64,000 nucleotides of DNA, from contig JBAZKL010000001.1 in assembly GCA_041650835.1 (NCBI GenBank), positions 701,617 to 765,616 of the forward strand, given 5' to 3'. Below are positions 1 through 64,000 of the stretch, piece after piece; positions within the stretch are counted from its first letter, which is position 1; each line of letters opens with the position of its first letter. A model generated the notes under the pieces. The model was not told where the DNA came from and searched no databases. It worked only from the letters and a program-made list of their open reading frames with translations. The translations under genes were made by a program, and so were the position numbers. The DNA comes from Candidatus Omnitrophota bacterium. GTDB taxonomy: Bacteria; Omnitrophota; Gorgyraeia; Gygaellales; Profunditerraquicolaceae.

Positions 1-3000
1 AGAAAAAACAGCACAGAGAAAAGAAAAGTCTTTACCATGGTTAAAACGTTCCCGGGTACGGGAAATCCGGGAAATAACATGGGGATGCTGCAACAAAGCG
101 TCATATACCCGGCGCTCGGACGTTCCCGGACGCAGGGCCCTGTCTCCGGAAGGATCAAGTGCCCGCAGCGTTCTAATGAATAATCGCTCTTTCCGCAATT
201 TATTTTCAGCGTCTTTATCGATACGAAGGCGCAGATGCACGCTCGGCAGCATGGGAAAATCGCTGACAATTTCTTCGGCTGCCTGCGGGGTTAAACTCGG
301 CAGCAGGCTTTTCAGATAAAAACTCCTATAATAATATTTTTCAACCATAGGCCAGCGGGACGGGCTGTCCCATTGTAAAAATGTTTCAAAAGCATCCTTT
401 ATCGCGGGTATCCGGCCAAACTGAAAAAGCGCATGTATTACGCGGCGGCTCTGTTTATCATGGCCTTTTAAAACCTGCCAATTACCGCGCGCCAGCTCTC
501 TCAAGGCCTCCTGATGTTCCATCACTAACTCATCGACGCTATTCAAGCCGTCTTCACAAAGCGCAGGATACAGCATGATCAACCGCTCCAGGGACCCGGG
601 ATCAGACCGATGCGCCATATATACTATCCATGATAAGCCGGCTGCGTCATCTATATTCTGATACAAATGCTGCCGTTGCTCCCTGATACGTTTACGCATG
701 GGGACGGTCCATTTATAGTAGCCCTGGAACACCGGGTCATGCTGTATAAAATTGACCACCGCGTGGCTGCGTTCAATCACCGCGTTATAACAAACCTGCA
801 GTTCGTCAGGCAGCTGAGTGACCGAAAAAGGCGCCTTCGCCCAAAGGCGGGAAAATATTTGTAATTCCGTATTGCGGGCATCCCTAATACGCTCTTTCCC
901 CCAGCCGCGTTTGTTATTAAGGATACAGTATTCGACGCGCGCGCGAAGCCCCGCAAAAACATCAGGCTCAACCGCCCTGATATACCTGAGAAGCCAGCGG
1001 GTGATAAAGAAAGCCGATTTATCGTCCCAAACCGCCCCTACCCCCTGAAAATCCTGCATAGGGCTTAAACGCTGGTGACGCAGGGTTTCTAAATAAGGCC
1101 GGTATACCCGCGGCTTATTTTGAGCCGGAGAGGATGAGCTGCCGATATCGCGATAAATATTCTCTACCTGGCGCCGGAGAAAAGAGCGCATATAGTCATA
1201 CGCGAACCATTCATAGCCGCGGCTATCCGTCGAGGTAAGTGAGCGCACCTTCTGCCGCAGCGCGCCGTCTCCCTGTTCGTCGAAAGCCATAACCCTGATC
1301 CCGTTCACCCCCATTTCTGAAATATGTTGTATCGCGTGAAAACGCAGGCGCTGCAATGCCCGGGAGGCGTCCCCCAGGATCGCCGGGATCGATAAGAACT
1401 CAACTGAAGCGTATCCGCGCAGAGGGCATCCGACAGCATGACGCATCAGTAAAGCGATGAATTCAGGCGCCTGCCAGAACACTTCCTTGAAATATTTCGG
1501 CGAGATATCCTGTTTTCCGATAGTAAGGCAATAATGCACCGGAAGTTTTCGCTCGATCCGGCCTCCCATGATATGCTGAAATTTCCGCGCTATATACAAA
1601 AGTTGAGGTTCATCCTCATCATCATCTACCGCCACGATCAAATTCAAATCGCTCCTGTTTTTCCGGGCCAGCCCCACATACCCCAAACTCCCCATAATAT
1701 ATACCTCATAATCCCGCGTAACCTTTCCAAACGTCTCCTTGCGCAGAAGAAATTCCCGTAAATCCGCCGCCAAGGCATCTTTTTCCCGTCGGGTAAATAC
1801 CGCGGAAAGATCCATTCCCGGGCACTCTTTCAGCAAAGGGATATCCGCGATATCGCTTTTTACCCTCTCAAAGAGGAACTTTTCCATTTGCGCGAAACGC
1901 TCAAGCGGATCTTCAAAGCTGCCCAATCTATCTTCAACCGCGACCCGCGATCCTCCTTTATCGGAAACGCCCTGCCCGCGGTCTTTTTTGTAATACGGCT
2001 CGCCCAAAGAAACGTTCTTTTTTTCTTCCCGCTGCCGGCTGAATTTACCCCTCAGAAAATACTTTCTTACCCCCGATAAAACATAGTCCTCCAGATCGGC
2101 CTCGGAATCAGGCTCATAACCATTGGCGTGAATAATTTCCACTAAAGACAACCTGGCGTCTCCCAGTTCATCTCCCAGGAAGAATTCATCTTCATAGGTC
2201 AACTTCCTCGGCAGAGCGCTTTCGCAGGTGGGAGACCTCACCACCGCAAGGACTTTAGGAAGAAAATACTGAATAAGCTCGTCCCTGGAATGAAGGTCGC
2301 CTCGCGCTGAAGAATTCCAAAGTTCTAAGATAGTATCGGCGTTGCTTTCAGCGTTATTCCCATGAACAGCCTTGGTAAATTGAGCATAAGCGAACCCGCC
2401 TTCCTCCCGTTCTTTTCCGGCGGATTGAGCGTTAATCTTACCCGCGCTCAATGCCAGATCGTACGCCGCCTGGCTGGCATATAAGGCGATCGAACCGCAA
2501 TTCTTAATGAGCGGGGCCGGAAGCAGATGGCCGCACCCATAGACATCGTTTAAGGCGTGGAAAAGCTGCGTGTGCCTGCGAAGGACCGTCTTACGGTTTA
2601 TCTTTTCTTCTTGCGGGAGAGCCGTGTACGCGCTTACCGCTGACTCAAGCGTCGGGAACATCCTGCTGAATTTTTGCGCGCGCGGGACCGCTATCCCGTA
2701 TTCCAAACACGCTCTCACTAAAAATGGCTCGCTTTTAATTAGCTCCGAGAGGATACGCTTCTCCGCGGGAACAGCGCGCAATGAATCATAAGCCCTGCGG
2801 GAATCCGGGAAATAATGCACATAGCCATCATAATCCCCGGAGGCAAGGATATCTTCACAGGACAGATCGAGTGAGCGGGCGGCCGCTCTTCTTGCTTCAT
2901 GTACCGCCGCCATATCAGGACGATGGGCCAATAACGCGTTAACAGAAGCAGTACTGTCTTTAAAGACCGCGTGAAAAAGTTCCTGGCGATTGTCACGCAA

Positions 3001-6000
3001 TAAAGCCAGGTACTGCCCTATCCCTAATCCGTGACGCAAAACGCTCCTTTGCAGCAAAAGACACTGTCCGCCGGACGATAAACAAGCAGCTTGCCCGGCC
3101 ATATCCCGATAAAAACAATAGATTCTCTGCGCTGCTTTCAGCGGATCAAAATACTCAAAGAACTCATAAACACCAAAGGAATCGACCGAATCCAGGAGCG
3201 AAGCTTGCGCCGGGCTCAGATATTGGTTTTTCTTTAAATTAGAAAGCCGGGCAACTCTTTCCGCCGGATCAACAGAAGTATCAAACCAATAATCAACAAC
3301 CTCCCGGGCAACCGGCTCTTCAAAACCTGCCCCCGCGAATGCCTTAATGAGCGCTTCCTTCTTTCTTGCAGGGCCTGACAGGACAAGCTTTTGCCGGGCG
3401 GCAAAATTTTCCCGGTCCCGCTTTATAACATCTACCGCCATGCCTAAACTTATATCGTGGCTATCCGCGACGGAAATAAGCGCCTGACGGCTGAATCCAC
3501 GAGCGATGATCCTGGCAAGGGATGCTTTCTCTATATCAAGCGATTCTAACTGGGATATTTTTTGCTTTATTCTCTCGACATCTTGCTGGCTTAACCTTAA
3601 GCCTTGCACATTAAAATTGCGCGCCGCCTGAACCGTATCGGAAGATAAAATTCCGTTTTCCTGGAGCCGGTCGAGACATAAAATCCAGTACCATTTCATA
3701 TCTTTACCGGAAACGACTTTTGCCAGGGCCTCAATTAACTCAACGCCCAGAGTGACTTTATACCGGGATAATTGCTGCCGGAGGGTTTCGCGCATCCGCT
3801 CACGCAGGAACGCGATCTCCCGTGCCATCATCCGGTTAAAAACCTGCGGATACACCCGCAAAAGCAGTCTTACCCCCGTCAGATCAACCCCCCGCGGATC
3901 GCTCCTTACTTGCCGCACCGTAGGAACATGACAGCCTAATTCTTTAACCCGCCGATTGGCATGGATCAGTTGAAACGGACTCACCAGGGTGCGCGCGGCT
4001 CGATGCGCGATATCTTCATTCAGGCCGCTTTCAATCAACCGGTGGCGCAATATATCCAAAGCGACAGGGTCATAATACGTAAGCCCGCGGCATTCTTGAG
4101 CCGGCGTAACGGCAGTCACTGCTTCTATCGCCGAAGAAGCAGTGCCGCTTTTCATAACTATATGCCGGGAAATAATGCTTTTCTCAGAAACAACTACCCG
4201 GATATTAACGGGCTGTATTAATTTTGTGCCGCCCGGACGAACGAGGGACACGCCTGCGGAGACCTGCGCTATAGGTTTATTATTGAGAAAAACGTATTCC
4301 GGGGAAAATATACTTTTAATTATTTTCAAGAGGCGTATATCGCCGGCGCGGTCCACGCGCAGCTCAAAATAATCTTCGTAAAGCTGCCCTAAATACAAAA
4401 GATACGCCGCGAGGAAAACAAAAACAGTCTCACCGATCCCTCTGCCTCTCATCTCTTGCCCATCATATATCTTTTTGACCGCTATTTCATTTATCAACAA
4501 ATACTTCTCATGCTCTGCGTACGCATTCGCCAGATACCACTTGATATCGCCGATCTTTACAAACGGCTCTTTTAAAAATACCGTTAAACTCGAATCAATA
4601 ACAATTGCCGGGCCGCCTTTCACATTAGCCAGAGCAGTACTTCCTTTTTCTAAAAATGACTCTATTTCTTTAGTCCCGAGCGCTGAAGCGGCGGCTTTTT
4701 GTTTTAAGAATATCTGAGCCCGCTTATAGGGGCCGGCTTCGCCTGGTAAATAAACGATACCGTCATGGCTTATATCATTGCGCTCCCGTTTAAATCCGAC
4801 ACCGATAACCTGTTTTCGAAATTCCCGCTGGTATAATCTGTAATAGAATTCTCCGGCAGGACTATTCTCATCAACATGAAGCGTTATCTGATTAATGCCG
4901 CTCCCTTGCAGGGTGCCGATAAATTCCCGCAACAGGCCGGTTTCCAGGCTCCCCCGGGGATATAACGGCATAGCTGCCATATAATAAAGGTAACCGGGAT
5001 AATCCGCGAATGGCCCTGAAACAAGATACCCGGCAATTTCGTTTTCCAGGATACTCAGATAGATAGTATTGGCAGGATCGGTCGCCACCCGCCAAATAAG
5101 ACCGTTATCTTTCGGGAAAACCGTATAATAAGACGGATTCCTTACTTCCCGGTCAATGCGGGCTATCCCCGCAAGGCTTGCCTCATCAATAGTACCGCCA
5201 TTGATCGCCCTATAAAGAGGCGAACTGCTGGTGCGGGTCGCAACAAAGCAACCTACCGCTTGGTGAGACGAACCTCGAGCCTGCGCCCGGCCGCTGCGCA
5301 TCAATCCGGAATGAGCCACGCATTCGGCATTAAAACGCTCCATCGCGGAATTCAACCAATGTAAACTGCCGCTATCCCTATCGGTAAACTCCTCCGCCAT
5401 GTATTCAAGGCCGCGATTAATATGGCGGTAATAGATATTCTTAACTTCAGACGGGCCGATACCCCTCTCTGAGGCGATCTTTTTTAATTGAAAGGCGTGC
5501 GCCCATTCATGCTTTATTATCCTCACCAGGAGAAACCGTTCCATTACCGCCACAAACAACCACGCGGCTCCGTAGATGATCGCGGCACAATTTGCGGCAT
5601 GGGCCAAGAGAGGCGCATTTACGAAGAAGTAAGAGGCGCAGATACCGCAGGCAAAGAAGAACGCCGCAGCCGGAAGCGTCAACGACCACCCGCCATAACT
5701 AATTGTTATTGAGTTCAGGCGGCCTTCTAAAAAATCAGGGACACAACTGGGGATCCTCACCTGGAGCAATAAAACAAACACACTCAAGATCCGCAGAGAA
5801 AAAGGCATAGACTCCCAACCATCCATAATAAACCGTTTAAACACTTTAAACTGGGACAACGGGGTATATTTTGATTCAAAAACTTCGATATCATTTGGGC
5901 GTATCCCGCGCACATATTTTTTTAGATCGAGGATCATTTGAGCTTCTTGTTTTTTAAGCGGCGAAGAAGCACGAATTTCGCGTTTATTTATCCGTTCGGT

Positions 6001-9000
6001 TAATTTTGACAGTTCCCTTCCGACACTCCCTCCCCGGGGGCGGCTAAAATCGTAAGGCTCACCGAGAGCTGATAAAACAATATTCCAGAGCATCTCATCG
6101 CGTAATCCTCTTACTCCGCCGGATATTTTATAAATAAAGAGCTGTCCTATATCAACAACAGCCCATAATGAAAAACCCCACTGGACAATCCCGCTTAACC
6201 GCAGCCAAAGGGGAAGCGCGGCTCCGGCGATATTTAAGCCGATAAGCAATAATAAAGCGGCACCGAAGAATATGTTAAGAATACGCAGATGAATGAATAT
6301 CCTGACAAAGTTTTCTTTTGCCTGCCAGGACAAATCCCTATAACGGAATATCCTGATAAGCCAGAATAAAGAGGCAGTTGCGCCATAACTGATAATGGCT
6401 ACTGCCGCAGGGAGCAGGGCTGTTTGCCCGGTGAGAGAATACGGCAGCAAAGCTAACCCCGCCAATGCCCAAACAAAAGGGGTCAGAAGCGCGAATACAG
6501 CCCTATTAGATAATATATTCGGCATGCTCCTTTTGAGCATGCTCTTGGAGCCGCCCCTGTTTAACCGAGTTAAAGATACGCCGTATCGGCTCAAAGCCAG
6601 CGGCGAAGAAGATAAAACGCGCCTGCCGATAACCCCCTGCCAGCACTGAAGCTCTTTACCGGGCGCTACGCATTCCGCGCCGAAATATTCTTTTGCCCAA
6701 CGTTCCATCACGGCGTTTCCTTTGGCTATGGAAAACCTGATTTTGTTATTCAGGCGACTGCTTTCAAGGAAAACTACTATTTTCTTGAACGTCTTTGACA
6801 TTAAATATTTTCCTCTCAATCGCGCGGTCACCTCCGGCGTGCGGCCTAAAGAAAGATAGTCAAAATTAACATACCGTTCGAAAACCGCCGCTGAAAAGAC
6901 AAATTCAAAATCATAATTACTTATGCTTCCTTTATTAATTTTATCTAATCGTGATCTTATATAGCGCGCCTTGTCAATTATCACCGCGTATTCAATATTA
7001 TGAGGAAACTCCAGTTTGAGTTCAATAAGGACCAAGGTATCGCCGCAGCCATTCAAATATTCTTCGAGCTTGCCAGCTGACTCGGAAGGTTTTGCGCTTA
7101 ATTTAAATATCCTTAGTTTTTTACCGCCATTAAAACTTTTAAAGGCGGATAACAGGTCGTCTGCCACGAATTCGCTCGATGGCCTTTTTAATAAAGAGGC
7201 AAGTGTAGTAAAGGCTTTTTTGACTGAGCGCGCGGTAAATGCATAGTGCCGGCACGGCATTTCTGTCAGCGGCGAGGCGGCAGTAAAAACACAAGTCATC
7301 TTTGACTCATACGGCTTAAAGCCGTTTTTCTTTTCTAACGGAGAGGACGCTTTTTGCTTCCAGGAGCGATAATCCGCTTTTAATTGCGCGAGGGTTTCCT
7401 CGAAGATATTGATCAGGGCGAGGGTTTCCCCTTTATCCGCCTTCGGCAATGAATTGTATTTTTGTTTAACGCTGACGAGCATTTCTTCAAAGATAGCTAT
7501 CGCGGAGCCATACGCGAACTCTTCGGCAGCACAAACATGCTCTCGGGACTCAAAAGCCCCGGCGATATCATGATCGTATTTCCCCGGATCAGCTTCAAAA
7601 TCATAGACGTGCCCGAAAAGCTCATGCGCCAGCACAGCCGGGAACATATTCTGTTTTTCCTCAAACAAGTCGGTTTGAAAAACAATAAGGTACGTATACG
7701 GTTTGCCGGCCCCAGGGCGCAGCGCGATCGTGATCGAAGGGACGGCTCCCTCGAAATAATACCCGAGAGAAGAAGCCAGCCGCGCCACATTATCAGCCTT
7801 GAAGAAAAGAAGCCTCTCTCCTGAAGCGTACAGAGGCTTCAAAAGCTCTTTACGCTTCTGCGCGGTTTCGCTGAGAGTAAGAAAGCCTAACGTATAGCTT
7901 AAGTACTCATCTTCCATATCGGAAAGGGCCTTAAGCTCTCTCTGGAGCATGCTGCCTCTATCCGGGCTTTTGATAAGATCCTGCGCGAAGAGCTTTCTTA
8001 TATCGCTTAAGAACAGGCTTCCCGCTAAAATCGTTATAAACTGCCTGCGGGTAAACATCGCGGAAGATGCATAGCGGCCGATGGCCCATAGCCTATAATA
8101 GTCCATAGCCTGATCTCTTGAAACCGCTAATAATCCCTTATATTTTCCAACAGGGCTGCTGGACTTTGACCCTCGGGCTTCAAGGCACTCGAAATAGAGC
8201 TGATCGAGGATCAAAGCTTTTCTCTCTCCAAAACGCCCGAGAAAATCCTCATAATCAAAGAATACATATAATTTTACCAGGAATTGATGATCGTCCTTGC
8301 CGATATTCAATAAATAAGAAAGCAGGTAATAAACCTGCTCGAATTCTCCTGTTTTAATAATGCCGCGCAGCAAATCTATTTCCCCCTTATCGGAAACAGG
8401 CTCTATTGCCGTATGCAAAGCGCTCACTATGGAAATCTCTCCTATTCCCAGGTCGATCAAAGTTTCCCGGCTGACCCTATTTCCCAAATAATATCCATAC
8501 GGATACTTGAAATATTCATATAAGGACCCGCTCGGACGGACCGTATCTTTATTCTGGAATTCCACCTGATATATTTCCTGGTGGGGGATCCCCCTATACG
8601 TTATCTTTCCTAAATGCAAACCTATTCTGGTGGCATTCAAGCTAAAGGCATCCTTTAAACTAAGCTTAACGACATAGCTGAGCCTGTAGCGATTCCGTAG
8701 CCCCCCCAGCCGGGACCGCAGCCACTGCTTATATATCGGATCATGCGCCATAGGTAAAGCTATCACGATCTTCTCCTCAAGATTACCTGCCGCGTCAAAC
8801 TGTTCAATGTCCTGGCTGAGCACGATAGCTTTAAACAAATGCCTTATATCTTTACCTATATACCGCACTATCTTCTGCTGTTTAACCTCCCAATATCTTC
8901 CATGCCCATTTGTCAGCTGGTAGCCGAACCGGTAGATCCCCTTATGCTGTTTTAAGAACATAAGCGGCAATATTCCAAACTTCTCTTCTTCTACACCCAA

Positions 9001-12000
9001 AATATTTACCTCTTGAAAAGTAATCGGTGAAGCTGAAGCTAACAGTTTTCTGCTTTCAAGCAGCTTCTCCAGCTCAAGCGAACGCTTTTCATACATCCCC
9101 GTATCTTGATATACTCCCGTCTCAATAATAAAAGCGTTCACGGCAGCGGGAACAAGCCTCCCGACAGATGATCCGTCGCGGACCATCCGACGGATCTTAG
9201 ATGAAGACAGATCAGCGTCTTGTGGATCGGGAATAAATTGCAGAGTAAGGATCTTATCTTTTTCTCTAACTAATCCTTGATATTCAAGCGTATCTTCGAT
9301 CCGGGCCCCCTGCCTGTCCATGACCACAAAATCGTTTTCTTCCAATAATCGCCCGAAATCGCCCGCGAGCGTTGATTGCATTGAATCCTTGCCGACAATA
9401 AAGTAAATTTTGATTTCCCGGGAATACTGCTGCCGGTAATACGCTTTTAAAGCTACAGACATTTCCTGATACCAGCCGGTGTTGACTAAAAACAATTTAT
9501 CGATCCCCGGCTTACCTTCTGCCTTATATTCATCAAAAACTGCCTTTACCGTGAGGATCCTATCCTCAAGCGACATGCCGGAGACCTCTTTTTCAAAGTG
9601 CCTGGTCCCGATTAAGAGTATTGTTTCATCCAAGCTTCCTCCTCCCGGCAAGCGTATATCTTTGGCTACTTCACTCAAGAACTCGTGAGCGTTATGCAGG
9701 CAGTTGGCGGTCGGGACAATAACGCCTATTTTAACCGGAAGGGCTTTTTGCGTTGTTTCCCGGTATTGCGTTACCAGGACAGCCGCAGGCGTCTGCCGTG
9801 AATTTACCTCAATGATCTTCTTCCGAGTGAGCTCATATTCTTCCAGGCAGTTCCGGGGAGACCATCTTCCCACCGACTCTATATCTGCGAAGAACTCCTG
9901 CCAATCCTGATCATCCAACACTTTGGCAGCCATTATCAAATTCTCAAAAAAGCGCCTTTCTCTTTCATCCTGTTCAAGGCGTTCAATGGTATTCCACCGC
10001 ACCAGCCAGGTAAATTGCTGAATGAACTTTAACCGCAGCATCTGCGGGATAGCCCGGATCTCCTGCCTGTTTAAAGGATACCCTAACTTCTCCGCTGCTT
10101 TCTGATACAAGATCACCCAATTCTTTAGTTCATCCATATTAAATTCAGCGCCTGCCTTTTGCAGGTCGTAGAAAAGGCTGCGGATCAAATCGTAAACCCT
10201 TGCTTCCGGCCTGGCAATTTCCCAGTCAAGCACCTTACTGATACGCGCACCCAGCATGGTCACGTTTTCCGCGCGGAAATCACCATGGATCACTGCGCGC
10301 GGCAGGCGGGCATATACCCCGGCCAAATGGCGTATCGCAAGGGCTATCTGCTCTTTGAAGAAAGGCTGATGCTCTATAAAAAGCCGCTCCCCGAAGCTCC
10401 TCCCGGCAGGATCTTTCGCGGTAAGGCGCTCGTACGCTTCGTCTAATTTCAACAGACGGTCATCGATTCCCGCGAATTTGATCACGGGATCGGTGATCCT
10501 TTCCCCGCGTAAATGCACCACGCGCGCATCCATGGTAGAGGCATGCAGCCAGGCAAGAAATCCTGCCAGGTCTTTAAGCATTTCAGCGGTCAATTCTTCA
10601 TACGCGTAAATCCTTCCCAAAGAGTCAAACCGATAGACGGTAAAAATGGCGTCGGCTTCAACATAGGCGGCATTGCCTTCTTCCGTATATATAATCTCAG
10701 GGAATCGGGCGTCTCTTAAATTATTAAAAAGTTCCGGCTCCCACAAAGTGCCTTTTAAGTCCCAAACTGATTTTTTAATAACCACCCTGCCTTTATTACG
10801 CGTATCCAGGATCGCGACTTTATTATTCAATCCCTGGAAATCAAGCGAATCGCTTTCGATTTCCAGCCCATAGGCCGCGGCGATCCGCCTGAGCTCATGC
10901 GCGGTGATCTGTACGGATTTATCGCGATGCACAAAAGATTCACGCTGCTCCCAGAGGCTATCGAGAGCGAAAGAGAGCTGCTCTATCACGTGGGTAGGAA
11001 GAAGCCCTCTTTTTCTTTTTTGTTCTCTTACTACCATATCCGCCGCCAACCCATGGACATACACCCCCAATACCGCCGCTTCACGGGGAGTGAGGCCTTG
11101 AGCGATAAGTCCGGCAATAACGCCGGTAAGGACGTCCCCCATCCCGGCTTTTGCCATATATTTATTTCCGGTAGAATTACTATAGACGCTTCCATTCGGA
11201 CAGGCGATAAGAGTACGTTCGTTCTCATCCCCCTTGAGCACGACCACCGTTCCATACGCGGAAGCAAATTCCCTGGAGATATCCGCGCGGCGGGATTGTA
11301 TTTCTTCAAGAGGGATACCGCTTACGCGTGCCATTTCAACAATATGCGGAGTAATGACCGTCCTGCCCCAGGCATTACGCAGGATTGAAGCCTTACCCGC
11401 CAAAGCATTAAGTGCGCCGGCATCCAGGACTAAAGGAATCCGTGTATTTCTTAATAACCGATACATGACCTCATGCGCCTGATCTTGTTTTACGATAAGC
11501 CCGGGGCCTATTGCTAAAGCGCCTATTTTATTCTGAGAGATCTCCCGCAAGAGCCCTTCTGCCGACAGCAGGTCAAACGAATGATCTTTTTGGTGCGGCA
11601 ACGCGCAGGCCATAACCTCATCCGCCGACTTAGCGTAAAACATGCTGTAGAGATATTTCAAGACACCTGCATATACCATACCAGTGCCGCTCTGCAACGC
11701 TGCTTTTGACGCCAACTGCAGCGCGCCCAAATATTTCCCTATCGAACCTCCGGCAATCAATACTCTCCCTCGGCTGCCTTTATGGTCATTGGATCTTACT
11801 TCCGGCACCAAAAATGCCGCGTCCTGTTCATCAATGGCCTGGATTTTGCGGTTTTTATCTAAGCTTGCCTCAATAAACAATACTATTCTCGGAAAATCGA
11901 CATTTTCCGAAACAATCTCAATATCTTCTGACCATAACTTTAACTGCCTCTCCGGAGTAAAATTATCCACACTCACCGTAAATCCAAGCCCAGAAAGCAC

Positions 12001-15000
12001 AGACACATATTCTTCGACTGAAAAATACTGCCAACTCTCTTCTTTTTCTATATCCCACCGCTGGTCTCCAACATATTGATATTCGCAGACAAAATGCATA
12101 AAATCTTTCTTGGATATCCTGACCATATACTCATCGCCTTCGACCAGATCAAACGGCACGTCTTTAGGCAGGAATTCACGGGCAAAAACATAAAAAGCAT
12201 CTTTAATATTTTTACTTTTAAATTTCATCACAACCTGATCATTTTGTTCGTCTTGCGCAGTATCCGCGCCGTCATAAATATACAAATGCCCTGCTGGCTT
12301 AAGCATCTGAGTAATATTGCCTAATGCAGTGCGCACAAACTTGAGGCCAAGCTCATGATTAATCCTTTCCTCGACACGGCGGGTAGGCCTGCCATAATAT
12401 GAATAGACTTCATGGAGAGTATTGGTAACCATGACCACATCAAAACGCCGCTTTAAATCGCTCGTATCCTGTTCAATGATATCGCGCACGATAAAATGCA
12501 TATCTGCGGCGACGAGTTGCGCTTCATCAACAATGTCAGGGTTGATATCAATACCTAAATATTCAATATACGGGTTATCCGGGAATGCCTCTTTCAGGAC
12601 AGCCAGATCGATCGCCTGTCCGCAGCCGATAGACAATATAGAAACCTTGCCCCCCTGTTTTAAACGCTCCCTGATAAACTCCTTCACCCGCTCCATGACC
12701 TTGCCTTTACCGTCGATCCTCTTACAGGAGGCCATCATGGTTAAAAGATATTCCTTAAATGTCTGCCCGCTTAAGGCGACCCTGCCCTGCGCGTATTCGG
12801 CAAAACCTTGATAAAGGCCATGCTCCCGGATATACCGGCAGATCTCATCCGGCACAAGGCCCTGGATAGGAGCTTTTTCCTTAACGAATACCCTCACTTC
12901 CGCGGAGCTGTGTTTTTGATACTCTTCGTCAATGAGTAACGGCTGTAAGTTACCGGCATACGTATGGCAAAACAAAGATCGCTCTTTAAAATCCGCGAAG
13001 CGCAAATCCTTCTCATCCGCGATGAGAAAATGACGCCCCTCAAAAAGCGCGGGTAAAACTTCCTGATCGCCGCCATAATCCCAGGAAAGGATACGCTCGA
13101 AAGAACGCATGCCCAGGATCACATACAGATCATCATGATGGAGCTGTTTTTTAAGCGCTTCAAGGATATCAACATATAAGCTTTTATAGATCACCTGACA
13201 GGAATACCGGGGGTTCCTTTGGACGAACAACTGAAGCATTTCTTTTCTCTGTCCGAGGGTTGTCCCGTAGGCTTTTGTGTGCAGGGGGTTGGCAGTAAGC
13301 ATAAGGATCATCTTATCCAGGCCGTATTGCATGCGCGCTTCTTCCATCATTACCTTCATCGCGGTGGTAAGGGGATTGAAAGCGCTGATAAAAATACCCG
13401 TTTTAGAGCGGCCGTGCATTGCTTTGATCATGGGGCTGGAGGAAGACGCCTGCGGAGGGGCGCGGGAACGCATAAGCGTTGCCAACGCGGATGAAGACGC
13501 GGGGCGGACGGGTAAATCATGCAAAGTAAGGATACTCACTCCCGGACAGCGCAGCGGCCTGAGGATCAAAGCATCACCCATAAACCCGAAACGGCCTGCT
13601 TCCAAACCCGAAGGCATTGCATTATTTACTTTCCGTAAGTGATCCTGCGCGTTATGAGTTAAATATATATTTCCCGGCTTTTTAAGAAACTCATCATTCC
13701 GGCCCATCATCGCCGGCCGCTCCAATATCTTAGAATTCAGAAGGACCGCGATCTTACTCTTACGAGAGAGATACGACTCATAAACGCAGCTTGGCAAAGG
13801 AGATTTTTCTTTCTGAGCGCCCTGAGAAGGATACTCCCGGCAAACAACCGGCCGTTTTCCATATATTGAACACCTGCCGAGCCAGGACAACCCTTCAGGA
13901 AGATCAAAATCTACCAGGACCTTTAAGAACCAGCAAGGCTTCAGGATAAAGAGCTTCTGCTTATCAGGATCGTAAAATAGCAGCTCCAGGGCATTATCAT
14001 AGAGAGGGCCCCACTGCTTACGCATACCAAATCCCGCGACGCCGATATCATACCAGGCGCTGCTCCCGGGAGAAAGAAAACAACAAAAACCATCCTGGCA
14101 GATATTTTGCTTAATATTAAACGGCTGCGACGCAAGCTCCAGGCTGAAATAATCTCTCTTACTCATACCAAAGACCGAATACTTGTCCTCACCACAGGTG
14201 GATACACAAGCCAAGGGGTTTGACGCGGTATTTTTATTACGCTCATTATAAATACCTTCTAAAACTACAAAAATGATACGGATATCTTCATCCGCTAAAG
14301 AAAACTCATCCTTTATCTCGTCTTGTTTTTGCTTAATAAAATTTGTTAAAACCGACAGGTCATGCGGGGTTTTTTCTATAATAACCTTACCTCCCCGGGT
14401 CAGGTATAATTCAGGGTCCCGGCGTTCCCAAGACATATAAGCAAGATGGGTCAAAGCGTCAGCTCGAGGATCATCCCATTTATAATGAGGATCTTTTATT
14501 TTTGTCGCCCTGTCTTCTGCGGAAAATCCGTGTTTAAAGAACTTGTATTTACGCGGTTCTTCCCGGCAGGTCTGTACCCACATTTGATAGATCCGCTCCA
14601 AATCAAGGTCGGCGCAAAGCAAATCAGCGTCATAGAGTACTTGCGCCTCGATCTTTGCTTGCGCTGTTTTAACCTGTAAAGCGTCCGCAGTCTTAACTTT
14701 TTTGTGCCCCACGATAGCGCTTACAATATCCTCAATCACTGTTTCATCAAAATATCCTGATTCTTCCAATAACAGCCTCGCCCAAAGAGCTGAATAACGA
14801 TGATGGTTCTTCTTATAAAAGAGATATGAGAGATCATGTAACAAAACAGCGAAAACAAGAACAGAGAAATTAAAACCTCCCGGAGCATTATGTTCATGAT
14901 CCCCCGCTTTAACTATTTCAATACTCTGCCGTAAGACCTGCAACACATGAATAAAACCATGTTTAGCCTCTACAGTCAGATCGGCGCAAAAACGCGAAAA

Positions 15001-18000
15001 GAGACAACGAGGCAAATAACGGTACAACATATCCAAACATCTCTTAATATCACCAATGACATTTTTTCCGGACGATGTTACAAAACCCCCTTTTAAAACT
15101 GTCTCTATTGATCCCGTATGACGGGCAATTTCTTCACTAAAATCTTCCGGAAAAAGACATTCCTGGAGGATATTCTCGCCTGATGCCTCTTGGGGAGAAC
15201 AGATTAAACGGGCGAAGAATGATTCAGCATTCTCCGCAATCACCTTATCCAGAAATCCCTGTATCTCTAAAAGCCCGGTATCATCAAGGTTATCTTCTTT
15301 CAGAAGGCGGACCAGTTTTTCTTCTTGAATAGCTGAACTGGAGCGGGGCTTCACCTTGAGATCCCGCTGTGTTGCCGGGAATAACACACAAGGCAAACCG
15401 ATCTGAGTTAAACGGTAAGAACGGCAAACCACAAACGGCGATGAGCTATGATTTCCGTCATTTTTAAGCTGAAGAAGGCTTTCCAGGCATTGCATTTCTT
15501 TTATTATTTCGTCTTTAAGCTCTACGGCATTATCTCCCAGCAAATTATTAATATTTCCCAATCTCTCAGCTAATGTCAAGCGACTTAAGAATTGCGGGCC
15601 CAGCCTTTCTTCAAAGCTCATTTTTCCAATAACTGCGAATAAAATAGTATCATGTTGGCTCTTATTCTTAATTGTAAACCCTTGGATACGCTCTTCTTTC
15701 TCGTTATTTATGATAATAAGGTCACCGCCTAAGAACATATTTCTTACCCCTAACGCCCTCCCCTTTTCATCATACAACTCCACTTCCCCCCTCAAATCAT
15801 GGATAGCCGCATCCATGTTCCAATAAGAATTAATTATCTTTGGCCATGGGAATATTCGTACCGTTTGGAATCCAGGATAGATCGGATTCACATCGAAGAT
15901 GCCACTTACCATCCCCTGATTTAATGACACGATCCTGACCTTCACATAGACAACACCCGTTGATATGGGCAAATGCTCTTCACTAAAGGCCATTTGATGG
16001 TTTCTATCTATTCGTAAACCATGGATTAACCCCGGATAATAATGCGTGAGAACCTCTCCTCTGGCTCTGCTCAATTGCATTCTCTCCGGGGGTATAATTT
16101 CGATGTGCTCCCGGCCAGCCTCTTCGGGATACGTAAAACCCTTTTGCAATTGTACAAGCGGGTCTTTAATAGTAAAATCAGCCGACGCGAATTCATGCGG
16201 GTTAGTTATTCGATGCAATGTCTTTGCAGGGACCTTGATCATTGCTCCCGCGGGGACATGCCAAGTAGACACCGCACCTTTTGAGTCTGCCTCTTCTGCC
16301 AAAATATCCCCTGTTAAAGAAATAGTTAATTCCTGGTCGTCATGATAATGGTTGTTTTGAACATGCCGCGGGGGGTTTTGCACTTCACTGATAGCTATAC
16401 CATCCGACAAATACATCAAAGGATGCAGCGCGAAATGGTGATGCCGGGGCTTAGCGTCGCTCTCCCCGAACCTGCTGAGCTGGAAGAAAGGCACAACAAA
16501 CACAGGAGCCTCTTGCGTTAAATATAAGAACGATTCTTTTGACAATCTTTTCGCGCTTAATACCGCCTCTCCAAGAGCATCTTGCAACGCGGGCGTTTTG
16601 CTCACCTCATACTTTAGTTTTTTCAATCTCTCATGGATCTCAAATGCGGCGTATAGCCTGCTTTTCCTGGCTTCATAGCTGATCGTATCGATTTGAACGC
16701 TCTGCCGTTCATTGAACACCCTGACGGCTTGCGCGTGTATCAAGCTGAGTTTAGAAAGCTCCTGGGCGATCACTGCTGATTCAAGCGGTCTTACAAAAGA
16801 CCGGGCATCATATACCAACTCCTTTGAATATTTCAAAACACCAAAGTAAGTTTTTACTTTTGATAAATTCTTAGGGTCATATTCGTTTTTTTTATACAAA
16901 AGGATCTTCGATTTATTATTCTGGTAATAGTGGACAGCTTTCTCAATTTGACTTACGATTTCCTGAGTAAAACCATACGGCCGCACTTCAAAGCTAAAAA
17001 ACTTTTCATTTCCCTGGAGGAACTCAAATAAAGAACCGCTCAAGTGCCTCCAAAATCGCAGCGCGTCGTTGACATCGACATTTTGTTTACTAAAAGTATG
17101 GATTTTAAAGGCTGCCCTGCGGTATTCATACTCGCTGTAATCACTGGCATTGAAGAAATAAGCGAGCCCTTCCTCGACAAGATACGGGGCGATACTGATC
17201 TGCCCTTTTGTCGCGCTGCCTCCAACCTCTTCATCAACCACATACACGTCAGTATCCAAAAGATACCCCCCTATAAATCCAAGCAAGTGCATTTGCCTGA
17301 CAAAATGTATATCATCCCCCAGATTGCCCAACAATGACAGGAACGGGTTTATTTGGATAATATCTCTTCGTGTCGCAGTCACCATTCCCAATACAGAGTT
17401 CGTAACTACTAAATTATTACTTAAGAAGTGTTTTAGCAGGAATCTCGGTTTATAAAACTCCATATTCTGATTATAGGCGGGGACGCTCACCATTGCGAAT
17501 TCCGGATTACTTCCCAGCACTCCGATTAATTTCTCAATAACAGGGCCGACCAACTTAATATCATCATCGACAAAAACCTGATAATCCCCGGCAGACAAAG
17601 AGACCGCCAAGTTTCTATTTGTCGGTATTGTATTCTTCTTTGAACAGACAATTTTTACGGGGAACGGCACTGATCTTATTTTCTCTTCAACAATATCACG
17701 TTTTTCGCGAGTAAAATTCTCAGGATCTGCTATTGTAATAACAAGTTCTAATTCTATTTCACCTGATGCCCTGGAGAGCTCTTCCAGTCTTCTTAACAAT
17801 GACGCGTGTCGTTTTCCAAATACCGATGCTATTGCGACGCTGACCTTGACCTTTTTTGCGGTTAAATGCTGATTATAGCTATACACCTGTCCCCGGCACT
17901 GGGGTAATTGAGTATCCCAATAATTCCTGCTCAATTGTTTAAGTTCGCCAACCTTTTGAGAGAACTGCTGTCTTGCTTGGAACATTTTCTGCACCGCGTC

Positions 18001-21000
18001 ATCATCGATCTGAACATCGACTGAAAAACCCTGCTTTTCAAAAGTCCCGTTATGAAAGATGCCCGCTTCCCGTGCGATCAAATAAACCTGTCTTTTTTCC
18101 TTATCGCTCAAGCCTTCTAAATGATTATTAATACGCGCGGTGACCTCATTAACATAATGCTCAGAGAATATGTCTTTTACTCTTTCCCGGACTACTTGGG
18201 TTATTGTAAAATCATGTATGGTTTCAACTCGTTTCAACAACCAGTTAATCGCTCCGTGGCCTGTGAGTTTTCCTCCGCTGACAGCGTCAATAGAGCTACT
18301 AGACGTTTCTCTCTGGCGTAACGCCGCAGGAGTAAGATTAAAACCGCGTAAATTCCCGATACCAGTGACCATTGATAAGCGGATCACTGATAAATCAGCC
18401 AGAGCAGAGGAACACGGGGACGGTTGCTCAAGATGCAGATCCACTAATTCACCGCTTTTATAATTTTCCCGGAAAAATCTCTCTCCGAATTCCCCGAACT
18501 CCACCTGATGCGGGCCCCGCTGGGCGGAGAGCCCGGCACGGGAGGGAATAATTATGGATATCGCCCGTTTAAACGGTTCAACAACACCGCACTTCTTCCC
18601 TGCCTGATCATCACTTGAGCTATCCGGTAAAACATTCGTTGCCGTGGGGAAATAAGTATTATACTTTCCGGCTGAAGGCGCCAAGTAATAAATAACCGTT
18701 ACATTAATATTATTTTCTCGAGACAGCCTGACCCATACCCGCTCTAAGAGACGGGAGAATATTCGATGAGTTTCATTATCATCCCTGGGATGAGGGATGA
18801 ACAGAACTACCGCGGGATTCCCCCTTGCCGATATACTTTTATTAATAAATCCCTTTTCGAGGGAATAGAGATGTTCTTCTACCCCTTCGGGATCGCGGGA
18901 GCAGGCCAAGTCATAATCCAAGTGAATGTTCTTTATCCGGCCGGCAGATAAAATACCCGCGGCATTACTCAATTCCTGCCTGCGGATATCCGCCCCTGTT
19001 AAACCTTTTTCCTGCTGCGCTTGAGTCAAAACCACGCCGCGCGCACCGCTGCTATAAACCACATTCGTAATATCAATACCTTTTTGAGCCAACCGCACGC
19101 CTAATCCACCCGCCGCAATTTCGATATCATCGGGATGCGGGGAATAAAATCTGAAACAAACATTCCTGTTTATTCTGACAGGAACAAACCCTGCGGGCGT
19201 TCGTTCTTTCTCAAACGCCAACACATACCTCTTTGAAAGCTCTACCGGTAAAATCTCCCCCCTTTTTATACGCGTCACCGTAAAGGCGTGAGCGTACGCA
19301 TTTTTATCGTGCGTGAAACCATAGTAACCGGCTAAAGCGCCCGCATAGCGCATGGCATGCCGGGTAAAACTTTTGTAATCACGGCGCTCCTGCTGTGACT
19401 TATGCGCACCGACAGCTTCTATTACTTTTCCCGCGGTTTCTTCACCAAAAGAAAAAACGAGATTAAACTCAGGAGGCAATTCCAGGGAAGCATAATAAAA
19501 CGCAAGCAACTCACGCTGCCTCAGCGATGAATACAGGAGTATCAAATCTTTGGCATGCGGGCAATACGGGGCCAGGATAATTTCAGGGTCATAATCCCCT
19601 AATACCCGCTCTAAAGGAAGATCCTTCCAGGTAAATACCTTGACCTCATTTTCCTCCCGAAGGGCGTTGACAAGATTTCCCGCGAAAGCTAAATGATCGC
19701 CTTCTGTTATCTCAAAAACAGCGATCTTTTTTCCGTAAGGCACAGGATAATTCTTCATGCTGTCCGTGATTTGAGCCTTAGTAAGAAGGATATTCCCTTC
19801 TAAAGGATAAGCCGCATTGTTAACAAGCCGCTTCTTATGTTCATCATAGGTTACCGGGATGATCCTTAAGAAATCGTCAAAAAGACCTTCGAGAACTTCA
19901 CCAAAGGGATCGCCGGACTCATGCAATGCGCCGCGAGCAGGAAGCCCCGGGTATCTCTTGAGGTATTTACCCGGATACCCCACCAGCAAACCAAGCAGCT
20001 CGATCAGGCAATTAAAATTATACATATATTGCTGCCGCAATACTTCCGGGATATTTTTAATCGCTTCTGAATCCGCATTTTGTTCCAAATATACCCTTAC
20101 AATACCCGCTACAGTAATATGGATCCTATTACTATGCCCGGGAGGGACGGAAAATAGCGGGGTAAAGTGTTCCACAAATCTCCAATGCAGGCCGTTCTCC
20201 ATAGTTACCGGAAAGGTTCCTGAAAGCGGGAAATTCTGACTCAATAGATCCTGAAAAACCTCTCCATTAACCCTGACCTGCAATTCCCGGTATTTTGGAA
20301 AGAATTTAACTGCCAGAGACGGTTCATCCCTATGCTGATAACGCTGCTGGCGTTCCTGCCTATCTCTTTCCCAGAAAAATAACGGGATTTGAGGGCCGTA
20401 TAAGATCAAAGTCTCTTTTTTGGCTTTATCGATCAGTAACGTAAAACGCAATGTCAAAGGATCCTCGAAAAGCTTAAGCACAAACAATTGTTCCGTAGCG
20501 TAAATAGAGATACATCCTGCGTCCCAATAATACTGCCCTATTCTGTCTTTGCCCCATTCAAAAGTCAAATTTTCGTTATTCGTTTCCCCAAGCGCGCTTG
20601 AACTGGATTTTTTCTTAGGATCTGCCTGCTTTTGTCTTTTTTTTCGGCCCTTTGTCGCTGCTCCTTTTTTCTCCTGAGGAGCGTTGCCTTTCTTTTCTTT
20701 GCGCGCCTGTTTTTCCTCCCCGCGTAAAAAGGCCTCTCTGACAGCGAGGCGGGGGAATAAAACCAGGCTCCCCAGCAGCATCGCGATAGTAGCATAAAAA
20801 GGCATTTGGCCGATAAACCCGAACAAAACAGCCGCTTCGGTAATTATATTACTGACGGCATGGAGCATAATAATGGCCCATAACGAACTTGTCCTGGCAT
20901 ACACTGACGCGTAGACTACCCCGGACAGGAATTGCTTGATAGGTATGAACTTGATGCCGGCAAAAAACGGCAGGATCAAATGATAGGCGGCGAAAAGAGC

Positions 21001-24000
21001 CGCGCTTATAAAAATGCTTTTGCCGGTGCCTACCTTATAACGCTCGACCAATAAACCTTTAAATATGACCCTCCTGAATAAGATCTCCTCAGCGACAGGA
21101 GCCATAATGATATTAGATGCCAGCGATACCATATAAACAGTAAAGCCGCTTGCGAAGAAAGCGGCAACTACTATTGCAGCGGCATTAACCGCAGTAAGCA
21201 GGACAGCGGCAATAAACAGCGTGGATGTTTTCAGAGAAGCTATTTCTTGTTTAAGCGCGGATGAGGCGCGCGGATGAGGCGATTTTGAAGAAACGATAAC
21301 GCGTGTTCTTACCCGGTGCAGGGTGAGCGCCAAGCCTCCGCGCTTTGCCAGGGCAATAAATTCCCCTTTTTGTTCAGGCATAAGCTGCGCGGCTTTAAAC
21401 CAATCTAAGAGCGCACAAGAAAAACCAATTTCCAAAACATGCTCCAATTCAATCCTTCTATTCTTAAGATACCCTTGAACCAAGGGTATTATCGCCTCGA
21501 TTTTTTCCGCTTGGATACCCTGCGCAAGCAACGCCTTTCTGATCAGCGCCAAGCGGCCATTTTCACAAAGATAATCATTTACCTTACCCAAAGCCTGCTC
21601 GACCGGTGAAAAGTTTATCCTCACCCCCTGGCCGCGCTCAAGAAAAACGCCCATCGCCCGGTATTCTTCATAACTCCTTTGCGGAGCTTCCGCGGCGCAT
21701 AAAGAAAGAGGCAAAGCGAGAAACAGCACTTTTGCTATCGCAGCCCTGATAAAAAAGAGCGCTTCGGTTAAATCAACTGACTCATATCCGTCTTCTATCA
21801 AGATCCTGTTTAAATGCCTGCTTCGTTCACCTAAAGGTGAGATCCCATCGTTTAAAGTAAAATACCATTGCGTCAACTCCTTGCCCTGCTTCTTGATCTT
21901 TTGGGATTGCTGCTGCTTCGGCTTGATAAAAGGCGGGCGGGCTAAATTGATGAAAATATTTGTTTGTTTGAGGTGACTTTTTACCTGTTGAGACATCTCT
22001 TTGGCAGTAGCGGCCTGGATAAGCCGGACACCTTCGGGAGGCCGCGCGTGGGTCGGGCCGCTTATAAGGATAACGCGAGCCCCGCTTAAGTGAGCTATTG
22101 CCGCGATCGCGTAAGGCAACTCCGGGCTTACCTGGCGGCTAATGATCCTGACCCCATCAATGGATTCTTCGCTTGAGCCGGATGAGATCAAGATTGTCTT
22201 TCCCGCGACGCCCGCGAACGGCGGATACCGTTGCGCCTGCTCCAACCGCGCTGTTTCACCTTGTTCCCGAAGCTTTCCTTCCAGCTTCACAGACCGGTAA
22301 ACCGGCCTGAGCGAACGCTTACCGCGGACATCTAAAACTATATCCAGGATCTTATCGGCAACAACTGATTTAGATGCTTCCAAGCAAAGATCATCGTCTT
22401 TATTTTCCCTGATGATCACTACTTTATTGTTTTCACCGCGGAAGCCGCTTCCTTCCTGCCCTACCCTATTGGCGCAAATAAAATCCATATTCTTAGCGAT
22501 GAATTTCCTGCGCGCTTCTTCCACCATCGCTCCCGGCTCAACAGTCTCCGCGGCGAAACCAACGACCACTAAGGATGAAAATTCGAGTTTTTCTTTCTTA
22601 AGGCTGCCGACCCATTTTAAAATATCGGGATTATTATGGAGCGTCACGACAAAATCGCGGCGGCCTTCTCTCTCGATCTTTACCGGACGGTAATCAGCTA
22701 CTGCCGCCGCTGAAATATAGACATCGGCAAAGCGCAAATTCTTAGCCACCGCTGCTTTCATTTCCAGGGCAGTGGACACATCGACCCTCATCACGTTATC
22801 AGGAGTTTCTAAAGATGCGGGCCCGGCGACAAGGATAACGCGCGCTCCCCTCTTTTGTGCCGCGGCGGCGATGGCAAACCCCTGCTTTCCTGACGAGAAA
22901 TTCGTGATATATTCAGGCCTGCCCGGGATAGGTTCCCGGTTCGGCCCTGCGGTAACCAGTATAGTCAGGCCTTTAAGATCATCCGCCAAAGAAGAAGAAC
23001 TTTTTATATATTCGCTGTAAACTTTCGACTCGGGGCTCATTTTCTGGGCCACGTGTTCACCAAAGGGATCATCCGTTAAACGATACAGGCTGACCTCGAT
23101 CTCAGGTGCAACGCGCGACGGTGAATATCGGGTAACACAAAACCCTCCCGGGGCAAGCATCTTCCTTAAAATATCCTGCTCCAGCGCCAAATGGGCTTCA
23201 TACGAAAAACTATCGATCATTTTATTGACCAGAATAAAATCAAAAGCTCCCAACTGCGTGCGGATTTGCGCTTCCAAGAAGTTTGCCGAAAGGAAACCGA
23301 CCATTGTTCTTAATCGGGCGTTCACTAAATACGCTCCTGTTTCATCGTCGAAGGTAAAATATTTATTTACTGTTTCCCCGGAAAGGCTGTCAATACTGCT
23401 TTTCCTAAAACGCCCCGTTCGCGCGGCTTCAAGGGCAAAGCGGTTAATTCCAACCTCAGCGATCTCAACAGGACGCGCTTTTGTATCCCAACCGCTTTCT
23501 AATAATTCAACAGCCAGCATGTACGCGTCAGCGCCTTCTCCGTAGCCCAAACAGAGTATGCGTAACGGTTCACCCTGCGGGCGCAAACGCTCCAGTTCGG
23601 GAAGAATGACCCGGCACATGAATTGATGCACCGGGCTGATCTCAAAAGAAGCCCCCCCGGTGATCATCACCGCGTTCAGATAAACCTGCGCGCAATCGCT
23701 TTTGTCCCACATATCTCTTGCTAACCGCTCAAAATCAGCGGTACTTTTGAGTTTAAATAACGCCGCCAGAGATTCATCATATAAAACAAAACAACTGCCG
23801 TAGATGGGAAAATGTATTTTGAATATATTCTCAATGAGTTTTGTATAATATCTCATTTGCGCCTGTTCGCTTAAATTACTATTCACGAAGGCGTATTTTA
23901 TCAGCTCCGATGGATACAAGCCAAACCGCTGCGCGATATCCAAAAGATGGCCGGGGAAACACCACGACCCTTTACCTTGCTCGATCAACCTCTCCATATC

Positions 24001-27000
24001 TTCCCGAACGTACCTGATATAATCATCTTTCCCGACGCCCAATTCCAAAGGCGCAAGCCCCGGTAAAAGAGGATATACGCTTTGAATTGCCTCTCTCAAG
24101 AGCAGGGATTCTTCCTCCGTAACATCCCAGGTAACCCGGCTTTGCCGGAGCGCGATCTTGACATGAGCATCTTTATCAAGCTGTCCATAAAGCCTTCCCC
24201 GGTGATCCTTGACCAAAACAACTCTCTCTTGCCCATGAATGATTTCGTTTACCTCGACTGCTTCATGAGTTTTAAACGCGAAGTAGTAAAACAGCTTATC
24301 CTGCAGCAAGAAAACAGCTTTGCCTTGCTCCTGAAGGCTGTATAACGCGATCATGTCATCCGTATCCCGGATATGCTCATCAACGCGGGACGTAATAAAA
24401 GTGGCTTGCGCGTAAGTGAGCTTACCCATAAATGTATAGAGCAGAAAATAATATTCGAGGTTTGTGCGCGTAAAGATCCGGTCCTTAATTACATATTCCC
24501 ACTCAATACGGTCTAAAACATAATCGATGGTGCAGGAGCTCAAATAAAGACGGATCATGGTCTGCGGATCAGTTAAGCAGAATTTCACCAGTTCATCCGA
24601 ACCGTCTTTATGGACCTGCTCTATTTTCCAGGGGGCCAAGCTTCCACGGCAATATTTCTCAAAGAACCATCCCCACCAGTCGATCCGCTGCCTGCCTGCC
24701 AGTCCATCGGGCGTCCGGGCGTCAAACGCGGGGCTCACCAGCAGATATTGCATCAATTTAACCGTCTCTTCACCCGCATCAACGACCCGGTTATTGACAA
24801 CCAACTCCCGGCGCTCTTTACCATTGATCGCCCACACATTTAAACCCCTGGTTTCTTGCCGCGATTCAAACCTGACAGAACGTAATGCCGGGTCTACATG
24901 ATCGTCTTTGCGCATTAATACCGATACCTGCCTGCCGATAGGCTTTTCTCTGCGGCTATCCCTGATAATGGTACAGTAAAAACCAAAGTTATAAAATGAA
25001 AGGATAGAATCGACGAACCTTCCTTGCCCGCTGATCTGCGCGTCCTCTGCCCTGTGTTTAACATAATCGGGAGTTTCCCCTAAGGCCAGGTCAAATACGG
25101 ATAATTCCGGCGCGTTAAGATCGAACAGGAAAAAGACAGGCAGAGAAAGCTCAAAATGGTTACCATGCACCAAGGCATTATGTAAAAGGTCCCGCAAAGC
25201 GAAATGTATTTCCCCGTAGTTAAACCCATCTCCGCAGCAGGACATATTCCTGGACCGGCCGGTAGGCGTAAAATTCAATTGCCGCGCGAACTCCGCGTCG
25301 ATCAATTGAGCGAATGTATCAAATTCACTCGCCCTGTTGCAGATAAGCTCAAGAGCATGCCCCTGCTTTATGGCGGGAATGACTTTATTGACCGCCTCCA
25401 GGGCATCGCAAAAGGAATCCGGTGAGCCGGTAAGATCTAATTTGATTATTTCTTTGCCTGTTTTATTTCTGATGCGGTCACGAAGAAAGCCTATCTTATC
25501 AGTATCGAACAGCGGAGAAGGTATTTCTTGCCGCTTACAAACAGGCGGCAGCTCTTTCTCTCCCCAATCATCCAGGTCAGGCGGGTCGCGGACCTCATCC
25601 CAACGCGCGTAAAGCTCCTCAAGAGAGATGCCCACATCCGCTGTCGCGGCTAAACCTTCACCGATGATCTTGTCCGCGTCAAAGTCCTCATCATCAACGC
25701 ATCCGGCATAATAATCGTCTAACTCCGCCTGGGTAAGGAGATTTGAATATCTGCGCTGCTTTCTGGCGACCTGGTCTTTAGTAAGCACGCAGAGGCCATT
25801 GCCGCTTGGAGCGCCTAATGCTCTGGTATAGCTGAGCTTTGCTTCATTTGATTCACGACGGGATCTAAGGGGCGAAGAGCCCTCCTGCGAATGCCTTCCT
25901 TGAACCGGAGAACCGGATGACGGCTTAATATTCAACAGGCTTGCGATCTGCGAGCGGATATTATCAACCAGCAACTTAATGCTTCCGGCATCCTGCCGTA
26001 ACCGCGCAATAACAGGCAGCGCGTAATCTCCCGCTAAAACCATAATACGCTTTTGATTCTCCTCTTGTTCCAAACAAAAATACGCCGCATGGGCCTGATA
26101 AGCATCTCCAAGCCCCTGAAGATAGCATTCATAATGCTTACGGAAAACCTGCGGCGCCGGATGAGCAAGCGCGGAATAAACATGCGCGGCTTCATAATGG
26201 TCCTCGGAAGGCTCCCTCTTAAGATACCCGGGATGGAGCATGCTTTCCCTGTCGATATTGATCACCGGCCTTTTTTCGAGAATGATCAGTTCTTCTATCG
26301 GGTATTTACGCAATTTCTCCACATTTATCACTAAATTGTGCCGGCGGTCATTCATGCCTAAAATATGGGCCTCTGCCATAGCCATGCCCAGGCCATAAAA
26401 GAACCGCCGCTGTATTTCTTCACCCAGACGCGACAGGTCCCAGATAAATTCCAGGATATCGATCCCGACGATCTCGCGGATATAGACATATTCCGGGCCT
26501 TCCTTCATCCAGACACTGGGAGCTTGAATTGCCTCAAGCAGCAAATTCCCGACAATACCCGGGATAGTATGTTCTTCGATACTGTTCAAACGCGATTTTA
26601 TCACCACGCGGGAAATTAACCCGTTCGGCTTGATTATCACCGCGAAATACGGCTGTGTGCGCGCTTCAGTGATCTCCCAGATAAGCGGACGGTCTTCGAC
26701 CCTCAAGATGCGGGCGCCGCCCAGGTCAGCCCGGAGAGATTTCTCTATCAAGAACACCTTTTGGCTTCCCGGATGAATAAAACGCATACAATCGGTATGA
26801 CGGGGCAAGCGGATAAACTCATCATCGATAAGAATCCGCCGCTGCAAACGCCCAAAGATCACGTTGACAACCTCATAATCGCGTATATTGCTTAATTGCC
26901 AACGCTCCTCCCGCGTTAACACGCCTCCTTCTATAAGACGGTCCATCGTTAAGATGAACTGAATATCGCACGGGCCGGCTCCCGCGCCATTCTTTAACCG

Positions 27001-30000
27001 CAGCAGCAATGCTCTGACCAGATGAACAACAGCCGCGACTTCGCGCATGGCGCAATCGGCAAACGTCTCATTAAAAAGATTTTCAATATCCTCCCGCTTA
27101 TAAAACTCGCGCTCCATGATCAAGCGCAGACTTTCACTGAATCGGCGGACCATATGATAAAACACAGATACCGGATGCCCGGCAGGAACAGGAGAGCTTG
27201 CCGGCAGGCTCTCGCCCGGCAAAGAGGCTTTCCGGATATTTTCTAAACAGGTAACAACCTTTTGGGCGATATCCAACGTTGTTTCTCCGCGGATCATGAC
27301 TACAGCATTCCTGCGTGAAGGCGCTGCCTGTTCAACAAGCTCAACATCAACGGCTTCCTGCCGCTGCCCGGGCCGCATGCTGATTATTAACGCCGCGTTA
27401 TAGCCGTCTTCCTCAGGGCTTATTTTACCGGCTTCTTCCCAAACAGCGTCGCGCACGGCTTTTTTAACCGAAGCAAAATCAGCGATCAGGCAAAAAACAT
27501 CCCTTGATTGAGCTATCCTGTTCTTTATAATACTGATTAACGGGACCTCCTGGCCTATCTTCTCATCGATACGCTTGCCCTGTATATATATATGCCCTCT
27601 CTTCTGGGAGACGGCCTGCGTGATAATAGCCATACGGATGAAATCTCCGACGCTTGCTTCATCGAAGAATTCCCCTTTAAATTCAGCGCTTTCCTTTGCC
27701 AGGAACAGGTAATAAACCAACGCTTGAATGAACATCACCTCATCGATACAGCGTAACCCTTCATGCCCTGAAACAACTCCGGCGACCGCGCGTAATCTTG
27801 CCACCTGCCGCGCCTGCTTTGTATGTAATACTACCGGGGGTAACGCTTGCTCGCGGATCCCTAATAACCGGGGATGCGCTATTAAGGGAAGGTTTACCGT
27901 GATCGTAGTCCCCTCGCCGGGGATTGAAACCACGCTGATACTTCCTCCGGCTTCACGGATCAGCTCGCGCAGCGTATAAAGGCCATGGCCGGCCCCTAAC
28001 CTGCCTTCATCCACCGCGTCGAATTTCGGCACAAAGATACGCATCACTTCTTCCTCGGGGATATGCATACCGTCGTTATTAAATTCAATGCTCAAGAAAT
28101 TCTTATTTAGATACGCATTGATCGTGATCGTTAATGCTTCATGCGGCAGGCGCGCGTGCTTGTCCGCGTTAGTCACGAACTCAACCAGGATCATACGCAG
28201 TAAACTCACATGAAAGCCGACATCCTTAAGTTCGCGCACCCCCGCCCCCGGATTAAAAGTTATTTTCGTAGCGGGCGCTTTATATTTCACCCCTATTTGA
28301 GCGAGGGTCTGATCAATTTGTTCAACAATATTGCATTGCGTCATCGCCATACCCGACCACCAGAAAATATCATTACAGTATTCCAATACCGTTTTAATAT
28401 ATTCCAGGATAGTGTCGATATAAAGCTCATGGCCGAGTAATAATCCGGTACCCCGCGCTTTTCTGATGCGCTCCTGCCTATCCTTAAGGATGATCGCCGC
28501 AGACTCAATATACGAGAGAAGCTTACCCACCGGCACCTCTCTTTTGACGCATTGAATAAACATTTTAGGGATCGTATCCAGGATCTCCCTGCACGCTTCC
28601 AAAGAGCAAAACACGCACAGGTCATCTTTATCGGATACCTGCGCGGTCATGTTCTTAAACAGCCGGACAATAATACCCGGTATCATCACGCAGGTATTCT
28701 TAAGATCATGGACCAACCCCAATAAATGCACGTTTTCCGGGACAGTCGGCAATTCTATAGTGAACTCCAAACCTCTCCTGATATCTTTATATCCGCCCCA
28801 GCCGTTTTTAAGGCTCGCGTACACGTGATGCATAAAATGATTACTTAAGCTGATCTGTCCCCTTATCAAGCCGAGCATTTTGGCGATACGATAGAGATTA
28901 AGGGAGCCTTCGGGGACCCTCCTGCGGTAGAACGGCTCAAACATGAACGCCAGATCTTCAAGCGGAGATCCCTCTCCGTTATCGCACACATGAAGGAACA
29001 GCCTCCTGTTCCTCTGTTCAAAAGTAATATGTATGGAGCGCGCTTTCGCGTAACAGGCGTTCTTGAAAAGATGCGCCAGGATATCAAACAATTCCTTACT
29101 TACGATAACATTCGCCGGCTCATCCAAATAACTAAAGCTGAACCGGGGAGCGGACGCCCCCAGTACCGATTTCAGGTCCTCGATAGCCGCTTTAATTTCT
29201 TGAGCGAGATCCTGGGCAGTCATGGTCAACGGCTCAATGACGCCCACCCCTGAAAGGGCTTCAGTGACCTGCGTGGTAAGCGAAGCTATATTCTCTATTT
29301 GCACCTGGACGCCGGTTAAACAGTTCTTGCATGATTGCGTTTTGCCCGCGTCAAAACCGGCGCAACCGCCGCATTGCATGGGCCGGCTTAATATCTCGAC
29401 ATGGCCCCTGACCGCTTTTACCGCGACGCCGACTTCAGAAAACACCTCCTGTAGTATTTTCTCGACATCCGCGTCCTTATTAGCCACTTTATTCTCCGCT
29501 TTCTTGATAACGCTATCCATGCGCGCCTCAAGTGCGGTGATCTCATCCGCGATACCGATGAATTCTTCACTGCGTTCCCACGCGGGATGGCATTGTTGGC
29601 GCATATACTCTAAAGAATCTCCCAATGAACCGACATAGCCGGACAGCGCTCGAGTAAAATAAATCGCGTTATATTCATTCTTTAATATTGAAAGGGTTTC
29701 CCGGGCTTTTGCCTGCACAACCGGATCATTATCTAAAAGCATCCCCTGCATAAGCACAGGCGCGATAGTCTGGGAGCCGGCTTCCCGCATATCTTGCGCG
29801 AGCTGGACCTTTTGCGCGCTGGAACCTTCGCGGGATATCCTGATAAACCAATCCCTGATGCATCCGGTTTGTTCAAAGCTGGCATACCACCAGAGTAACA
29901 CAAAACTTTTTTCTCTCTCTTGAGCCGAAGCTTCCGGGGAAAGATACACATCCATAGCCTCCTTAAGCTGCCCCTTAAACCCGTCCCGCAAGGGAAGGTG

Positions 30001-33000
30001 AACGGTCATTTTCCCGTTCTGCTTATAGACCGTAGCGTATTTAAGGCTTTCATCGTCAGCGGGAGTAGCGGTGAAATACAATGAGAACTCGAATTCTCCG
30101 GGGACTACGGGGCGCACCGGGACGCGCACTCTAAAAATATTATGCGCTTTTTCATCACGGCCGGGATCTCCAAAATGCCAAAGCTTATTATCCTCCTCGA
30201 GTGAGCTTGCCTTATAGTTATCACGTATAATATCCGAGACTTCCACTTCATCCAAGCTTACCTTCATTGAGCCTCGCGGCCAGAAGCCCAGGGAGATCTT
30301 CCCGGATTTCAGGTAATCGATTAATTCTCCCGCCGTGACCTTCTCATTAAGCTCAACGCTCGCGTAAGCCCAAAATCTTTCTCCGAAGACTATGGAATCC
30401 TGGATATTTCTTTCCTCTGTACGCTGGTCGATATGCCAGGCATCCAGGACTTTCAACGCGAGAGGTATCCCCGGCAGAGTGATTGCGGCATCCCGCTCTC
30501 CCGATAACGGTGATCCGCTCTGCCAAGCTATCCCCTGGTCATTGAATTCCCTTAATACTTTTTTTACCTGTTTGGCAAAGAAAGACATTTGGTATTCATG
30601 GACGAAATAAGCATATTCCCTGGCATCGCGGGAGATTTCAGGAAAGATCTTCTTAACTATTTCAGTACTGTAGCCCGCGGAAGACTCCATAACGCCTAAA
30701 GCATTGATGCCGAGCTGATAGAGATTCTCCGCGACATGCAGATACGAACGTTGTAATGAACGCTTGAGCGGCTGGTGAAAACCATTAACTTCCACGAAAT
30801 CGACCGTAAGGTATCCCCGCTGTTCACTGCCCAGGCGGGAGCGCTGCATAAAATTAACAAACCCGGGAGCGTCATAAACTAAACTTTTGAAATCACCGTT
30901 TTTTCCGATAACTAACGTCACATCAGAACCTTCACGGGCCTCAACAGCTCCGCCGAGTGCCTGCCGCATATAGTGAGCGGCCTTGTAGATCCTCTCCCCG
31001 GATGCCTCGGTCAATATCAAAAGATTAACATCGCTTATCTCTTTACGCGCCAGCCCAAGGTAACCCATGCTTCCCACCATCCAGACTGAAAACGGCTCAA
31101 GAGAAGTAAGCAGTAGTTTTTCCCGTATTATAAATTCCCGCAGCGCGTCCCGGAAAGACTCCTTCTCCTGTTTACTGAACAAAATTTCCAATAATTCATC
31201 GCGCTCCCAGGATTCAGGCACCGGATAATCGCGTTCAAGGACCGCGTCAAGGAATGCTTTCATGCGCGTAAAACGCTCCGCCGGGTCAGGAACGCTGTTT
31301 TCAGAAAGACTGTCTTCCAACTGATTGTAACGCCGCGCGGAGGCGTTCTTGCCGCTCACATCCCCGGTATCGCGCTTATTATTATGAGGAGCGGAAAAAG
31401 AAATAGTCACATGCGTATTCGTTAACGGATGGTTCCTTTCCCTGCGCACGGCGATAAGCATCTCTTGCTCGACATAATCCTCCAAATTAACGCATAGATC
31501 AGGGCTCCACCTCTTGAGCGTTTCCAAGACCGTATTAATCGCCGTCCCCATAAGATCATCGCTGTAAAAAGACCGTTCAGCCGAAACAATCCGGTTCAGC
31601 GGGTCCACGCCGCTAAACTGCTTCATCAATCTGAACGCGGCCGGCAAAAATAACTGAAGAAGTTTTTCCTGGGCCGCTTCATCACCGTCTTCAACCATCA
31701 TATACCAGAGTTCGGACTTACTGACGTCATACGCGTCAATTCCCGGAACAACTTGCTCATTTTCCTGTGAGTAGTCCCACAGCTTAAGCATGAACTTCTG
31801 ATGCCCGGTCAATTCGATCGGCTCTTTCTCCTTACGGGGCTGACTCTCAAGAATTCCGTACCTGCGGGCCGCATCATATAGGCACCAATCTCCTCCCTCA
31901 GCGATCTTACGTTTAAGCGCCTCAGGGGTACGGTCTTCAGGAGCGCGGCTATAATATGCTCTTTGCGTAGATTCTAAATCAGGATATTTACGCCGCTTCC
32001 CCCAAGAATTGATCCGCGCTGCCTGCCTCTGTTGATACAAGGCGACCTCCGGGTAAGTTACTTTATCCATAGTATCTACCATATCCGTAAGCTCTGATAT
32101 ACCGCGCGCCCCGGTGATCCTTACTTTTAATTGCTTCAGATAAAGTTCGCGCTTTTTAGCCGCGATAAGATCGACTATTTTACCTCGCCGCGGCTCTCCT
32201 ATTGAGCCGTCAACGTTGAGCTCTTCCAGCGCGGGAAGCGTATGGGCCCGGCGAAGCTCTTCCCGCAAGTGCCGGACAAGCTGCTGCTCCCGAGCCTGTG
32301 CTAATTTCTTTCGTTTAATATCCTTAACGCGTAATATTCTTGCCGACGTCGGATCATCAAAATCAGTAACCGCGATCTTTTCCAGCTCTTCTAAAGACGC
32401 CGCATGAAGGATCTCCTGGCAAATAACTCTTATTCGATTGCGACGGACTGCCTCTTTCCGGAGCAGATCCCTCTGAATCCGGTACAAATACCGCAAGCAA
32501 TCCCCTGAGGAGGCGCGGCCGCCGTCCAAGAAGAACAACAGTACATTTCTAAAATCTTCTTCGTGTGTTTTTGCTGTTTCCGGGCTCATGCGGCCTATGC
32601 CCTGGCGCAACGAATTAACCTCTACTATCAAGGAACGGATACGATCAGCCCGGCGGGCAACGGTCTTCTCTCCGAAAACACGGATTTTCTCCGTCTCAAG
32701 CCTGCTCTTCAAAGCATGAAGGAAATGAAGCGCGCGGGGATAATCATCCTGTCTTACCAGGGCAACTGCCTGGCGGTACCTGCCGGCTAAACGCCGCATA
32801 TGGAAGGACTGATATATTTGAGATCTTTCCCCAAGCTGCTTTCTGAGACTGCCTCCCTGTAAATCTATCTCTACAAAAGGCCTGCCGTCAGTACCATAAA
32901 CAGGCTCACCGCATTTATCACGCAGGTAACGGATACGCGCTATCCGGTTAGCGCAGGCAAGAATAGCGACTGCTGTTTCGGTAAGATGCTCCGCGGTAAG

Positions 33001-36000
33001 GTCGAAGTCGCGGAACCAAAAACGGCCGTTAACATCTGTTGTAATCCCCTGAACGATAAAATTACCGTTGAGGGCGCCTGCAGCCTGCGCCTCCAGATTT
33101 TCACTCCAGCGTTCAAAAACCTCAACTAATTCTCCCGCCGCGAAATCATCTGGACTAAAGCGATTATCAAGGGCATAAAGTTTATGCAATTTCTTACGCG
33201 CCACTGACCCGTCTTTTTTATTCGCGTAAGCGCTCACCAGGAAAGCTTTCTTATGAGAAGGATTCAGAATGCCATCCACACAGGCGAGTTCATAGCCGCA
33301 CTCGGCGCTAAAATCCATTCTTACCCGGTTAGCGATGATCAAAAGCCCCCGCTTCGTAAGGCGTTTCTGATGGATCTCATGCCAGGGATGTAATCGGTTC
33401 AAATGCTCCTCAAGAAAACGGCCCCAGACGCAGGAAATGAATTTATCCAGGCGCTTATCCTTGATCAAGATAAACGGCTCATCAAGGCGGGATTCCAGCG
33501 AAGAACACCAGGATACCAATCCATCCCTGACCAGAAGCTTCACTTTTTGATAATTGTATTCCTCGCCGAAGGATGCCCAGCTCCAATTCCCCTTTTTACG
33601 GTCGCCCAGGATATTCGGCCGCCTGCCGCCGATACGCAGTTGCCCCTTAAGCCCCAGAAAAGTAAAGGTTGTAATATCGTTGTAACGCATGAATTTATCT
33701 GAAACGATCGTACCCCGGTGTACATCGATCACTTCCCCGGTCTGATTATCTATAATAGGGAAGAATTCAAACCGCGTGTGGTCTTTAAAGAAAAATACCT
33801 GCTTTAAAACGCCTTTATCCACTTCAAGCTCATAGGCGGAATTTTCATATCCCCGGAAACCAAAATTATATTCACCGATACGCAGCTTAAAACTATCTTC
33901 CAAAGCTCCTCGGATCACCACATGCCCGAGCGCACAAAGCATTTTACGGTTAACTGAGCGCGGCAGGTCATGCCGGTCAAGATACCGCACAAGCGCGTCA
34001 TCGCCGAAAGATCGGGACAAAAGCTTTCTCCATATAAAGAAACGCGATTCGCGGTCATCCTGCGGCAAAACAAAATCCTTATGCAGCTCCTCCTCCTTCC
34101 AGAGCATGCGCTGTAAATCGATGATACTTGCGCCGGGAGCGAGCAAAACGGGAGAACTCGAGGCAAGCTTATCCTGCTCCTCTTTAACTTTCAGCACCTG
34201 GCTGATAAAGAACCTGATCAGATATTCATGCATAAAATAAACATAATCCAGGGACGGCTCAGAGGTGACGCCGATAAGTTTATCGGCCATGTGCCTGCTT
34301 ACCCCCGGCGTTGACTCCATCACCAGGATGCCGTTTGAACCTAACTGATATACGTTCTCCAGGATCTGGACGCGCGCCCGGTACATGCCGCGCATCTTCA
34401 ATTGCGCGCAATCACTGACGCTGAACAGCTCCAGCGATAAATACCCTTTCTCCCGGTTGCCCACATTATGGCGGGCGAGAAGCTCGGCGAAATCAGGAGA
34501 GTAGCTCTGCGTGTCCTTAAGATCATCAGCCTTGCCGACGGTCAGGGAAATCCCGTTCCCGCTATTTTCAGAAACATATCCGGTGAGTTTTTCGCGCATG
34601 TAATGCGCCGCCTCCACCAGCTTTTCTCTTTCCGTTTCCGCCAAAAGCATAAGATTAAGGTCGCTTACCCCTTTTCTGGCTAAACCGATATTGCCTAAGC
34701 TTCCCATGATCCAGAGGGCGAACGTATCAAGCCACGGCGGGACCAACTGCCGGCTGACCATAAATCCTTTCAGATCGGCGCAGAGCGCGTTCTTTTCCTC
34801 GCGGCTGAATAAACGCTCTTGCGGCACTTCAAACGCCCCCAACTCCGGCAGACAAGGGTATGCCCCGGAGTTTAAAGCGCGCAAAGATTCCTGCATCCTT
34901 ATCAAACGTTCGGGAATGCCCGTAGCGTGGGGATCGGACAAGGAATCATTAACTAAAAATCTTTTGTCTCCCCAGTCGGATGTGCGCGCGACACTCTGGC
35001 CGCGTCCCCGCGAATCATCGGTGGAAACGAGCATGAACTTACGATCGAGAAGATCAGCGCTTCCTTTCTCTTTACATATAGCCGCAAGGATCCTTTCCCA
35101 AACGAATTCCTCTAAATCGCTTTCTTCCTGAAGGCTCCAGGCATCTATTGCTTCAATGAGCGCTAAAATAGCTTCCCCGCTTTTATCGTCTTTAAAATAA
35201 TCCGCGGACGCTTCTTTTCTTCTCAGGAACATGGAAAAATCATGCTTTCCGTCTATTTCGCGGTATATCCGGGGAAGAAAATACCCGACGATCGTATCCC
35301 TGGCGGACTGATCGCCGCTTTCTTTCATCAAGTTCCAGAGCTGCCTTAAATCGGCAGCGCTCACCTCATGCTCAGAGGCATTCCCGTTCCCCTTATTGAA
35401 TTCAAGCATTTTTCCCTTAAAGCTCTGATAACCGCTTACCGCCGGCTCTCCTGCCGACGGAGATAATTGCTTCTTCGCCGACTTATAGAGACTGTTTAAC
35501 CTGCGGCGCGATAATTCTTCCAGCTTCTCAATGTATTCAATTGATAATTCGGGTATCGCGATATTTTCAAGTTCCTGATTACTCTCGGCAAGCCTGATCT
35601 GTTTCTTTATTTCTTTAAATAACTCCCTCTCGAAAATATTTCTTAAATACGAGGTCCTCTTGCCTAAGAGGATCTTCATTTCTTCTTGAACCCCCGGAAG
35701 CAGGCCATCGAAAGTGACCGTTTCCAGCAGAGCAACATCCTTTATGGAACGGATCATTTTCCTGATCCGGCATTGGGCCTCCCGCGAAATGCGTTGGATT
35801 ATTTCTTTACGCTTTGCCTTGCGTAATAATTCGATTTCTTCCCGGTCAGCGCTTTTTAGATTATCCCAGGACAAAGCGTGCAGCGCTTCAACGGTAACTG
35901 CCTGACGGATAAGATTCTTTGCCTGACGATAACAGAAATCAGCCATCTCCATATCATTCCACATATCCATGACCACGCGCTCGATTTCGCGCAAACGGCC

Positions 36001-39000
36001 CTCGGCTGCCGGATCAAAATAATGAAATTCAAGAACATCCAATGATCCCATCAAAGCAGGGACACCAGCTCCTTCAAAAGAAGAAAGTTTCCGGCGCAAA
36101 CTCCCGATAGTGCGCAACCAACGCAATATTGCTTTTGCCTGATGAGCAAGCTCACCTTCCCCGTTTATCGCGATCCTTCGCTGCCTGAAGAACTTCCCTA
36201 TCTTAACGAAAGCCTCCCTTGCATTTTTTATATCAGCATTTTCATAATAAGCTAAAGCTTGAACGAAACACGAACGCACTAAAGACAGCCTTTTAACCTG
36301 ATAAGCACGGGCTTTTTCAAAACACTGGGCCTTAATGCCTAAAGAAAGGTCTATCACAAGCGGTAAGTCATCATTATCAAATACCGGCAGGCCGCGATTA
36401 TCGCTTATGAACCTTACCAGTTTCTTTTCCCCTGCGATCACCAGCACCTCAACCTCGGCTGAAGCGAAGAAATCATCTGAAAAAGAGGCAAGAAAACCCT
36501 GTAATTCCAGGACTCCGTCGGCGGTTAACGTCCTGGGGGAAATAATGTAATCTTGCGCGGTCAGCTTAGACATCTTTTTGTCGCTCCATTTCTCAAAGAC
36601 AGCCAATAATTCCCCCTTTACGAAATCCTGCGGACGGCTTCCCGCCTTAATCGCGTAAACACCAGAGAGTATTTTCTGGGCCTTAATGCCGTTATCCCAG
36701 ACCCTGGCGCCGCAGATAAAGGCTTTTTTACCGCTGGGATTACGGATATCAAAGATATCTGCCTGACGATAAGAATAATCCGCTCCGAAATTCATCCATT
36801 CTTCACCTCCTAAAGCCAAAGAACCGTCCTTGCTTAAACGCAACGCGTGGATCTGATGGTAACCGGCCAAAGCGTTCAACTTTTGACGGGTTATGGTAGA
36901 CCAAAAACAATCAATATACGTATCATTACGCGCGTCCCAAATGAGGGAAAATGTTTCATTCAGCCCTGATTCCCATGAACAGCAGCGCCTCACCAATCCG
37001 GCCTTAACATAAACATTTACTTTTTCATAGGCAAACCTGCCGCCGAACTTTGCCCAGCGCCTGCCCGCCAGATCCAATATTCCATCCATGCCCAAATATG
37101 CCTCGATCACCGCATCTTGATATCCGGTGAAACGCTCTTGAGGGATCTTTCCGCAATGCAGATCAATGACTTCGCCTGTATACTTATCAGTTACCTGAAG
37201 AAATTCTTCCAGGCAATGGTCCTTAAAAAAGAATACGCGCTTAAGGATGCCGCCTTCTATTTCCAACTCATAAGCTGACCCGCCATACTTCGTGAACTTA
37301 AAGACATACCCGCCCATAGAAAGAGAGCCGCCCTGAGGCATTGTTCCGGATATCACCGCATGCCCCAGCTCTCGCAGCAGCTGCCGGGTTATGGTAAAAG
37401 GCAGAGAACCCCGTTCATGCCTCTTAATAAATCCTTCATTCCTGAAAGATATTTGGAGAAGTTTATCCCAGATCAATTGACGAAGCATCGGATCAGGTTC
37501 TTCAAAGCCGCGCCCCTTCTGCCGCCACAGCTTCTTCTGCAATAGATACACACCTTCTTCCCTCAATCCGGGCCTTTCCAATAACCGTTGCCCTTCAGGG
37601 GATATCTCCGGCATCTTAAGAAGCTGCTCCCCGGATTGCCCCTGGCGGTAATACGCCGCCGCGTGCGGGACTAAATGGAGCGCGTCATCCGCGTACATCT
37701 TAGCATCACACCTTACCGCCGATGAAGACCGGGAAGCTGCCCTCGGTTTCTCAAAAACCCTTAAATGCCCGTCAAGCAGTTGTTTGAAACCAGCGCTTAA
37801 AACTAATGATGAGCCCTGACGGACCTGCCAATAAATACTTTCATCAGCGCCATAAATTATCAGCTTACTTCCCGGCCCTAATTCTCTCTGCGCCTTGGCG
37901 ATCACCGCGGTATTTGTCGAACCTGCCCAGAAATAATACACAAAGTCAAAACCGCTCAACTGGCTTTTTAAGAAATCTCCCCTGACAAAATAAACCTTGC
38001 CTAAATCAAGGATCTCGCCTAATTGAGCGCTCACCCGCGGATGGACACTTATGTTATACAAACCAAAATCATACTCTATTCCTTTTGCCTGCGCGCCTAA
38101 AAGCGCGGATAGATATACAACCCTGCCGTCTCCACTTCCTAAATCAAGCAGGCTTTTTCCCGGTCCGACCCCAACCGACCTTAAAGCACCCGCCAAATCA
38201 TCCAGCCCATGCAAAGACGGTAAAAACGCGCCCCGGCCCCCCGCCACATGGCCTTTTGATAAAGGATCTAATGTCCCCTGAAGGACCATCTCGAATTTCT
38301 TCAAAGTCTCCTGCGTAACATTACAGGAAGATGAAGAACCCAAAAGTTCAAGACAGGCGCGCGTATGAAAATAACGCACTTTTTCTTTTAATGAATGCCT
38401 CCCGTCATCCTCACCGGAAAAGCCGGCCCTTAAAGCTATCGCGGAAGCGCTGGGGCCGGGAATGATCTTCTTATACCATGCCTGGAGCAAGACGGCCGTT
38501 TCTATAATGCTCTGGGGATACAACGAAACAGGGACGTATCCCAGATTACGCGCGGCTTCATCATAAATTATCCGGGCTGCGTGTTCAGGGATATTGGGCC
38601 ATTTATCTTTTTGATGAGCGGCGGGAGTTACAAAAATATCCGGTATCTTATTTTCTAAAGCATAATTCTCTAACATCGCCAGCGCCTGTTCAGGCCATGC
38701 CTTGAAAAGTTTCTTCCAGCTATTCCTTAAGTGTGTTGCCAGGTCACTCTGTATCTCTGTCACTATTAAACTCTCTGCCTGCTTCTGGAATCTCAGATAG
38801 TAAATGGCACGGGGGATATGCTGCCTTAAAGCGCCGGTATTGTTCCATAACGGAGGTTCTTCCTCCGAGAAGAAAGCAAACACCTGACTGCCCTCATCGG
38901 CAAACGGCAAGGCGGGGATCACGACAACTATGCCCGGGACGGGAGCGACAACTGTCTTCATATATTCGGGGTTCAAGAGTGCCTCAGGGAACCGCAAAGC

Positions 39001-42000
39001 CATCTGCGCCACAAAATAGACATCTTTGAGCCGGAAAGGAATAACACCCTTGCCCTGTTGTATCTGCGTAAGCGCGCGGGCAATCCCTTTTAACGACTGG
39101 CCCTGGCCGCTGTGCTGCCTCATCAATTTAACAAACGCATCCTTGAGAAAAATGATGTCCCGGTCTTGAATATCGAATTGATACAGCAAAAACCTCAATG
39201 CTTCCGGCAGTGAGCCGATATCAGCGGGACTGACCAATGCTGAGGAAGCCCTGGACGATAAAACAATTCTTTTGAGTAATGCGGCATATGCAGCGCCTAC
39301 CACAAGATTATTTCTCCTGGCAGCCTCCAGATAAAAACGCGCCTGCTGCGGGTTGAAGCTGAAATAGGCGACAGATGCCCTGAGCGCATCCTGAAGGCTA
39401 CGGCCGCCGGCATAATTGAGCACATACCGGGAAATATCTTGTTGAATAAAAGGATCGAGATTAAAGAAACATGGATGGATGTATATAAGGGGAACCCTCC
39501 TTTGGCTATAAATCGCGGCCACAGGAGCAAACCTTGTATTGGGGGAACACTGAAGATCAAACCTCTTCTCAGTGACTGCCACGGTGAATTTCTCCGGAGG
39601 AGCGTTTTGCAGGTATGACCTGATGGAGATAAGATAATCGTTAAAAAGTCCCGCTAAGGCCGCCCGGGAAAGCTCATCTAAACAACCCCGCAGCATATAT
39701 TTATTGCTTTCTAAACTGATACGTACCCCCCGGTTAAGGTTATAAGAATACCTGGAACCATCCGGATGAGGCACAAATAACGGATACGTATGAACAGGAT
39801 CTTGAGCCAATGGACAGGTATCAAGAAAATCCTGAAGTTTGAGCAAGTTGTTCTGCCGATTTGCTGCAAAGCCTGAAGAAACAGGCAAAACAGGCGAAGC
39901 AGAGGTATGTGCGCGTAAAACAATTACTTTAGTACTCTGATAAAAAGATTCAATAGACCCCGGCATCCACCACCCTTTAAGCTGAGGACGAAGTATGAGC
40001 TCAGGACGATGGAAGATAATAACACCGGGGTTCAAATGATACCCCTCTGACATAAGCCCTCTGACTTCTATGAATCTGTCCCCCTGGAAACTTTTCCCCA
40101 GCCTCATGAGCGCCCTGCGGATGGCGATATCCTGGAAATGGTGGCTGGAAGTTTCCTGATGTTCATAATCTGTACCGCTTTCGATATTAGTCACATTATT
40201 ATCGTATACATCCCGGGCAACACCTACCAGCCATTCCAGGACATCAACATTATTCCTGAAGAATTCAACATAGGCATCCTCATATAATGCTAAAGCCTCG
40301 CGCACAGAGACAAATTTACCGTTAATATGATGCAGGATCTCCCAACCGCCTTCCCCAAACCATTCATTGAGCCTGCCATAAACTGCCTGCCGTTCAAATC
40401 CGAAGAACCCGCAACGGAAATATTCTTTTTTGCGGTAGCTCCTCAAAAATTCCGATCTGCTGACCTTCAAAACCCGGTTACTGCCCCTGATATGCGTTAT
40501 CCTTTTCTTGCGCGGGGCGACCGTAAGGGCCTTTTGCGCCGTCTCAAGGATAGCCAATCCTTCTTTTTCCCGGTAATAGTGCACCGCCTCATTGTATAAC
40601 CGCAGGCTGTGATATATATGCAGGGCCATTAAATAACGGGAACGCATCGGATAAAAAGTGATCGCCCCGCTTTCCAGATCACGTTCTTCCATGTAAAACG
40701 GCCACTCAATATCACAAAATCCTGTCTTTACCTTGGGGAAGCGATGGCTGATCTTTGGTAAGCCGACCCTCTCTCCCCTGCCATAACCTACAAAACCGTC
40801 GACTGACTCAAACGGTAACTCATCTTTTCCGGCGAAATACTCAAGCGCCGTTTTAATATAATAGATAGTCCTGCCGGTGGCATGAAGGTCTATTATCCTG
40901 ATCTTTTTATAGTTAAGCGCTCCTATATCCTTACATTGTTTATAAATGAATTCCGCTTCCTGCATGATAAGATCATCTGACTCGATCACGGATATCAGTT
41001 TTTCTTTGAAAATACGGGAAAATTCCCTATAAAGTTCCCGGTCAAAGTTGGCTTCATCAACCCCCCCGTAATATTCTCTCTGCTGAGGAACATTTAATTC
41101 TGCTTTTGTTTCATAAAAGATCCTCCCCGTTGTTTCTAATAAATGGCTCAAGCTTTCGGTCGAGCGATAACAACTATAATTAAAATGCGCAGGCAGGCCG
41201 GGCTGGTAGACTATACCACTTCTTTTCCTGCCTTTAAAACTATCAAGGTAATGCAAGAATTCAAATCCACTGATCGCGTCCCGCGCTAAAAATATCACAA
41301 ACTCATCCTCCTCGAGCGACAAGGCGTCAAAAAGCCAGCGATGGTCCTCGATCCGCCCCTCCAAACATAGTCTCGTACCGATGCCTCCATTCCTATCCAT
41401 GGCCCCAAAATCATCCATCATATACCGCTCCATCGAGTCATTCGGACAAAAACCTTTCTCAAGCAGCGATTCATTGGCTAAAGAGATAATCATGAACATC
41501 TCATCTTTATGCAGGAGGCGCGCCGCTCCATCTTCAGCCAAGATCCGCAATTCCTGCGGAATGGCCCAAAATAAGTTATTCAGGTCAGCTCCTGAAACCC
41601 CTCCGGGCCGGATTATTTTATCGATGCTGTCACGATAATGTTCAACTAAAGACAATAACTGCTCATGGGCAGGATATACAATATTACCTCGGTCATGCGG
41701 ATATACCTCCATAACCAAAAGCTGCTGATCAACGAAGAAAAACCGTAGCGCCGTATTGTTATAGCCGATGAAAGATATCATCTCTCGATCATCCGTAATA
41801 TACGAATAGGGGACAAGATACCTTCCTTCTGCATCTTTTATCGCTCCTCTGATCCCGTAATACCAAAACTGCTTATCTTTATCGATGAAATAAGATACGG
41901 CGACCTCACAGGCCTGCCGCGACAAATCTTTTGAGCAGGACAAAATGTCTGCCACTCTTTCAATAGTATCCAGGGGAATGAATTTATTCTTTTTCGCTCT

Positions 42001-45000
42001 CTTAGCGAGGGGCGAAGTGCAAACAGGAGCAGATGGATCTTTGGCGGGAGGAAAAATAATGATCATGACAGAAGATACAGGGGTAATAGACTTCAGCGCC
42101 GTATCGAATGCTACTTCAACGTAATCGGTGTTTTCATTCTTGACCTTAATGCGTTTGTGATGATCGGCGAAATAAGCTCTCACCAGCTTATAGATCCTGT
42201 CCGCGCATCCGGCATCAGAAATTACCAGTGGCCGTGAGACCTGAAGGCAGGATTCGAAAAACCCAAGTAATACAGATTTCGCGATACCCTTACGCTGCTG
42301 ATTCTCATAAATATCGATATTATCAATAATCAATTCCTTATCAGTAAAATGCGCGTAAAAAGTTCCCGCGGAACGGCCGTCTTTAAAGATACGGTAGCGC
42401 CTTCCATAATCCAGCTTAAATGTCAGGATGAAATTATTATGCTTGATTTCAAGGCCGGGGATATCGATGAACATCCGGGGAGCAGCCGCCAGGCCGCCGT
42501 CTGTAACCGCAGAAGAAGCAGTGTTTCTCACCCAAAAGAGATTTGAAGAATAGCCGTTTATAGCTATAGTATCGCTATCTGTTAAACAATATCCCAAGTC
42601 ACAAGGCAATTTTGTATACAACGCGTGGAGGATATGCGGAGGCGTTCTATAGCCCCGGGACGTCCACTTCTTTACCTGGTATTCTACCGGAGTGATATAA
42701 ATACGCTGCCATCCCTGACAGGCGGCATATTTCTGGAACGCGCGCAGAAGCTGTTTCGGCCAATCAGAGAATTGCTGTTTCATCTCCACAGGAAGCAATT
42801 TATACATATCGCTCTGTATCGAGGAAATTACTTTCCCGGCGGCATTCTTCTCAACCAAAAGGTAGGCAAACGCGCTATAGGTATGCTCCCAAAACATCTT
42901 ATTCTCCCTCATGCCGCGCACTGCTTCTTTCATCCTGCCGCTTTTAGGCAAAAGTATGAACCTGATCTGTCTTTTTTCTCTTCCCGGGACAACCCGCGCC
43001 TCTAATTCTCCCGCGTATATCTCTTCTGAATAATCATGCCTTTCTTGATGCGTGATCCTTAATAGCTCTTCAAGCGGCACATACCTGGCCAGCAAAGAAA
43101 GGAAAACCGGTTGCAAAATACCGCTTTTTCTGACACTGCCTAAAAAGGCGATAATTTCATTGATTGAACGCTGCTTATCTCCTTGATCATGCATATTAAG
43201 ATCTTTAACTGCGGACTCCAAGCCCAAGGCCTTACAATAACTAAGAATAACCGCCAGATCAGCCAAATCTATCCTGGACTGCAACAAAGTATCGATCACG
43301 CCCTCATCAGAGCCGGATCGTAATTGTTCATATATAATCCTCAAATCAACGGGTTTAAAATTATATACCGGATTATGGGCTTTCATAATACGGCAAAAAG
43401 CGCCAGAAGCTTGCGTATCCTCCTGGTTGTTTGATATTATTTCAGCTAAAATGCCGGCGCTCTGCCAGGGAAGACCATGTTTTTCTCTGAACATTATTGC
43501 TTTTCTTAAAAAAACTTTATCCACAGAGGCGTCCCTCAGCAATGCTTCCGCGAAATACCCTTTTTCCGTATTATGTAAAAGCTGGTATCTATCCCGCAAC
43601 CCGCAATGGTCATTACCCGTAAAATAATCACCTGCCATAACACAATCAGCTAAATAAATACCCGGGATGCCCTCTCTAAGCAGGGGCTCAACCAACTCTT
43701 TTCTTCCTCCCGCCGCGGCAACAGCTTTTGCAAGAGAAGTAATATCAAAAACACCCAATATACCTTTCTTCTTTTGATCGTTGAGATAATCAACCGTAGA
43801 GAGCACGAGAGGATCGTCGTGCTTAAGAAGCAAATAAGCTTCCACAAACGAATGGATATAGCTCTTAGGAAAGCCACTCGCCTGAAAAGAAGGCAATGCG
43901 CATTGCAGGGCGCTTATTCCAAAAGCTTCCGCCGCGACTTTAAGGCTGGTTAATTCTTCATTCGAATCAGGCCTGATCTCTCCGATCAAATCGATCAGCG
44001 CGAAGGTACGCTCATCCAATCCGATCTGCGATATCACCCTGTCCAAACGCGCCTCCTGATACAACGGCCTATTCCGGTAGTTCTTAAGCTCTCTTAACGC
44101 GGTTTTTACGTCGTTCAAAGAAAGCTTCCCTGCCCCTGATTGCGTTTGGCCGCTCATGATCGGGGATGAACCCAAGTTCCGGGCAAATACGGCATGATAG
44201 GGAGTAGGATACCCCTGCCAATCATAGATCATTTTTTCATTAATGCCCTGTTCAAAACCGGCATTAACGAAGTAACTCTTTACTAATGCAATTCTTTCTC
44301 TCTTGTTCGATGCGGCTTGCCAGGGGAGGCTTCTTTCTTGAAGGGCAGACCGATGGTCAAAGACTACGGCAAGACAAGCACCGGGCATAAGCACTCGCTT
44401 GGCTTCCATAAAAAGCTCACGGGCAAGCTTAACGTAAGCGATCCCATTGACCATGAGAATACCCGCTATGCTTCTCTCGGGGAAATGTAATGACGGATCA
44501 GTATTTAAATCCTGAAGAATATAGCCGCCATTTAAACTTTTATTAGCTTTCAGTTCTAATTCATTTAATCCTATCCCGGTAATCTTACCGTTAAGCGTTC
44601 TGGGGAAATAAGTATTGGCTCCGCTCATGAGATCAAGATACACCGGTTCAATAACGCCCGTCCCGCGGGGAAGGATATTAAACAATGCCGCCCTTATCGC
44701 TTCTGACTGATCGGTATTCATATACCCTAAATGATTAGGCGTTTCCCAGGAAGAGATCATCTTTTGCTCATCCCCTGAAACGCTATCACCTGTTCCCTTA
44801 TCCCCATTAATATCTCTGTCTTTGCTGCTAAGAGAAACATCAAAAAGCCTGGTCGCCTGCGGAGATGATGATCGTCCTTTCCCTTTCTTATAATACCCTT
44901 CAAATTTCTCTACAGCAGGGCCTATTCTCCTGAAATAAAGCTCCCAGTCACCGGTATCAACATCCAGAATAAACCTCTCCAAAGATCCCCGATATACAAA

Positions 45001-48000
45001 GCCGTATTTACTAAAGACCTTGCTCAAAACCGGGAGCGCCTTTAAAGCGCACGGGACAACCTCGAAGGCGTTCCTTCCGGAAATAAGCTCGCCCATAAGG
45101 ACATTGATCATAAGATAAATATAATCATTGCCCCGCCAGATTTGATCTAAGTAAACTCTTAACACACGCAATTTAGCTTCCGAGAACAGGTCCTCGAAAT
45201 ACAGGAATCCGGACTGGCTCTTATCAGAAGCGTTGAATAATATAAGCTTATAATAAGTGGAATACGCTCCGGCATTACGCAAGCGTTCGATAACCACATC
45301 GATTTCCGCCTTTTGCGGCAGTATCCTGATAGTACCAAGCTGCCCCTCTACCAAGTCTCCGGCATCAGCAAGGCGTATTTTCCATTCATAATCAGGACCC
45401 AGAAGATCATCGGACAATGCCGATCCAGCCTTATTATCTTTAGCGATCGTGTCGGCAAAATCCCGCAACTTTTGATGCTGCTTTTGCGTAATCTTCTTTT
45501 GTATCTTACTGAGGTCTTCCATGATAAGCCTGACGGGATCCTCGGCAAGCTCAGGGAATACCGCGATAATACGCAACAACAGTTCTTCCCTTTGACGGAT
45601 TGCCGCCGCGCTCAAATCGAGGAAAAGCATATCGCGCCAAATATCATAGGCGCGCAGCCATTCCCCCTCACTTACCGCTGCTTCGAATAATGCAAACCAA
45701 GCCTGCTCAAAGTCTCTAACGGCAAAACCGAGAGCACCCAGGTCTTCATACATTTCAACGGTGAGTCCCTGACAGGCAGCAAGCCTGTCTTCTCCCTCAG
45801 AAGCAAGCAATCCCCGAAAAAGCCTCAACCATGTGTGCAGTTTGCGTATCTTATCCTCCGGAGAAGAAAGTGACGGGAAATATTCAAAGCCTTTTTTACG
45901 CGCCTCATCCCACCTGCCTTCTTCAATAAGCGACTGCCAGTTGCTGAATGCTTCCTCCACCCGCGACTGCGCCAACGAACTGCCGGCAGAAGTAGACGTC
46001 CGCGCGCAGACCAGCGCCCCCAAACCATCTCCCCTTGCATGTAAAGATCTATAAAGCCCTTTTTGACCTGACTTACTGGCGGCAATCGCGGAAGAACTCC
46101 CCAAAGAAACCGCGGCAAAAATATCCGCCTCCACTTGAGCTCTTTCCGCAAAATCGATATTTGCATCTTCATATAAGGTTTCCCCGCTGATCTCATGTAT
46201 ATCCAAGGCGCTAAAACCATACCCCGCTTTCAAAGCATCATTCAAGAACGCGATAATACAAGCCACCTTTTGTTCAAAAAAGACCTCCTGTTCCCCAAGG
46301 GACTTTTGCCGGTCACGGAATTGCTTTATTATTCTGGCTGTTCTGTACTTATAAATAGTTTCCTGTATAATTCCTTCCGGTCCGGGGGCGATCAATGCTT
46401 TTTGCAAAATGATCTTTAATTTCGCTAAGGAATACTCCTGGCTTAAAGACTCAACCAACACTATAATTCCTTCATTATCTAAAATTAGCCCTTCCTCTAT
46501 TAATTTAATCGCCGCATGCAAAGCCAGGGACACTTGATTGTCTTCCCGGGTCTTAGGGTCGATTTCCGGAATGAAAATATGCCCGTAGAGCCGCGGCCAA
46601 AAGCTTACAAAAGGCCTTAATGCGGAAAATTTCTCCGGGAGATCGTTATAAAAGCCCAATACCGTATTGTCCCTTTCGCACCGCCGCGCGTAGGCATTAC
46701 GGCTCAACCAGAATTTGTATTTATTTTGTATCAATTCCAAAGCCTCTCCCATTCTAAGAATATCATACCAGTTTGGTCTCCCGTTTTTAAATGTTCCCGG
46801 TTCTCGAGAAGCTGCTGGAGCCGCACGGATTCTTTCCTTCAGCACCACAGGATTTATATAAGGGACGTAGGCTGCCTGTCTATCCTGTCGCCATATTTGA
46901 AGATCGCCTTCCGGCTCATATCTAATAATGCTATACTCTATTGTTATCTGTTGTTTTTCAATGGCCTCGACCGTCAGATCAAACAGCTGCTCCCTTGAAG
47001 GATCATTCAGCGTGTTTGCTAAAATAAACACACTGCTGATAAATTCTTTCTTACTGATATCCAAGATCACTTCATCCCGGCAAGGAGCCGGCCATGTGGA
47101 AGCATCTTGAGATCCGACTCCGGTATCACGACAAGTCGCCGTAGCCGTATATTCTCCGTACGTAATCTTTGCTTCCCAAATTGTCTCCGCTAACGCCTTG
47201 ACCTGCGAATATTCAACCGGCGAAGATGCGCTGTCAGGGATCAACCGGTAAATTTTTCTATTATCCTTGCCTTTTTCAACAACTATATTTTTATTTTCTC
47301 CGGCTAACTGCTTTAAATCCAAACGCCGCTGGCTTGCATTTACCCAGGGGATCTGAGGGTTCTCCCGCAAAAGCCTCGTATAAAGAAACACAGTAATAAA
47401 CCCGTGTTCTTTTAAATAGGATCTTACTAAAGCAATCCTCTGTTCGGGATAACTTCCCGGACGATAGATCGCTGAAGACGCGCCGGCTAAAGTTCCTTCC
47501 CGTAAAGAATCTTCCAGCGGCGTTTCTTCTCCCCGGGTGTTCACGAACGAAAAACCGTCAGCCGCGTAGAATATTGTCCCTTTTCTCCAGCCTTGATGGT
47601 CCAAAAGCCTCCATATATCAAATAGGACCGACATTATGGAGCGCGCGTGGATAACGGGGACCGCCGGTTCACCCAATAAGCCACCTTGAGGATTACAAGA
47701 AATAATAAGGAGATTGCTTAGTTTTTGCTCCCGCGATAGATCATGGATCAAGCCTTTTAATGACCCGTTTTTGATCGTATGGTTGCCTTCTGCGGTAAAA
47801 CCGTGAATATAATATGCCGGCCCCCGGTATCTGAATAATTTCTTTTGTTTCTTGTCGCACAAGAATATATCCGCTTGAGGATTAAACGGCATCATATATT
47901 TATCGTGTAGCTTCGCCGTCAAACCAGGCAATTTCTTCCAAAAGAAGACGCCCGCCCCGATGGCAAGAAAAGCGGTTAACAAAACCTGGTAATCCTCAAA

Positions 48001-51000
48001 ATATCCTGTAACGGTATAGAAAAACGCTATAAGCACCGCCGCCATATATAGAGACGTGCTTATGCTCCCTCTTTCATGCTTCACAACTGTCAGGAAAGAA
48101 TACGGTATTTCCTCTATTTTCCATGGCCGCAGTGAAGACCCGCTCTGATTACTGTTTACCTGAGGAGTTATCGAGTAAAAGCCATCGTTAGGGGATTCGG
48201 GAACAATCTCCTCTTTATAGAGCGCCACGAAGACTTCCCTCAGCTTTCTCTGGACCGCGATCCTGGAGCGTTCGTCAAAGAATTTACCATCCGCTATGGC
48301 GGCATCCCGGTCCCAAAGGCGCTCCATAAAGATCAAGCTGCCCAACAGGTCTTTGCCGCTTACGCCTTCAGCCACAAAGATCTCATATACCCTGCCGGAT
48401 TGAGAGAAGCCCTGGCGGACCTTGATGAATTGTTTCTCTAAGCGCTCGTCATTCAATCTCAAACCCGCAAAGACATAAAAGCTGTATTGCACACGGATAC
48501 CGAAAGGATTAACGACCGTATAATCAGCGGCATTAACGGCGTTTTCCGCTATTTTTAAACTCTTTTCAACCAAATCCAAGCCCGCGGATCTCCGGCTTTT
48601 TCCGGTACATTCTTCATAGTTATGCACCGCCGCGTAATTCTGGCTGCCGACGTGGCCGTCATCATTCGCCTGCAGGCAAACAACGGCAGCCGCCCCGTCA
48701 ATGCTTGCCAACAACCTGTTATTTTTATACCCTAAGCTTGCTCCTTGAGCGAGAAGATCTACCGGAAGAACAAAATCCGCGTCAAAGGCGATCTCTATGC
48801 TTTTCGAGCTTTTAATTTTCTTCGAAAGCCCTGAAGCCGCGGAAGAAAAAGGGTTATTGCCTTTACCGCAGGCCGCCCGGCTAAACGCAATAGCTGCGGC
48901 GACAGGATCCGCGGACTGGGTGATGGCCGCGTTCACTAAAACGCCATTGCATCCCATTTTCAATATTTGGCGGACATGCCGCGGCTCTCCGATCCCGCAT
49001 TCACCGATCAATTGAATACCCGGACGTATTTTTCTGGCTAAGGCGATAACCGCCTTCACTTTATCTGTTTCTTCAGGGAGCCCCAAACCTCTATGGGAAC
49101 CAGGCCGCGTTAATTCAACGCGTAACGCGATAACCTGGCTGATGTCCAACAATTCCGCCAGCATCTCCGCGAGAATTTCTTTGCCTATAAGGGGAATTAT
49201 CCTGATATTCCTGTTAAGCGCGACCAGCGCCTTGACGGCGTTAAACATTTCCGCGTTATTCGTCATTACATCTCTATTTCTTACCTCCAGCTTTACGTAA
49301 GGGGTTTTTGAGAAATACACCCCGACTCCCGCCAGCATTATTGCGTCTTCCTGCGTCATGGCTTTACTGGTATTGACCACCGCGAGAAATTTCCTTGTCT
49401 GCCGCCGGGCCGAAAGCTTCTGGTGAATCAAATCAACAAAAGGAATACGCAATGCTTTCGGGAGTGCCGTTAAACTTCCTTTTTCACCCAGGGTAACCAA
49501 ACCGCTATTTTCATCAAAGACGATTTCCCGCAACATTCTACGGGCATTGTCCAAAGTAGTGCATTCCTTCAAGAATTCTATGCCCCCCGGCAGAAAGATC
49601 AGGAACTGTGTCCTTGACCTTACGGTCAATTCGCTTGCGACTTCAGGCGAAAGAGAGATAATACACGATTCATCGAAAGAATGCGTAATCGCCGTGGGGG
49701 CGATCAAGGGGAATAATTCCTGGCCGGAAATCACTATTTTCCTTTTTTCTACTAGCGGTGAAGCCGCGCGCGCGGACAAAACTCCTTCAGATATCGTTAA
49801 GCGGAAAATCCTTGGCTGACCGTACATCAAAGGAACAAACCAGATAGGATGCGAATAAACATGGGCCCTATCCATCTTTGACTCGACCATTGCGCCTCCG
49901 AGATATATCCCGCAGTGAGCGACAAATCCCGACGCATGAATATAAGCTACTAAATCATTCTTTTTCGCATCGCGCAAATTGATCTCAGGGAAGATCGCGC
50001 GTAGTTTTTCATATGAGAATAAAGCGTGCAGATCAACCCCTAATTTCCTCGTCGCATAAGCGATACAATCCTCTAATCCATTTTTTGTTCTTTCAACTAT
50101 TTGGTACCCCGGCAAACGCCCGATATCATCATATAAACCAAGGCTAAATAAACGGGAAATTTCTTTACTTACTCGCTTTCTGAATTTATCGCTGCCATGG
50201 AAACAAACACCCGGTTTTAGTAACGGGAACCCGGCAGCTTGCAAAGCTGAAGACGTATTGTCTGCTAATCCAGGCGTGCGCCTTTGCCCTGAGGCCAGCG
50301 GCGAAGCCGCGCGGGGCGCTGCCGCTTTCGCCCGAACCCTTATCTCTGCCTGAGCGGAACCCTCACCTTGACGGCCATTTTCTTTGTCCAGGAACAATAA
50401 AACAGGGTCAACGTATCCGGCTTTCTCCATTACCCTTAAAACAGGGGCTTGTTTTACGTATTTAATGTCATTCGCGTTAATACCGTATTGCCGATTTAAT
50501 ATCCTTATTGCCCTTACCAGGCTGGTAATAAAGCTGTCCCTGATCCTTAACTGGCTGCCGTTACAGCGTATGCTTGGGCCTAGAATAAAGTCCATCGTGC
50601 CAGGGTTAAAAGCATCCCCGGCGGGATCATAGAGGGCGCTGTATTTCAGACAATGCTTGAGTATCTCCTGATGATCACTTATTCCATTATGCAAAACAAC
50701 CATTTTGTGCAGCGCTTCAAGCGTGGCGCGGTTGACAACAGATTCCCCCTCAATATATCCTCCCCCATACGTAAATATAATATCGTTCAACCTGCGCGTC
50801 ACAAAAGAATCGATACCCTTGCCCATCAAAAATCCGCAAGAAGCGTTGATCTCCGTTGTTTTTCCATACGTGCATAGGGGTGTTAATTGGATGGTTTTGG
50901 TATAGACATACGGCGAGGGCATACCCGGCTTGTTATATTCCGACAGTTTCCCATACTTAAGATCATATTCATACCCCCAGATATGGGCCCAATATGCGCG

Positions 51001-54000
51001 GCGTTTTCCGAACGACTGGATATGGCAGGTAAAAGCCATATCAAAGATCCCATCTTCTAAATTAATTCTGTAAATTATATCCTCATTGCCATTTTTACCA
51101 AAATGACTGTTTAAATAACTGTTCAGGGTTTCGTAACTCAACCAGGGATCACGGGAATTACCCGCAGCGTTAATCTTATTCGGCGAAGATGATTGTAAAC
51201 TATTATTTATAACATAATCGAAAGTTACGTCATTCTCTTCATATCTAAACCGCATAAACTCATCAGGGCTTATATTTTTTATACGCTTGTTTCGAGTTGT
51301 ATTCCGACGCCATTCTAGATAAAAAAGCCTTGAATCATTATCCGCAACGACTCTAATTATTACAACATTGTCGTGGAGGCCCCTATAGAGAGAGCAATCT
51401 AACCCGGCAAGGATCACGAAATCGATGCTCCCGGCCTTAAGAGCCTTATTAATGTTTGATTCCAGCTTCATGGCATCTATGCCGACCCCATACCTGCAAT
51501 ACCTGTCTCTTTCTATGCGGCGGATGGAATGCAGCCGGTAAAGATCATAAATCAGTTTTGCGACATAGCTCTTACCAACTCCGGAGTCGCCTTCTATAAT
51601 CAACAACAGTTTTCCTCTTTGTAATGCGGCATCAATAACTTTCTTAACCGCTTCCAGCGCCTTAGCTTGATGCGGTAATTTCTTAAAAGGGGGCAATCTA
51701 TGAATAATCGGCGATGATCCATGATTAACCCCTATCCTGCCTCTCCAGAGCATCGAGTTATCGACTTGACCGGCGCGAAAATATTTCTTGAGCCAGTGAA
51801 ATATCGCCTCGCTGCTGCTGCAGATGGTCCTTGCCTCAAACACCCATCCCGGGTATTCCTTTTCCAGGAAAGAAGCGGCATTCTTAAAGGTAAGCGACAT
51901 TAACCCTTTGCCCCTGAGGCTATCGATCACAAGATCAGACCGGCCGAGTGAAATATCATGCAGGTATATGAGCTTTTTACCGGAAAACGCGCTTACCTCC
52001 AGGACAAATTCATAGTCTTCTATATCAATTTCGCAGCGTAATATTTTGTTGAGCCCGAATTTTATGCGCCACATTCTGTCAATAACAGCGGCGTAATAAA
52101 CCCCGTTTTCCGAGCGTCGTATAAACAGGACAGCTGCAAATTCTTTTAAGCGTCCGGCAAGCATAAGATCTAAGAACCATCTCCAACTGAATATTTGCTT
52201 TGCCTGCTTACGCACGTCTTTATCTGTGCCCTGAAAAACGAAAGTAAGTACCGGCTTATCATCTATCTCCCGGAACGCGCTTAATAGATCCTTCGCCAGG
52301 AAAACTTGCGCGCGCACCAACTCATTTTCCCCCTCTCCCCTCTCGCTCTTGGAGAGCGCCAGCGGCGAGGCGGCTGGTAAAGATGAAGATACTCTCACGC
52401 TTCCCCGGGAAAACCCCGTCACGGCGGCAGCGCGCACAAAATCGGCGAACGATCCTTCCGCATGGGCCGGTATTTTTATTTCCTGTTTAAGGAAGAAATC
52501 GTGGTACGCTCCCGCCAGCGTGCGGATATGATGATTTGCCTCATCCAAGGCAAGCGCGCGCGCGAAATACCGCAAGAACTCCTCCTCCTGCATACGCATA
52601 AGATACAGCTCAGCCAGGGCGATGTGCCATACGGGATTGAATGGCTGATACTGCAAGGTATCCTCGATAAACCACTCTTTCATCTCCCCTATTTCCACAT
52701 TCGCCGATTCCATCGAACCTATGACGGAAAGAAGCAGGTGCCTTTGCGCAATATTCGCGGGGTCATCTCTTAAATCCTGCAAGACGATTTGACTGAACTG
52801 CCGTAATTCCAAAGCGTCCATCTCTGAAATTTTCCCTTGCTGTTTAAGGATATGCTCCCACTGCATCCCGGCAGAAAGACGATGTTCCTTGAGGTATCCC
52901 CGGTAGTCGATAAAACTATAGAATCCAAGTTGATACATCTCTTCGCGTATTGCGACCACCGACTGCAAAGCGTCCCGCCCACCCGTAACCACAAGATCAT
53001 CAATGAGCGCGATACAACAACCCATCTCCGAGCCACACGCGTGCCCATACCTTTGCCTCAATGAGTCGATGACACGGTAAAGATACGTTGAGATCAGCTC
53101 ATCAGCCAGTATTTCAAGGACATCTTCTCTATAGATGCCTTTTTGCCGGATATCCATATCATTCAACCGATGCACAAACTTTTCCACTTCAGTATCCGCT
53201 ATCGGCAAAAGTTGACGCACTCCGTCGTAGGCAAGCATAGACCCATAACGCTGATCGACGCGCGCCCGATCAGCGACTCTATATCCGAATTCGTTTATTT
53301 CTTTTGTTGATATATCCTTCAAGAAAAGGCCGCGATCATTGGCAAAGGCATAATTGGTATAGCGGCTGCCGGGAGAAATGAACACTCCCGGTGTACGGTT
53401 CGACGAATAATTAAAAGGCAGAAGGTAAAAAAGGAGCAGCGATTCCACGAACTTAGGCATAAGCGAATCGGGAGTGGATAAAATAATATTATAGGATGGA
53501 TAGAGCCCTTCATTCATCAAGACGCGGTGCTTCTTCAAGATACCGTCTATATCCTTGTAGCCTTTATCCATAAGGAACGGTTGGCTATTCTCGTCAAGGC
53601 CAAAGCCTATGTGATAGAACCCGTTTTTCACCACTCTCCCTGTAAAATCCTTTAAGGCCGCGGGATCATCGGGCAGAGTATTTAAATGTGTCTGTTCAAT
53701 GGCGAAACTAAAGTACCTGCCGAGATCGTACTGTTCGATGAATGAGATGACCGCTTCGGCGTGCGCCCGGGAAAGAAGAAAATTTTCGTCCCAGAATCTT
53801 ACGGTGATCCTGCGCGCTTTAAGTGCCTCCAGTTGAGGCGATTCTCTCCTTGACCGCAAAGATTCGGCCAATGATGCTAACGAAATCAGAGGGGGGCCCA
53901 CAGGAAGATGATTACGAAGCATACCAAGAATGCGTTCTTGTAAATGGCTTACTTCGCAAAGCGTGACGCTCCTGCTCCCCCCAAACATCAGGGACGCGTT

Positions 54001-57000
54001 GCATATCTTGCATGCACGGTTGCACCCGTAAGACGTTACGATATTGTAATTACGCGCGCTTTGCTCATTGGCAGGAGCGGTCTCTACCGGAGGAATAAGA
54101 ACCTTGCGGTACTCAGCGGGAGTAACAAAATCATTGCATATGAGGCGATCGTGCAGGCGCAGTAAACTCGCTTCAGGGAATTTCCCGTGCGTTCCCCGCA
54201 AGAAACTGATCAAACAGGGCAAAGTTTCCACCCCCGCGCCGGAAAGCAACGCTAAACGCGGATACTCGTTGATAAAAGGCAGCAGCTTTAAAAGCCCCCT
54301 GGTGACCGTAGGGCCTCCTAATACAATAACAGAAGAGATACCCAGCGTTTTAATTTCCCGTATAAGAGCATTCAATTCTTCTAAGTTATAATCATGGAAA
54401 GAACATCCTACGACATCGTAACCGTGTTCTGCGATATTCTCAGCAACCGCGCGCATACTCTCAGAGGAATTCATCCGCGCCTCCGAGGCAAATCCGTGCT
54501 CACGGAGGCTTTCTTTCAGTATCCTGCAGGCGTAATATGCGGGTTTATTGAAAGCATATAAAAGAATTCCCGGTTCACTAGGCAACATTTCTGATGAAGG
54601 CATGCGCAGCTGCCTATCCGGCATAAGCCCGCTTTCCATGATCAAAGCAAGAGCCGCATTATCAACCGACATGCCGCTCAATCGAAATACCCTGTTCTGA
54701 TGGTCGAAAACTTGCCCGGAGGATATCGATGCGCCTAAAGAATATTCTTCTCCGGCCTTTGCGCGCCCCAGCTTTTGGACGAGATCGATCTTTTCCTGCA
54801 AACGGCTGATTTCAAGACGGAAATCATGTTTTGAAGCTTTCAGCAGCGAGAGAGCTTTTTTAAAACTGAACAAACGCTCGTATATTTCCACCAGTGAAGC
54901 TATCGTATGGTAATCTTCAGGGTCTTGAGCCAGAATGATCTCCAGGCTGGCAAGAGACCTATCCAAAGTATCTACCGGCGAACCTGCCACGTTATTACGC
55001 TCCAATGCCTTCAGCACGTTTTCATTAAGCCTCCACTTCACATAAAAACGGAATGGATCCTTACCGGAAAGTACCTGCTCGACTGTATCGACGAACAAAC
55101 AATAGCTTCTGCGCAAGCCATCTTTTCTTGCCCCGGCAAGAAATTCTTTCGGGTCAATCGTTTTTAAGTTATGGGAACCTTTCGAAATCGGCGAGGCGAG
55201 GGAATTTTTAACAGCTCCGAACGCAAATGAAAAAAGCCAAACCTGGTATCCATGAATATCAATTCCTGAAACATAGATAAAGTCCGCCTCACTGCAACCG
55301 CTAAAATTGGCCTTCCCGGCCAAATTCAATAGTTTCGCCTGACTTCTTACATGCGCCAATTCATAACCGCCAAATATAAGCAAACGGCATTTCGGCCAAT
55401 TCCCGGCCGCACCGATGACCCACTCATGCAAGGCTCCGTAAGTCGGGCCGATATTGCCGGCTACAGCGTCAATCGTGGCAGTGATTTCCTGCGGCAGCCC
55501 CAGGGTCTGTTTATCGTCGCGCCCTATTTCACGCTGAATGAATTCCACTTTTCCCTGCCAGGAATAACCGTTAACGCTCAAAATTTCTTTTGCCCTCTCA
55601 AGCGCGTTATATGACCTTTCTACCGCATAAACAAACTTCGCTCCCAACCGAAGCGCGACAAGGCTTAAAATGCCATATCCCGCTCCGATATCGGCTACAA
55701 CTTTGTCAGTCCAGTCATGCCCAAGCATGAGCGCGATAATCGGAACGGTAAAACCATTGATAAACGGATTGCTTTTTGTTCCTTTCCTGATTGGGATCGC
55801 GGATTGCCCGGCTTGGCCCCACTGCGGGTCATTCTCGGGGTAAAAAATAATTCCCTCTCCCCCTTCCTGCAATAATTCTTCCCCTAATAAATCTTTCAAC
55901 CGTTGCAGATGCTTAAGCGAGCGATATTTTAAGAAAGTCAACGCCCCTAACTGAACAAAGGTGCCCTCCCTATCCCATTCGATAGACACATGCGCGCTCT
56001 CCGCATTCGACGGGATCACCAATAAGGCATGCAATTCATCGTTTCCGGCAAATTTTAAGAATACAAACGGAGCAAGCTGTACAGATTTTTCTCCCGCGCC
56101 CAACACCGGTTTATTGATTTCCGCGCGGGTATCCACAATCGATACTATCCCCGCGCTTATTTCTTTAATACCGAGCCTCTCCTTAACAGCTTTCCCGGTC
56201 GCCCGCGGTTCTTGAGATTCAACGGAAACGGTTTTATTTTCCGGTCCAAGAGGAGAGGCACTTTCTTTCTCTCGGGATTTCGCGGCAGCAGCAAGAGCCT
56301 CTTCCGCTTTCCCCCGTATTTGTTCATGACAAAATTCATTCTGCCTGGCCCTTTCTAAAAGGAGAAGAGCATTTTGGCTTTTCCGTTGGGTGGCGGAAAT
56401 AACCGCGCATGCTAACATCTTCCAATACTTTATCGCGGCCTGTTTTATTTTATGAGAAAGCCCGGGGACAACCAGTATTTGCTCTTCCACGTACTTCATT
56501 ACAAAAGGGTCTCCGCCAGCGGCCCGGGCCGCAAGCTTCTGCATCGTATATTCCCTCTCTGAAGTATCATGCCAGTAATAATCCTCTTTCCCATCAAAAT
56601 ACGCCAGGAAATGCGGAGTGATCTGAAGCTGATTTTTCTCTGATATAATGGCGGCCAGCGCCAGATACGCGGTTGCCACCCGGAATTCTCGTTTACCTTC
56701 TCCGGTCACTCTATCTATGAAAGCCTTGAGCCTCTTCTCTAACGCCGCGAGCGACGCAGTATTACCGTATCCGGCCGCATATATCAACAAGCTGATACTC
56801 TTATCTAACGTTGAATCGTATACAAAATACTTCCGGGGCGATTCGTCGTCTATAAACCGCTCAAGCATTTCCACTATTCTTTGATCACCCAGGCTCAATA
56901 AAACATACAGCGCGCTCCTGGCGCTATCTCCTAAACACAGTTTATCCTCAACAGATAATGAAAAGAGTTCAGGGATAAGACGGCTCAGAGTGCCTACGGC

Positions 57001-60000
57001 AACCTGATCGCCCTTATTGGCTAACTTAGTTATTTTTTCTATTACCCTGGTTTTCCGGTCAGAGGATAAAGGGCTCATGCGGTTATGAATGATCTTCTCG
57101 GTAACCGCACAGAAATAATCAATGAATAATCCTTCCAATTGCTCCGTAATAACCGGGTATCCCTCTTTGATCTCCTGCCAGGTCATCCGCTGAGCATCCG
57201 CCCAGGATTTATGGTCGCGGCAATTATAAAGCAACTGCCTGTATTCATTGAACACTATTACTCCTAATGCCTGGGCAAGATTATCCCGGAATCTATCCGC
57301 CAGCGCATCCGCTAATTCGCGGGAGGAAAATACAATAACCAGGGTGTTTCCTTCGAACATGGAAGAGAAAACAAACGCAGGGACTGCTTTTTCAGGCAGG
57401 GAATGCGGCACTATAAAATGCACACCGCATCCTTCGTACACAGGCAGAAGTTGATCAAAAACATCAAGAGAAGCAAACTTTTCCTCTTTAACCTGTTTAA
57501 TTATTCCCGAGCATTCATCTAACGTTAAACCCCCGTATATTCCAATAGAATAATATCCCGGCCTTATGAAAGATAACTCTTCGGCCGGCCGTTCTAAGGA
57601 TCCCCGGGTTTTCCCCGGAATTACTTCTGTTTGCGGGCTTATATCTATTGTCGGGGCTAAACGGACTTCATACGTTATCCCATCTATTTCCGAAAGAGCC
57701 TTATGTATATCGGCCTCATATTCCCGGGGACTTTCCCGTAAACAGGAAGGCTGGAGGATAAATTCATACGACAAAAACCCAGGATCCTTCTGCGGCGGAG
57801 CCAGCCTGAACATACTGATACCCAGGTCAGACAGTGCCGCAATTGTCAGGGTTATAAGCCCCGGATCATCTTCGGCTAATATTGAAAGCTCAAAATTCGG
57901 CGCGGGGGAAGCAATAACGGATTCTAATTGGTAATACCTGAAATGTTCTTTGCTTAAAAATAATCCCGCGATCAACTTAACCAGCTCTTCGGGAGAATTA
58001 AGCTGGATCAGGATCTGCGTGAACAAAGCCCCTTCTCTATCTCGTGCCGGAGGTTGCTCATAGATCTGCCATTTCAGAAGCGCTTTGACGACTACGCGCG
58101 CGGAATCCGAGGCAACCATCATTCTTTTACCAAAAGTCTTAAGCCGGTAGAAATTACGATAATCGATCATAGACCGGGGATCCCAGCTTGAGATGATCCA
58201 AGACATCCCTTCCCTGGCGGCAGCAGAACCCGGGAAAAGAACACGCGCGTCTTTATGATCCATATCCGGTAATAAGGCAAGCGCCAATTTATATTTACCC
58301 ATCTCAATACTTTCATAGATCCGGGGCAGTTCAGTGGATCTTTCTTCATTATTACGGCAGGAGAGCTTTAACTCTTTTAAAACACCCGCGATCACTTGAA
58401 CAACCCAGTCTCTCGGGGGGACATATTCCTGCAGGAACGAAGCAAACTTTTGCTTTTCTCCTTCGGTTAATTCGCCGAGTTTTTTCGGCACATATATATC
58501 GCGGGACCTTGTTGCGGCTCCCCCATCTTCCAATGCCTGCTCTTTTTTCTTAATGCCGGTTTTCGCTAAATATATGCCTTCGATTAAACGGCCCGGCAAA
58601 TCCTTGAGAAATCCGGATATTTCCCCGGCAATCTCCTGACGCCGCCTGTCAAACATGTCGCCTAAGTGAGGGATATCCGAATAACGGGCTATCTCGTCGG
58701 GGACATTGATCGTAGAGATCCTTGTGTAAAGACGCTTCATAATTTCAAGATCGGCGTTCGTGAGGTCGCGCCAATAACCGCTCGTAGTATCTAAAGAGTG
58801 CCCTTCCGCGGGGTTTCGGCCCGGGACAGGGACTATTTCGCTTAACTGCGGATTATTATAGATAAACCATTGGTTCGCCCGCGCCCTATTCCTGTTATGC
58901 TTGCCGAGAGGGACTAATTCACTGCACTCAAAAGCTTCCTGCACATCATCTAACGTGAATACGGACACGCTCCCTACAGTTTTGACCTTAAAATAGATCC
59001 TATCGGAATTCTTCTCTACTTTTTCAAGAGTAATTTCTATACCTGTTTTTTCTCTGACATTGTCGATAGTAACGATCAAAGAATCGTTTTCTTTCATCCT
59101 GAAATTACCGCGGGAAAGATTTCCGCGTTGATGTTTAAGCTTTGCGTTTATGCCGTAAGGGCTTTTTATAAAAGAACAATTTACTTCATCCGTTGGCTGA
59201 ATAAACCAGGAACTTAAAATATTGAATATTTCCCGGCCGCTCCTGTCAATAACCGCCTGCTCTTTTGTGCCGAAATAAAGGATTACCTGCTCAGAGCTGC
59301 CGATACCTATTGTTTTTTCTCCGCTGACTACCGCGTACTCCTCTAAGTTACGCAGCCGGGCTGATGAACGTTCCCGGTATATTTTAGGGCGTAAGAAATC
59401 ATATGCCCCCTCCAGCGCAGACGAACTTACCCGGTTGTTCCCGCACTCCAGCGGGGAGGAAGTATTACTCAAATACGTCAATAACTTTTCCCATCTGCAA
59501 ATTACCTCCCGCGCCTGCACGCCCTGATCTTCATCCTCATAGAGAGCGCCGCATACGCACGTGCCTCGCCATGCGCCTTTTGCCACTTTAACGCTTTGGA
59601 GTATGCGCATACCGGTATCAGCGGCTTGCCGTCTTTCAGGACTGATAATTGCGGCCGCCTTTGGGGTGATGATCAAAGCTTTATCCGCCTGGGTCAATGC
59701 AAGCGGCAACCCTCTGCCCGCGTGACCGCCTTTCCCGAAACTAAAACGCTCACCGGATCTTATCGCTTCGCTTATAGGCACCGTCTGTTGGTTATCTCCC
59801 TTCACAAACCCTCTCCCATTATCAGAAAGGCTGATCATTACGCATCTGCCGCCTTCGAACGCCGCTTCATACCTCAGGGCCAATCCTATCCCTTCCGGGA
59901 CGTGCTGAATAATATTACCTATGCAATAACGCAGGAATCCTTTTTCTCTCGCGCTTTTTGTTATTGCGTCGTTCTTTTCCCATAATAATGACATCGCCTG

Positions 60001-63000
60001 AGGGACGTAACCTATAGACTCATAAAGCGCCTCACAAGAATCATAGTTTAAATCCGGCCCGCTTATGACGTGAGCAGAAATACCTTCCTCTATACTTAAC
60101 GCCTTAAAGGCTTTCACAAAATCTCTCCAGTCAGCATTATCACTGCCATAGTAAGGCATTACCTTCTTTAAATGTATTTCACTCATCAATTGAATAAAAG
60201 CCCCTACAGGGGAGGCAGCGCTGAGATCATCCGTTGCGCGCCGGCCAAAGAAACTCATTTGATCGTTTCGCGGAGGGGAAAAAGAATTGTAAATATTAAA
60301 GTTACTGAGCACTTGCTTCAATAAAGATGAGTTATTACCTGGCCCAAAGACTAAATACGCCAGAGGTGATGTAGCGCGTTTTCGTATGGAAATATCTTTC
60401 AAAGGTATATTCCTTAAATCATAGACAAAATCGTCAAAAGGCGCATTGAACGGTTCAAAACCATCTGCCAGATAAAAACCCTCTCCGGCCTTGCCTTCTA
60501 TAACATAAAGACTATCCTTGCCCAAAACATCCCGCGCAAATACTTTTGCCAGCGATGACAACGCTTTACCTATCCCCCTATATTCGTAGCGCAACCGGTT
60601 TTTAAATGCATGGATAGCAAAGTCAGCCTGTACCAAAGGTATCGTGCGTTCATCAAAAGAAAGGTCTCTCCAACGGTTATATGCCTGGACGTAGATATGC
60701 CCGAAATAAGCGCTCCTATCGGCGTGCCTGAACATAAAACCGAACTGCGCGGATGCTCCATCTTCAGCATTAATTTTTCTTACCCCCTGAGGATAGATCA
60801 GGCTGAATATCAACCTTTCTGCCTCTTCAGTAACCAGGACAACTTCACCGCTTTTCTGTTTCAGCGCAGCTGCTAAAACAGCTTGGGGGCGAGCAGGAGA
60901 AGCAAAATGGCTTACTCCTCGTATTCGATCAGCTACCGGTGAGGCCGAACGCAATGATCCCCCTGAAACAGCCGCAAACGCTTCATTCCATCCCGCGTGG
61001 CTCCGGAGCCAGGAATATTCTTCACCGGGCACGCCTGCTTCTCGCATCGCCTCAAGGATGCCGACCTTAGAACCGAACATGAGCGATCTCACTATATCGA
61101 TCCTGCGGTATCGTTTTACCGGGCGGACTTCTGCTATGTCCCGCGGATTGCCGTTGACAACTTCCATCTTCTCTCCCGCGCTGACCATTAACATAGGCAG
61201 CTTCTCGATATCGAAGAAAAGTATTACGGGCTTGGGATTCCTGATCGCGCCTATAAGCTTCTTATATACTTCAAATTCAGGGGCGGAAAAAATCGCGTCA
61301 TTGTTCTCACAGGCGACATCGCTCCAATAATAGTTTTCAGTGGTCTCAACAAGCGTAAACAAGACGCGGTCGCGCCGGCGCGGGTTGAACAACTGCCCCT
61401 TATTACAACGCAGCGCGTAATCAATAAGGCTGGTTGTCGTGCCCCGGCACAATCCGTATTCAAATATTTCATTGAGAAAATCCCCGAAGCACAACTGTCC
61501 TTGAGAAATGATATTCTTACGGACCCACACAACCTGATCGAGCAGGCAGACCTCAAAGGCCTCGTGTATCCTGTCGATGTTCGCTAAGAGGAACGCCAGG
61601 CACTTCATTTTTCCCTGATGATGCAGACGCTTTGCCTGGTCAACGATCAGGCTCAGGTCGCGATCAGGGATATCAGTCATCTTGTCGACCGGCAATTGCT
61701 TTTCTATACGGGAAAGGTGGCCCTTGATAAAGCTGCCGTATGTTTGTTTTTCCGGCCCCACATCGAGTACGCAAGGATATATTTTATCCCGTAAACCACG
61801 CGGTATTTGACACAGGCATCTTTCTAATTCGCGGACAAGGCCCCTTCTATTAATTGGTGAGTTGCCACGCGGTTTACGGGCGACCCAGGCGGCGCAATTA
61901 TAAAAATTAACTTCCCGCTCGACATGAAAACCATATTTTTGCTCAATAAGGTCCATATGAGCGCACATAGCCCTGTATTTATCCTCCTCATCGGTCTTAT
62001 ATCCGGAGGCGATGAACAGGCGCGCCTCAGGGAAATAGGGAATAAGCTTCATGCTGTCGGCATTCGTTACCGAATACATCCCCCAGGAACCTATATTTGA
62101 AACAAGGGCGGTTTCCCGGTCCATTTGACGGGGCGAAAGAGACCTTGCGATCCCCTCGGGATCTTTCAAGTCGCCGTTAAGTAAACGGTAAGCGATACCC
62201 TCCTTAAAATCATTGATCTTCATTTGCAGCCGCGCGACTTCCAGCAAAGTACTATCGATCTCAATTGCATCAACGCTGCAATTTAAGCGAAGGGCCGTTA
62301 AGGACAATTCCGCGCGGCCGGCCCCGCAATCAATTACATGCATATCTCTAACGCTATGGAGCATGGCAAAAAGCGCCAGAGACGTATATGTGGGAAAATA
62401 ATAAAACATCTTATGAGCGCTGATATTTACCAATCGCATGGAATTAGTTTTCAACAAAACCCTCAGATCAGAGCCCAGGAATCCAGAATAAATACGCTCG
62501 TCAATGAATATCAAATTATCAAACCTGATAAATCCTGAATAATAATCCGTGCCGCCTGTTTCCTTGACCATTACCCATTCTCTTTCATAAGCATATGGCC
62601 CGAATTGAAAAGTTTTAAGGGTCCGATAGATATCAAAACCCAGTCTTTCAAGCTTCAGATTGATCTCACCGGCAAGCTCCTTACTATAATCCCGGGATAA
62701 TCTGAACGGCGAGGCCGACATTTGAGGCAACCGCCATTCCTTCTTATCAAATATGACTTTGATCGGTTTTGCCATGCCGTTTTCCAACTCATGAATTGCA
62801 GACTCATAGATAGCCGCCATTAACTTAATACCGATACTATGGTCGCTTACCGGCGATATCGACCTTTCATTGATAGGCCTTACATCAGAAGATCCCGGGG
62901 TTGTTAAAATCCTCAGGAATTCTCTCATCGGCGCGCCGTCATCTTCATCACTGACCGGAATATTTTCAACCGGAGAAAATTCTTGCAGCATCCCTTTATT

Positions 63001-64000: not shown

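What the first reader, a model, noticed from the sequence alone, without database searches (positions are those of the whole stretch)
27800..29410. A complete histidine-kinase transmitter core is buried mid-protein, and a second orphan GHKL ATPase sits at 59.7-60.0 kb
The H-box LGLVHDLKNTCVMI at 28681-28740 is followed about 130 aa later by a canonical HATPase_c. Its motifs are FNNDGMHIP (G1) and GAGHGLYTLRELIREAGGSISVVSIPGEGTTITVNLP (G2).

Upstream are a Cys cluster (CGGCAGFDAGKTQSCKNC, a possible metal or redox sensor) and a degenerate DNGEG...FEPFYRR segment.

An independent GHKL domain lies near the N-terminal end of the window (DNGRGF ... GKGGHAGRGLPL).

I did not recognise a receiver domain, so the phosphoryl acceptor would have to lie outside the window or be non-canonical.

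Together with the CheR-like methyltransferase (23 kb) and the GlnE-type NTases, this gives the protein a strong protein-modification and signalling flavour.
Basis: partly seen in the sequence, partly recalled or inferred. Interest (0 to 1): 0.65.

Follow-up and report, generated by a model that had tools for sequence, protein, structure and literature searches.

The report
Atypical histidine-kinase cassette in giant protein
Inside a single open reading frame of more than 21,000 codons, most likely from an Omnitrophota bacterium, sits a real but unusual histidine-kinase-like signalling unit with no visible receiver partner; kinase-type ATPase domains in such giant proteins were already catalogued, so only the details of this unit are new.

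Summary
The whole window is one stop-free minus-strand ORF of 21,333 codons, open at both ends.

**Confirmed**
- Pfam finds HATPase_c at aa 11,933-12,039 (E 5.9e-28).
- The "degenerate" upstream segment is itself a significant HATPase_c (E 2.4e-9).
- There is no receiver domain anywhere in the window.

**Not confirmed, or qualified**
- No HisKA-type model matches the H-box region. Even so, His11764-Asp11765 is invariant in 10 homologous units and aligns in register with ordinary kinase H-boxes.
- The unit is atypical. Four helices, not two, lie between the His and the ATPase. The consensus G1 Asp column holds Asn. A decayed cytidylate-kinase-like domain follows.
- The 59.7 kb "GHKL" is only suggestive (Pfam E 0.048).

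**Context**
- The unit belongs to a roughly 1,060-aa cassette. Every relative that carries a taxon name is from Omnitrophota.
- No relative has a receiver domain in cis. None is called within 8-10 kb of the four relatives whose loci I examined.

**Verdict**
- It is probably a working autokinase with a partner in trans. This is inferred, not shown.
- HATPase_c is already listed among the commonest domains of Omnitrophota giant proteins.
- I rate it a new variant of a known kind, of moderate interest.

The parts
1..63999 (-). Single uninterrupted ORF of 21,333 codons, open at both ends. This is the giant multi-enzyme protein that carries the cassette.
   Evidence: no stop codon in minus frame 1, against 746-1,667 stops in the other five frames; many unrelated enzyme domains; no tandem repeats.
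27337..30522 (-). Conserved cassette, aa 11,160-12,221. Order: beta-rich domain, HEAT-like repeats, helical linker, GHKL-1, H-box four-helix domain, catalytic ATPase, cytidylate-kinase-like domain.
   Evidence: 49% identity to L001 (Omnitrophota MAG) over aa 11,160-12,119 only. P0015 aligns over aa 11,181-12,122. Family hits.
29950..30522 (-). Beta-rich domain of unknown fold, aa 11,160-11,350. Possible input domain.
   Evidence: Conserved in L001, P0012, P0016, P0015 and P0011. No Pfam match.
29671..29907 (-). HEAT-like repeats, aa 11,365-11,443.
   Evidence: The profile of alignment A4 matches designed HEAT-like alphaRep proteins, E 1.5e-7.
29320..29373 (-). Cys cluster CGGC-x10-CKNC, aa 11,543-11,560, in the helical linker.
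   Evidence: Present. Only 3 of the 4 Cys are kept in L001. The cluster is absent in P0008, P0013 and P0015.
28744..29100 (-). GHKL-1, aa 11,634-11,752. An ATPase-like domain with N-box Asn11647 and a canonical G1 (Asp11673-x-G-x-G), but no glycine-rich G2 lid (GSLNLYR).
   Evidence: Pfam HATPase_c 38 bits, E 2.4e-9. The G2 replacement [GS]S[LF]x[LV][YW]R is seen in all five members that have this domain. Alpha/beta sandwich in the model.
28333..28731 (-). H-box domain, aa 11,757-11,889. Four predicted helices at aa 11,757-84, 11,791-818, 11,824-49 and 11,858-83, ending in the family motif N-[DE]-x-x-x-W-x-G.
   Evidence: Model secondary structure. A leave-out family HMM matches end to end, E 8.4e-6, and nowhere else in the protein. 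hhalign against ordinary pre-ATPase regions puts His on His. No Pfam match.
28708..28710 (-). Codon of His11764, the proposed phospho-acceptor in the motif H-D-L-K-N.
   Evidence: His and Asp are invariant in 10 of 10 units. H+1 acidic and H+4 Asn match the HisKA kinase/phosphatase motif (PMC3510030).
27868..28332 (-). Catalytic ATP-binding domain, aa 11,890-12,044. N-box Asn11944, G1 'N-N-D-G-M-H', F-box, G2 G12002-x-G-x-G-L, G3.
   Evidence: Pfam HATPase_c E 5.9e-28. PDB kinases SrrB and YycG match at E 1e-8. HMM alignment shows the displaced G1 Asp.
27337..27801 (-). Decayed cytidylate-kinase-like domain, aa 12,067-12,221. Walker A and the SG..R nucleotide motif are lost.
   Evidence: The family HMM matches at iE 1e-7. 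The homologous domain in P0009 passes the Pfam Cytidylate_kin cut-off, 28.8 against 26 bits. No Pfam match in the window itself.
59695..59922 (-). Possible second, isolated GHKL-like domain, aa 1,360-1,435. Asn1362, DNGRGF at 1,393, GRGLPL at 1,428.
   Evidence: Sub-threshold only: Pfam E 0.048, PDB PrrB E 0.17, local HMM E 0.13. The motif triple is unique. No homologues found. No nearby H-box domain.

Best explanation
Nt 27,337-30,522 encode one copy of a recurrent signalling cassette of large and giant proteins; every relative that carries a taxon name is from Omnitrophota. Its core is a divergent HisKA-type autokinase.

**Proposed mechanism**
1. The ATP-binding domain (aa 11,890-12,044) phosphorylates His11764.
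2. His11764 sits on the first helix of a four-helix H-box domain.
3. The first two helices correspond to the usual dimerisation and phosphotransfer hairpin.
4. The two extra helices may pack on that hairpin, so the unit could work without pairing two giant polypeptides.
5. The phosphoryl group would then pass to a receiver domain that is not in this window. That receiver would be either elsewhere in the same polypeptide or a separate protein.

**Flanking domains**
- The upstream GHKL-1 keeps its adenine and Mg ligands but lacks the glycine-rich lid.
- The downstream cytidylate-kinase-like domain is decayed in this copy.
- Both are most likely regulatory or docking modules.

**Shown:** domain identities, motif conservation, family distribution, and absence of a receiver in cis.

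**Inferred:** autophosphorylation, the role of the extra helices, and the partner in trans.
For: **The ATP-binding domain is real**
- Pfam HATPase_c gives E 5.9e-28.
- PDB kinase ATPase domains match.
- NCBIfam kinase models match the same stretch.

**The His is conserved and in the right place**
- His11764 and Asp11765 are the only invariant columns across 9-10 units that share 11-43% identity.
- H+4 is Asn in 7 of 10 units.
- H+1 acidic is required for kinase activity and H+4 Thr/Asn for phosphatase activity in HisKA kinases (PMC3510030).
- A profile-profile alignment of the family H-box region to unselected pre-ATPase regions of 25 ordinary kinases puts His on His. The score is 30.1 (P 1e-4), against 5.8-10.7 in 30 column shuffles.
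- In a PDB profile search, the first specific natural hit is a kinase H-box (8u4x, E 0.004). No HPt domain or PDK N-domain appears.

**The other ATPase motifs are kept**
- N-box, G2 and G3 are invariant in the family.
- The window and L001 keep all motifs at 49% identity.

**Structure and precedent**
- Foldseek returns classical kinase DHp+CA structures at E about 1e-8.
- A monomeric, active histidine kinase exists in which another domain covers the dimer face (EL346, PMC10359499).
Against: - No HisKA-type Pfam model matches the window or any relative.
- The consensus G1 Asp column holds Asn in the window and L001. From general knowledge of GHKL ATPases, Asp-to-Asn at that position usually abolishes ATP binding. 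Whether the adjacent Asp11976 substitutes is unknown.
- No receiver domain is in the 21,333 aa or in any module-bearing relative. None is called within 8-10 kb of the four relatives whose loci were fetched.
- The structure model is only moderate: pLDDT 69, pTM 0.38, from an alignment of 6 sequences. I could not inspect the helix packing.
- P0009 and P0010 begin with signal-peptide-like N-termini. That would put ATP-using domains outside the cytoplasm (my reading of the sequence).
Confidence: 0.5

Rival explanations
1. A non-catalytic relic. In this lineage the cassette has lost kinase activity and is kept as a nucleotide-sensing or purely structural and docking module inside the giant scaffold.
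For: - The G1 Asp column is Asn and the second G1 Gly is His or Ile in the window and L001.
- GHKL-1 lacks the G2 lid in all members.
- The cytidylate-kinase-like domain has lost its Walker A and its SG..R motif in the window and L001, while other members keep more of them.
- No receiver was found anywhere.
Against: - His-Asp, N-box, G2 and G3 are all retained at 49% identity between the window and L001, and across the family. That is hard to explain without catalysis or phosphotransfer.
- An Asp sits immediately next to the G1 column in both sequences.
Confidence: 0.2
2. A receiver-independent kinase. One option is a Ser/Thr protein kinase built like the mitochondrial PDK/BCKDK enzymes, with a four-helix bundle followed by a GHKL domain. 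The other is a unit that passes phosphate from His to a non-receiver acceptor, such as the attached cytidylate-kinase-like domain or its ligand.
For: - Foldseek hits to PDK1-4 and BCKDK rank alongside the classical kinases (E about 1e-8) and align more columns, about 320 against about 240.
- Four helices precede the ATPase.
- The cytidylate-kinase-like domain follows the ATPase in eight of the ten H-box/ATPase units compared (not in P0009b; the L001 contig ends first) and in P0012.
- There is no receiver in cis in any relative, and none is called near the four examined loci.
Against: - TM-scores to PDK/BCKDK are low (0.35-0.46) and rmsd is 13-15 A.
- No Pfam PDK/BCKDK N-domain match appears at E <= 5.
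- The H-box aligns in register with HisKA H-boxes and carries the H-[DE]-x-x-[TN] motif tied to receiver dephosphorylation (PMC3510030).
- The nucleotide motifs of the cytidylate-kinase-like domain are lost in this window.
Confidence: 0.15
3. For the 59.7 kb segment only: it is a chance motif combination in a domain of another fold, not a GHKL ATPase.
For: - All sequence tests are below threshold.
- No homologues were found.
- The structure model has pLDDT 37.5.
Against: - HATPase_c is the only Pfam family listed at E <= 1 for this segment.
- The best PDB hit is a kinase ATPase domain with N, G1 and G2 aligned.
- Motif order and spacing (Asn1362, Asp1393, Gly1428) resemble those of the confirmed domain.
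Confidence: 0.5

Closest known systems
HisKA-type sensor histidine kinases (for example EnvZ, HK853, WalK/YycG, SrrB)
   Same: - The ATP-binding domain carries N, F, G2 and G3 boxes.
- The H-box motif H-D-L-K-N sits on a helix and aligns in register.
- A helical hairpin follows the His.
   Different: - No HisKA HMM match.
- Two extra helices and about 60 extra residues lie between the hairpin and the ATPase.
- The G1 Asp is displaced.
- A lid-less GHKL domain lies directly upstream and a cytidylate-kinase-like domain directly downstream.
- No receiver in cis in any relative, and none called near the four examined loci.
- The unit is embedded in a protein of more than 21,000 aa.
HATPase_c domains catalogued in Omnitrophota giant proteins (bioRxiv 10.1101/2023.11.21.568195 and 10.64898/2026.06.07.730766)
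   Same: - Same phylum, judged from the relatives.
- Same kind of multi-enzyme giant ORF.
- HATPase_c is among the top-20 domains in the 2023 study. In the 2026 catalogue it is in 136 of 916 long proteins, grouped with methyltransferase, GNAT and HD domains, as seen here.
   Different: As far as my term searches of the two preprints show, they list Pfam hits only. I found no mention of the H-box domain, the lid-less GHKL, the cytidylate-kinase-like partner or the cassette as a unit. I did not read either paper in full.
EL346, a monomeric HWE/HisKA2 histidine kinase
   Same: It is a precedent for an active kinase in which an intramolecular partner covers the usual dimerisation face (PMC10359499). 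This is the role proposed here for helices 3 and 4.
   Different: - It belongs to a different H-box family.
- The covering element is a LOV sensor domain, not extra helices.
- The role proposed here is not shown.
Mitochondrial PDK/BCKDK protein kinases
   Same: An N-terminal four-helix bundle is followed by a GHKL domain. Foldseek E is about 1e-8 over about 320 columns.
   Different: - They are Ser kinases with no HisKA-like H-box.
- TM-scores are low.
- No sequence-level match to their N-domain.

Membership tests
HisKA-type histidine kinase transmitter (DHp + CA) | HATPase_c catalytic domain above the Pfam cut-off | tested here: met
   98 bits, E 5.9e-28, against a cut-off of 26.4.
HisKA-type histidine kinase transmitter (DHp + CA) | Canonical nucleotide motifs N, G1 (DxGxG), F and G2 | tested here: inconclusive
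   N, F, G2 and G3 are present. The G1 consensus Asp column holds Asn11975, followed by Asp11976, and the second Gly is His.
HisKA-type histidine kinase transmitter (DHp + CA) | Match to a HisKA-family HMM (PF00512 or relatives) | tested here: not met
   No Pfam family at E <= 5 on aa 11,751-11,890. None in five relatives.
HisKA-type histidine kinase transmitter (DHp + CA) | Conserved phospho-acceptor His in an H-[DE]-x-x-[TN] motif on helix 1 | tested here: met
   The motif is HDLKN. His and Asp are invariant in 10 units. hhalign places it in register, P 1e-4, and 0 of 30 shuffles reach that score. Motif roles are from PMC3510030.
HisKA-type histidine kinase transmitter (DHp + CA) | Two-helix hairpin joined directly to the ATPase (His-to-N-box distance about 113-140 aa) | tested here: not met
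   The distance is 180 aa here and 172-190 in the family, against a median of 120 in 75 ordinary kinases. Four helices are predicted.
HisKA-type histidine kinase transmitter (DHp + CA) | Cognate receiver domain in cis or in an adjacent gene | tested here: not met
   None in the 21,333 aa. None in the relatives, and none called within 8-10 kb of the four examined loci. A partner outside the window cannot be excluded.
HisKA-type histidine kinase transmitter (DHp + CA) | ATP-dependent autophosphorylation on His; homodimeric four-helix bundle | not testable with these tools
   This needs biochemistry or a multimer model.
PDK/BCKDK-type GHKL Ser kinases | N-terminal four-helix-bundle domain of that family followed by a GHKL domain | tested here: inconclusive
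   Foldseek E about 1e-8, but TM 0.35-0.46 and rmsd 13-15 A. No Pfam or PDB sequence match to the N-domain.
Omnitrophota giant multi-enzyme proteins | Very long single ORF (10,000 aa or more) tiled with many different enzyme domains, plus membrane segments | tested here: met
   At least 21,333 codons. About 20 distinct Pfam families. No tandem repeats. Two clusters of hydrophobic segments.
Omnitrophota giant multi-enzyme proteins | Encoded in an Omnitrophota genome | tested here: inconclusive
   The source of the window is unknown. The only genome relative is an Omnitrophota MAG, and the named relatives are all Omnitrophota.
GHKL ATPase (for the 59.7 kb segment) | HATPase_c above cut-off, or a Bergerat fold | tested here: inconclusive
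   14.5 bits, below the 26.4 cut-off. The model has pLDDT 37.5. Motif order and spacing fit.
Cytidylate kinase (for aa 12,067-12,221) | Pfam Cytidylate_kin match and an intact Walker A | tested here: not met
   No Pfam match in the window, and Walker A is absent. Homology rests on the family HMM (iE 1e-7) and on P0009 passing the Pfam cut-off.

The most novel reading that the evidence does not exclude
The H-box / ATPase / cytidylate-kinase-like trio is a self-contained phosphotransfer unit that does not use a receiver domain. Two versions are possible:
- His~P is passed to the attached nucleotide-kinase-like domain or its ligand.
- The unit is an exported effector kinase that works in the cytoplasm of a prey or host cell, after delivery of the giant protein.

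Three observations fit this reading:
- The trio recurs in eight of the ten units compared.
- No relative has a receiver in cis, and none is called near the four examined loci.
- The 2-5 kaa orthologues have signal-peptide-like N-termini.
Probability: 0.12. Interest if true: 0.8.

Novelty: new variant of a known kind. Interest (0 to 1): 0.42.

Why it matters
**If the unit is active**
- It would be a histidine kinase that functions as an internal module of a polypeptide of more than 21,000 residues, possibly without dimerisation.
- It would give a concrete, expressible fragment of about 450-600 aa for testing what the signalling domains of Omnitrophota giant proteins do. Current studies list these domains only as Pfam hits.

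**Evolution of giant genes**
- The same unit is the only part shared by genes of 2,041, 4,964 and 6,480 aa that occupy one conserved genomic slot, and by this ORF of more than 21,333 aa.
- That makes it a useful marker for tracing how these giant genes grew.

**If the unit is inactive**
- The finding is a routine domain annotation in an already described class of proteins.

Tried and rejected
- **Closer homologues in the word-indexed protein database.** The cassette query returned only distant ordinary kinases. The 59.7 kb segment returned nothing. The H-box family alignment returned nothing.
- **Metagenome contig scan.** It gave one ordinary HAMP-HisKA kinase, L002, which is not a cassette member.
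- **Single-sequence AlphaFold model of the 59.7 kb segment.** pLDDT was 37.5, so it was not used for fold search.
- **Idea: GHKL-1 is the ATPase of a decayed upstream kinase core (tandem duplication).** hhalign of the region upstream of GHKL-1 against the H-box domain gave probability 0.7%. No conserved His lies upstream. There is no evidence for this idea.
- **Idea: the Cys cluster is a conserved metal or redox sensor.** It is not conserved beyond the window. Only 3 of 4 Cys are kept in L001, and the cluster is absent in the other members.
- **Internal similarity among the three GHKL-like segments.** phmmer found none.
- **Alternative ORFs on either strand under the finding.** Only chance ORFs of 60-138 aa were found.
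Full report
**1. What the window is**

The minus strand, frame 1, is open for all 21,333 codons. The other five frames carry 746-1,667 stops each. The finding therefore lies inside one giant ORF that runs off both ends of the window. GC skew is uniformly negative and there are no tandem repeats.

Pfam scans of the whole translation show a mosaic of unrelated enzyme domains:
- PrmA/MTS-type and other methyltransferases
- a B12-binding-like domain
- ThiG
- CheR (aa 13,460-13,620, E 6.2e-14)
- two DFP stretches
- Rce1-like
- PIG-L
- GT2
- HD
- NAD(P)HX dehydratase
- APH
- a cytidylyltransferase

A hydropathy scan finds hydrophobic clusters only at aa 14,080-14,420 (the Rce1-like region) and aa 19,167-19,492. 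The kinase region therefore lies in a long stretch with no convincing membrane segment.

**2. Checking the observation**

His11764 is encoded at nt 28,708-28,710.

- Pfam finds HATPase_c with E 5.9e-28 in two stretches.
- The downstream stretch (aa 11,933-12,039) is supported by PDB kinases SrrB and YycG at about 1e-8 and by many NCBIfam kinase models.
- The upstream 'degenerate' segment, run alone, is also a significant HATPase_c. It scores 38 bits (E 2.4e-9) and spans nearly the whole profile.
- The H-box region alone matches no Pfam family at E <= 5.
- No Response_reg or Hpt match appears at E <= 0.01 anywhere.
- A local receiver HMM finds nothing in the giant protein. Its seed sequences came from my memory. 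It was validated on five database kinases, including P0002, P0003, P0005 and P0007, whose precomputed Pfam lists include PF00072.

**3. The kinase region belongs to a recurrent cassette**

A scan of one genome per species found a single relative, L001, on a contig of a Candidatus Omnitrophota MAG. L001 is 49% identical to window aa 11,160-12,119, and only there. The 3,000 aa upstream in L001 are unrelated to the window and contain a GH77 domain.

An exhaustive HMMER search of 1.84 billion representatives found further members:

| Protein | Length | Note |
|---|---|---|
| P0008 | 797 aa | partial |
| P0015 | 2,216 aa | complete gene |
| P0009 | 2,041 aa | complete gene, two units |
| P0010 | 4,964 aa | two units |
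| P0056 | 6,480 aa | one unit |
| P0011, P0012, P0013, P0016 | various | partial cassettes |
| P0017 | 77 aa | fragment |

Where a source gives a taxon name, it is Omnitrophota.

The cassette has this order:
1. A beta-rich domain.
2. HEAT-like repeats (alphaRep matches, E 1.5e-7).
3. A helical linker.
4. GHKL-1.
5. The H-box domain.
6. The catalytic ATPase.
7. A cytidylate-kinase-like domain.

The last domain passes the Pfam Cytidylate_kin cut-off in P0009. It follows the ATPase in eight of the ten units compared; P0009b lacks it and the L001 contig ends before it would be complete. In the window it is recognised only by the family HMM (iE 1e-7). It has lost its Walker A and its SG..R motif there.

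**4. Anatomy of the kinase core**

*The His.* Across ten aligned units, His and the following Asp are invariant. The consensus is H-D-L-K-N. In HisKA kinases the acidic residue at H+1 is needed for kinase activity, and the Thr/Asn at H+4 for phosphatase activity on the receiver (PMC3510030).

*Similarity to ordinary H-boxes.*
- A profile-profile comparison of the family H-box region with the unselected pre-ATPase regions of 25 ordinary kinases aligns His on His. The score is 30.1 (P 1e-4). Thirty column-shuffled controls score 5.8-10.7.
- A version using regex-selected H-boxes gave P 8.5e-7, but that comparison is biased by the selection.
- A PDB profile search gives designed coiled coils first, then a kinase H-box (8u4x, E 0.004). 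No HPt domain or PDK N-domain appears.

*Departures from the textbook core.*
- The AlphaFold model (6-sequence alignment, pLDDT 69, pTM 0.38) predicts four helices of about 27 residues between GHKL-1 and the ATPase.
- The His-to-N-box distance is 172-190 aa in the family, against a median of 120 in 75 ordinary kinases.
- A family HMM built without the window and L001 recognises the whole four-helix domain in the window (E 8.4e-6) and nothing else in the protein.
- In the ATPase domain the consensus G1 Asp column holds Asn11975, followed by Asp11976, and the second G1 Gly is His. L001 shows the same pattern. Most other members have DxGxG.
- GHKL-1 has a canonical N-box and G1 but replaces the G2 lid with [GS]S[LF]x[LV][YW]R in every member that has the domain.
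- No conserved His precedes GHKL-1. Its upstream region is not detectably related to the H-box domain.

**5. Fold comparison**

Foldseek against the PDB returns two groups at similar E-values of about 1e-8:
- Classical kinase DHp+CA structures (WalK, HK853, YycG, ZraS), with about 230-250 aligned columns and TM up to 0.56.
- Mitochondrial PDK/BCKDK Ser kinases, with about 320 aligned columns and TM 0.35-0.46.

Rmsd values are 13-17 A in both groups. This does not discriminate between them. The sequence-level H-box evidence favours the histidine-kinase reading.

**6. The partner**

- No relative has a receiver domain.
- P0009 and P0015 are complete genes among housekeeping or glycosyltransferase genes. 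No receiver is called within 10 kb of either.
- The same holds within 8 kb of P0010 and P0056.
- The 2026 catalogue of Omnitrophota long proteins places HATPase_c and Response_reg in different co-occurrence modules. That is consistent with these observations.
- The H+4 Asn argues that a receiver-type partner exists somewhere. Where it lies cannot be determined from this window.

**7. The 59.7 kb segment**

Sequence support is sub-threshold in three tests: Pfam E 0.048, PDB PrrB E 0.17, and local HMM E 0.13.

In its favour:
- HATPase_c is the only Pfam family listed for the segment.
- The three motifs align to N, G1 and G2 of PrrB.
- The ordered motif triple is unique in the protein and absent from 200 shuffles, although the pattern was chosen post hoc.

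Against a firm call:
- There are no homologues.
- There is no usable model.
- There is no H-box domain nearby.

I leave it at roughly even odds.

**8. Comparison with what is known, and novelty**

HATPase_c is among the 20 most frequent domains in Omnitrophota giant proteins (10.1101/2023.11.21.568195). It is present in 136 of 916 long proteins in a 2026 catalogue, grouped with methyltransferase, GNAT, HAD and HD domains (10.64898/2026.06.07.730766). The headline of the finding is therefore already known at catalogue level.

What I did not find described:
- the four-helix H-box domain
- the lid-less upstream GHKL
- the attached cytidylate-kinase-like domain
- the lack of a receiver in cis

A literature search for the kinase / cytidylate-kinase combination returned nothing. 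I rate the finding a new variant of a known kind.

**9. Verdict**

The most likely reading is a working, divergent HisKA-type autokinase embedded in a recurrent cassette of Omnitrophota-type giant proteins, with its receiver elsewhere (confidence 0.5). The main rivals are a non-catalytic relic (0.2) and a receiver-independent kinase (0.15).

Noticed in passing
L003/L004/L005 (P0009), L008 (P0010), L009 (P0056): Genes of 2,041, 4,964 and 6,480 aa occupy the same syntenic slot: pnp, dut, bacA, ftsK, HTH_25, miaB-like, pgsA, pgpA, [gene]; cinA follows in the P0009 and P0010 loci (the P0056 contig ends just after the gene). By blastp, the only part they share with the window's ORF is the H-box / ATPase / cytidylate-kinase-like unit. 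This suggests one gene lineage that grew by domain accretion.
   Followed up: partly
P0009 aa 1-28; P0010 aa 1-35; P0056 aa 1-6: The N-termini look like Sec signal peptides ending (S/A)WA|(Y/H)P. P0009 has no other hydrophobic segment. By simple topology, its ATP-using kinase, cytidylate-kinase-like and nucleotidyltransferase domains would lie outside the cytoplasm. No signal-peptide predictor was available, so this is my reading of the sequence, and it is unexplained.
   Followed up: partly
window 27337-27801 (aa 12,067-12,221): A cytidylate-kinase-like domain follows the kinase ATPase here, in seven other units of the family (not in P0009b; the L001 contig ends before it would be complete) and in P0012. 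Walker A is intact in P0012, carries Lys-to-Arg in most members, and is lost in the window and L001.
   Followed up: yes
window 29671-29907 (aa 11,365-11,443) and 29950-30522 (aa 11,160-11,350): HEAT-like repeats are preceded by a conserved beta-rich domain with no Pfam match. That domain is shared with P0011, P0012, P0015, P0016 and L001 and may be the input domain of the cassette.
   Followed up: partly
L001 6920-8806 (aa 2,307-2,935 of its ORF): In the Omnitrophota MAG contig the cassette directly follows a GH77 4-alpha-glucanotransferase domain (E 1e-86). The 3,000 aa upstream of the cassette are unrelated to the window, so these ORFs are mosaics of shuffled modules.
   Followed up: partly
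window 20740-21760 (aa 14,080-14,420) and 5524-6501 (aa 19,167-19,492): These are the only two clusters of strongly hydrophobic segments in the 21,333 aa. The first coincides with an Rce1-like CAAX-protease domain. More than 14,000 aa N-terminal to it have no convincing membrane segment.
   Followed up: no
window 22411-23622 (aa 13,460-13,863): A CheR-type SAM-binding methyltransferase domain (E 6.2e-14) is followed directly by DFP (CoaB/C-like) domains (E 3.9e-77, two stretches). No chemotaxis partners are in the window.
   Followed up: no
window 28500-28700 (aa 11,770-11,830): Several Cys in the H-box domain are conserved among the window, L001 and the 77-aa fragment P0017, but not in more distant family members: the Cys after HDLKN-x, the Cys of 'EAC/QAC/TCR', and the Cys of 'FIQC/FISC/FAQC'.
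   Followed up: no

Follow-up and report, generated by a model that had tools for sequence, protein, structure and literature searches.

A four-part cassette appears, with good probability, to have undergone an ancient tandem duplication within a giant (>21,333 aa) multi-enzyme protein, and its last domain to represent an undescribed nucleotidyltransferase (NTase)-like family in which an asparagine at the active-site position is ancestral and under selection. Each full cassette would run from an array called domain X, through a helical linker of ~280-330 residues and a sigma-70 region-2-like domain, to a divergent Pol-beta-fold NTase-like domain.

Results

Tandem cassettes within a giant open reading frame

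One minus-strand frame of the 64,000-nt stretch of DNA analysed here (the window) contains zero stop codons, and the other five contain 746-1667 each. Alternative genetic codes are not required for this window-long frame. Pfam domains of at least 15 distinct enzyme families were detected in the giant ORF, which carries DFP, HATPase_c, Rce1-like, CheR, PIG-L, GT2, ThiG and B12-binding domains as well as methyltransferases, Carb_kinase, APH, CTP_transf_like and HD. It has the features of the class 1 multi-enzyme giant proteins of Omnitrophota, namely a single ORF of at least 10,000 aa, many distinct enzyme Pfams and no dominant repeat. The features of the window are collected in Table 1.

Table 1. 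Position of the giant open reading frame, the cassettes and their parts in the window
Feature	Coordinates	Strand	Basis or details
Giant open reading frame	1..64000	(-)	21,333 codons, no stop, open at both window ends
Cassette copy 1 (aa 8812-9955): X1, linker, S1, N1	34135..37566	(-)	self-BLASTP and MAFFT alignment with copy 2
Domain X copy 1, X1 (aa 8814-9260)	36220..37560	(-)	local HMM match E=9e-238
Helical linker copy 1 (aa 9261-9534)	35398..36219	(-)	low-identity alignment with copy 2 linker
Sigma-70 region-2-like domain S1 (aa 9535-9723)	34831..35397	(-)
NTase-fold domain N1 (aa 9724-9944)	34168..34830	(-)	G9766-S9767, D9780 (34660-34662), N9782 (34654-34656)
Cassette copy 2 (aa 9956-11190)	30430..34134	(-)	self-BLASTP, alignment, hmmsearch
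Domain X copy 2, X2	32731-34131	(-)
Linker copy 2	31744-32730	(-)
Sigma-like domain S2	31201-31743	(-)
NTase-fold domain N2	30538-31200	(-)
Third, partial copy: S3 and N3	1147-2382	(-)	no linker and no X array precede S3
Sigma-like domain S3 (aa 20540-20729)	1813..2382	(-)	hmmsearch E=3e-59
NTase-fold domain N3 (aa 20730-20951)	1147..1812	(-)	hmmsearch E=1e-66; motif GSLGYVGLARKNRSDLNL

Self-BLASTP on the chunked translation of the giant ORF paired aa 8820-9140 with 9962-10300 (E=1e-69), aa 9001-9432 with 10160-10598 (E=3e-37) and aa 9499-9941 with 10712-11151 (E=8e-48). Copies 1 and 2 adjoin each other and measure about 3.4-3.7 kb; their global alignment (MAFFT) gave 367 identities in 1154 aligned columns (32%). 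These values support the diverged tandem duplication proposed in an earlier note on this DNA, and the protein-level self-similarity between 36.4-37.3 kb and 33.0-33.9 kb, set beforehand as its test, is present. At the DNA level a single 90-nt stretch of 69% identity, at the GS...DxN motif, was detectable between the copies, and their description as paralogous at the protein level only is therefore correct. All five peptides quoted in the note were found where it had placed them, in a single minus-strand frame. The third NTase copy that it reported was also recovered: aa 20540-20951 matches both cassettes (E about 1e-31), and the sigma-like part is present there too. The module had been described as three-part, but the cassette has four parts (X, linker, sigma-like and NTase-like). 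In a related genome, L001, copy 2 has an ortholog that is 72-77% identical, and the second half (sigma/NTase) of copy 1 has been lost. The duplication thus left the copies partly redundant.

Domain X, the linker and the sigma-like domain

Domain X starts with a helical N-terminal cap and continues as ~80-residue beta-rich repeats arranged in an array, with an internal repeat detected by hhalign between positions 70-185 and 152-271 (E=4e-6). Its AlphaFold2 (AF2) model was beta-rich but poor (pLDDT 48.7). Neither Pfam nor the PDB gave a match, in agreement with the earlier view that it lies outside recognisable families. The linker gave only sub-threshold Pfam matches (TPR_8 E=0.0035, DUF7674 0.023, DUF3135 0.17).

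The label "helical region" for everything between domain X and the NTase-like domain had to be revised, as the C-terminal 190 residues of this region form a sigma-70 region-2-like domain. The sigma-like profile matched WhiG (7.9e-6), sigma-K (2.8e-4) and FliA (7e-4) in the PDB, and all 23 of the 23 NCBIfam families matched by the domain are sigma factors (best 1.2e-6). In the fold and sequence of region 2 (sigma-2) it agrees with the sigma-70 family. None of the three window copies gave a Sigma70_r4 or other helix-turn-helix (HTH) match corresponding to sigma-4 at E≤10, and the NTase-like domain starts at the place where region 4.2 would lie.

Fold of the NTase-like domain

That the last domain has a nucleotidyltransferase fold of the Pol-beta type is supported by the strand order in an AF2 model and by profile alignment to kanamycin NTase. 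The single AF2 model, built for three paralogs (mean pLDDT 59.5), shows beta1, the GS loop, beta2 (DLNLMLL), a helix, a hairpin and a later strand (YLSLELF). When this model was used in Foldseek, all E-values were ≥0.015. An hhalign comparison of a 29-sequence family profile with kanamycin NTase, whose sequence was checked against 6un8/1kny, placed GS on G38-S39, the Asp on D50 and the Asn on E52 with a probability of 6.8%. The score was 24.9 compared to 13.3 +/- 2.5 for shuffles (shuffle maximum 23.8), and an unrelated control segment gave E=0.49. The Pol-beta NTase fold is built on an alpha/beta core in which helix 2 begins with hG[GS] and the next strand, strand 2, bears the first acidic residues (PMC2794190). 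The core, the hG[GS] and strand 2 with its first acids were all recognised in the NTase-like domain, whereas the three carboxylates of the two-metal arrangement ([DE]h[DE]h plus h[DE]h) were not. The candidate third acid of N1 is E9857 in YLSLELF, and we infer from strand positions only that Asp, Asn and Glu are co-located.

Known NTase models gave no significant match to the family, the best being DUF294 (0.014), ANT(3'') (0.025) and NTP_transf_2 (0.22), each in single members. Searched against the PDB, the family profiles matched none of its NTase chains at E≤10, and Pfam and NCBIfam searches with the cassettes returned no significant family. The earlier note had assigned the domains to the GlnE/GlnD type, with the same Asp-to-Asn change in each. 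This assignment did not hold, and we regard as very improbable an origin from adenylyl/uridylyl-transferase modules in which every copy took on one inactivating substitution. The window copies have no GlnE, GlnD_UR_UTase or NTP_transf_2 match at E≤10, GlnE (PF03710) and GlnD_UR_UTase (PF08335) match none of 29 family members at E≤1, and GlnE and DrrA are among the PDB chains left unmatched by the family profiles. DrrA was no better a structural match than many other NTases. A G-x(9-13)-D-x-D motif with both carboxylates is not found in the window copies, which read S-D-x-N, and some 45 instances from several phyla share the Asn as an ancestral residue. A GlnE-specific relationship was rejected on the profile and PDB searches.

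The asparagine is a family hallmark

All three window copies read S-D-x-N-L, confirming the earlier observation that Asn stands in for the second metal-binding carboxylate, and in all three the Asn codon is AAT (34654-34656, 31024-31026 and 1642-1644). The note had described this as the same Asp-to-Asn change in three copies. However, Asn occupies the position in 44 of 45 family instances, and since it is ancestral to these instances across several phyla, it does not reflect an independent or recent change. The Asn appears to be family-defining and under selection rather than a mutation common to three copies. The family signature is hGSxGxxGxA(R/K)x3(S/C)(D/N)xN(L/I). An acid stands six residues past the Asn, and a beta strand further downstream carries a Glu. 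Gly-Ser is kept in 41/44 instances and the downstream Glu/Asp in 44/46; a Lys in helix 1 (43/43) and Asn163 (36/36) are invariant. The first Asp position is Asp in 36 of the 45 instances and Asn in 8 (18%), which argues against classical two-metal catalysis. Relative to the L001 ortholog, dN/dS was 0.11 for N2, 0.16 for S2 and 0.15-0.18 for X. Purifying selection on the NTase-like domain is therefore strong (about 0.11), which excludes simple decay.

The NTase-like family, which is previously undescribed, occurs in 102 mostly very long proteins from MAGs of Omnitrophota, Endomicrobiales, Planctomycetales-like and other bacteria. A sigma-like domain lies directly upstream of the NTase-like domain in 25/46 instances. 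P0083 and P0090 have sub-threshold helix-turn-helix matches there, with only HTH_6 in P0083 reaching the Pfam gathering cut-off. P0001, P0007, P0013, L001 and L002 likewise have X, sigma-like and NTase-like domains in this order. A protein homologue search started from copy 1 and from the profiles A1 and A6 gave no match, nor did tblastn against plasmids and phages. A term search found neither "sigma" nor "nucleotidyltransferase" in bioRxiv 10.64898/2026.06.07.730766 or West-Roberts et al. 2023, and a literature search for giant Omnitrophota proteins together with sigma-70 found no paper.

Discussion

From its conserved residues, we infer that the NTase-like domain binds nucleotide. The Gly-Ser nucleotide-binding loop and the Asp/Asn/Glu site could hold one Mg-NTP, and the domain may have a regulatory role in which it binds nucleotide, possibly with low turnover or a single metal. 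A sigma-like or HTH domain would be its obligate partner and would provide contact with protein or nucleic acid, and the X array may serve as a binding scaffold.

It is possible, though on balance doubtful, that the domain is instead an active non-canonical nucleotidyltransferase, in which D-x-N...E binds one Mg2+ through the Asp, the Asn carbonyl and the Glu and transfers NMP to an acceptor that may be protein, small molecule or RNA; it could, for example, AMPylate an adjacent domain of the giant protein or a partner held by the sigma-like domain. Against such activity, a single carboxylate is left in the 8/45 members with Asn at the first position, no acceptor is evident, and no known D-x-N NTase family was found for comparison. 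For want of carboxylates, Tam41/MMP37 was at one time predicted to lack activity (PMC2794190), yet its PDB entry (7ecd) is deposited as a phosphatidate cytidylyltransferase with CTP-Mg bound. Judging activity from motifs is therefore unreliable, whether the verdict is active or inactive. Rather unlikely, in our estimate, is a purely structural pseudo-NTase that binds no nucleotide and serves for dimerisation or for protein or RNA binding, like NF45/NF90 DZF, Utp22/NRAP and the TUT4 Lin28-interacting module. The hG[GS] loop and the former active-site residues are the best-conserved positions of the family, which would not be expected of an unused pocket. A transcription-linked role has, in our view, a slim chance of being right: the sigma-2 and NTase(DxN) didomain, repeated within giant multi-enzyme proteins, would be a hitherto unrecognised module, a degenerate sigma factor whose promoter-binding sigma-4 was replaced by a nucleotide-sensing NTase fold. 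It would dock on the beta-prime clamp helices of RNA polymerase, where sigma and RfaH/NusG bind. If so, it would either couple or protect the giant gene's own transcription, or tune its expression to NTP supply.

The sigma-2-like domain and the NTase fold with its conserved Asn (44/45) form a conserved pair that is absent from Pfam. It recurs, often in multiple copies, in giants of uncultured bacteria, among them Omnitrophota, Endomicrobiales and Planctomycetales-like ones. A few proteins of ordinary size have it as well; ordinary-sized homologues include P0090 (811 aa), P0066 (545 aa) and P0013 (1318 aa). The pair provides a handle on large unannotated stretches of giant genes, and automatic "sigma-70 family sigma factor" names on giants stem from it. 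With it the NTase superfamily also gains a naturally occurring D-x-N variant, relevant to one-metal chemistry or nucleotide sensing, and its presence raises the question of why sigma-factor domains lie within multi-enzyme giants.

Comparison with known systems

The sigma-like domain shares the region 2.1-2.2 signature and the sigma-2 fold with group 3 sigma factors (WhiG/FliA, SigI and sigma-K). Unlike sigma-70 sigma factors, it lacks the sigma-4 helix-turn-helix, lies within a protein of >21,000 aa and has an NTase-like domain directly after it; inspection showed no conservation of the tryptophan pair that serves -10 melting. The NTase-like domain differs from kanamycin NTase ANT(4') and MNT/NTP_transf_2 in having Asn in place of the second carboxylate (E52 of KNTase), in its fusion to a sigma-like domain and in being embedded in giant proteins. 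It differs from GlnE, GlnD and DrrA, to which it has no HMM match, in reading D-x-N rather than D-x-D, and from GlnE also in that no GlnE-type C-terminal domain was detected. In contrast to the non-catalytic NTase folds named above, its GS loop and former active-site positions are the most conserved. With Tam41/MMP37 it shares only 7% identity, and that protein has an unrelated biological context and no sigma-like partner. Here the closest relative carries the label Planctomycetales, a difference from the multi-enzyme giants known from Omnitrophota (bioRxiv 10.64898/2026.06.07.730766; West-Roberts et al. 2023). As in those proteins, many unrelated enzyme Pfams tile one huge polypeptide, a few hydrophobic, possibly membrane-spanning segments are present, and repeats have diverged in DNA while being kept in protein.

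A duplicated cassette in a giant open reading frame

One minus-strand frame contains no stop codon over 64,000 nt, compared to 746 to 1667 in each of the other five. It follows that the gene runs past the window at both ends and exceeds 21,333 codons, the number of stop-free codons inside the window. Pfam searches found at least 15 unrelated enzyme domains along the ORF, with several methyltransferase (one PrmA-like), B12-binding, ThiG, HATPase_c, CheR, DFP, Rce1-like, PIG-L, GT2, HD, Carb_kinase, APH and CTP_transf_like domains represented. A simple hydropathy scan revealed seven TM-like hydrophobic segments, some inside the Rce1-like region, and the protein is probably threaded through the membrane.

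We compared the translated ORF with itself by chunked BLASTP. Two adjacent cassettes, each consisting of domain X (an array of ~80-residue beta-rich repeats), a helical linker, a sigma-like domain and an NTase-like domain, matched collinearly, and a partial third copy matched both. HMM scans of the window with --max counted exactly three sigma-like/NTase-like pairs and two X arrays. Copies 1 and 2 share 32% identity over 1154 columns of a global alignment, and their DNA likeness is confined to 90 nt (69%) around the motif, in agreement with the earlier note, which had described them as paralogous at the protein level only. All peptides quoted there were located, and the self-similarity of the two units, the third NTase copy and the Asn at the second acidic position were borne out; the motif reads SDLNL, SDVNL and SDLNL, with the Asn codon AAT each time. 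Five further repeat pairs, similar at the protein level, were seen elsewhere in the ORF.

Coordinates of features (aa, giant minus-strand frame, unless a contig is named; residue a = window (64000-3a)..(64002-3a))
Feature	Position	Remark
Cassette copy 1	aa 8812-9955	
Cassette copy 2	aa 9956-11190	
Third, partial copy	aa 20540-20951	sigma-like and NTase-like only
Copy 1 vs copy 2 matches	aa 8820-9941 vs 9962-11151	three; E=1e-69, 3e-37, 8e-48
Match to both cassette units	aa 20540-21004	E about 1e-31
AF2 model	aa 9530-9965	input, three paralogs
Gly-rich loop (example)	aa 9650-9700	disordered in AF2 model
Absent from L001, after cassette 2	aa 11189-12238	~1050 residues
Gap sites in L001	aa 2146-2203 and 3422-3423	
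Hydrophobic segments	aa 8349-8367, 14080-14101, 14259-14347, 19167-19266, 19442-19460	
Further repeat pairs	aa 3900-4098 vs 18944-19134; 7038-7138 vs 8393-8489; 13708-13765 vs 13963-14020; 16866-17076 vs 18090-18310; 548-668 vs 2761-2880	E from 9e-12 to 2e-4 (chunked self-BLASTP)
L002, end of giant ORF and what follows it	nt 13669-21129	

The cassette combines sigma-like and NTase-like domains

Initial searches with the 190 residues N-terminal to each NTase-like domain returned a weak match to WhiG. A 13-sequence profile of this segment matched WhiG (7.9e-6), sigma-K (2.8e-4) and FliA (7e-4) in the PDB; sigma factors made up 32 of its 33 matches, and all 23 NCBIfam families matched by sigma-like segments were sigma factors. 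No region-4 HTH was detected in the window copies, and the NTase-like domain begins at the expected position of region 4.2. Between the two domains lies a family-conserved Gly-rich loop (S-L-x-x-P-x-G-N-K-x-G ... G-G ... T-L-E-D; alignment A5).

The NTase modules had been assigned to the GlnE/GlnD type. This likeness could not be demonstrated, as Pfam and NCBIfam NTase models matched none of the window copies at a threshold as loose as E<=10. Family profiles searched against the PDB likewise retrieved no NTase at E<=10. The AF2 model (mean pLDDT 59.5; core 70-91) is ordered as helix, strand (..WIMG), GS loop, strand (DLNLMLL), helix, hairpin, helices and strand (YLSLELF), and Foldseek against the PDB returned almost exclusively sigma factors and Pol-beta NTases at the top of its list (best E=0.015). 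Direct comparison of a 29-sequence family profile with kanamycin nucleotidyltransferase (KNTase; sequence identical to PDB 6un8/1kny) using hhalign gave a score of 24.9 over 105 columns (E=0.0054), aligning helix 1, G-S, the Asp with KNTase D50 and the Asn with E52. The 200 shuffled controls scored 13.3 +/- 2.5 (maximum 23.8), the reversed sequence scored 11.7, and an unrelated segment gave E=0.49. Single-member matches to DUF294, Adenyl_cycl_N, NTP_transf_2, ANT(3'') and ANT(6) were weak and non-significant, and pointed in the same direction. From the predicted model and profile alignment, we conclude that the domain probably adopts a Pol-beta NTase fold, with Asn at the predicted second carboxylate position. 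The observations of the earlier note are thus confirmed and its interpretation is partly supported, for the fold but not for the GlnE/GlnD type.

Family distribution and conservation

A word-indexed protein search for cassette homologs gave no match. An exhaustive profile search of 1.84 billion representatives retrieved 102 proteins at E<=1e-3, 43 of them at E<=1e-30. They reach 7051 aa, and several of those looked up are broken off at contig ends. Named sources are Omnitrophota, Endomicrobiales and one 'Deltaproteobacteria' MAG; several proteins were auto-named 'sigma-70 family RNA polymerase sigma factor' or 'helix-turn-helix domain-containing'.

Local hmmsearch gave 47 matches to the NTase-like domain. 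Among ~45 aligned instances, the motif Asn was kept in 44/45, G-S in 41/44, an acid at +6 from the Asn in 43/45, the strand Glu/Asp in 44/46, the helix 1 Lys in 43/43 and Asn163 in 36/36; the first Asp position was D in 36 and N in 8.

A sigma-like domain immediately precedes the NTase-like domain in 25 of 46 instances, and the order X, sigma-like, NTase-like recurs in P0001, P0007, P0013, L001 and L002. P0003, P0015 and P0040 are multi-copy. In the shorter relatives P0083 (952 aa), P0090 (811 aa) and P0056 (793 aa), the Asn-bearing NTase-like domain follows weak HTH matches (HTH_6, HTH_24, a Sigma70_r4-like stretch; mostly under Pfam gathering cut-offs) or precedes a phosphate acetyltransferase domain; P0083 and P0090, with no sigma-like domain directly before it, have sub-threshold HTH matches upstream. 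The contigs that encode P0090 and P0066 (545 aa) measure 43-71 kb, and both proteins appear full-length, so the NTase-like domain is not confined to giants.

Evolution of the cassette

The 11.9-kb contig L001 (CAZPNW010000130.1, 'uncultured Planctomycetales bacterium') is one ORF throughout, collinear with the window, and is 78% identical in the domain X of copy 1 and 72-77% identical in cassette 2. The duplication is therefore older than the split of these organisms. In L001, cassette 1 is without its sigma-like and NTase-like domains and most of its linker, and a segment after cassette 2 is absent as well. Domain-scale indels thus distinguish related giants, a process that the sequences indicate is ongoing. 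dN/dS against L001 was 0.18 and 0.15 for the X domains of copies 1 and 2; the linker gave 0.20, the sigma-like domain 0.16 and the NTase-like domain 0.11 (dS about 1).

In L002 (Ga0172375_10000289), a single cassette (41-52% identity) sits close to the 3' end of a further, related giant ORF. Beyond the end of this ORF lie a sugar-type ABC importer, made up of a solute-binding protein and two permeases, and a GH2-like glycosidase; carbohydrate import systems adjoining giant genes have been reported (West-Roberts et al.).

Possible activity and relation to known systems

A sigma-2-like domain fused to a new family-level NTase-fold variant has been duplicated in a giant multi-enzyme gene. Beyond the predicted folds, motif register, conservation, selection and architecture shown for the cassette, the GS loop and the Asp, Asn and Glu may bind nucleotide, perhaps with one Mg2+, and the domain and its sigma-like or HTH partner could act together as a regulator or adaptor. 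Two-metal transfer of the classical kind is unlikely, as Asn can occupy both strand-2 carboxylate positions. Catalytic activity of some kind may nevertheless be retained; Tam41/MMP37, the best NTase match here, was predicted inactive on the same grounds (PMC2794190), yet its PDB entry is a cytidylyltransferase bound to CTP-Mg. The giant ORF fits a class of giant proteins, the 'multi-enzyme metabolic cluster' type, of which a recent description exists for Omnitrophota (bioRxiv 10.64898/2026.06.07.730766; West-Roberts et al. 2023).

Follow-up and report, generated by a model that had tools for sequence, protein, structure and literature searches.

The question raised by this locus is whether the 64,000-nucleotide stretch of DNA analysed here (the window) encodes a genuine cobalamin-binding-type radical SAM enzyme within a giant protein. 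The minus strand carries a single frame that is free of stops across the 64-kb window and runs off both ends, and hence the giant protein described in the first-pass annotation is real; what the window holds is part of a giant gene that encodes multiple enzymes, the module among them. Pfam domains are scattered along the whole of this frame, with enzyme domains that include methyltransferases, a glycosyltransferase, HATPase_c, an HD domain and radical SAM, and with ThiG and a methyltransferase as companion domains of the module. Five SAM methyltransferase folds had been counted previously, whereas Pfam gives four such regions, one of them weak. In GC and GC3 content the module matches the average of the ORF. 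Both peptides on which a B12-binding-like segment and a CxxxCxxC motif had been proposed were found, on the minus strand and in one reading frame: YDVVGCSFHDY at window positions 54420-54388 (ORF residue 3194) and SYGCNRACKICNAS at 54033-53992 (ORF residue 3323). The two are 129 residues apart, as compared to the approximately 120 originally claimed. Based on the comparisons described below, we consider it likely that this region constitutes a complete, probably active, class B radical SAM cassette fused in-frame into a giant multi-enzyme protein (Table 1).

Table 1. Positions of the giant reading frame, the cassette and its constituent motifs in the window
Feature	Window positions	Strand	Remarks
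Stop-free single frame	1..63999	minus	21,333 codons, open at both ends; six-frame scan
Full cassette	52774..54969	minus	ORF residues about 3011-3742, ~730 aa; collinear with free-standing TPR + B12-binding + radical SAM proteins
Cobalamin-binding-type Rossmann domain	54196..54573	minus	ORF residues about 3143-3268; five strands alternating with helices (modelled)
G-C-S-F-H-D-Y	54388..54408	minus	ORF residues 3198-3204; loop after Rossmann strand 3
V-I-V-L-G-G-P-T-V-T	54301..54330	minus	ORF residues 3224-3233; Rossmann strand 4, GG motif
S-G-A-G-V-E-T-L-P	54217..54243	minus	ORF residues 3253-3261; Rossmann helix 5, equivalent of 'GE' (canonical GEGE)
Radical SAM core	53356..54051	minus	ORF residues about 3317-3548; partial (beta/alpha) TIM barrel
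C-N-R-A-C-K-I-C (CxxxCxxC)	54001..54024	minus	Cys3326, Cys3330, Cys3333; predicted [4Fe-4S] cluster ligands
Helical insertion, ~47 residues	53815..53955	minus	Cys loop to strand 2; from A1 and hhalign gap versus canonical profile
I-T-V-R-F-W-D-E-N-F	53779..53808	minus	Strand 2 and D-E-N equivalent of GGE motif
Y-H-I-G-F-G-L-D-E-N ... M-D-K-G-Y	53557..53616	minus	Strand 4, acidic ribose-motif equivalent D331, then Lys341
Y-N-I-I-L-S-T-P-D-S-L-M-P-K-F-V-E	53443..53493	minus	Strand 5, GXIXGXXE equivalent
C-terminal domain of cassette	52774..53355	minus	ORF residues about 3549-3742; family-specific, then TPR-like helical region

On its own, the occurrence of CxxxCxxC is weak evidence. The motif appears exactly once in the 21,333 residues, where 0.031 copies would be expected by chance at a cysteine frequency of 1.13%, and 60 of 2,000 shuffles (3%) of a protein this long contain at least one. 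The three cysteines occupy, however, positions that show no variation among 12 homologues (alignment A1), and the upstream segment aligns to B12-binding domains, which places this pair of features far beyond chance. An exhaustive phmmer (HMMER) search of 1.84 billion representatives returned 35 relatives of the cassette, the closest of them from Omnitrophota and the best being a 6,905-residue Omnitrophota protein (E 4e-32), with an identity of at most 33% to anything in that set. Judged solely by the taxonomy of these nearest relatives, the giant protein most likely belongs to an Omnitrophota bacterium. The motif is present in 31 of the 35 relatives, and Pfam recognizes Radical_SAM in all 10 relatives that were scanned and a B12-binding domain in 8 of them; some relatives also give weak NCBIfam matches to MtaB.

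Profile and fold comparisons point in the same direction. Alignment of A1 to canonical B12-binding radical SAM proteins with hhalign gave a probability of 99.94% (E 2.4e-36, 336 columns) over a span that covers both domains, from the first Rossmann strand to barrel helix 5, and the family profile matched TokK (1.8e-7), 9ccb, CysS, OxsB and TsrM in the PDB. An AF2 model of the module, built with the alignment, was of moderate confidence (pLDDT 67.6, pTM 0.65), and its ten best Foldseek matches in the PDB were OxsB, AprD4, CysS and TokK (E 1e-10 to 6e-8). Taken together, the homologue searches, profile-profile alignment, solved-structure matches and fold search support a class B architecture, in which a radical SAM core bearing CxxxCxxC comes after a cobalamin-type Rossmann domain at the N-terminus, and agree with the class B-like module of the first-pass annotation. 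By these comparisons the cassette is a genuine cobalamin-binding-type radical SAM enzyme, albeit a highly divergent one. Its extent is likewise defined by homology: against an HMM built from nine free-standing relatives, it aligns at positions 237-844 (E 7e-44) and, weakly, at 20-84 (E 0.0017), and it represents nearly a whole free-standing gene (~1,000 residues) fused into the giant frame. The C-terminal domain, modelled with low to moderate confidence, aligns to approximately positions 650-844 of the same HMM, including a common 'SF.DY' segment.

The same evidence bears on whether a radical SAM domain is present at all. The motif and the Rossmann-like stretch could have arisen by chance, as the shuffles allow, or the protein could be a MiaB-type methylthiotransferase with a second cluster in an N-terminal flavodoxin-like domain, a reading to which the weak MtaB matches lend something. 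Against both stand the hhalign alignment across the two domains and the phmmer match to a homologous cassette, with which the fold search concurs. Moreover, the cysteines of the N-terminal part (C20, C61 and C124) are not conserved in A1, and there is thus no auxiliary-cluster triad. Conservation in A1, Foldseek and hhalign effectively refute these possibilities, whose probability we consider negligible.

Within the cobalamin-type cassette, the Rossmann domain is separated from the partial TIM barrel by approximately 50 residues. Its modelled strands lie at module residues 6-11, 33-38, 56-62, 86-89 and 111-113, and the A1 profile aligns it to TokK, 9ccb, CysS, OxsB and TsrM. Cobalamin-contact motifs have been defined for OxsB, TsrM and TokK (PMC9204698), and the putative equivalents of these motifs (GxSxH, GG and GxGxE) are kept in the cassette. 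Specifically, S62 (module numbering) of the loop following strand 3 is invariant in A1; the A-L-S-C-Y-V-W stretch of TokK falls on this invariant Ser column in the family-profile alignment, with the window residues matched via A1. The GG motif on strand 4 makes room for the dimethylbenzimidazole tail (PMC9204698), and here G91 does not vary within A1, at least 90% of its sequences keep G90 and P92, and the stretch aligns to canonical 'GGpH.T'. In helix 5, G116 is invariant and the segment aligns to canonical 'rGEGe'.

A class B architecture might nonetheless operate without cobalamin if, as in AprD4, the Rossmann domain were a relic with a structural or substrate-binding role and the chemistry were non-methylating (dehydration, cyclisation or rearrangement) and reliant on [4Fe-4S] and SAM only. 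AprD4 is not known to use cobalamin, and its structure (6fd2) provides the second and third best Foldseek matches (E 8e-10). The His of canonical 'GGxHxT' is also missing throughout the clade, PF02310 scores are weak, and no NCBIfam model, methyltransferase models included, came near its cut-off with the cassette as a single sequence. Yet all three cobalamin-contact equivalents are kept (GxSx in the strand 3-helix 3 loop, GG on strand 4 and G..E in helix 5), and the best PDB profile matches, apart from the unnamed radical SAM chain 9ccb, are to TokK, CysS, OxsB and TsrM, which are cobalamin-dependent or B12-binding according to a review (PMC9204698) and PDB titles. One free-standing relative (P0004) is moreover labelled 'cobalamin-dependent protein' by NCBI, although as annotation only. 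In light of these observations, we regard a cobalamin-free enzyme as unlikely and favor one that uses the cofactor.

Turning to the radical SAM core of this putative cobalamin-dependent enzyme, the Cys triad sits on the first barrel loop, where the [4Fe-4S] cluster binds, and barrel strands at module residues 179-182, 260-264, 292-300, 323-329 and 362-366 alternate with helices in the AF2 model. Between the Cys loop and strand 2 lies an insertion with modelled helices at residues 212-224, 236-244 and 250-255, which is common to the free-standing relatives and much shorter in the 6,905-residue protein, and which canonical B12-binding radical SAM proteins lack. The predicted equivalents of the SAM-binding positions (D-E-N, the Asp after strand 4, Lys341 and the strand-5 motif) are family-conserved. 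The SAM amino group is contacted by the GGE motif (PMC9204698), of which no literal copy is present; the aligned position reads D-E-N, with D266 and F269 at least 90% conserved in A1, and 'VRFWDENF' is identical in the canonical B12-binding radical SAM genes L001-L006. Solved class B enzymes also lack a literal GGE, with ADE in OxsB, DSE in TsrM and DAN in TokK (PMC9204698). The ribose motif is represented by the acidic D331 after strand 4, and Lys341 is the basic residue after helix 4a that contacts SAM (role from PMC9204698); G329 is invariant, D331, K341 and G342 are at least 90% conserved, and the segment aligns to canonical 'FG.ESG...iLk.ikK'. In the strand-5 motif, which aligns to canonical 'sfIiGlPgEt', N366 and P372 show no variation in A1, and at least 90% of its sequences keep E381.

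Pfam detection of both domains, as the first-pass annotation had proposed, fell short: as a single sequence the cassette scores 27.7 bits with PF02310 (E 2.6e-6; cut-off 32.1) and 14.6 bits with PF04055 (cut-off 29.5), the latter over the first 36 model positions only. Treating the absence of a Radical_SAM HMM match or of GGE as refutation would wrongly reject this module. These sub-threshold scores, the strong divergence (no more than 33% identity among the 1.84 billion representatives) and changes in the Cys loop at otherwise well-conserved residues (R186 to Y, P189 to N, and F194 to I, the last removing the usual aromatic before the third Cys) might instead indicate a catalytically dead remnant, retained in the giant protein as a scaffold or binding module. 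The pLDDT of the Cys loop is low in the AF2 model. Such a remnant is difficult to reconcile with an intact Cys triad and with every aligned SAM-contact equivalent (D266, F269, D331, K341, N366 and E381) being intact. These are among the 31 of 49 positions conserved in at least 90% of relatives (12-sequence alignment) that the query keeps, and the changes at the others are mostly conservative. The same residues are also kept in the giant protein P0001, although the two sequences are just 26-33% identical overall, a pattern indicative of purifying selection at these positions. We therefore view a dead remnant as highly improbable.

With respect to the chemistry of an active cassette, methylation is the most common outcome among class B radical SAM enzymes. 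We infer cobalamin use, methyl transfer and a substrate along the following lines. SAM would be cleaved by the reduced cluster to give a 5'-deoxyadenosyl radical, which would abstract hydrogen from an unactivated carbon or phosphorus center; cobalamin, base-off and His-off, would then deliver a methyl group or mediate a rearrangement. The adjoining tethered domains would handle the substrate, presumably a metabolite, a lipid or glycan intermediate, or a protein. Such chemistry would depend on SAM and a low-potential reductant, as well as on an oxygen-sensitive cluster. A Kyte-Doolittle scan (19-residue window, mean of at least 1.8) found membrane-spanning-like segments clustered at ORF residues 14080-14347 and 19167-19486 and a lone segment at residue 8349, with none in residues 1-8348, the region of the module. 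Given these cofactor needs and the lack of such segments, the module-bearing stretch of the giant protein is probably cytoplasmic.

Among characterized systems, the cassette most resembles TokK (7kdx), CysS (9n1b), OxsB (5ul2) and TsrM (6wte). Like them, it places a cobalamin-binding Rossmann domain ahead of a partial TIM barrel that bears CxxxCxxC, departs from the canonical residues at the 'GGE' position (D-E-N versus D-A-N in TokK), and carries GxSx, GG and GE motifs with no DxHxxG His-on motif. It differs from them in a Foldseek identity of only 11-14%, in the insertion past the Cys loop, in an Ile before the third Cys, in another C-terminal domain, and in a His at the position of OxsB Asn186, TsrM Arg69 and TokK Tyr74. 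Furthermore, those proteins are free enzymes of 450-750 residues, whereas the cassette is embedded in a polypeptide of >21,000 residues. AprD4, a radical SAM diol dehydratase, likewise joins a Rossmann-like N-terminal domain to a radical SAM barrel, but the window module keeps the cobalamin-contact motif equivalents.

Another related group is a clade of free-standing TPR + B12-binding + radical SAM proteins, exemplified in Candidatus Omnitrophota by MFH1406900.1 ('cobalamin-dependent protein') and MFA5389767.1 ('radical SAM protein') and in JGI data by 'TPR repeat proteins'. No curated NCBIfam model matched this clade, and no characterized member of it was found. The cassette is collinear with these proteins over ~730 residues, including the post-Cys-loop insertion, and has in common with them 'DD(D/N)F', 'YFxF', 'G(T/L)D', 'KGY', 'NxI(L)(T/S)TP', 'ES(L)' and the C-terminal 'SF.DY'. 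Identity is 20-24%, and the window copy is fused inside the giant ORF; four of the free-standing genes examined, those from outside Omnitrophota, adjoin an orthologous TPP-dependent enzyme without counterpart in the window.

The closest relative, P0001 (UCD15759.1; CP070797.1), is the 6,905-residue Omnitrophota protein, with 26-33% identity over ~700 residues. It too carries the cassette inside a very long multi-domain protein and keeps the Cys triad and barrel motifs, with a B12-binding domain that exceeds the Pfam cut-off (39 bits). The rest of the two proteins is dissimilar at the blastp level, the only match being at ORF residues 3012-3706 (26% identity, E 4e-45), and the companion domain there is Amidohydro_2 as opposed to methyltransferase and ThiG. 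More broadly, Radical_SAM in Omnitrophota giant proteins is already published: the main text of one preprint ranks it, with methyltransferases, in the top 20 domain types of these proteins by frequency (bioRxiv 10.1101/2023.11.21.568195), and that of another reports PF04055 in 90 very long proteins (bioRxiv 10.64898/2026.06.07.730766). The pairing with methyltransferases, initially deemed unusual, is for this reason not so. As searched, both main texts give PF04055 by name only, one glossing it as 'SAM-dependent methyltransferase', and make no mention of a B12-binding domain or class B architecture; the window copy would itself escape detection at Pfam gathering thresholds. With its enzyme domains tiled along one giant ORF, the host frame resembles the giant proteins of Omnitrophota, of the 'Archaeovorin' type or the multi-enzyme class.

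The feature lies in a single stop-free frame on the minus strand, covering positions 1-63999 of the window and 21,333 codons, that is open at both ends. Since neither a start nor a stop falls within the window, the real gene is longer than 21,333 codons. Both peptides on which the first-pass annotation had based its proposal of a class-B-like radical SAM module were found in this one frame, 129 residues apart rather than the roughly 120 first estimated. The plus-strand reading of 53300-54480, which is full of stop codons, was rejected. Within the 21,333-residue ORF the CxxxCxxC signature occurs once, against 0.031 expected from cysteine frequency, and at least one copy arose in 60 of 2,000 shuffles of the ORF; by these figures the motif is by itself only suggestive, and it is the homology evidence that decides. 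A 107-codon ORF with a TTG start (window 54068-54391, plus strand) runs antisense to the region coding for the B12-binding domain and is most likely a chance ORF inside the giant gene.

As a single sequence, the module matches both of the Pfam families that had been suggested as a check, and both matches are sub-threshold. Specifically, PF02310 (B12-binding) scores 27.7 bits (E 2.6e-6), just under its cut-off of 32.1, and PF04055 (Radical_SAM) scores 14.6 bits (E 0.039) over model positions 1-36 only, which does not reach the gathering threshold of 29.5 bits. The top NCBIfam match is TIGR04013 (the MJ_1487 family, B12-binding plus radical SAM), with E 1.8e-4 and 20.5 bits versus a cut-off of 251, and the NCBIfam comparison yields no assignment to a characterised subfamily (HpnR, BchE, PhpK, TsrM, RiPP C-methyltransferases, or the MJ_0865 MCR-modifying type). 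The single module found no matches in a word-indexed search of 5.8 billion proteins, and nothing but a spurious 45-residue match to 1iv0 when compared by phmmer with PDB sequences. An AlphaFold model from the single sequence (pLDDT 39) was unusable and was replaced by an alignment-based one. The first-pass annotation had named a missing Radical_SAM match, or missing GGE or ribose motifs, as grounds for dropping the proposal, and at the single-sequence stage it would have been rejected on those grounds; the profile and fold evidence supports the identification.

Searched exhaustively with phmmer, 1.84 billion cluster representatives yielded only 35 proteins at E <= 1e-3. The best match (E 4e-32, 33% identity) is UCD15759.1, a 6,905-residue protein from a 1.5-Mb Candidatus Omnitrophota genome, and most other relatives are about 1,000 residues long; two of these, both from Omnitrophota, are named 'cobalamin-dependent protein' and 'radical SAM protein' by NCBI. 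All three of the nearest named relatives belong to Candidatus Omnitrophota. CxxxCxxC is present in 31 of the 35 relatives, and Pfam searches with ten of them matched Radical_SAM in every case and B12-binding in eight. In the cassette of UCD15759.1, B12-binding reaches 39 bits, above cut-off, and Radical_SAM 26.6 bits over model positions 4-152, with other relatives scoring up to 55.8 bits on PF04055; the relatives also match many B12-binding radical SAM models of NCBIfam, every score being far under cut-off. Scans of GTDB species representatives and JGI metagenomes turned up neither an orthologous giant gene nor any close relative of the window (identity to the module did not exceed 31%); what they returned were ordinary B12-binding radical SAM genes alone, about 480 residues long and 21-31% identical, that share the 'VRFWDENF' stretch. 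A second copy of the module was sought within the ORF and none was found.

In a 12-sequence alignment of cassette homologues, the three Cys columns are invariant, and a common series of motifs is evident (DD(D/N)F, YFxF, G(T/L)D, KGY, NxIL(T/S)TP, and ESL). The module's other cysteines are unconserved, which leaves neither an auxiliary cluster nor a MiaB-like N-terminal cluster site; a MiaB-like methylthiotransferase, whose N-terminal cysteines are not conserved in this alignment, was accordingly rejected, and the idea that the module represents either chance motifs or a MiaB-like enzyme carries next to no weight. Of 49 positions conserved in at least 90% of the relatives, the window sequence retains 31, together with all aligned catalytic-type positions; it differs in the Cys loop, where R186 is replaced by Y, P189 by N, and F194 by I (module numbering). 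We regard a dead scaffold domain as very improbable.

With respect to class, the alignment was compared by hhalign with one of canonical B12-binding radical SAM proteins (annotated with PF04055 and PF02310, or taken from the loci L001-L005), and the two matched with a probability of 99.94% and E 2.4e-36 over 336 columns, beginning at Rossmann strand 1 and reaching helix 5 of the barrel. Relative to the canonical proteins, some 47 residues following the Cys loop form a clade-specific insertion. Radical SAM membership, with the PF04055 threshold missed, is supported instead by this profile-profile match. Unlike the single sequence in phmmer, the family profile reached PDB chains, namely TokK (7kdx, 1.8e-7), 9ccb, CysS (9n1b), OxsB (5ul2), and TsrM (6wte), and the alignments to all five take in the cobalamin-binding domain. 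An AlphaFold2 model built from the alignment, of moderate confidence (pLDDT 67.6, pTM 0.65), has a five-strand Rossmann domain followed by a partial TIM barrel of alternating strands and helices (module residues 179-390). The ten best Foldseek matches to this model in the PDB are OxsB, AprD4, CysS, and TokK, all radical SAM enzymes (E 1.5e-10 to 6.5e-8); below them, after a gap of five orders of magnitude, come isolated B12 domains, including those of methylmalonyl-CoA mutase, and unrelated Rossmann folds. The module thus combines an N-terminal Rossmann domain of cobalamin-binding type with a directly following radical SAM core, predicted to form a partial (beta/alpha)6 TIM barrel. Homologues, hhalign, PDB profile matches, and Foldseek bear out the class-B-like module first proposed, and its identification as a radical SAM module is correct.

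In class B enzymes, cobalamin is bound base-off and His-off, the contacting motifs being GxSx[N/R/Y] (following strand 3), GG (strand 4), and GE (helix 5) (PMC9204698). Equivalents of all three were placed in the module by sequence alignment only, as were the other motif equivalents in the table, and no DxHxxG was seen. The His at ORF 3202 (window 54394-54396, minus strand) aligns with Asn186 of OxsB, Arg69 of TsrM, and Tyr74 of TokK, a position that is nearest the cobalamin lower face and is occupied by varied residues in the relatives. In terms of SAM binding, the equivalents D-E-N, Asp3469, Lys3479, and N-I-I-L-S-T-P are conserved in the family, and the strand-6 motif could not be placed confidently. 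A literal GGE, which had been suggested as a check, is absent; the aligned D-E-N is comparable to the D-A-N of TokK, and with ADE in OxsB and DSE in TsrM at this position, the lack of a literal GGE is normal for class B (PMC9204698).

Fold, cluster ligands, and motif equivalents in the cassette are those of this enzyme type, and we consider it highly likely, at the level of architecture, that it is a functional enzyme of class B. As such it would cleave SAM and would probably use cobalamin, and the reaction could be a methylation, the commonest type in class B. AprD4 has the same architecture and is not known to use cobalamin; an enzyme of this kind, which keeps the Rossmann domain and dispenses with the cofactor, is a rather unlikely account of the cassette.

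An HMM of 1,019 positions built from nine free-standing relatives matched the ORF weakly at residues 3011-3076 (HMM 20-84) and strongly at 3138-3742 (E 7e-44; HMM 237-844), and the blastp match between the ORF and the 6,905-residue Omnitrophota protein is confined to residues 3012-3706. These extents indicate that the unit is almost the whole of a gene of about 1,000 residues. From sequence comparison, it consists of a TPR-like N-terminal part, a B12-binding domain, a radical SAM core, and a C-terminal domain, and this near-whole gene is fused within two very long proteins that are otherwise unlike each other. The module does not differ from the ORF average in GC or GC3, and there is no compositional sign of chimeric assembly or recent transfer.

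The relatives were also viewed in their genomic settings. The four free-standing relatives examined from outside the Omnitrophota (TPR, B12-binding, and radical SAM, about 1,000 residues) each have an orthologous TPP-dependent enzyme, about 650 residues long, as a neighbour, immediately upstream in three loci and one gene away in L024. The paired enzymes are 45-70% identical to one another and belong to the ALS/oxalyl-CoA decarboxylase/2-hydroxyacyl-CoA lyase superfamily, with no NCBIfam cut-off reached; the arrangement looks like a conserved, uncharacterised gene pair, and no homologue of the TPP-dependent enzyme was found within the window ORF. At locus L009 (1-22513), the relative P0043 clusters with methylmalonyl-CoA mutase and its B12 subunit, an acyl-CoA dehydrogenase, four enoyl-CoA hydratases, two family III CoA-transferases, short-chain dehydrogenases, three TPP enzymes, and a thiamine-binding protein, in what looks like a pathway of anaerobic acyl-CoA degradation or modification. 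At locus L008 (1-9750 and 10001-30718; CP070797.1, Candidatus Omnitrophota), the gene for the 6,905-residue protein, named by NCBI only as 'amidohydrolase family protein', is divergent from another very long gene, which runs past the locus end and whose 7,587-residue product has HEAT repeats, TPR repeats, and a polysaccharide deacetylase domain. In a further Candidatus Omnitrophota locus (L007, 1-11437; GCA_043812735.1), the free-standing relative P0004 lies within a same-strand run of unrelated metabolic genes encoding an amidohydrolase, a GlmS-like protein, a TP_methylase, an unusually long TAL_FSA protein of 871 residues, a 679-residue protein without a Pfam match, and a phosphoribosyltransferase; the 871- and 679-residue proteins have similar, signal-peptide-like N-termini.

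Elsewhere, the ORF has the makeup of a giant multi-enzyme protein, with at least 21,333 codons, diverse enzyme domains tiled along it, and some transmembrane-like clusters. Of the five SAM methyltransferase folds originally counted, Pfam detects four regions, one of them weak. Housekeeping-type cofactor enzymes (ThiG, DFP, NAD(P)HX dehydratase, an APH-type kinase, and a cytidylyltransferase) are embedded in the frame, and HATPase_c, Rce1-like, PIG-L, GT2, and HD domains also occur downstream of ThiG. The DFP domain shares 47-53% identity with ordinary CoaBC proteins, which are about 400 residues long; the ORF scan gave no match to Flavoprotein/CoaC (PF02441), and a search for orthologous giant proteins with the CheR and DFP stretch found only ordinary CoaBC proteins. 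A hydrophobicity scan found no membrane-spanning-like segments in ORF residues 1-8348, where the module sits, and this stretch of more than 8,000 residues also carries SAM-dependent and thiamine-pathway domains. Radical SAM chemistry requires an Fe-S cluster, SAM, and a reductant, and these needs suggest that the ORF stretch around the module is cytoplasmic.

Features of the cassette, its host ORF, and the gene pair of its relatives
Feature	Window or locus position	ORF residues	Strand	Remark
Cassette	52774-54969	about 3011-3742	minus	B12-binding plus radical SAM
Peptide YDVVGCSFHDY	54420-54388	3194	minus	
Peptide SYGCNRACKICNAS	54033-53992	3323	minus	
C-N-R-A-C-K-I-C		3326-3333	minus	CxxxCxxC on loop after strand 1; aligns with canonical CPxxCxFC
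G-C-S-F-H-D-Y		3198-3204	minus	GxSx cobalamin motif equivalent
G-G		3228-3229	minus	strand 4 GG equivalent
G-A-G-V-E		3254-3258	minus	helix 5 GE equivalent
D-E-N, strand 2 end		3404-3406	minus	GGE motif equivalent
Asp after strand 4		3469	minus	ribose motif equivalent
Lys after helix 4a		3479	minus	SAM-contacting residue equivalent
N-I-I-L-S-T-P		3504-3510	minus	GXIXGXXE motif equivalent
PrmA/MTS-like methyltransferase	55519-55710	2764-2827	minus	Pfam; about 300 residues upstream of module
Methyltransf_11, weak		6469-6544	minus	Pfam
CheR methyltransferase	23140-23622		minus	Pfam
Methyltransf_31/12/23 region	12235-12681		minus	Pfam
ThiG (thiazole synthase)	48871-49422	4860-5043	minus	Pfam E 7e-15; about 1,200 residues downstream of module
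CoaB-type DFP domain	22411-22977		minus	Pfam E 6e-77, two matched stretches
NAD(P)HX dehydratase (Carb_kinase)	10978-11760		minus	Pfam E 3e-44
APH-type kinase	10132-10728		minus	Pfam
Cytidylyltransferase	9187-9624		minus	Pfam
Isolated hydrophobic segment		8349	minus	hydrophobicity scan
Membrane-spanning-like cluster	20959-21762	14080-14347	minus	hydrophobicity scan; overlaps Rce1-like CAAX protease (PF02517, E 7e-15)
Membrane-spanning-like cluster	5542-6501	19167-19486	minus	hydrophobicity scan
Gene pair with TPP-dependent enzyme	L009/L010 7822-9789; L022 4-873; L023 742-2709; L024 534-2489			

The placement of the cassette in a membrane-segment-free stretch bears on a dispute about the orientation of enzyme-rich regions in Omnitrophota giant proteins, towards the cytoplasm or towards prey. 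West-Roberts et al. note predictions of an extracellular location for most domains and describe these as unreliable (bioRxiv 10.1101/2023.11.21.568195), and a 2026 preprint makes the case for enzyme content on the cytoplasmic side, anchored in the inner membrane (10.64898/2026.06.07.730766). An oxygen-sensitive enzyme needing SAM and a reductant is hard to square with an extracellular location. On a more speculative view, the cassette could double as a topological marker: since its reaction depends on an Fe-S cluster, SAM, and a reductant, it would assign a segment of over 8,000 residues in an Omnitrophota giant protein to the cytoplasm and would argue against a mainly extracellular, prey-degrading model for such regions.

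The cassette's clade numbers about 35 representatives (at 50% identity, out of 1.84 billion proteins) and has a characteristic helical insertion after the Cys loop. It is conceivable, if doubtful, that the cassette belongs to a rare uncharacterised B12-type radical SAM clade, performs a new cobalamin-dependent radical reaction in the giant protein, on an intermediate handed from one tethered enzyme domain to another, and marks the cytoplasm. An unnamed clade with a conserved TPP-enzyme partner may merit characterisation, and the significance of the finding would be somewhat greater should new chemistry, or the role of cytoplasmic topology marker, be borne out.

In relation to known systems, the general presence of radical SAM domains in Omnitrophota giant proteins is already published. 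In its main text, the study of West-Roberts et al. places Radical_SAM among the 20 most frequent domains of these proteins, beside methyltransferases, and glosses it as 'SAM-dependent methyltransferase' (bioRxiv 10.1101/2023.11.21.568195), so that the pairing of the two, initially judged unusual, had been documented. The 2026 preprint reports PF04055 in 90 very long proteins (10.64898/2026.06.07.730766), and the main text of neither source mentions a B12-binding domain. Standard Pfam thresholds miss enzymes such as the present copy, and domain censuses of giant proteins therefore undercount them; real cofactor-dependent enzymes can hide in giant proteins in this way. Viewed against these reports, the cassette is a highly divergent new copy of a known domain type in a known type of giant protein.
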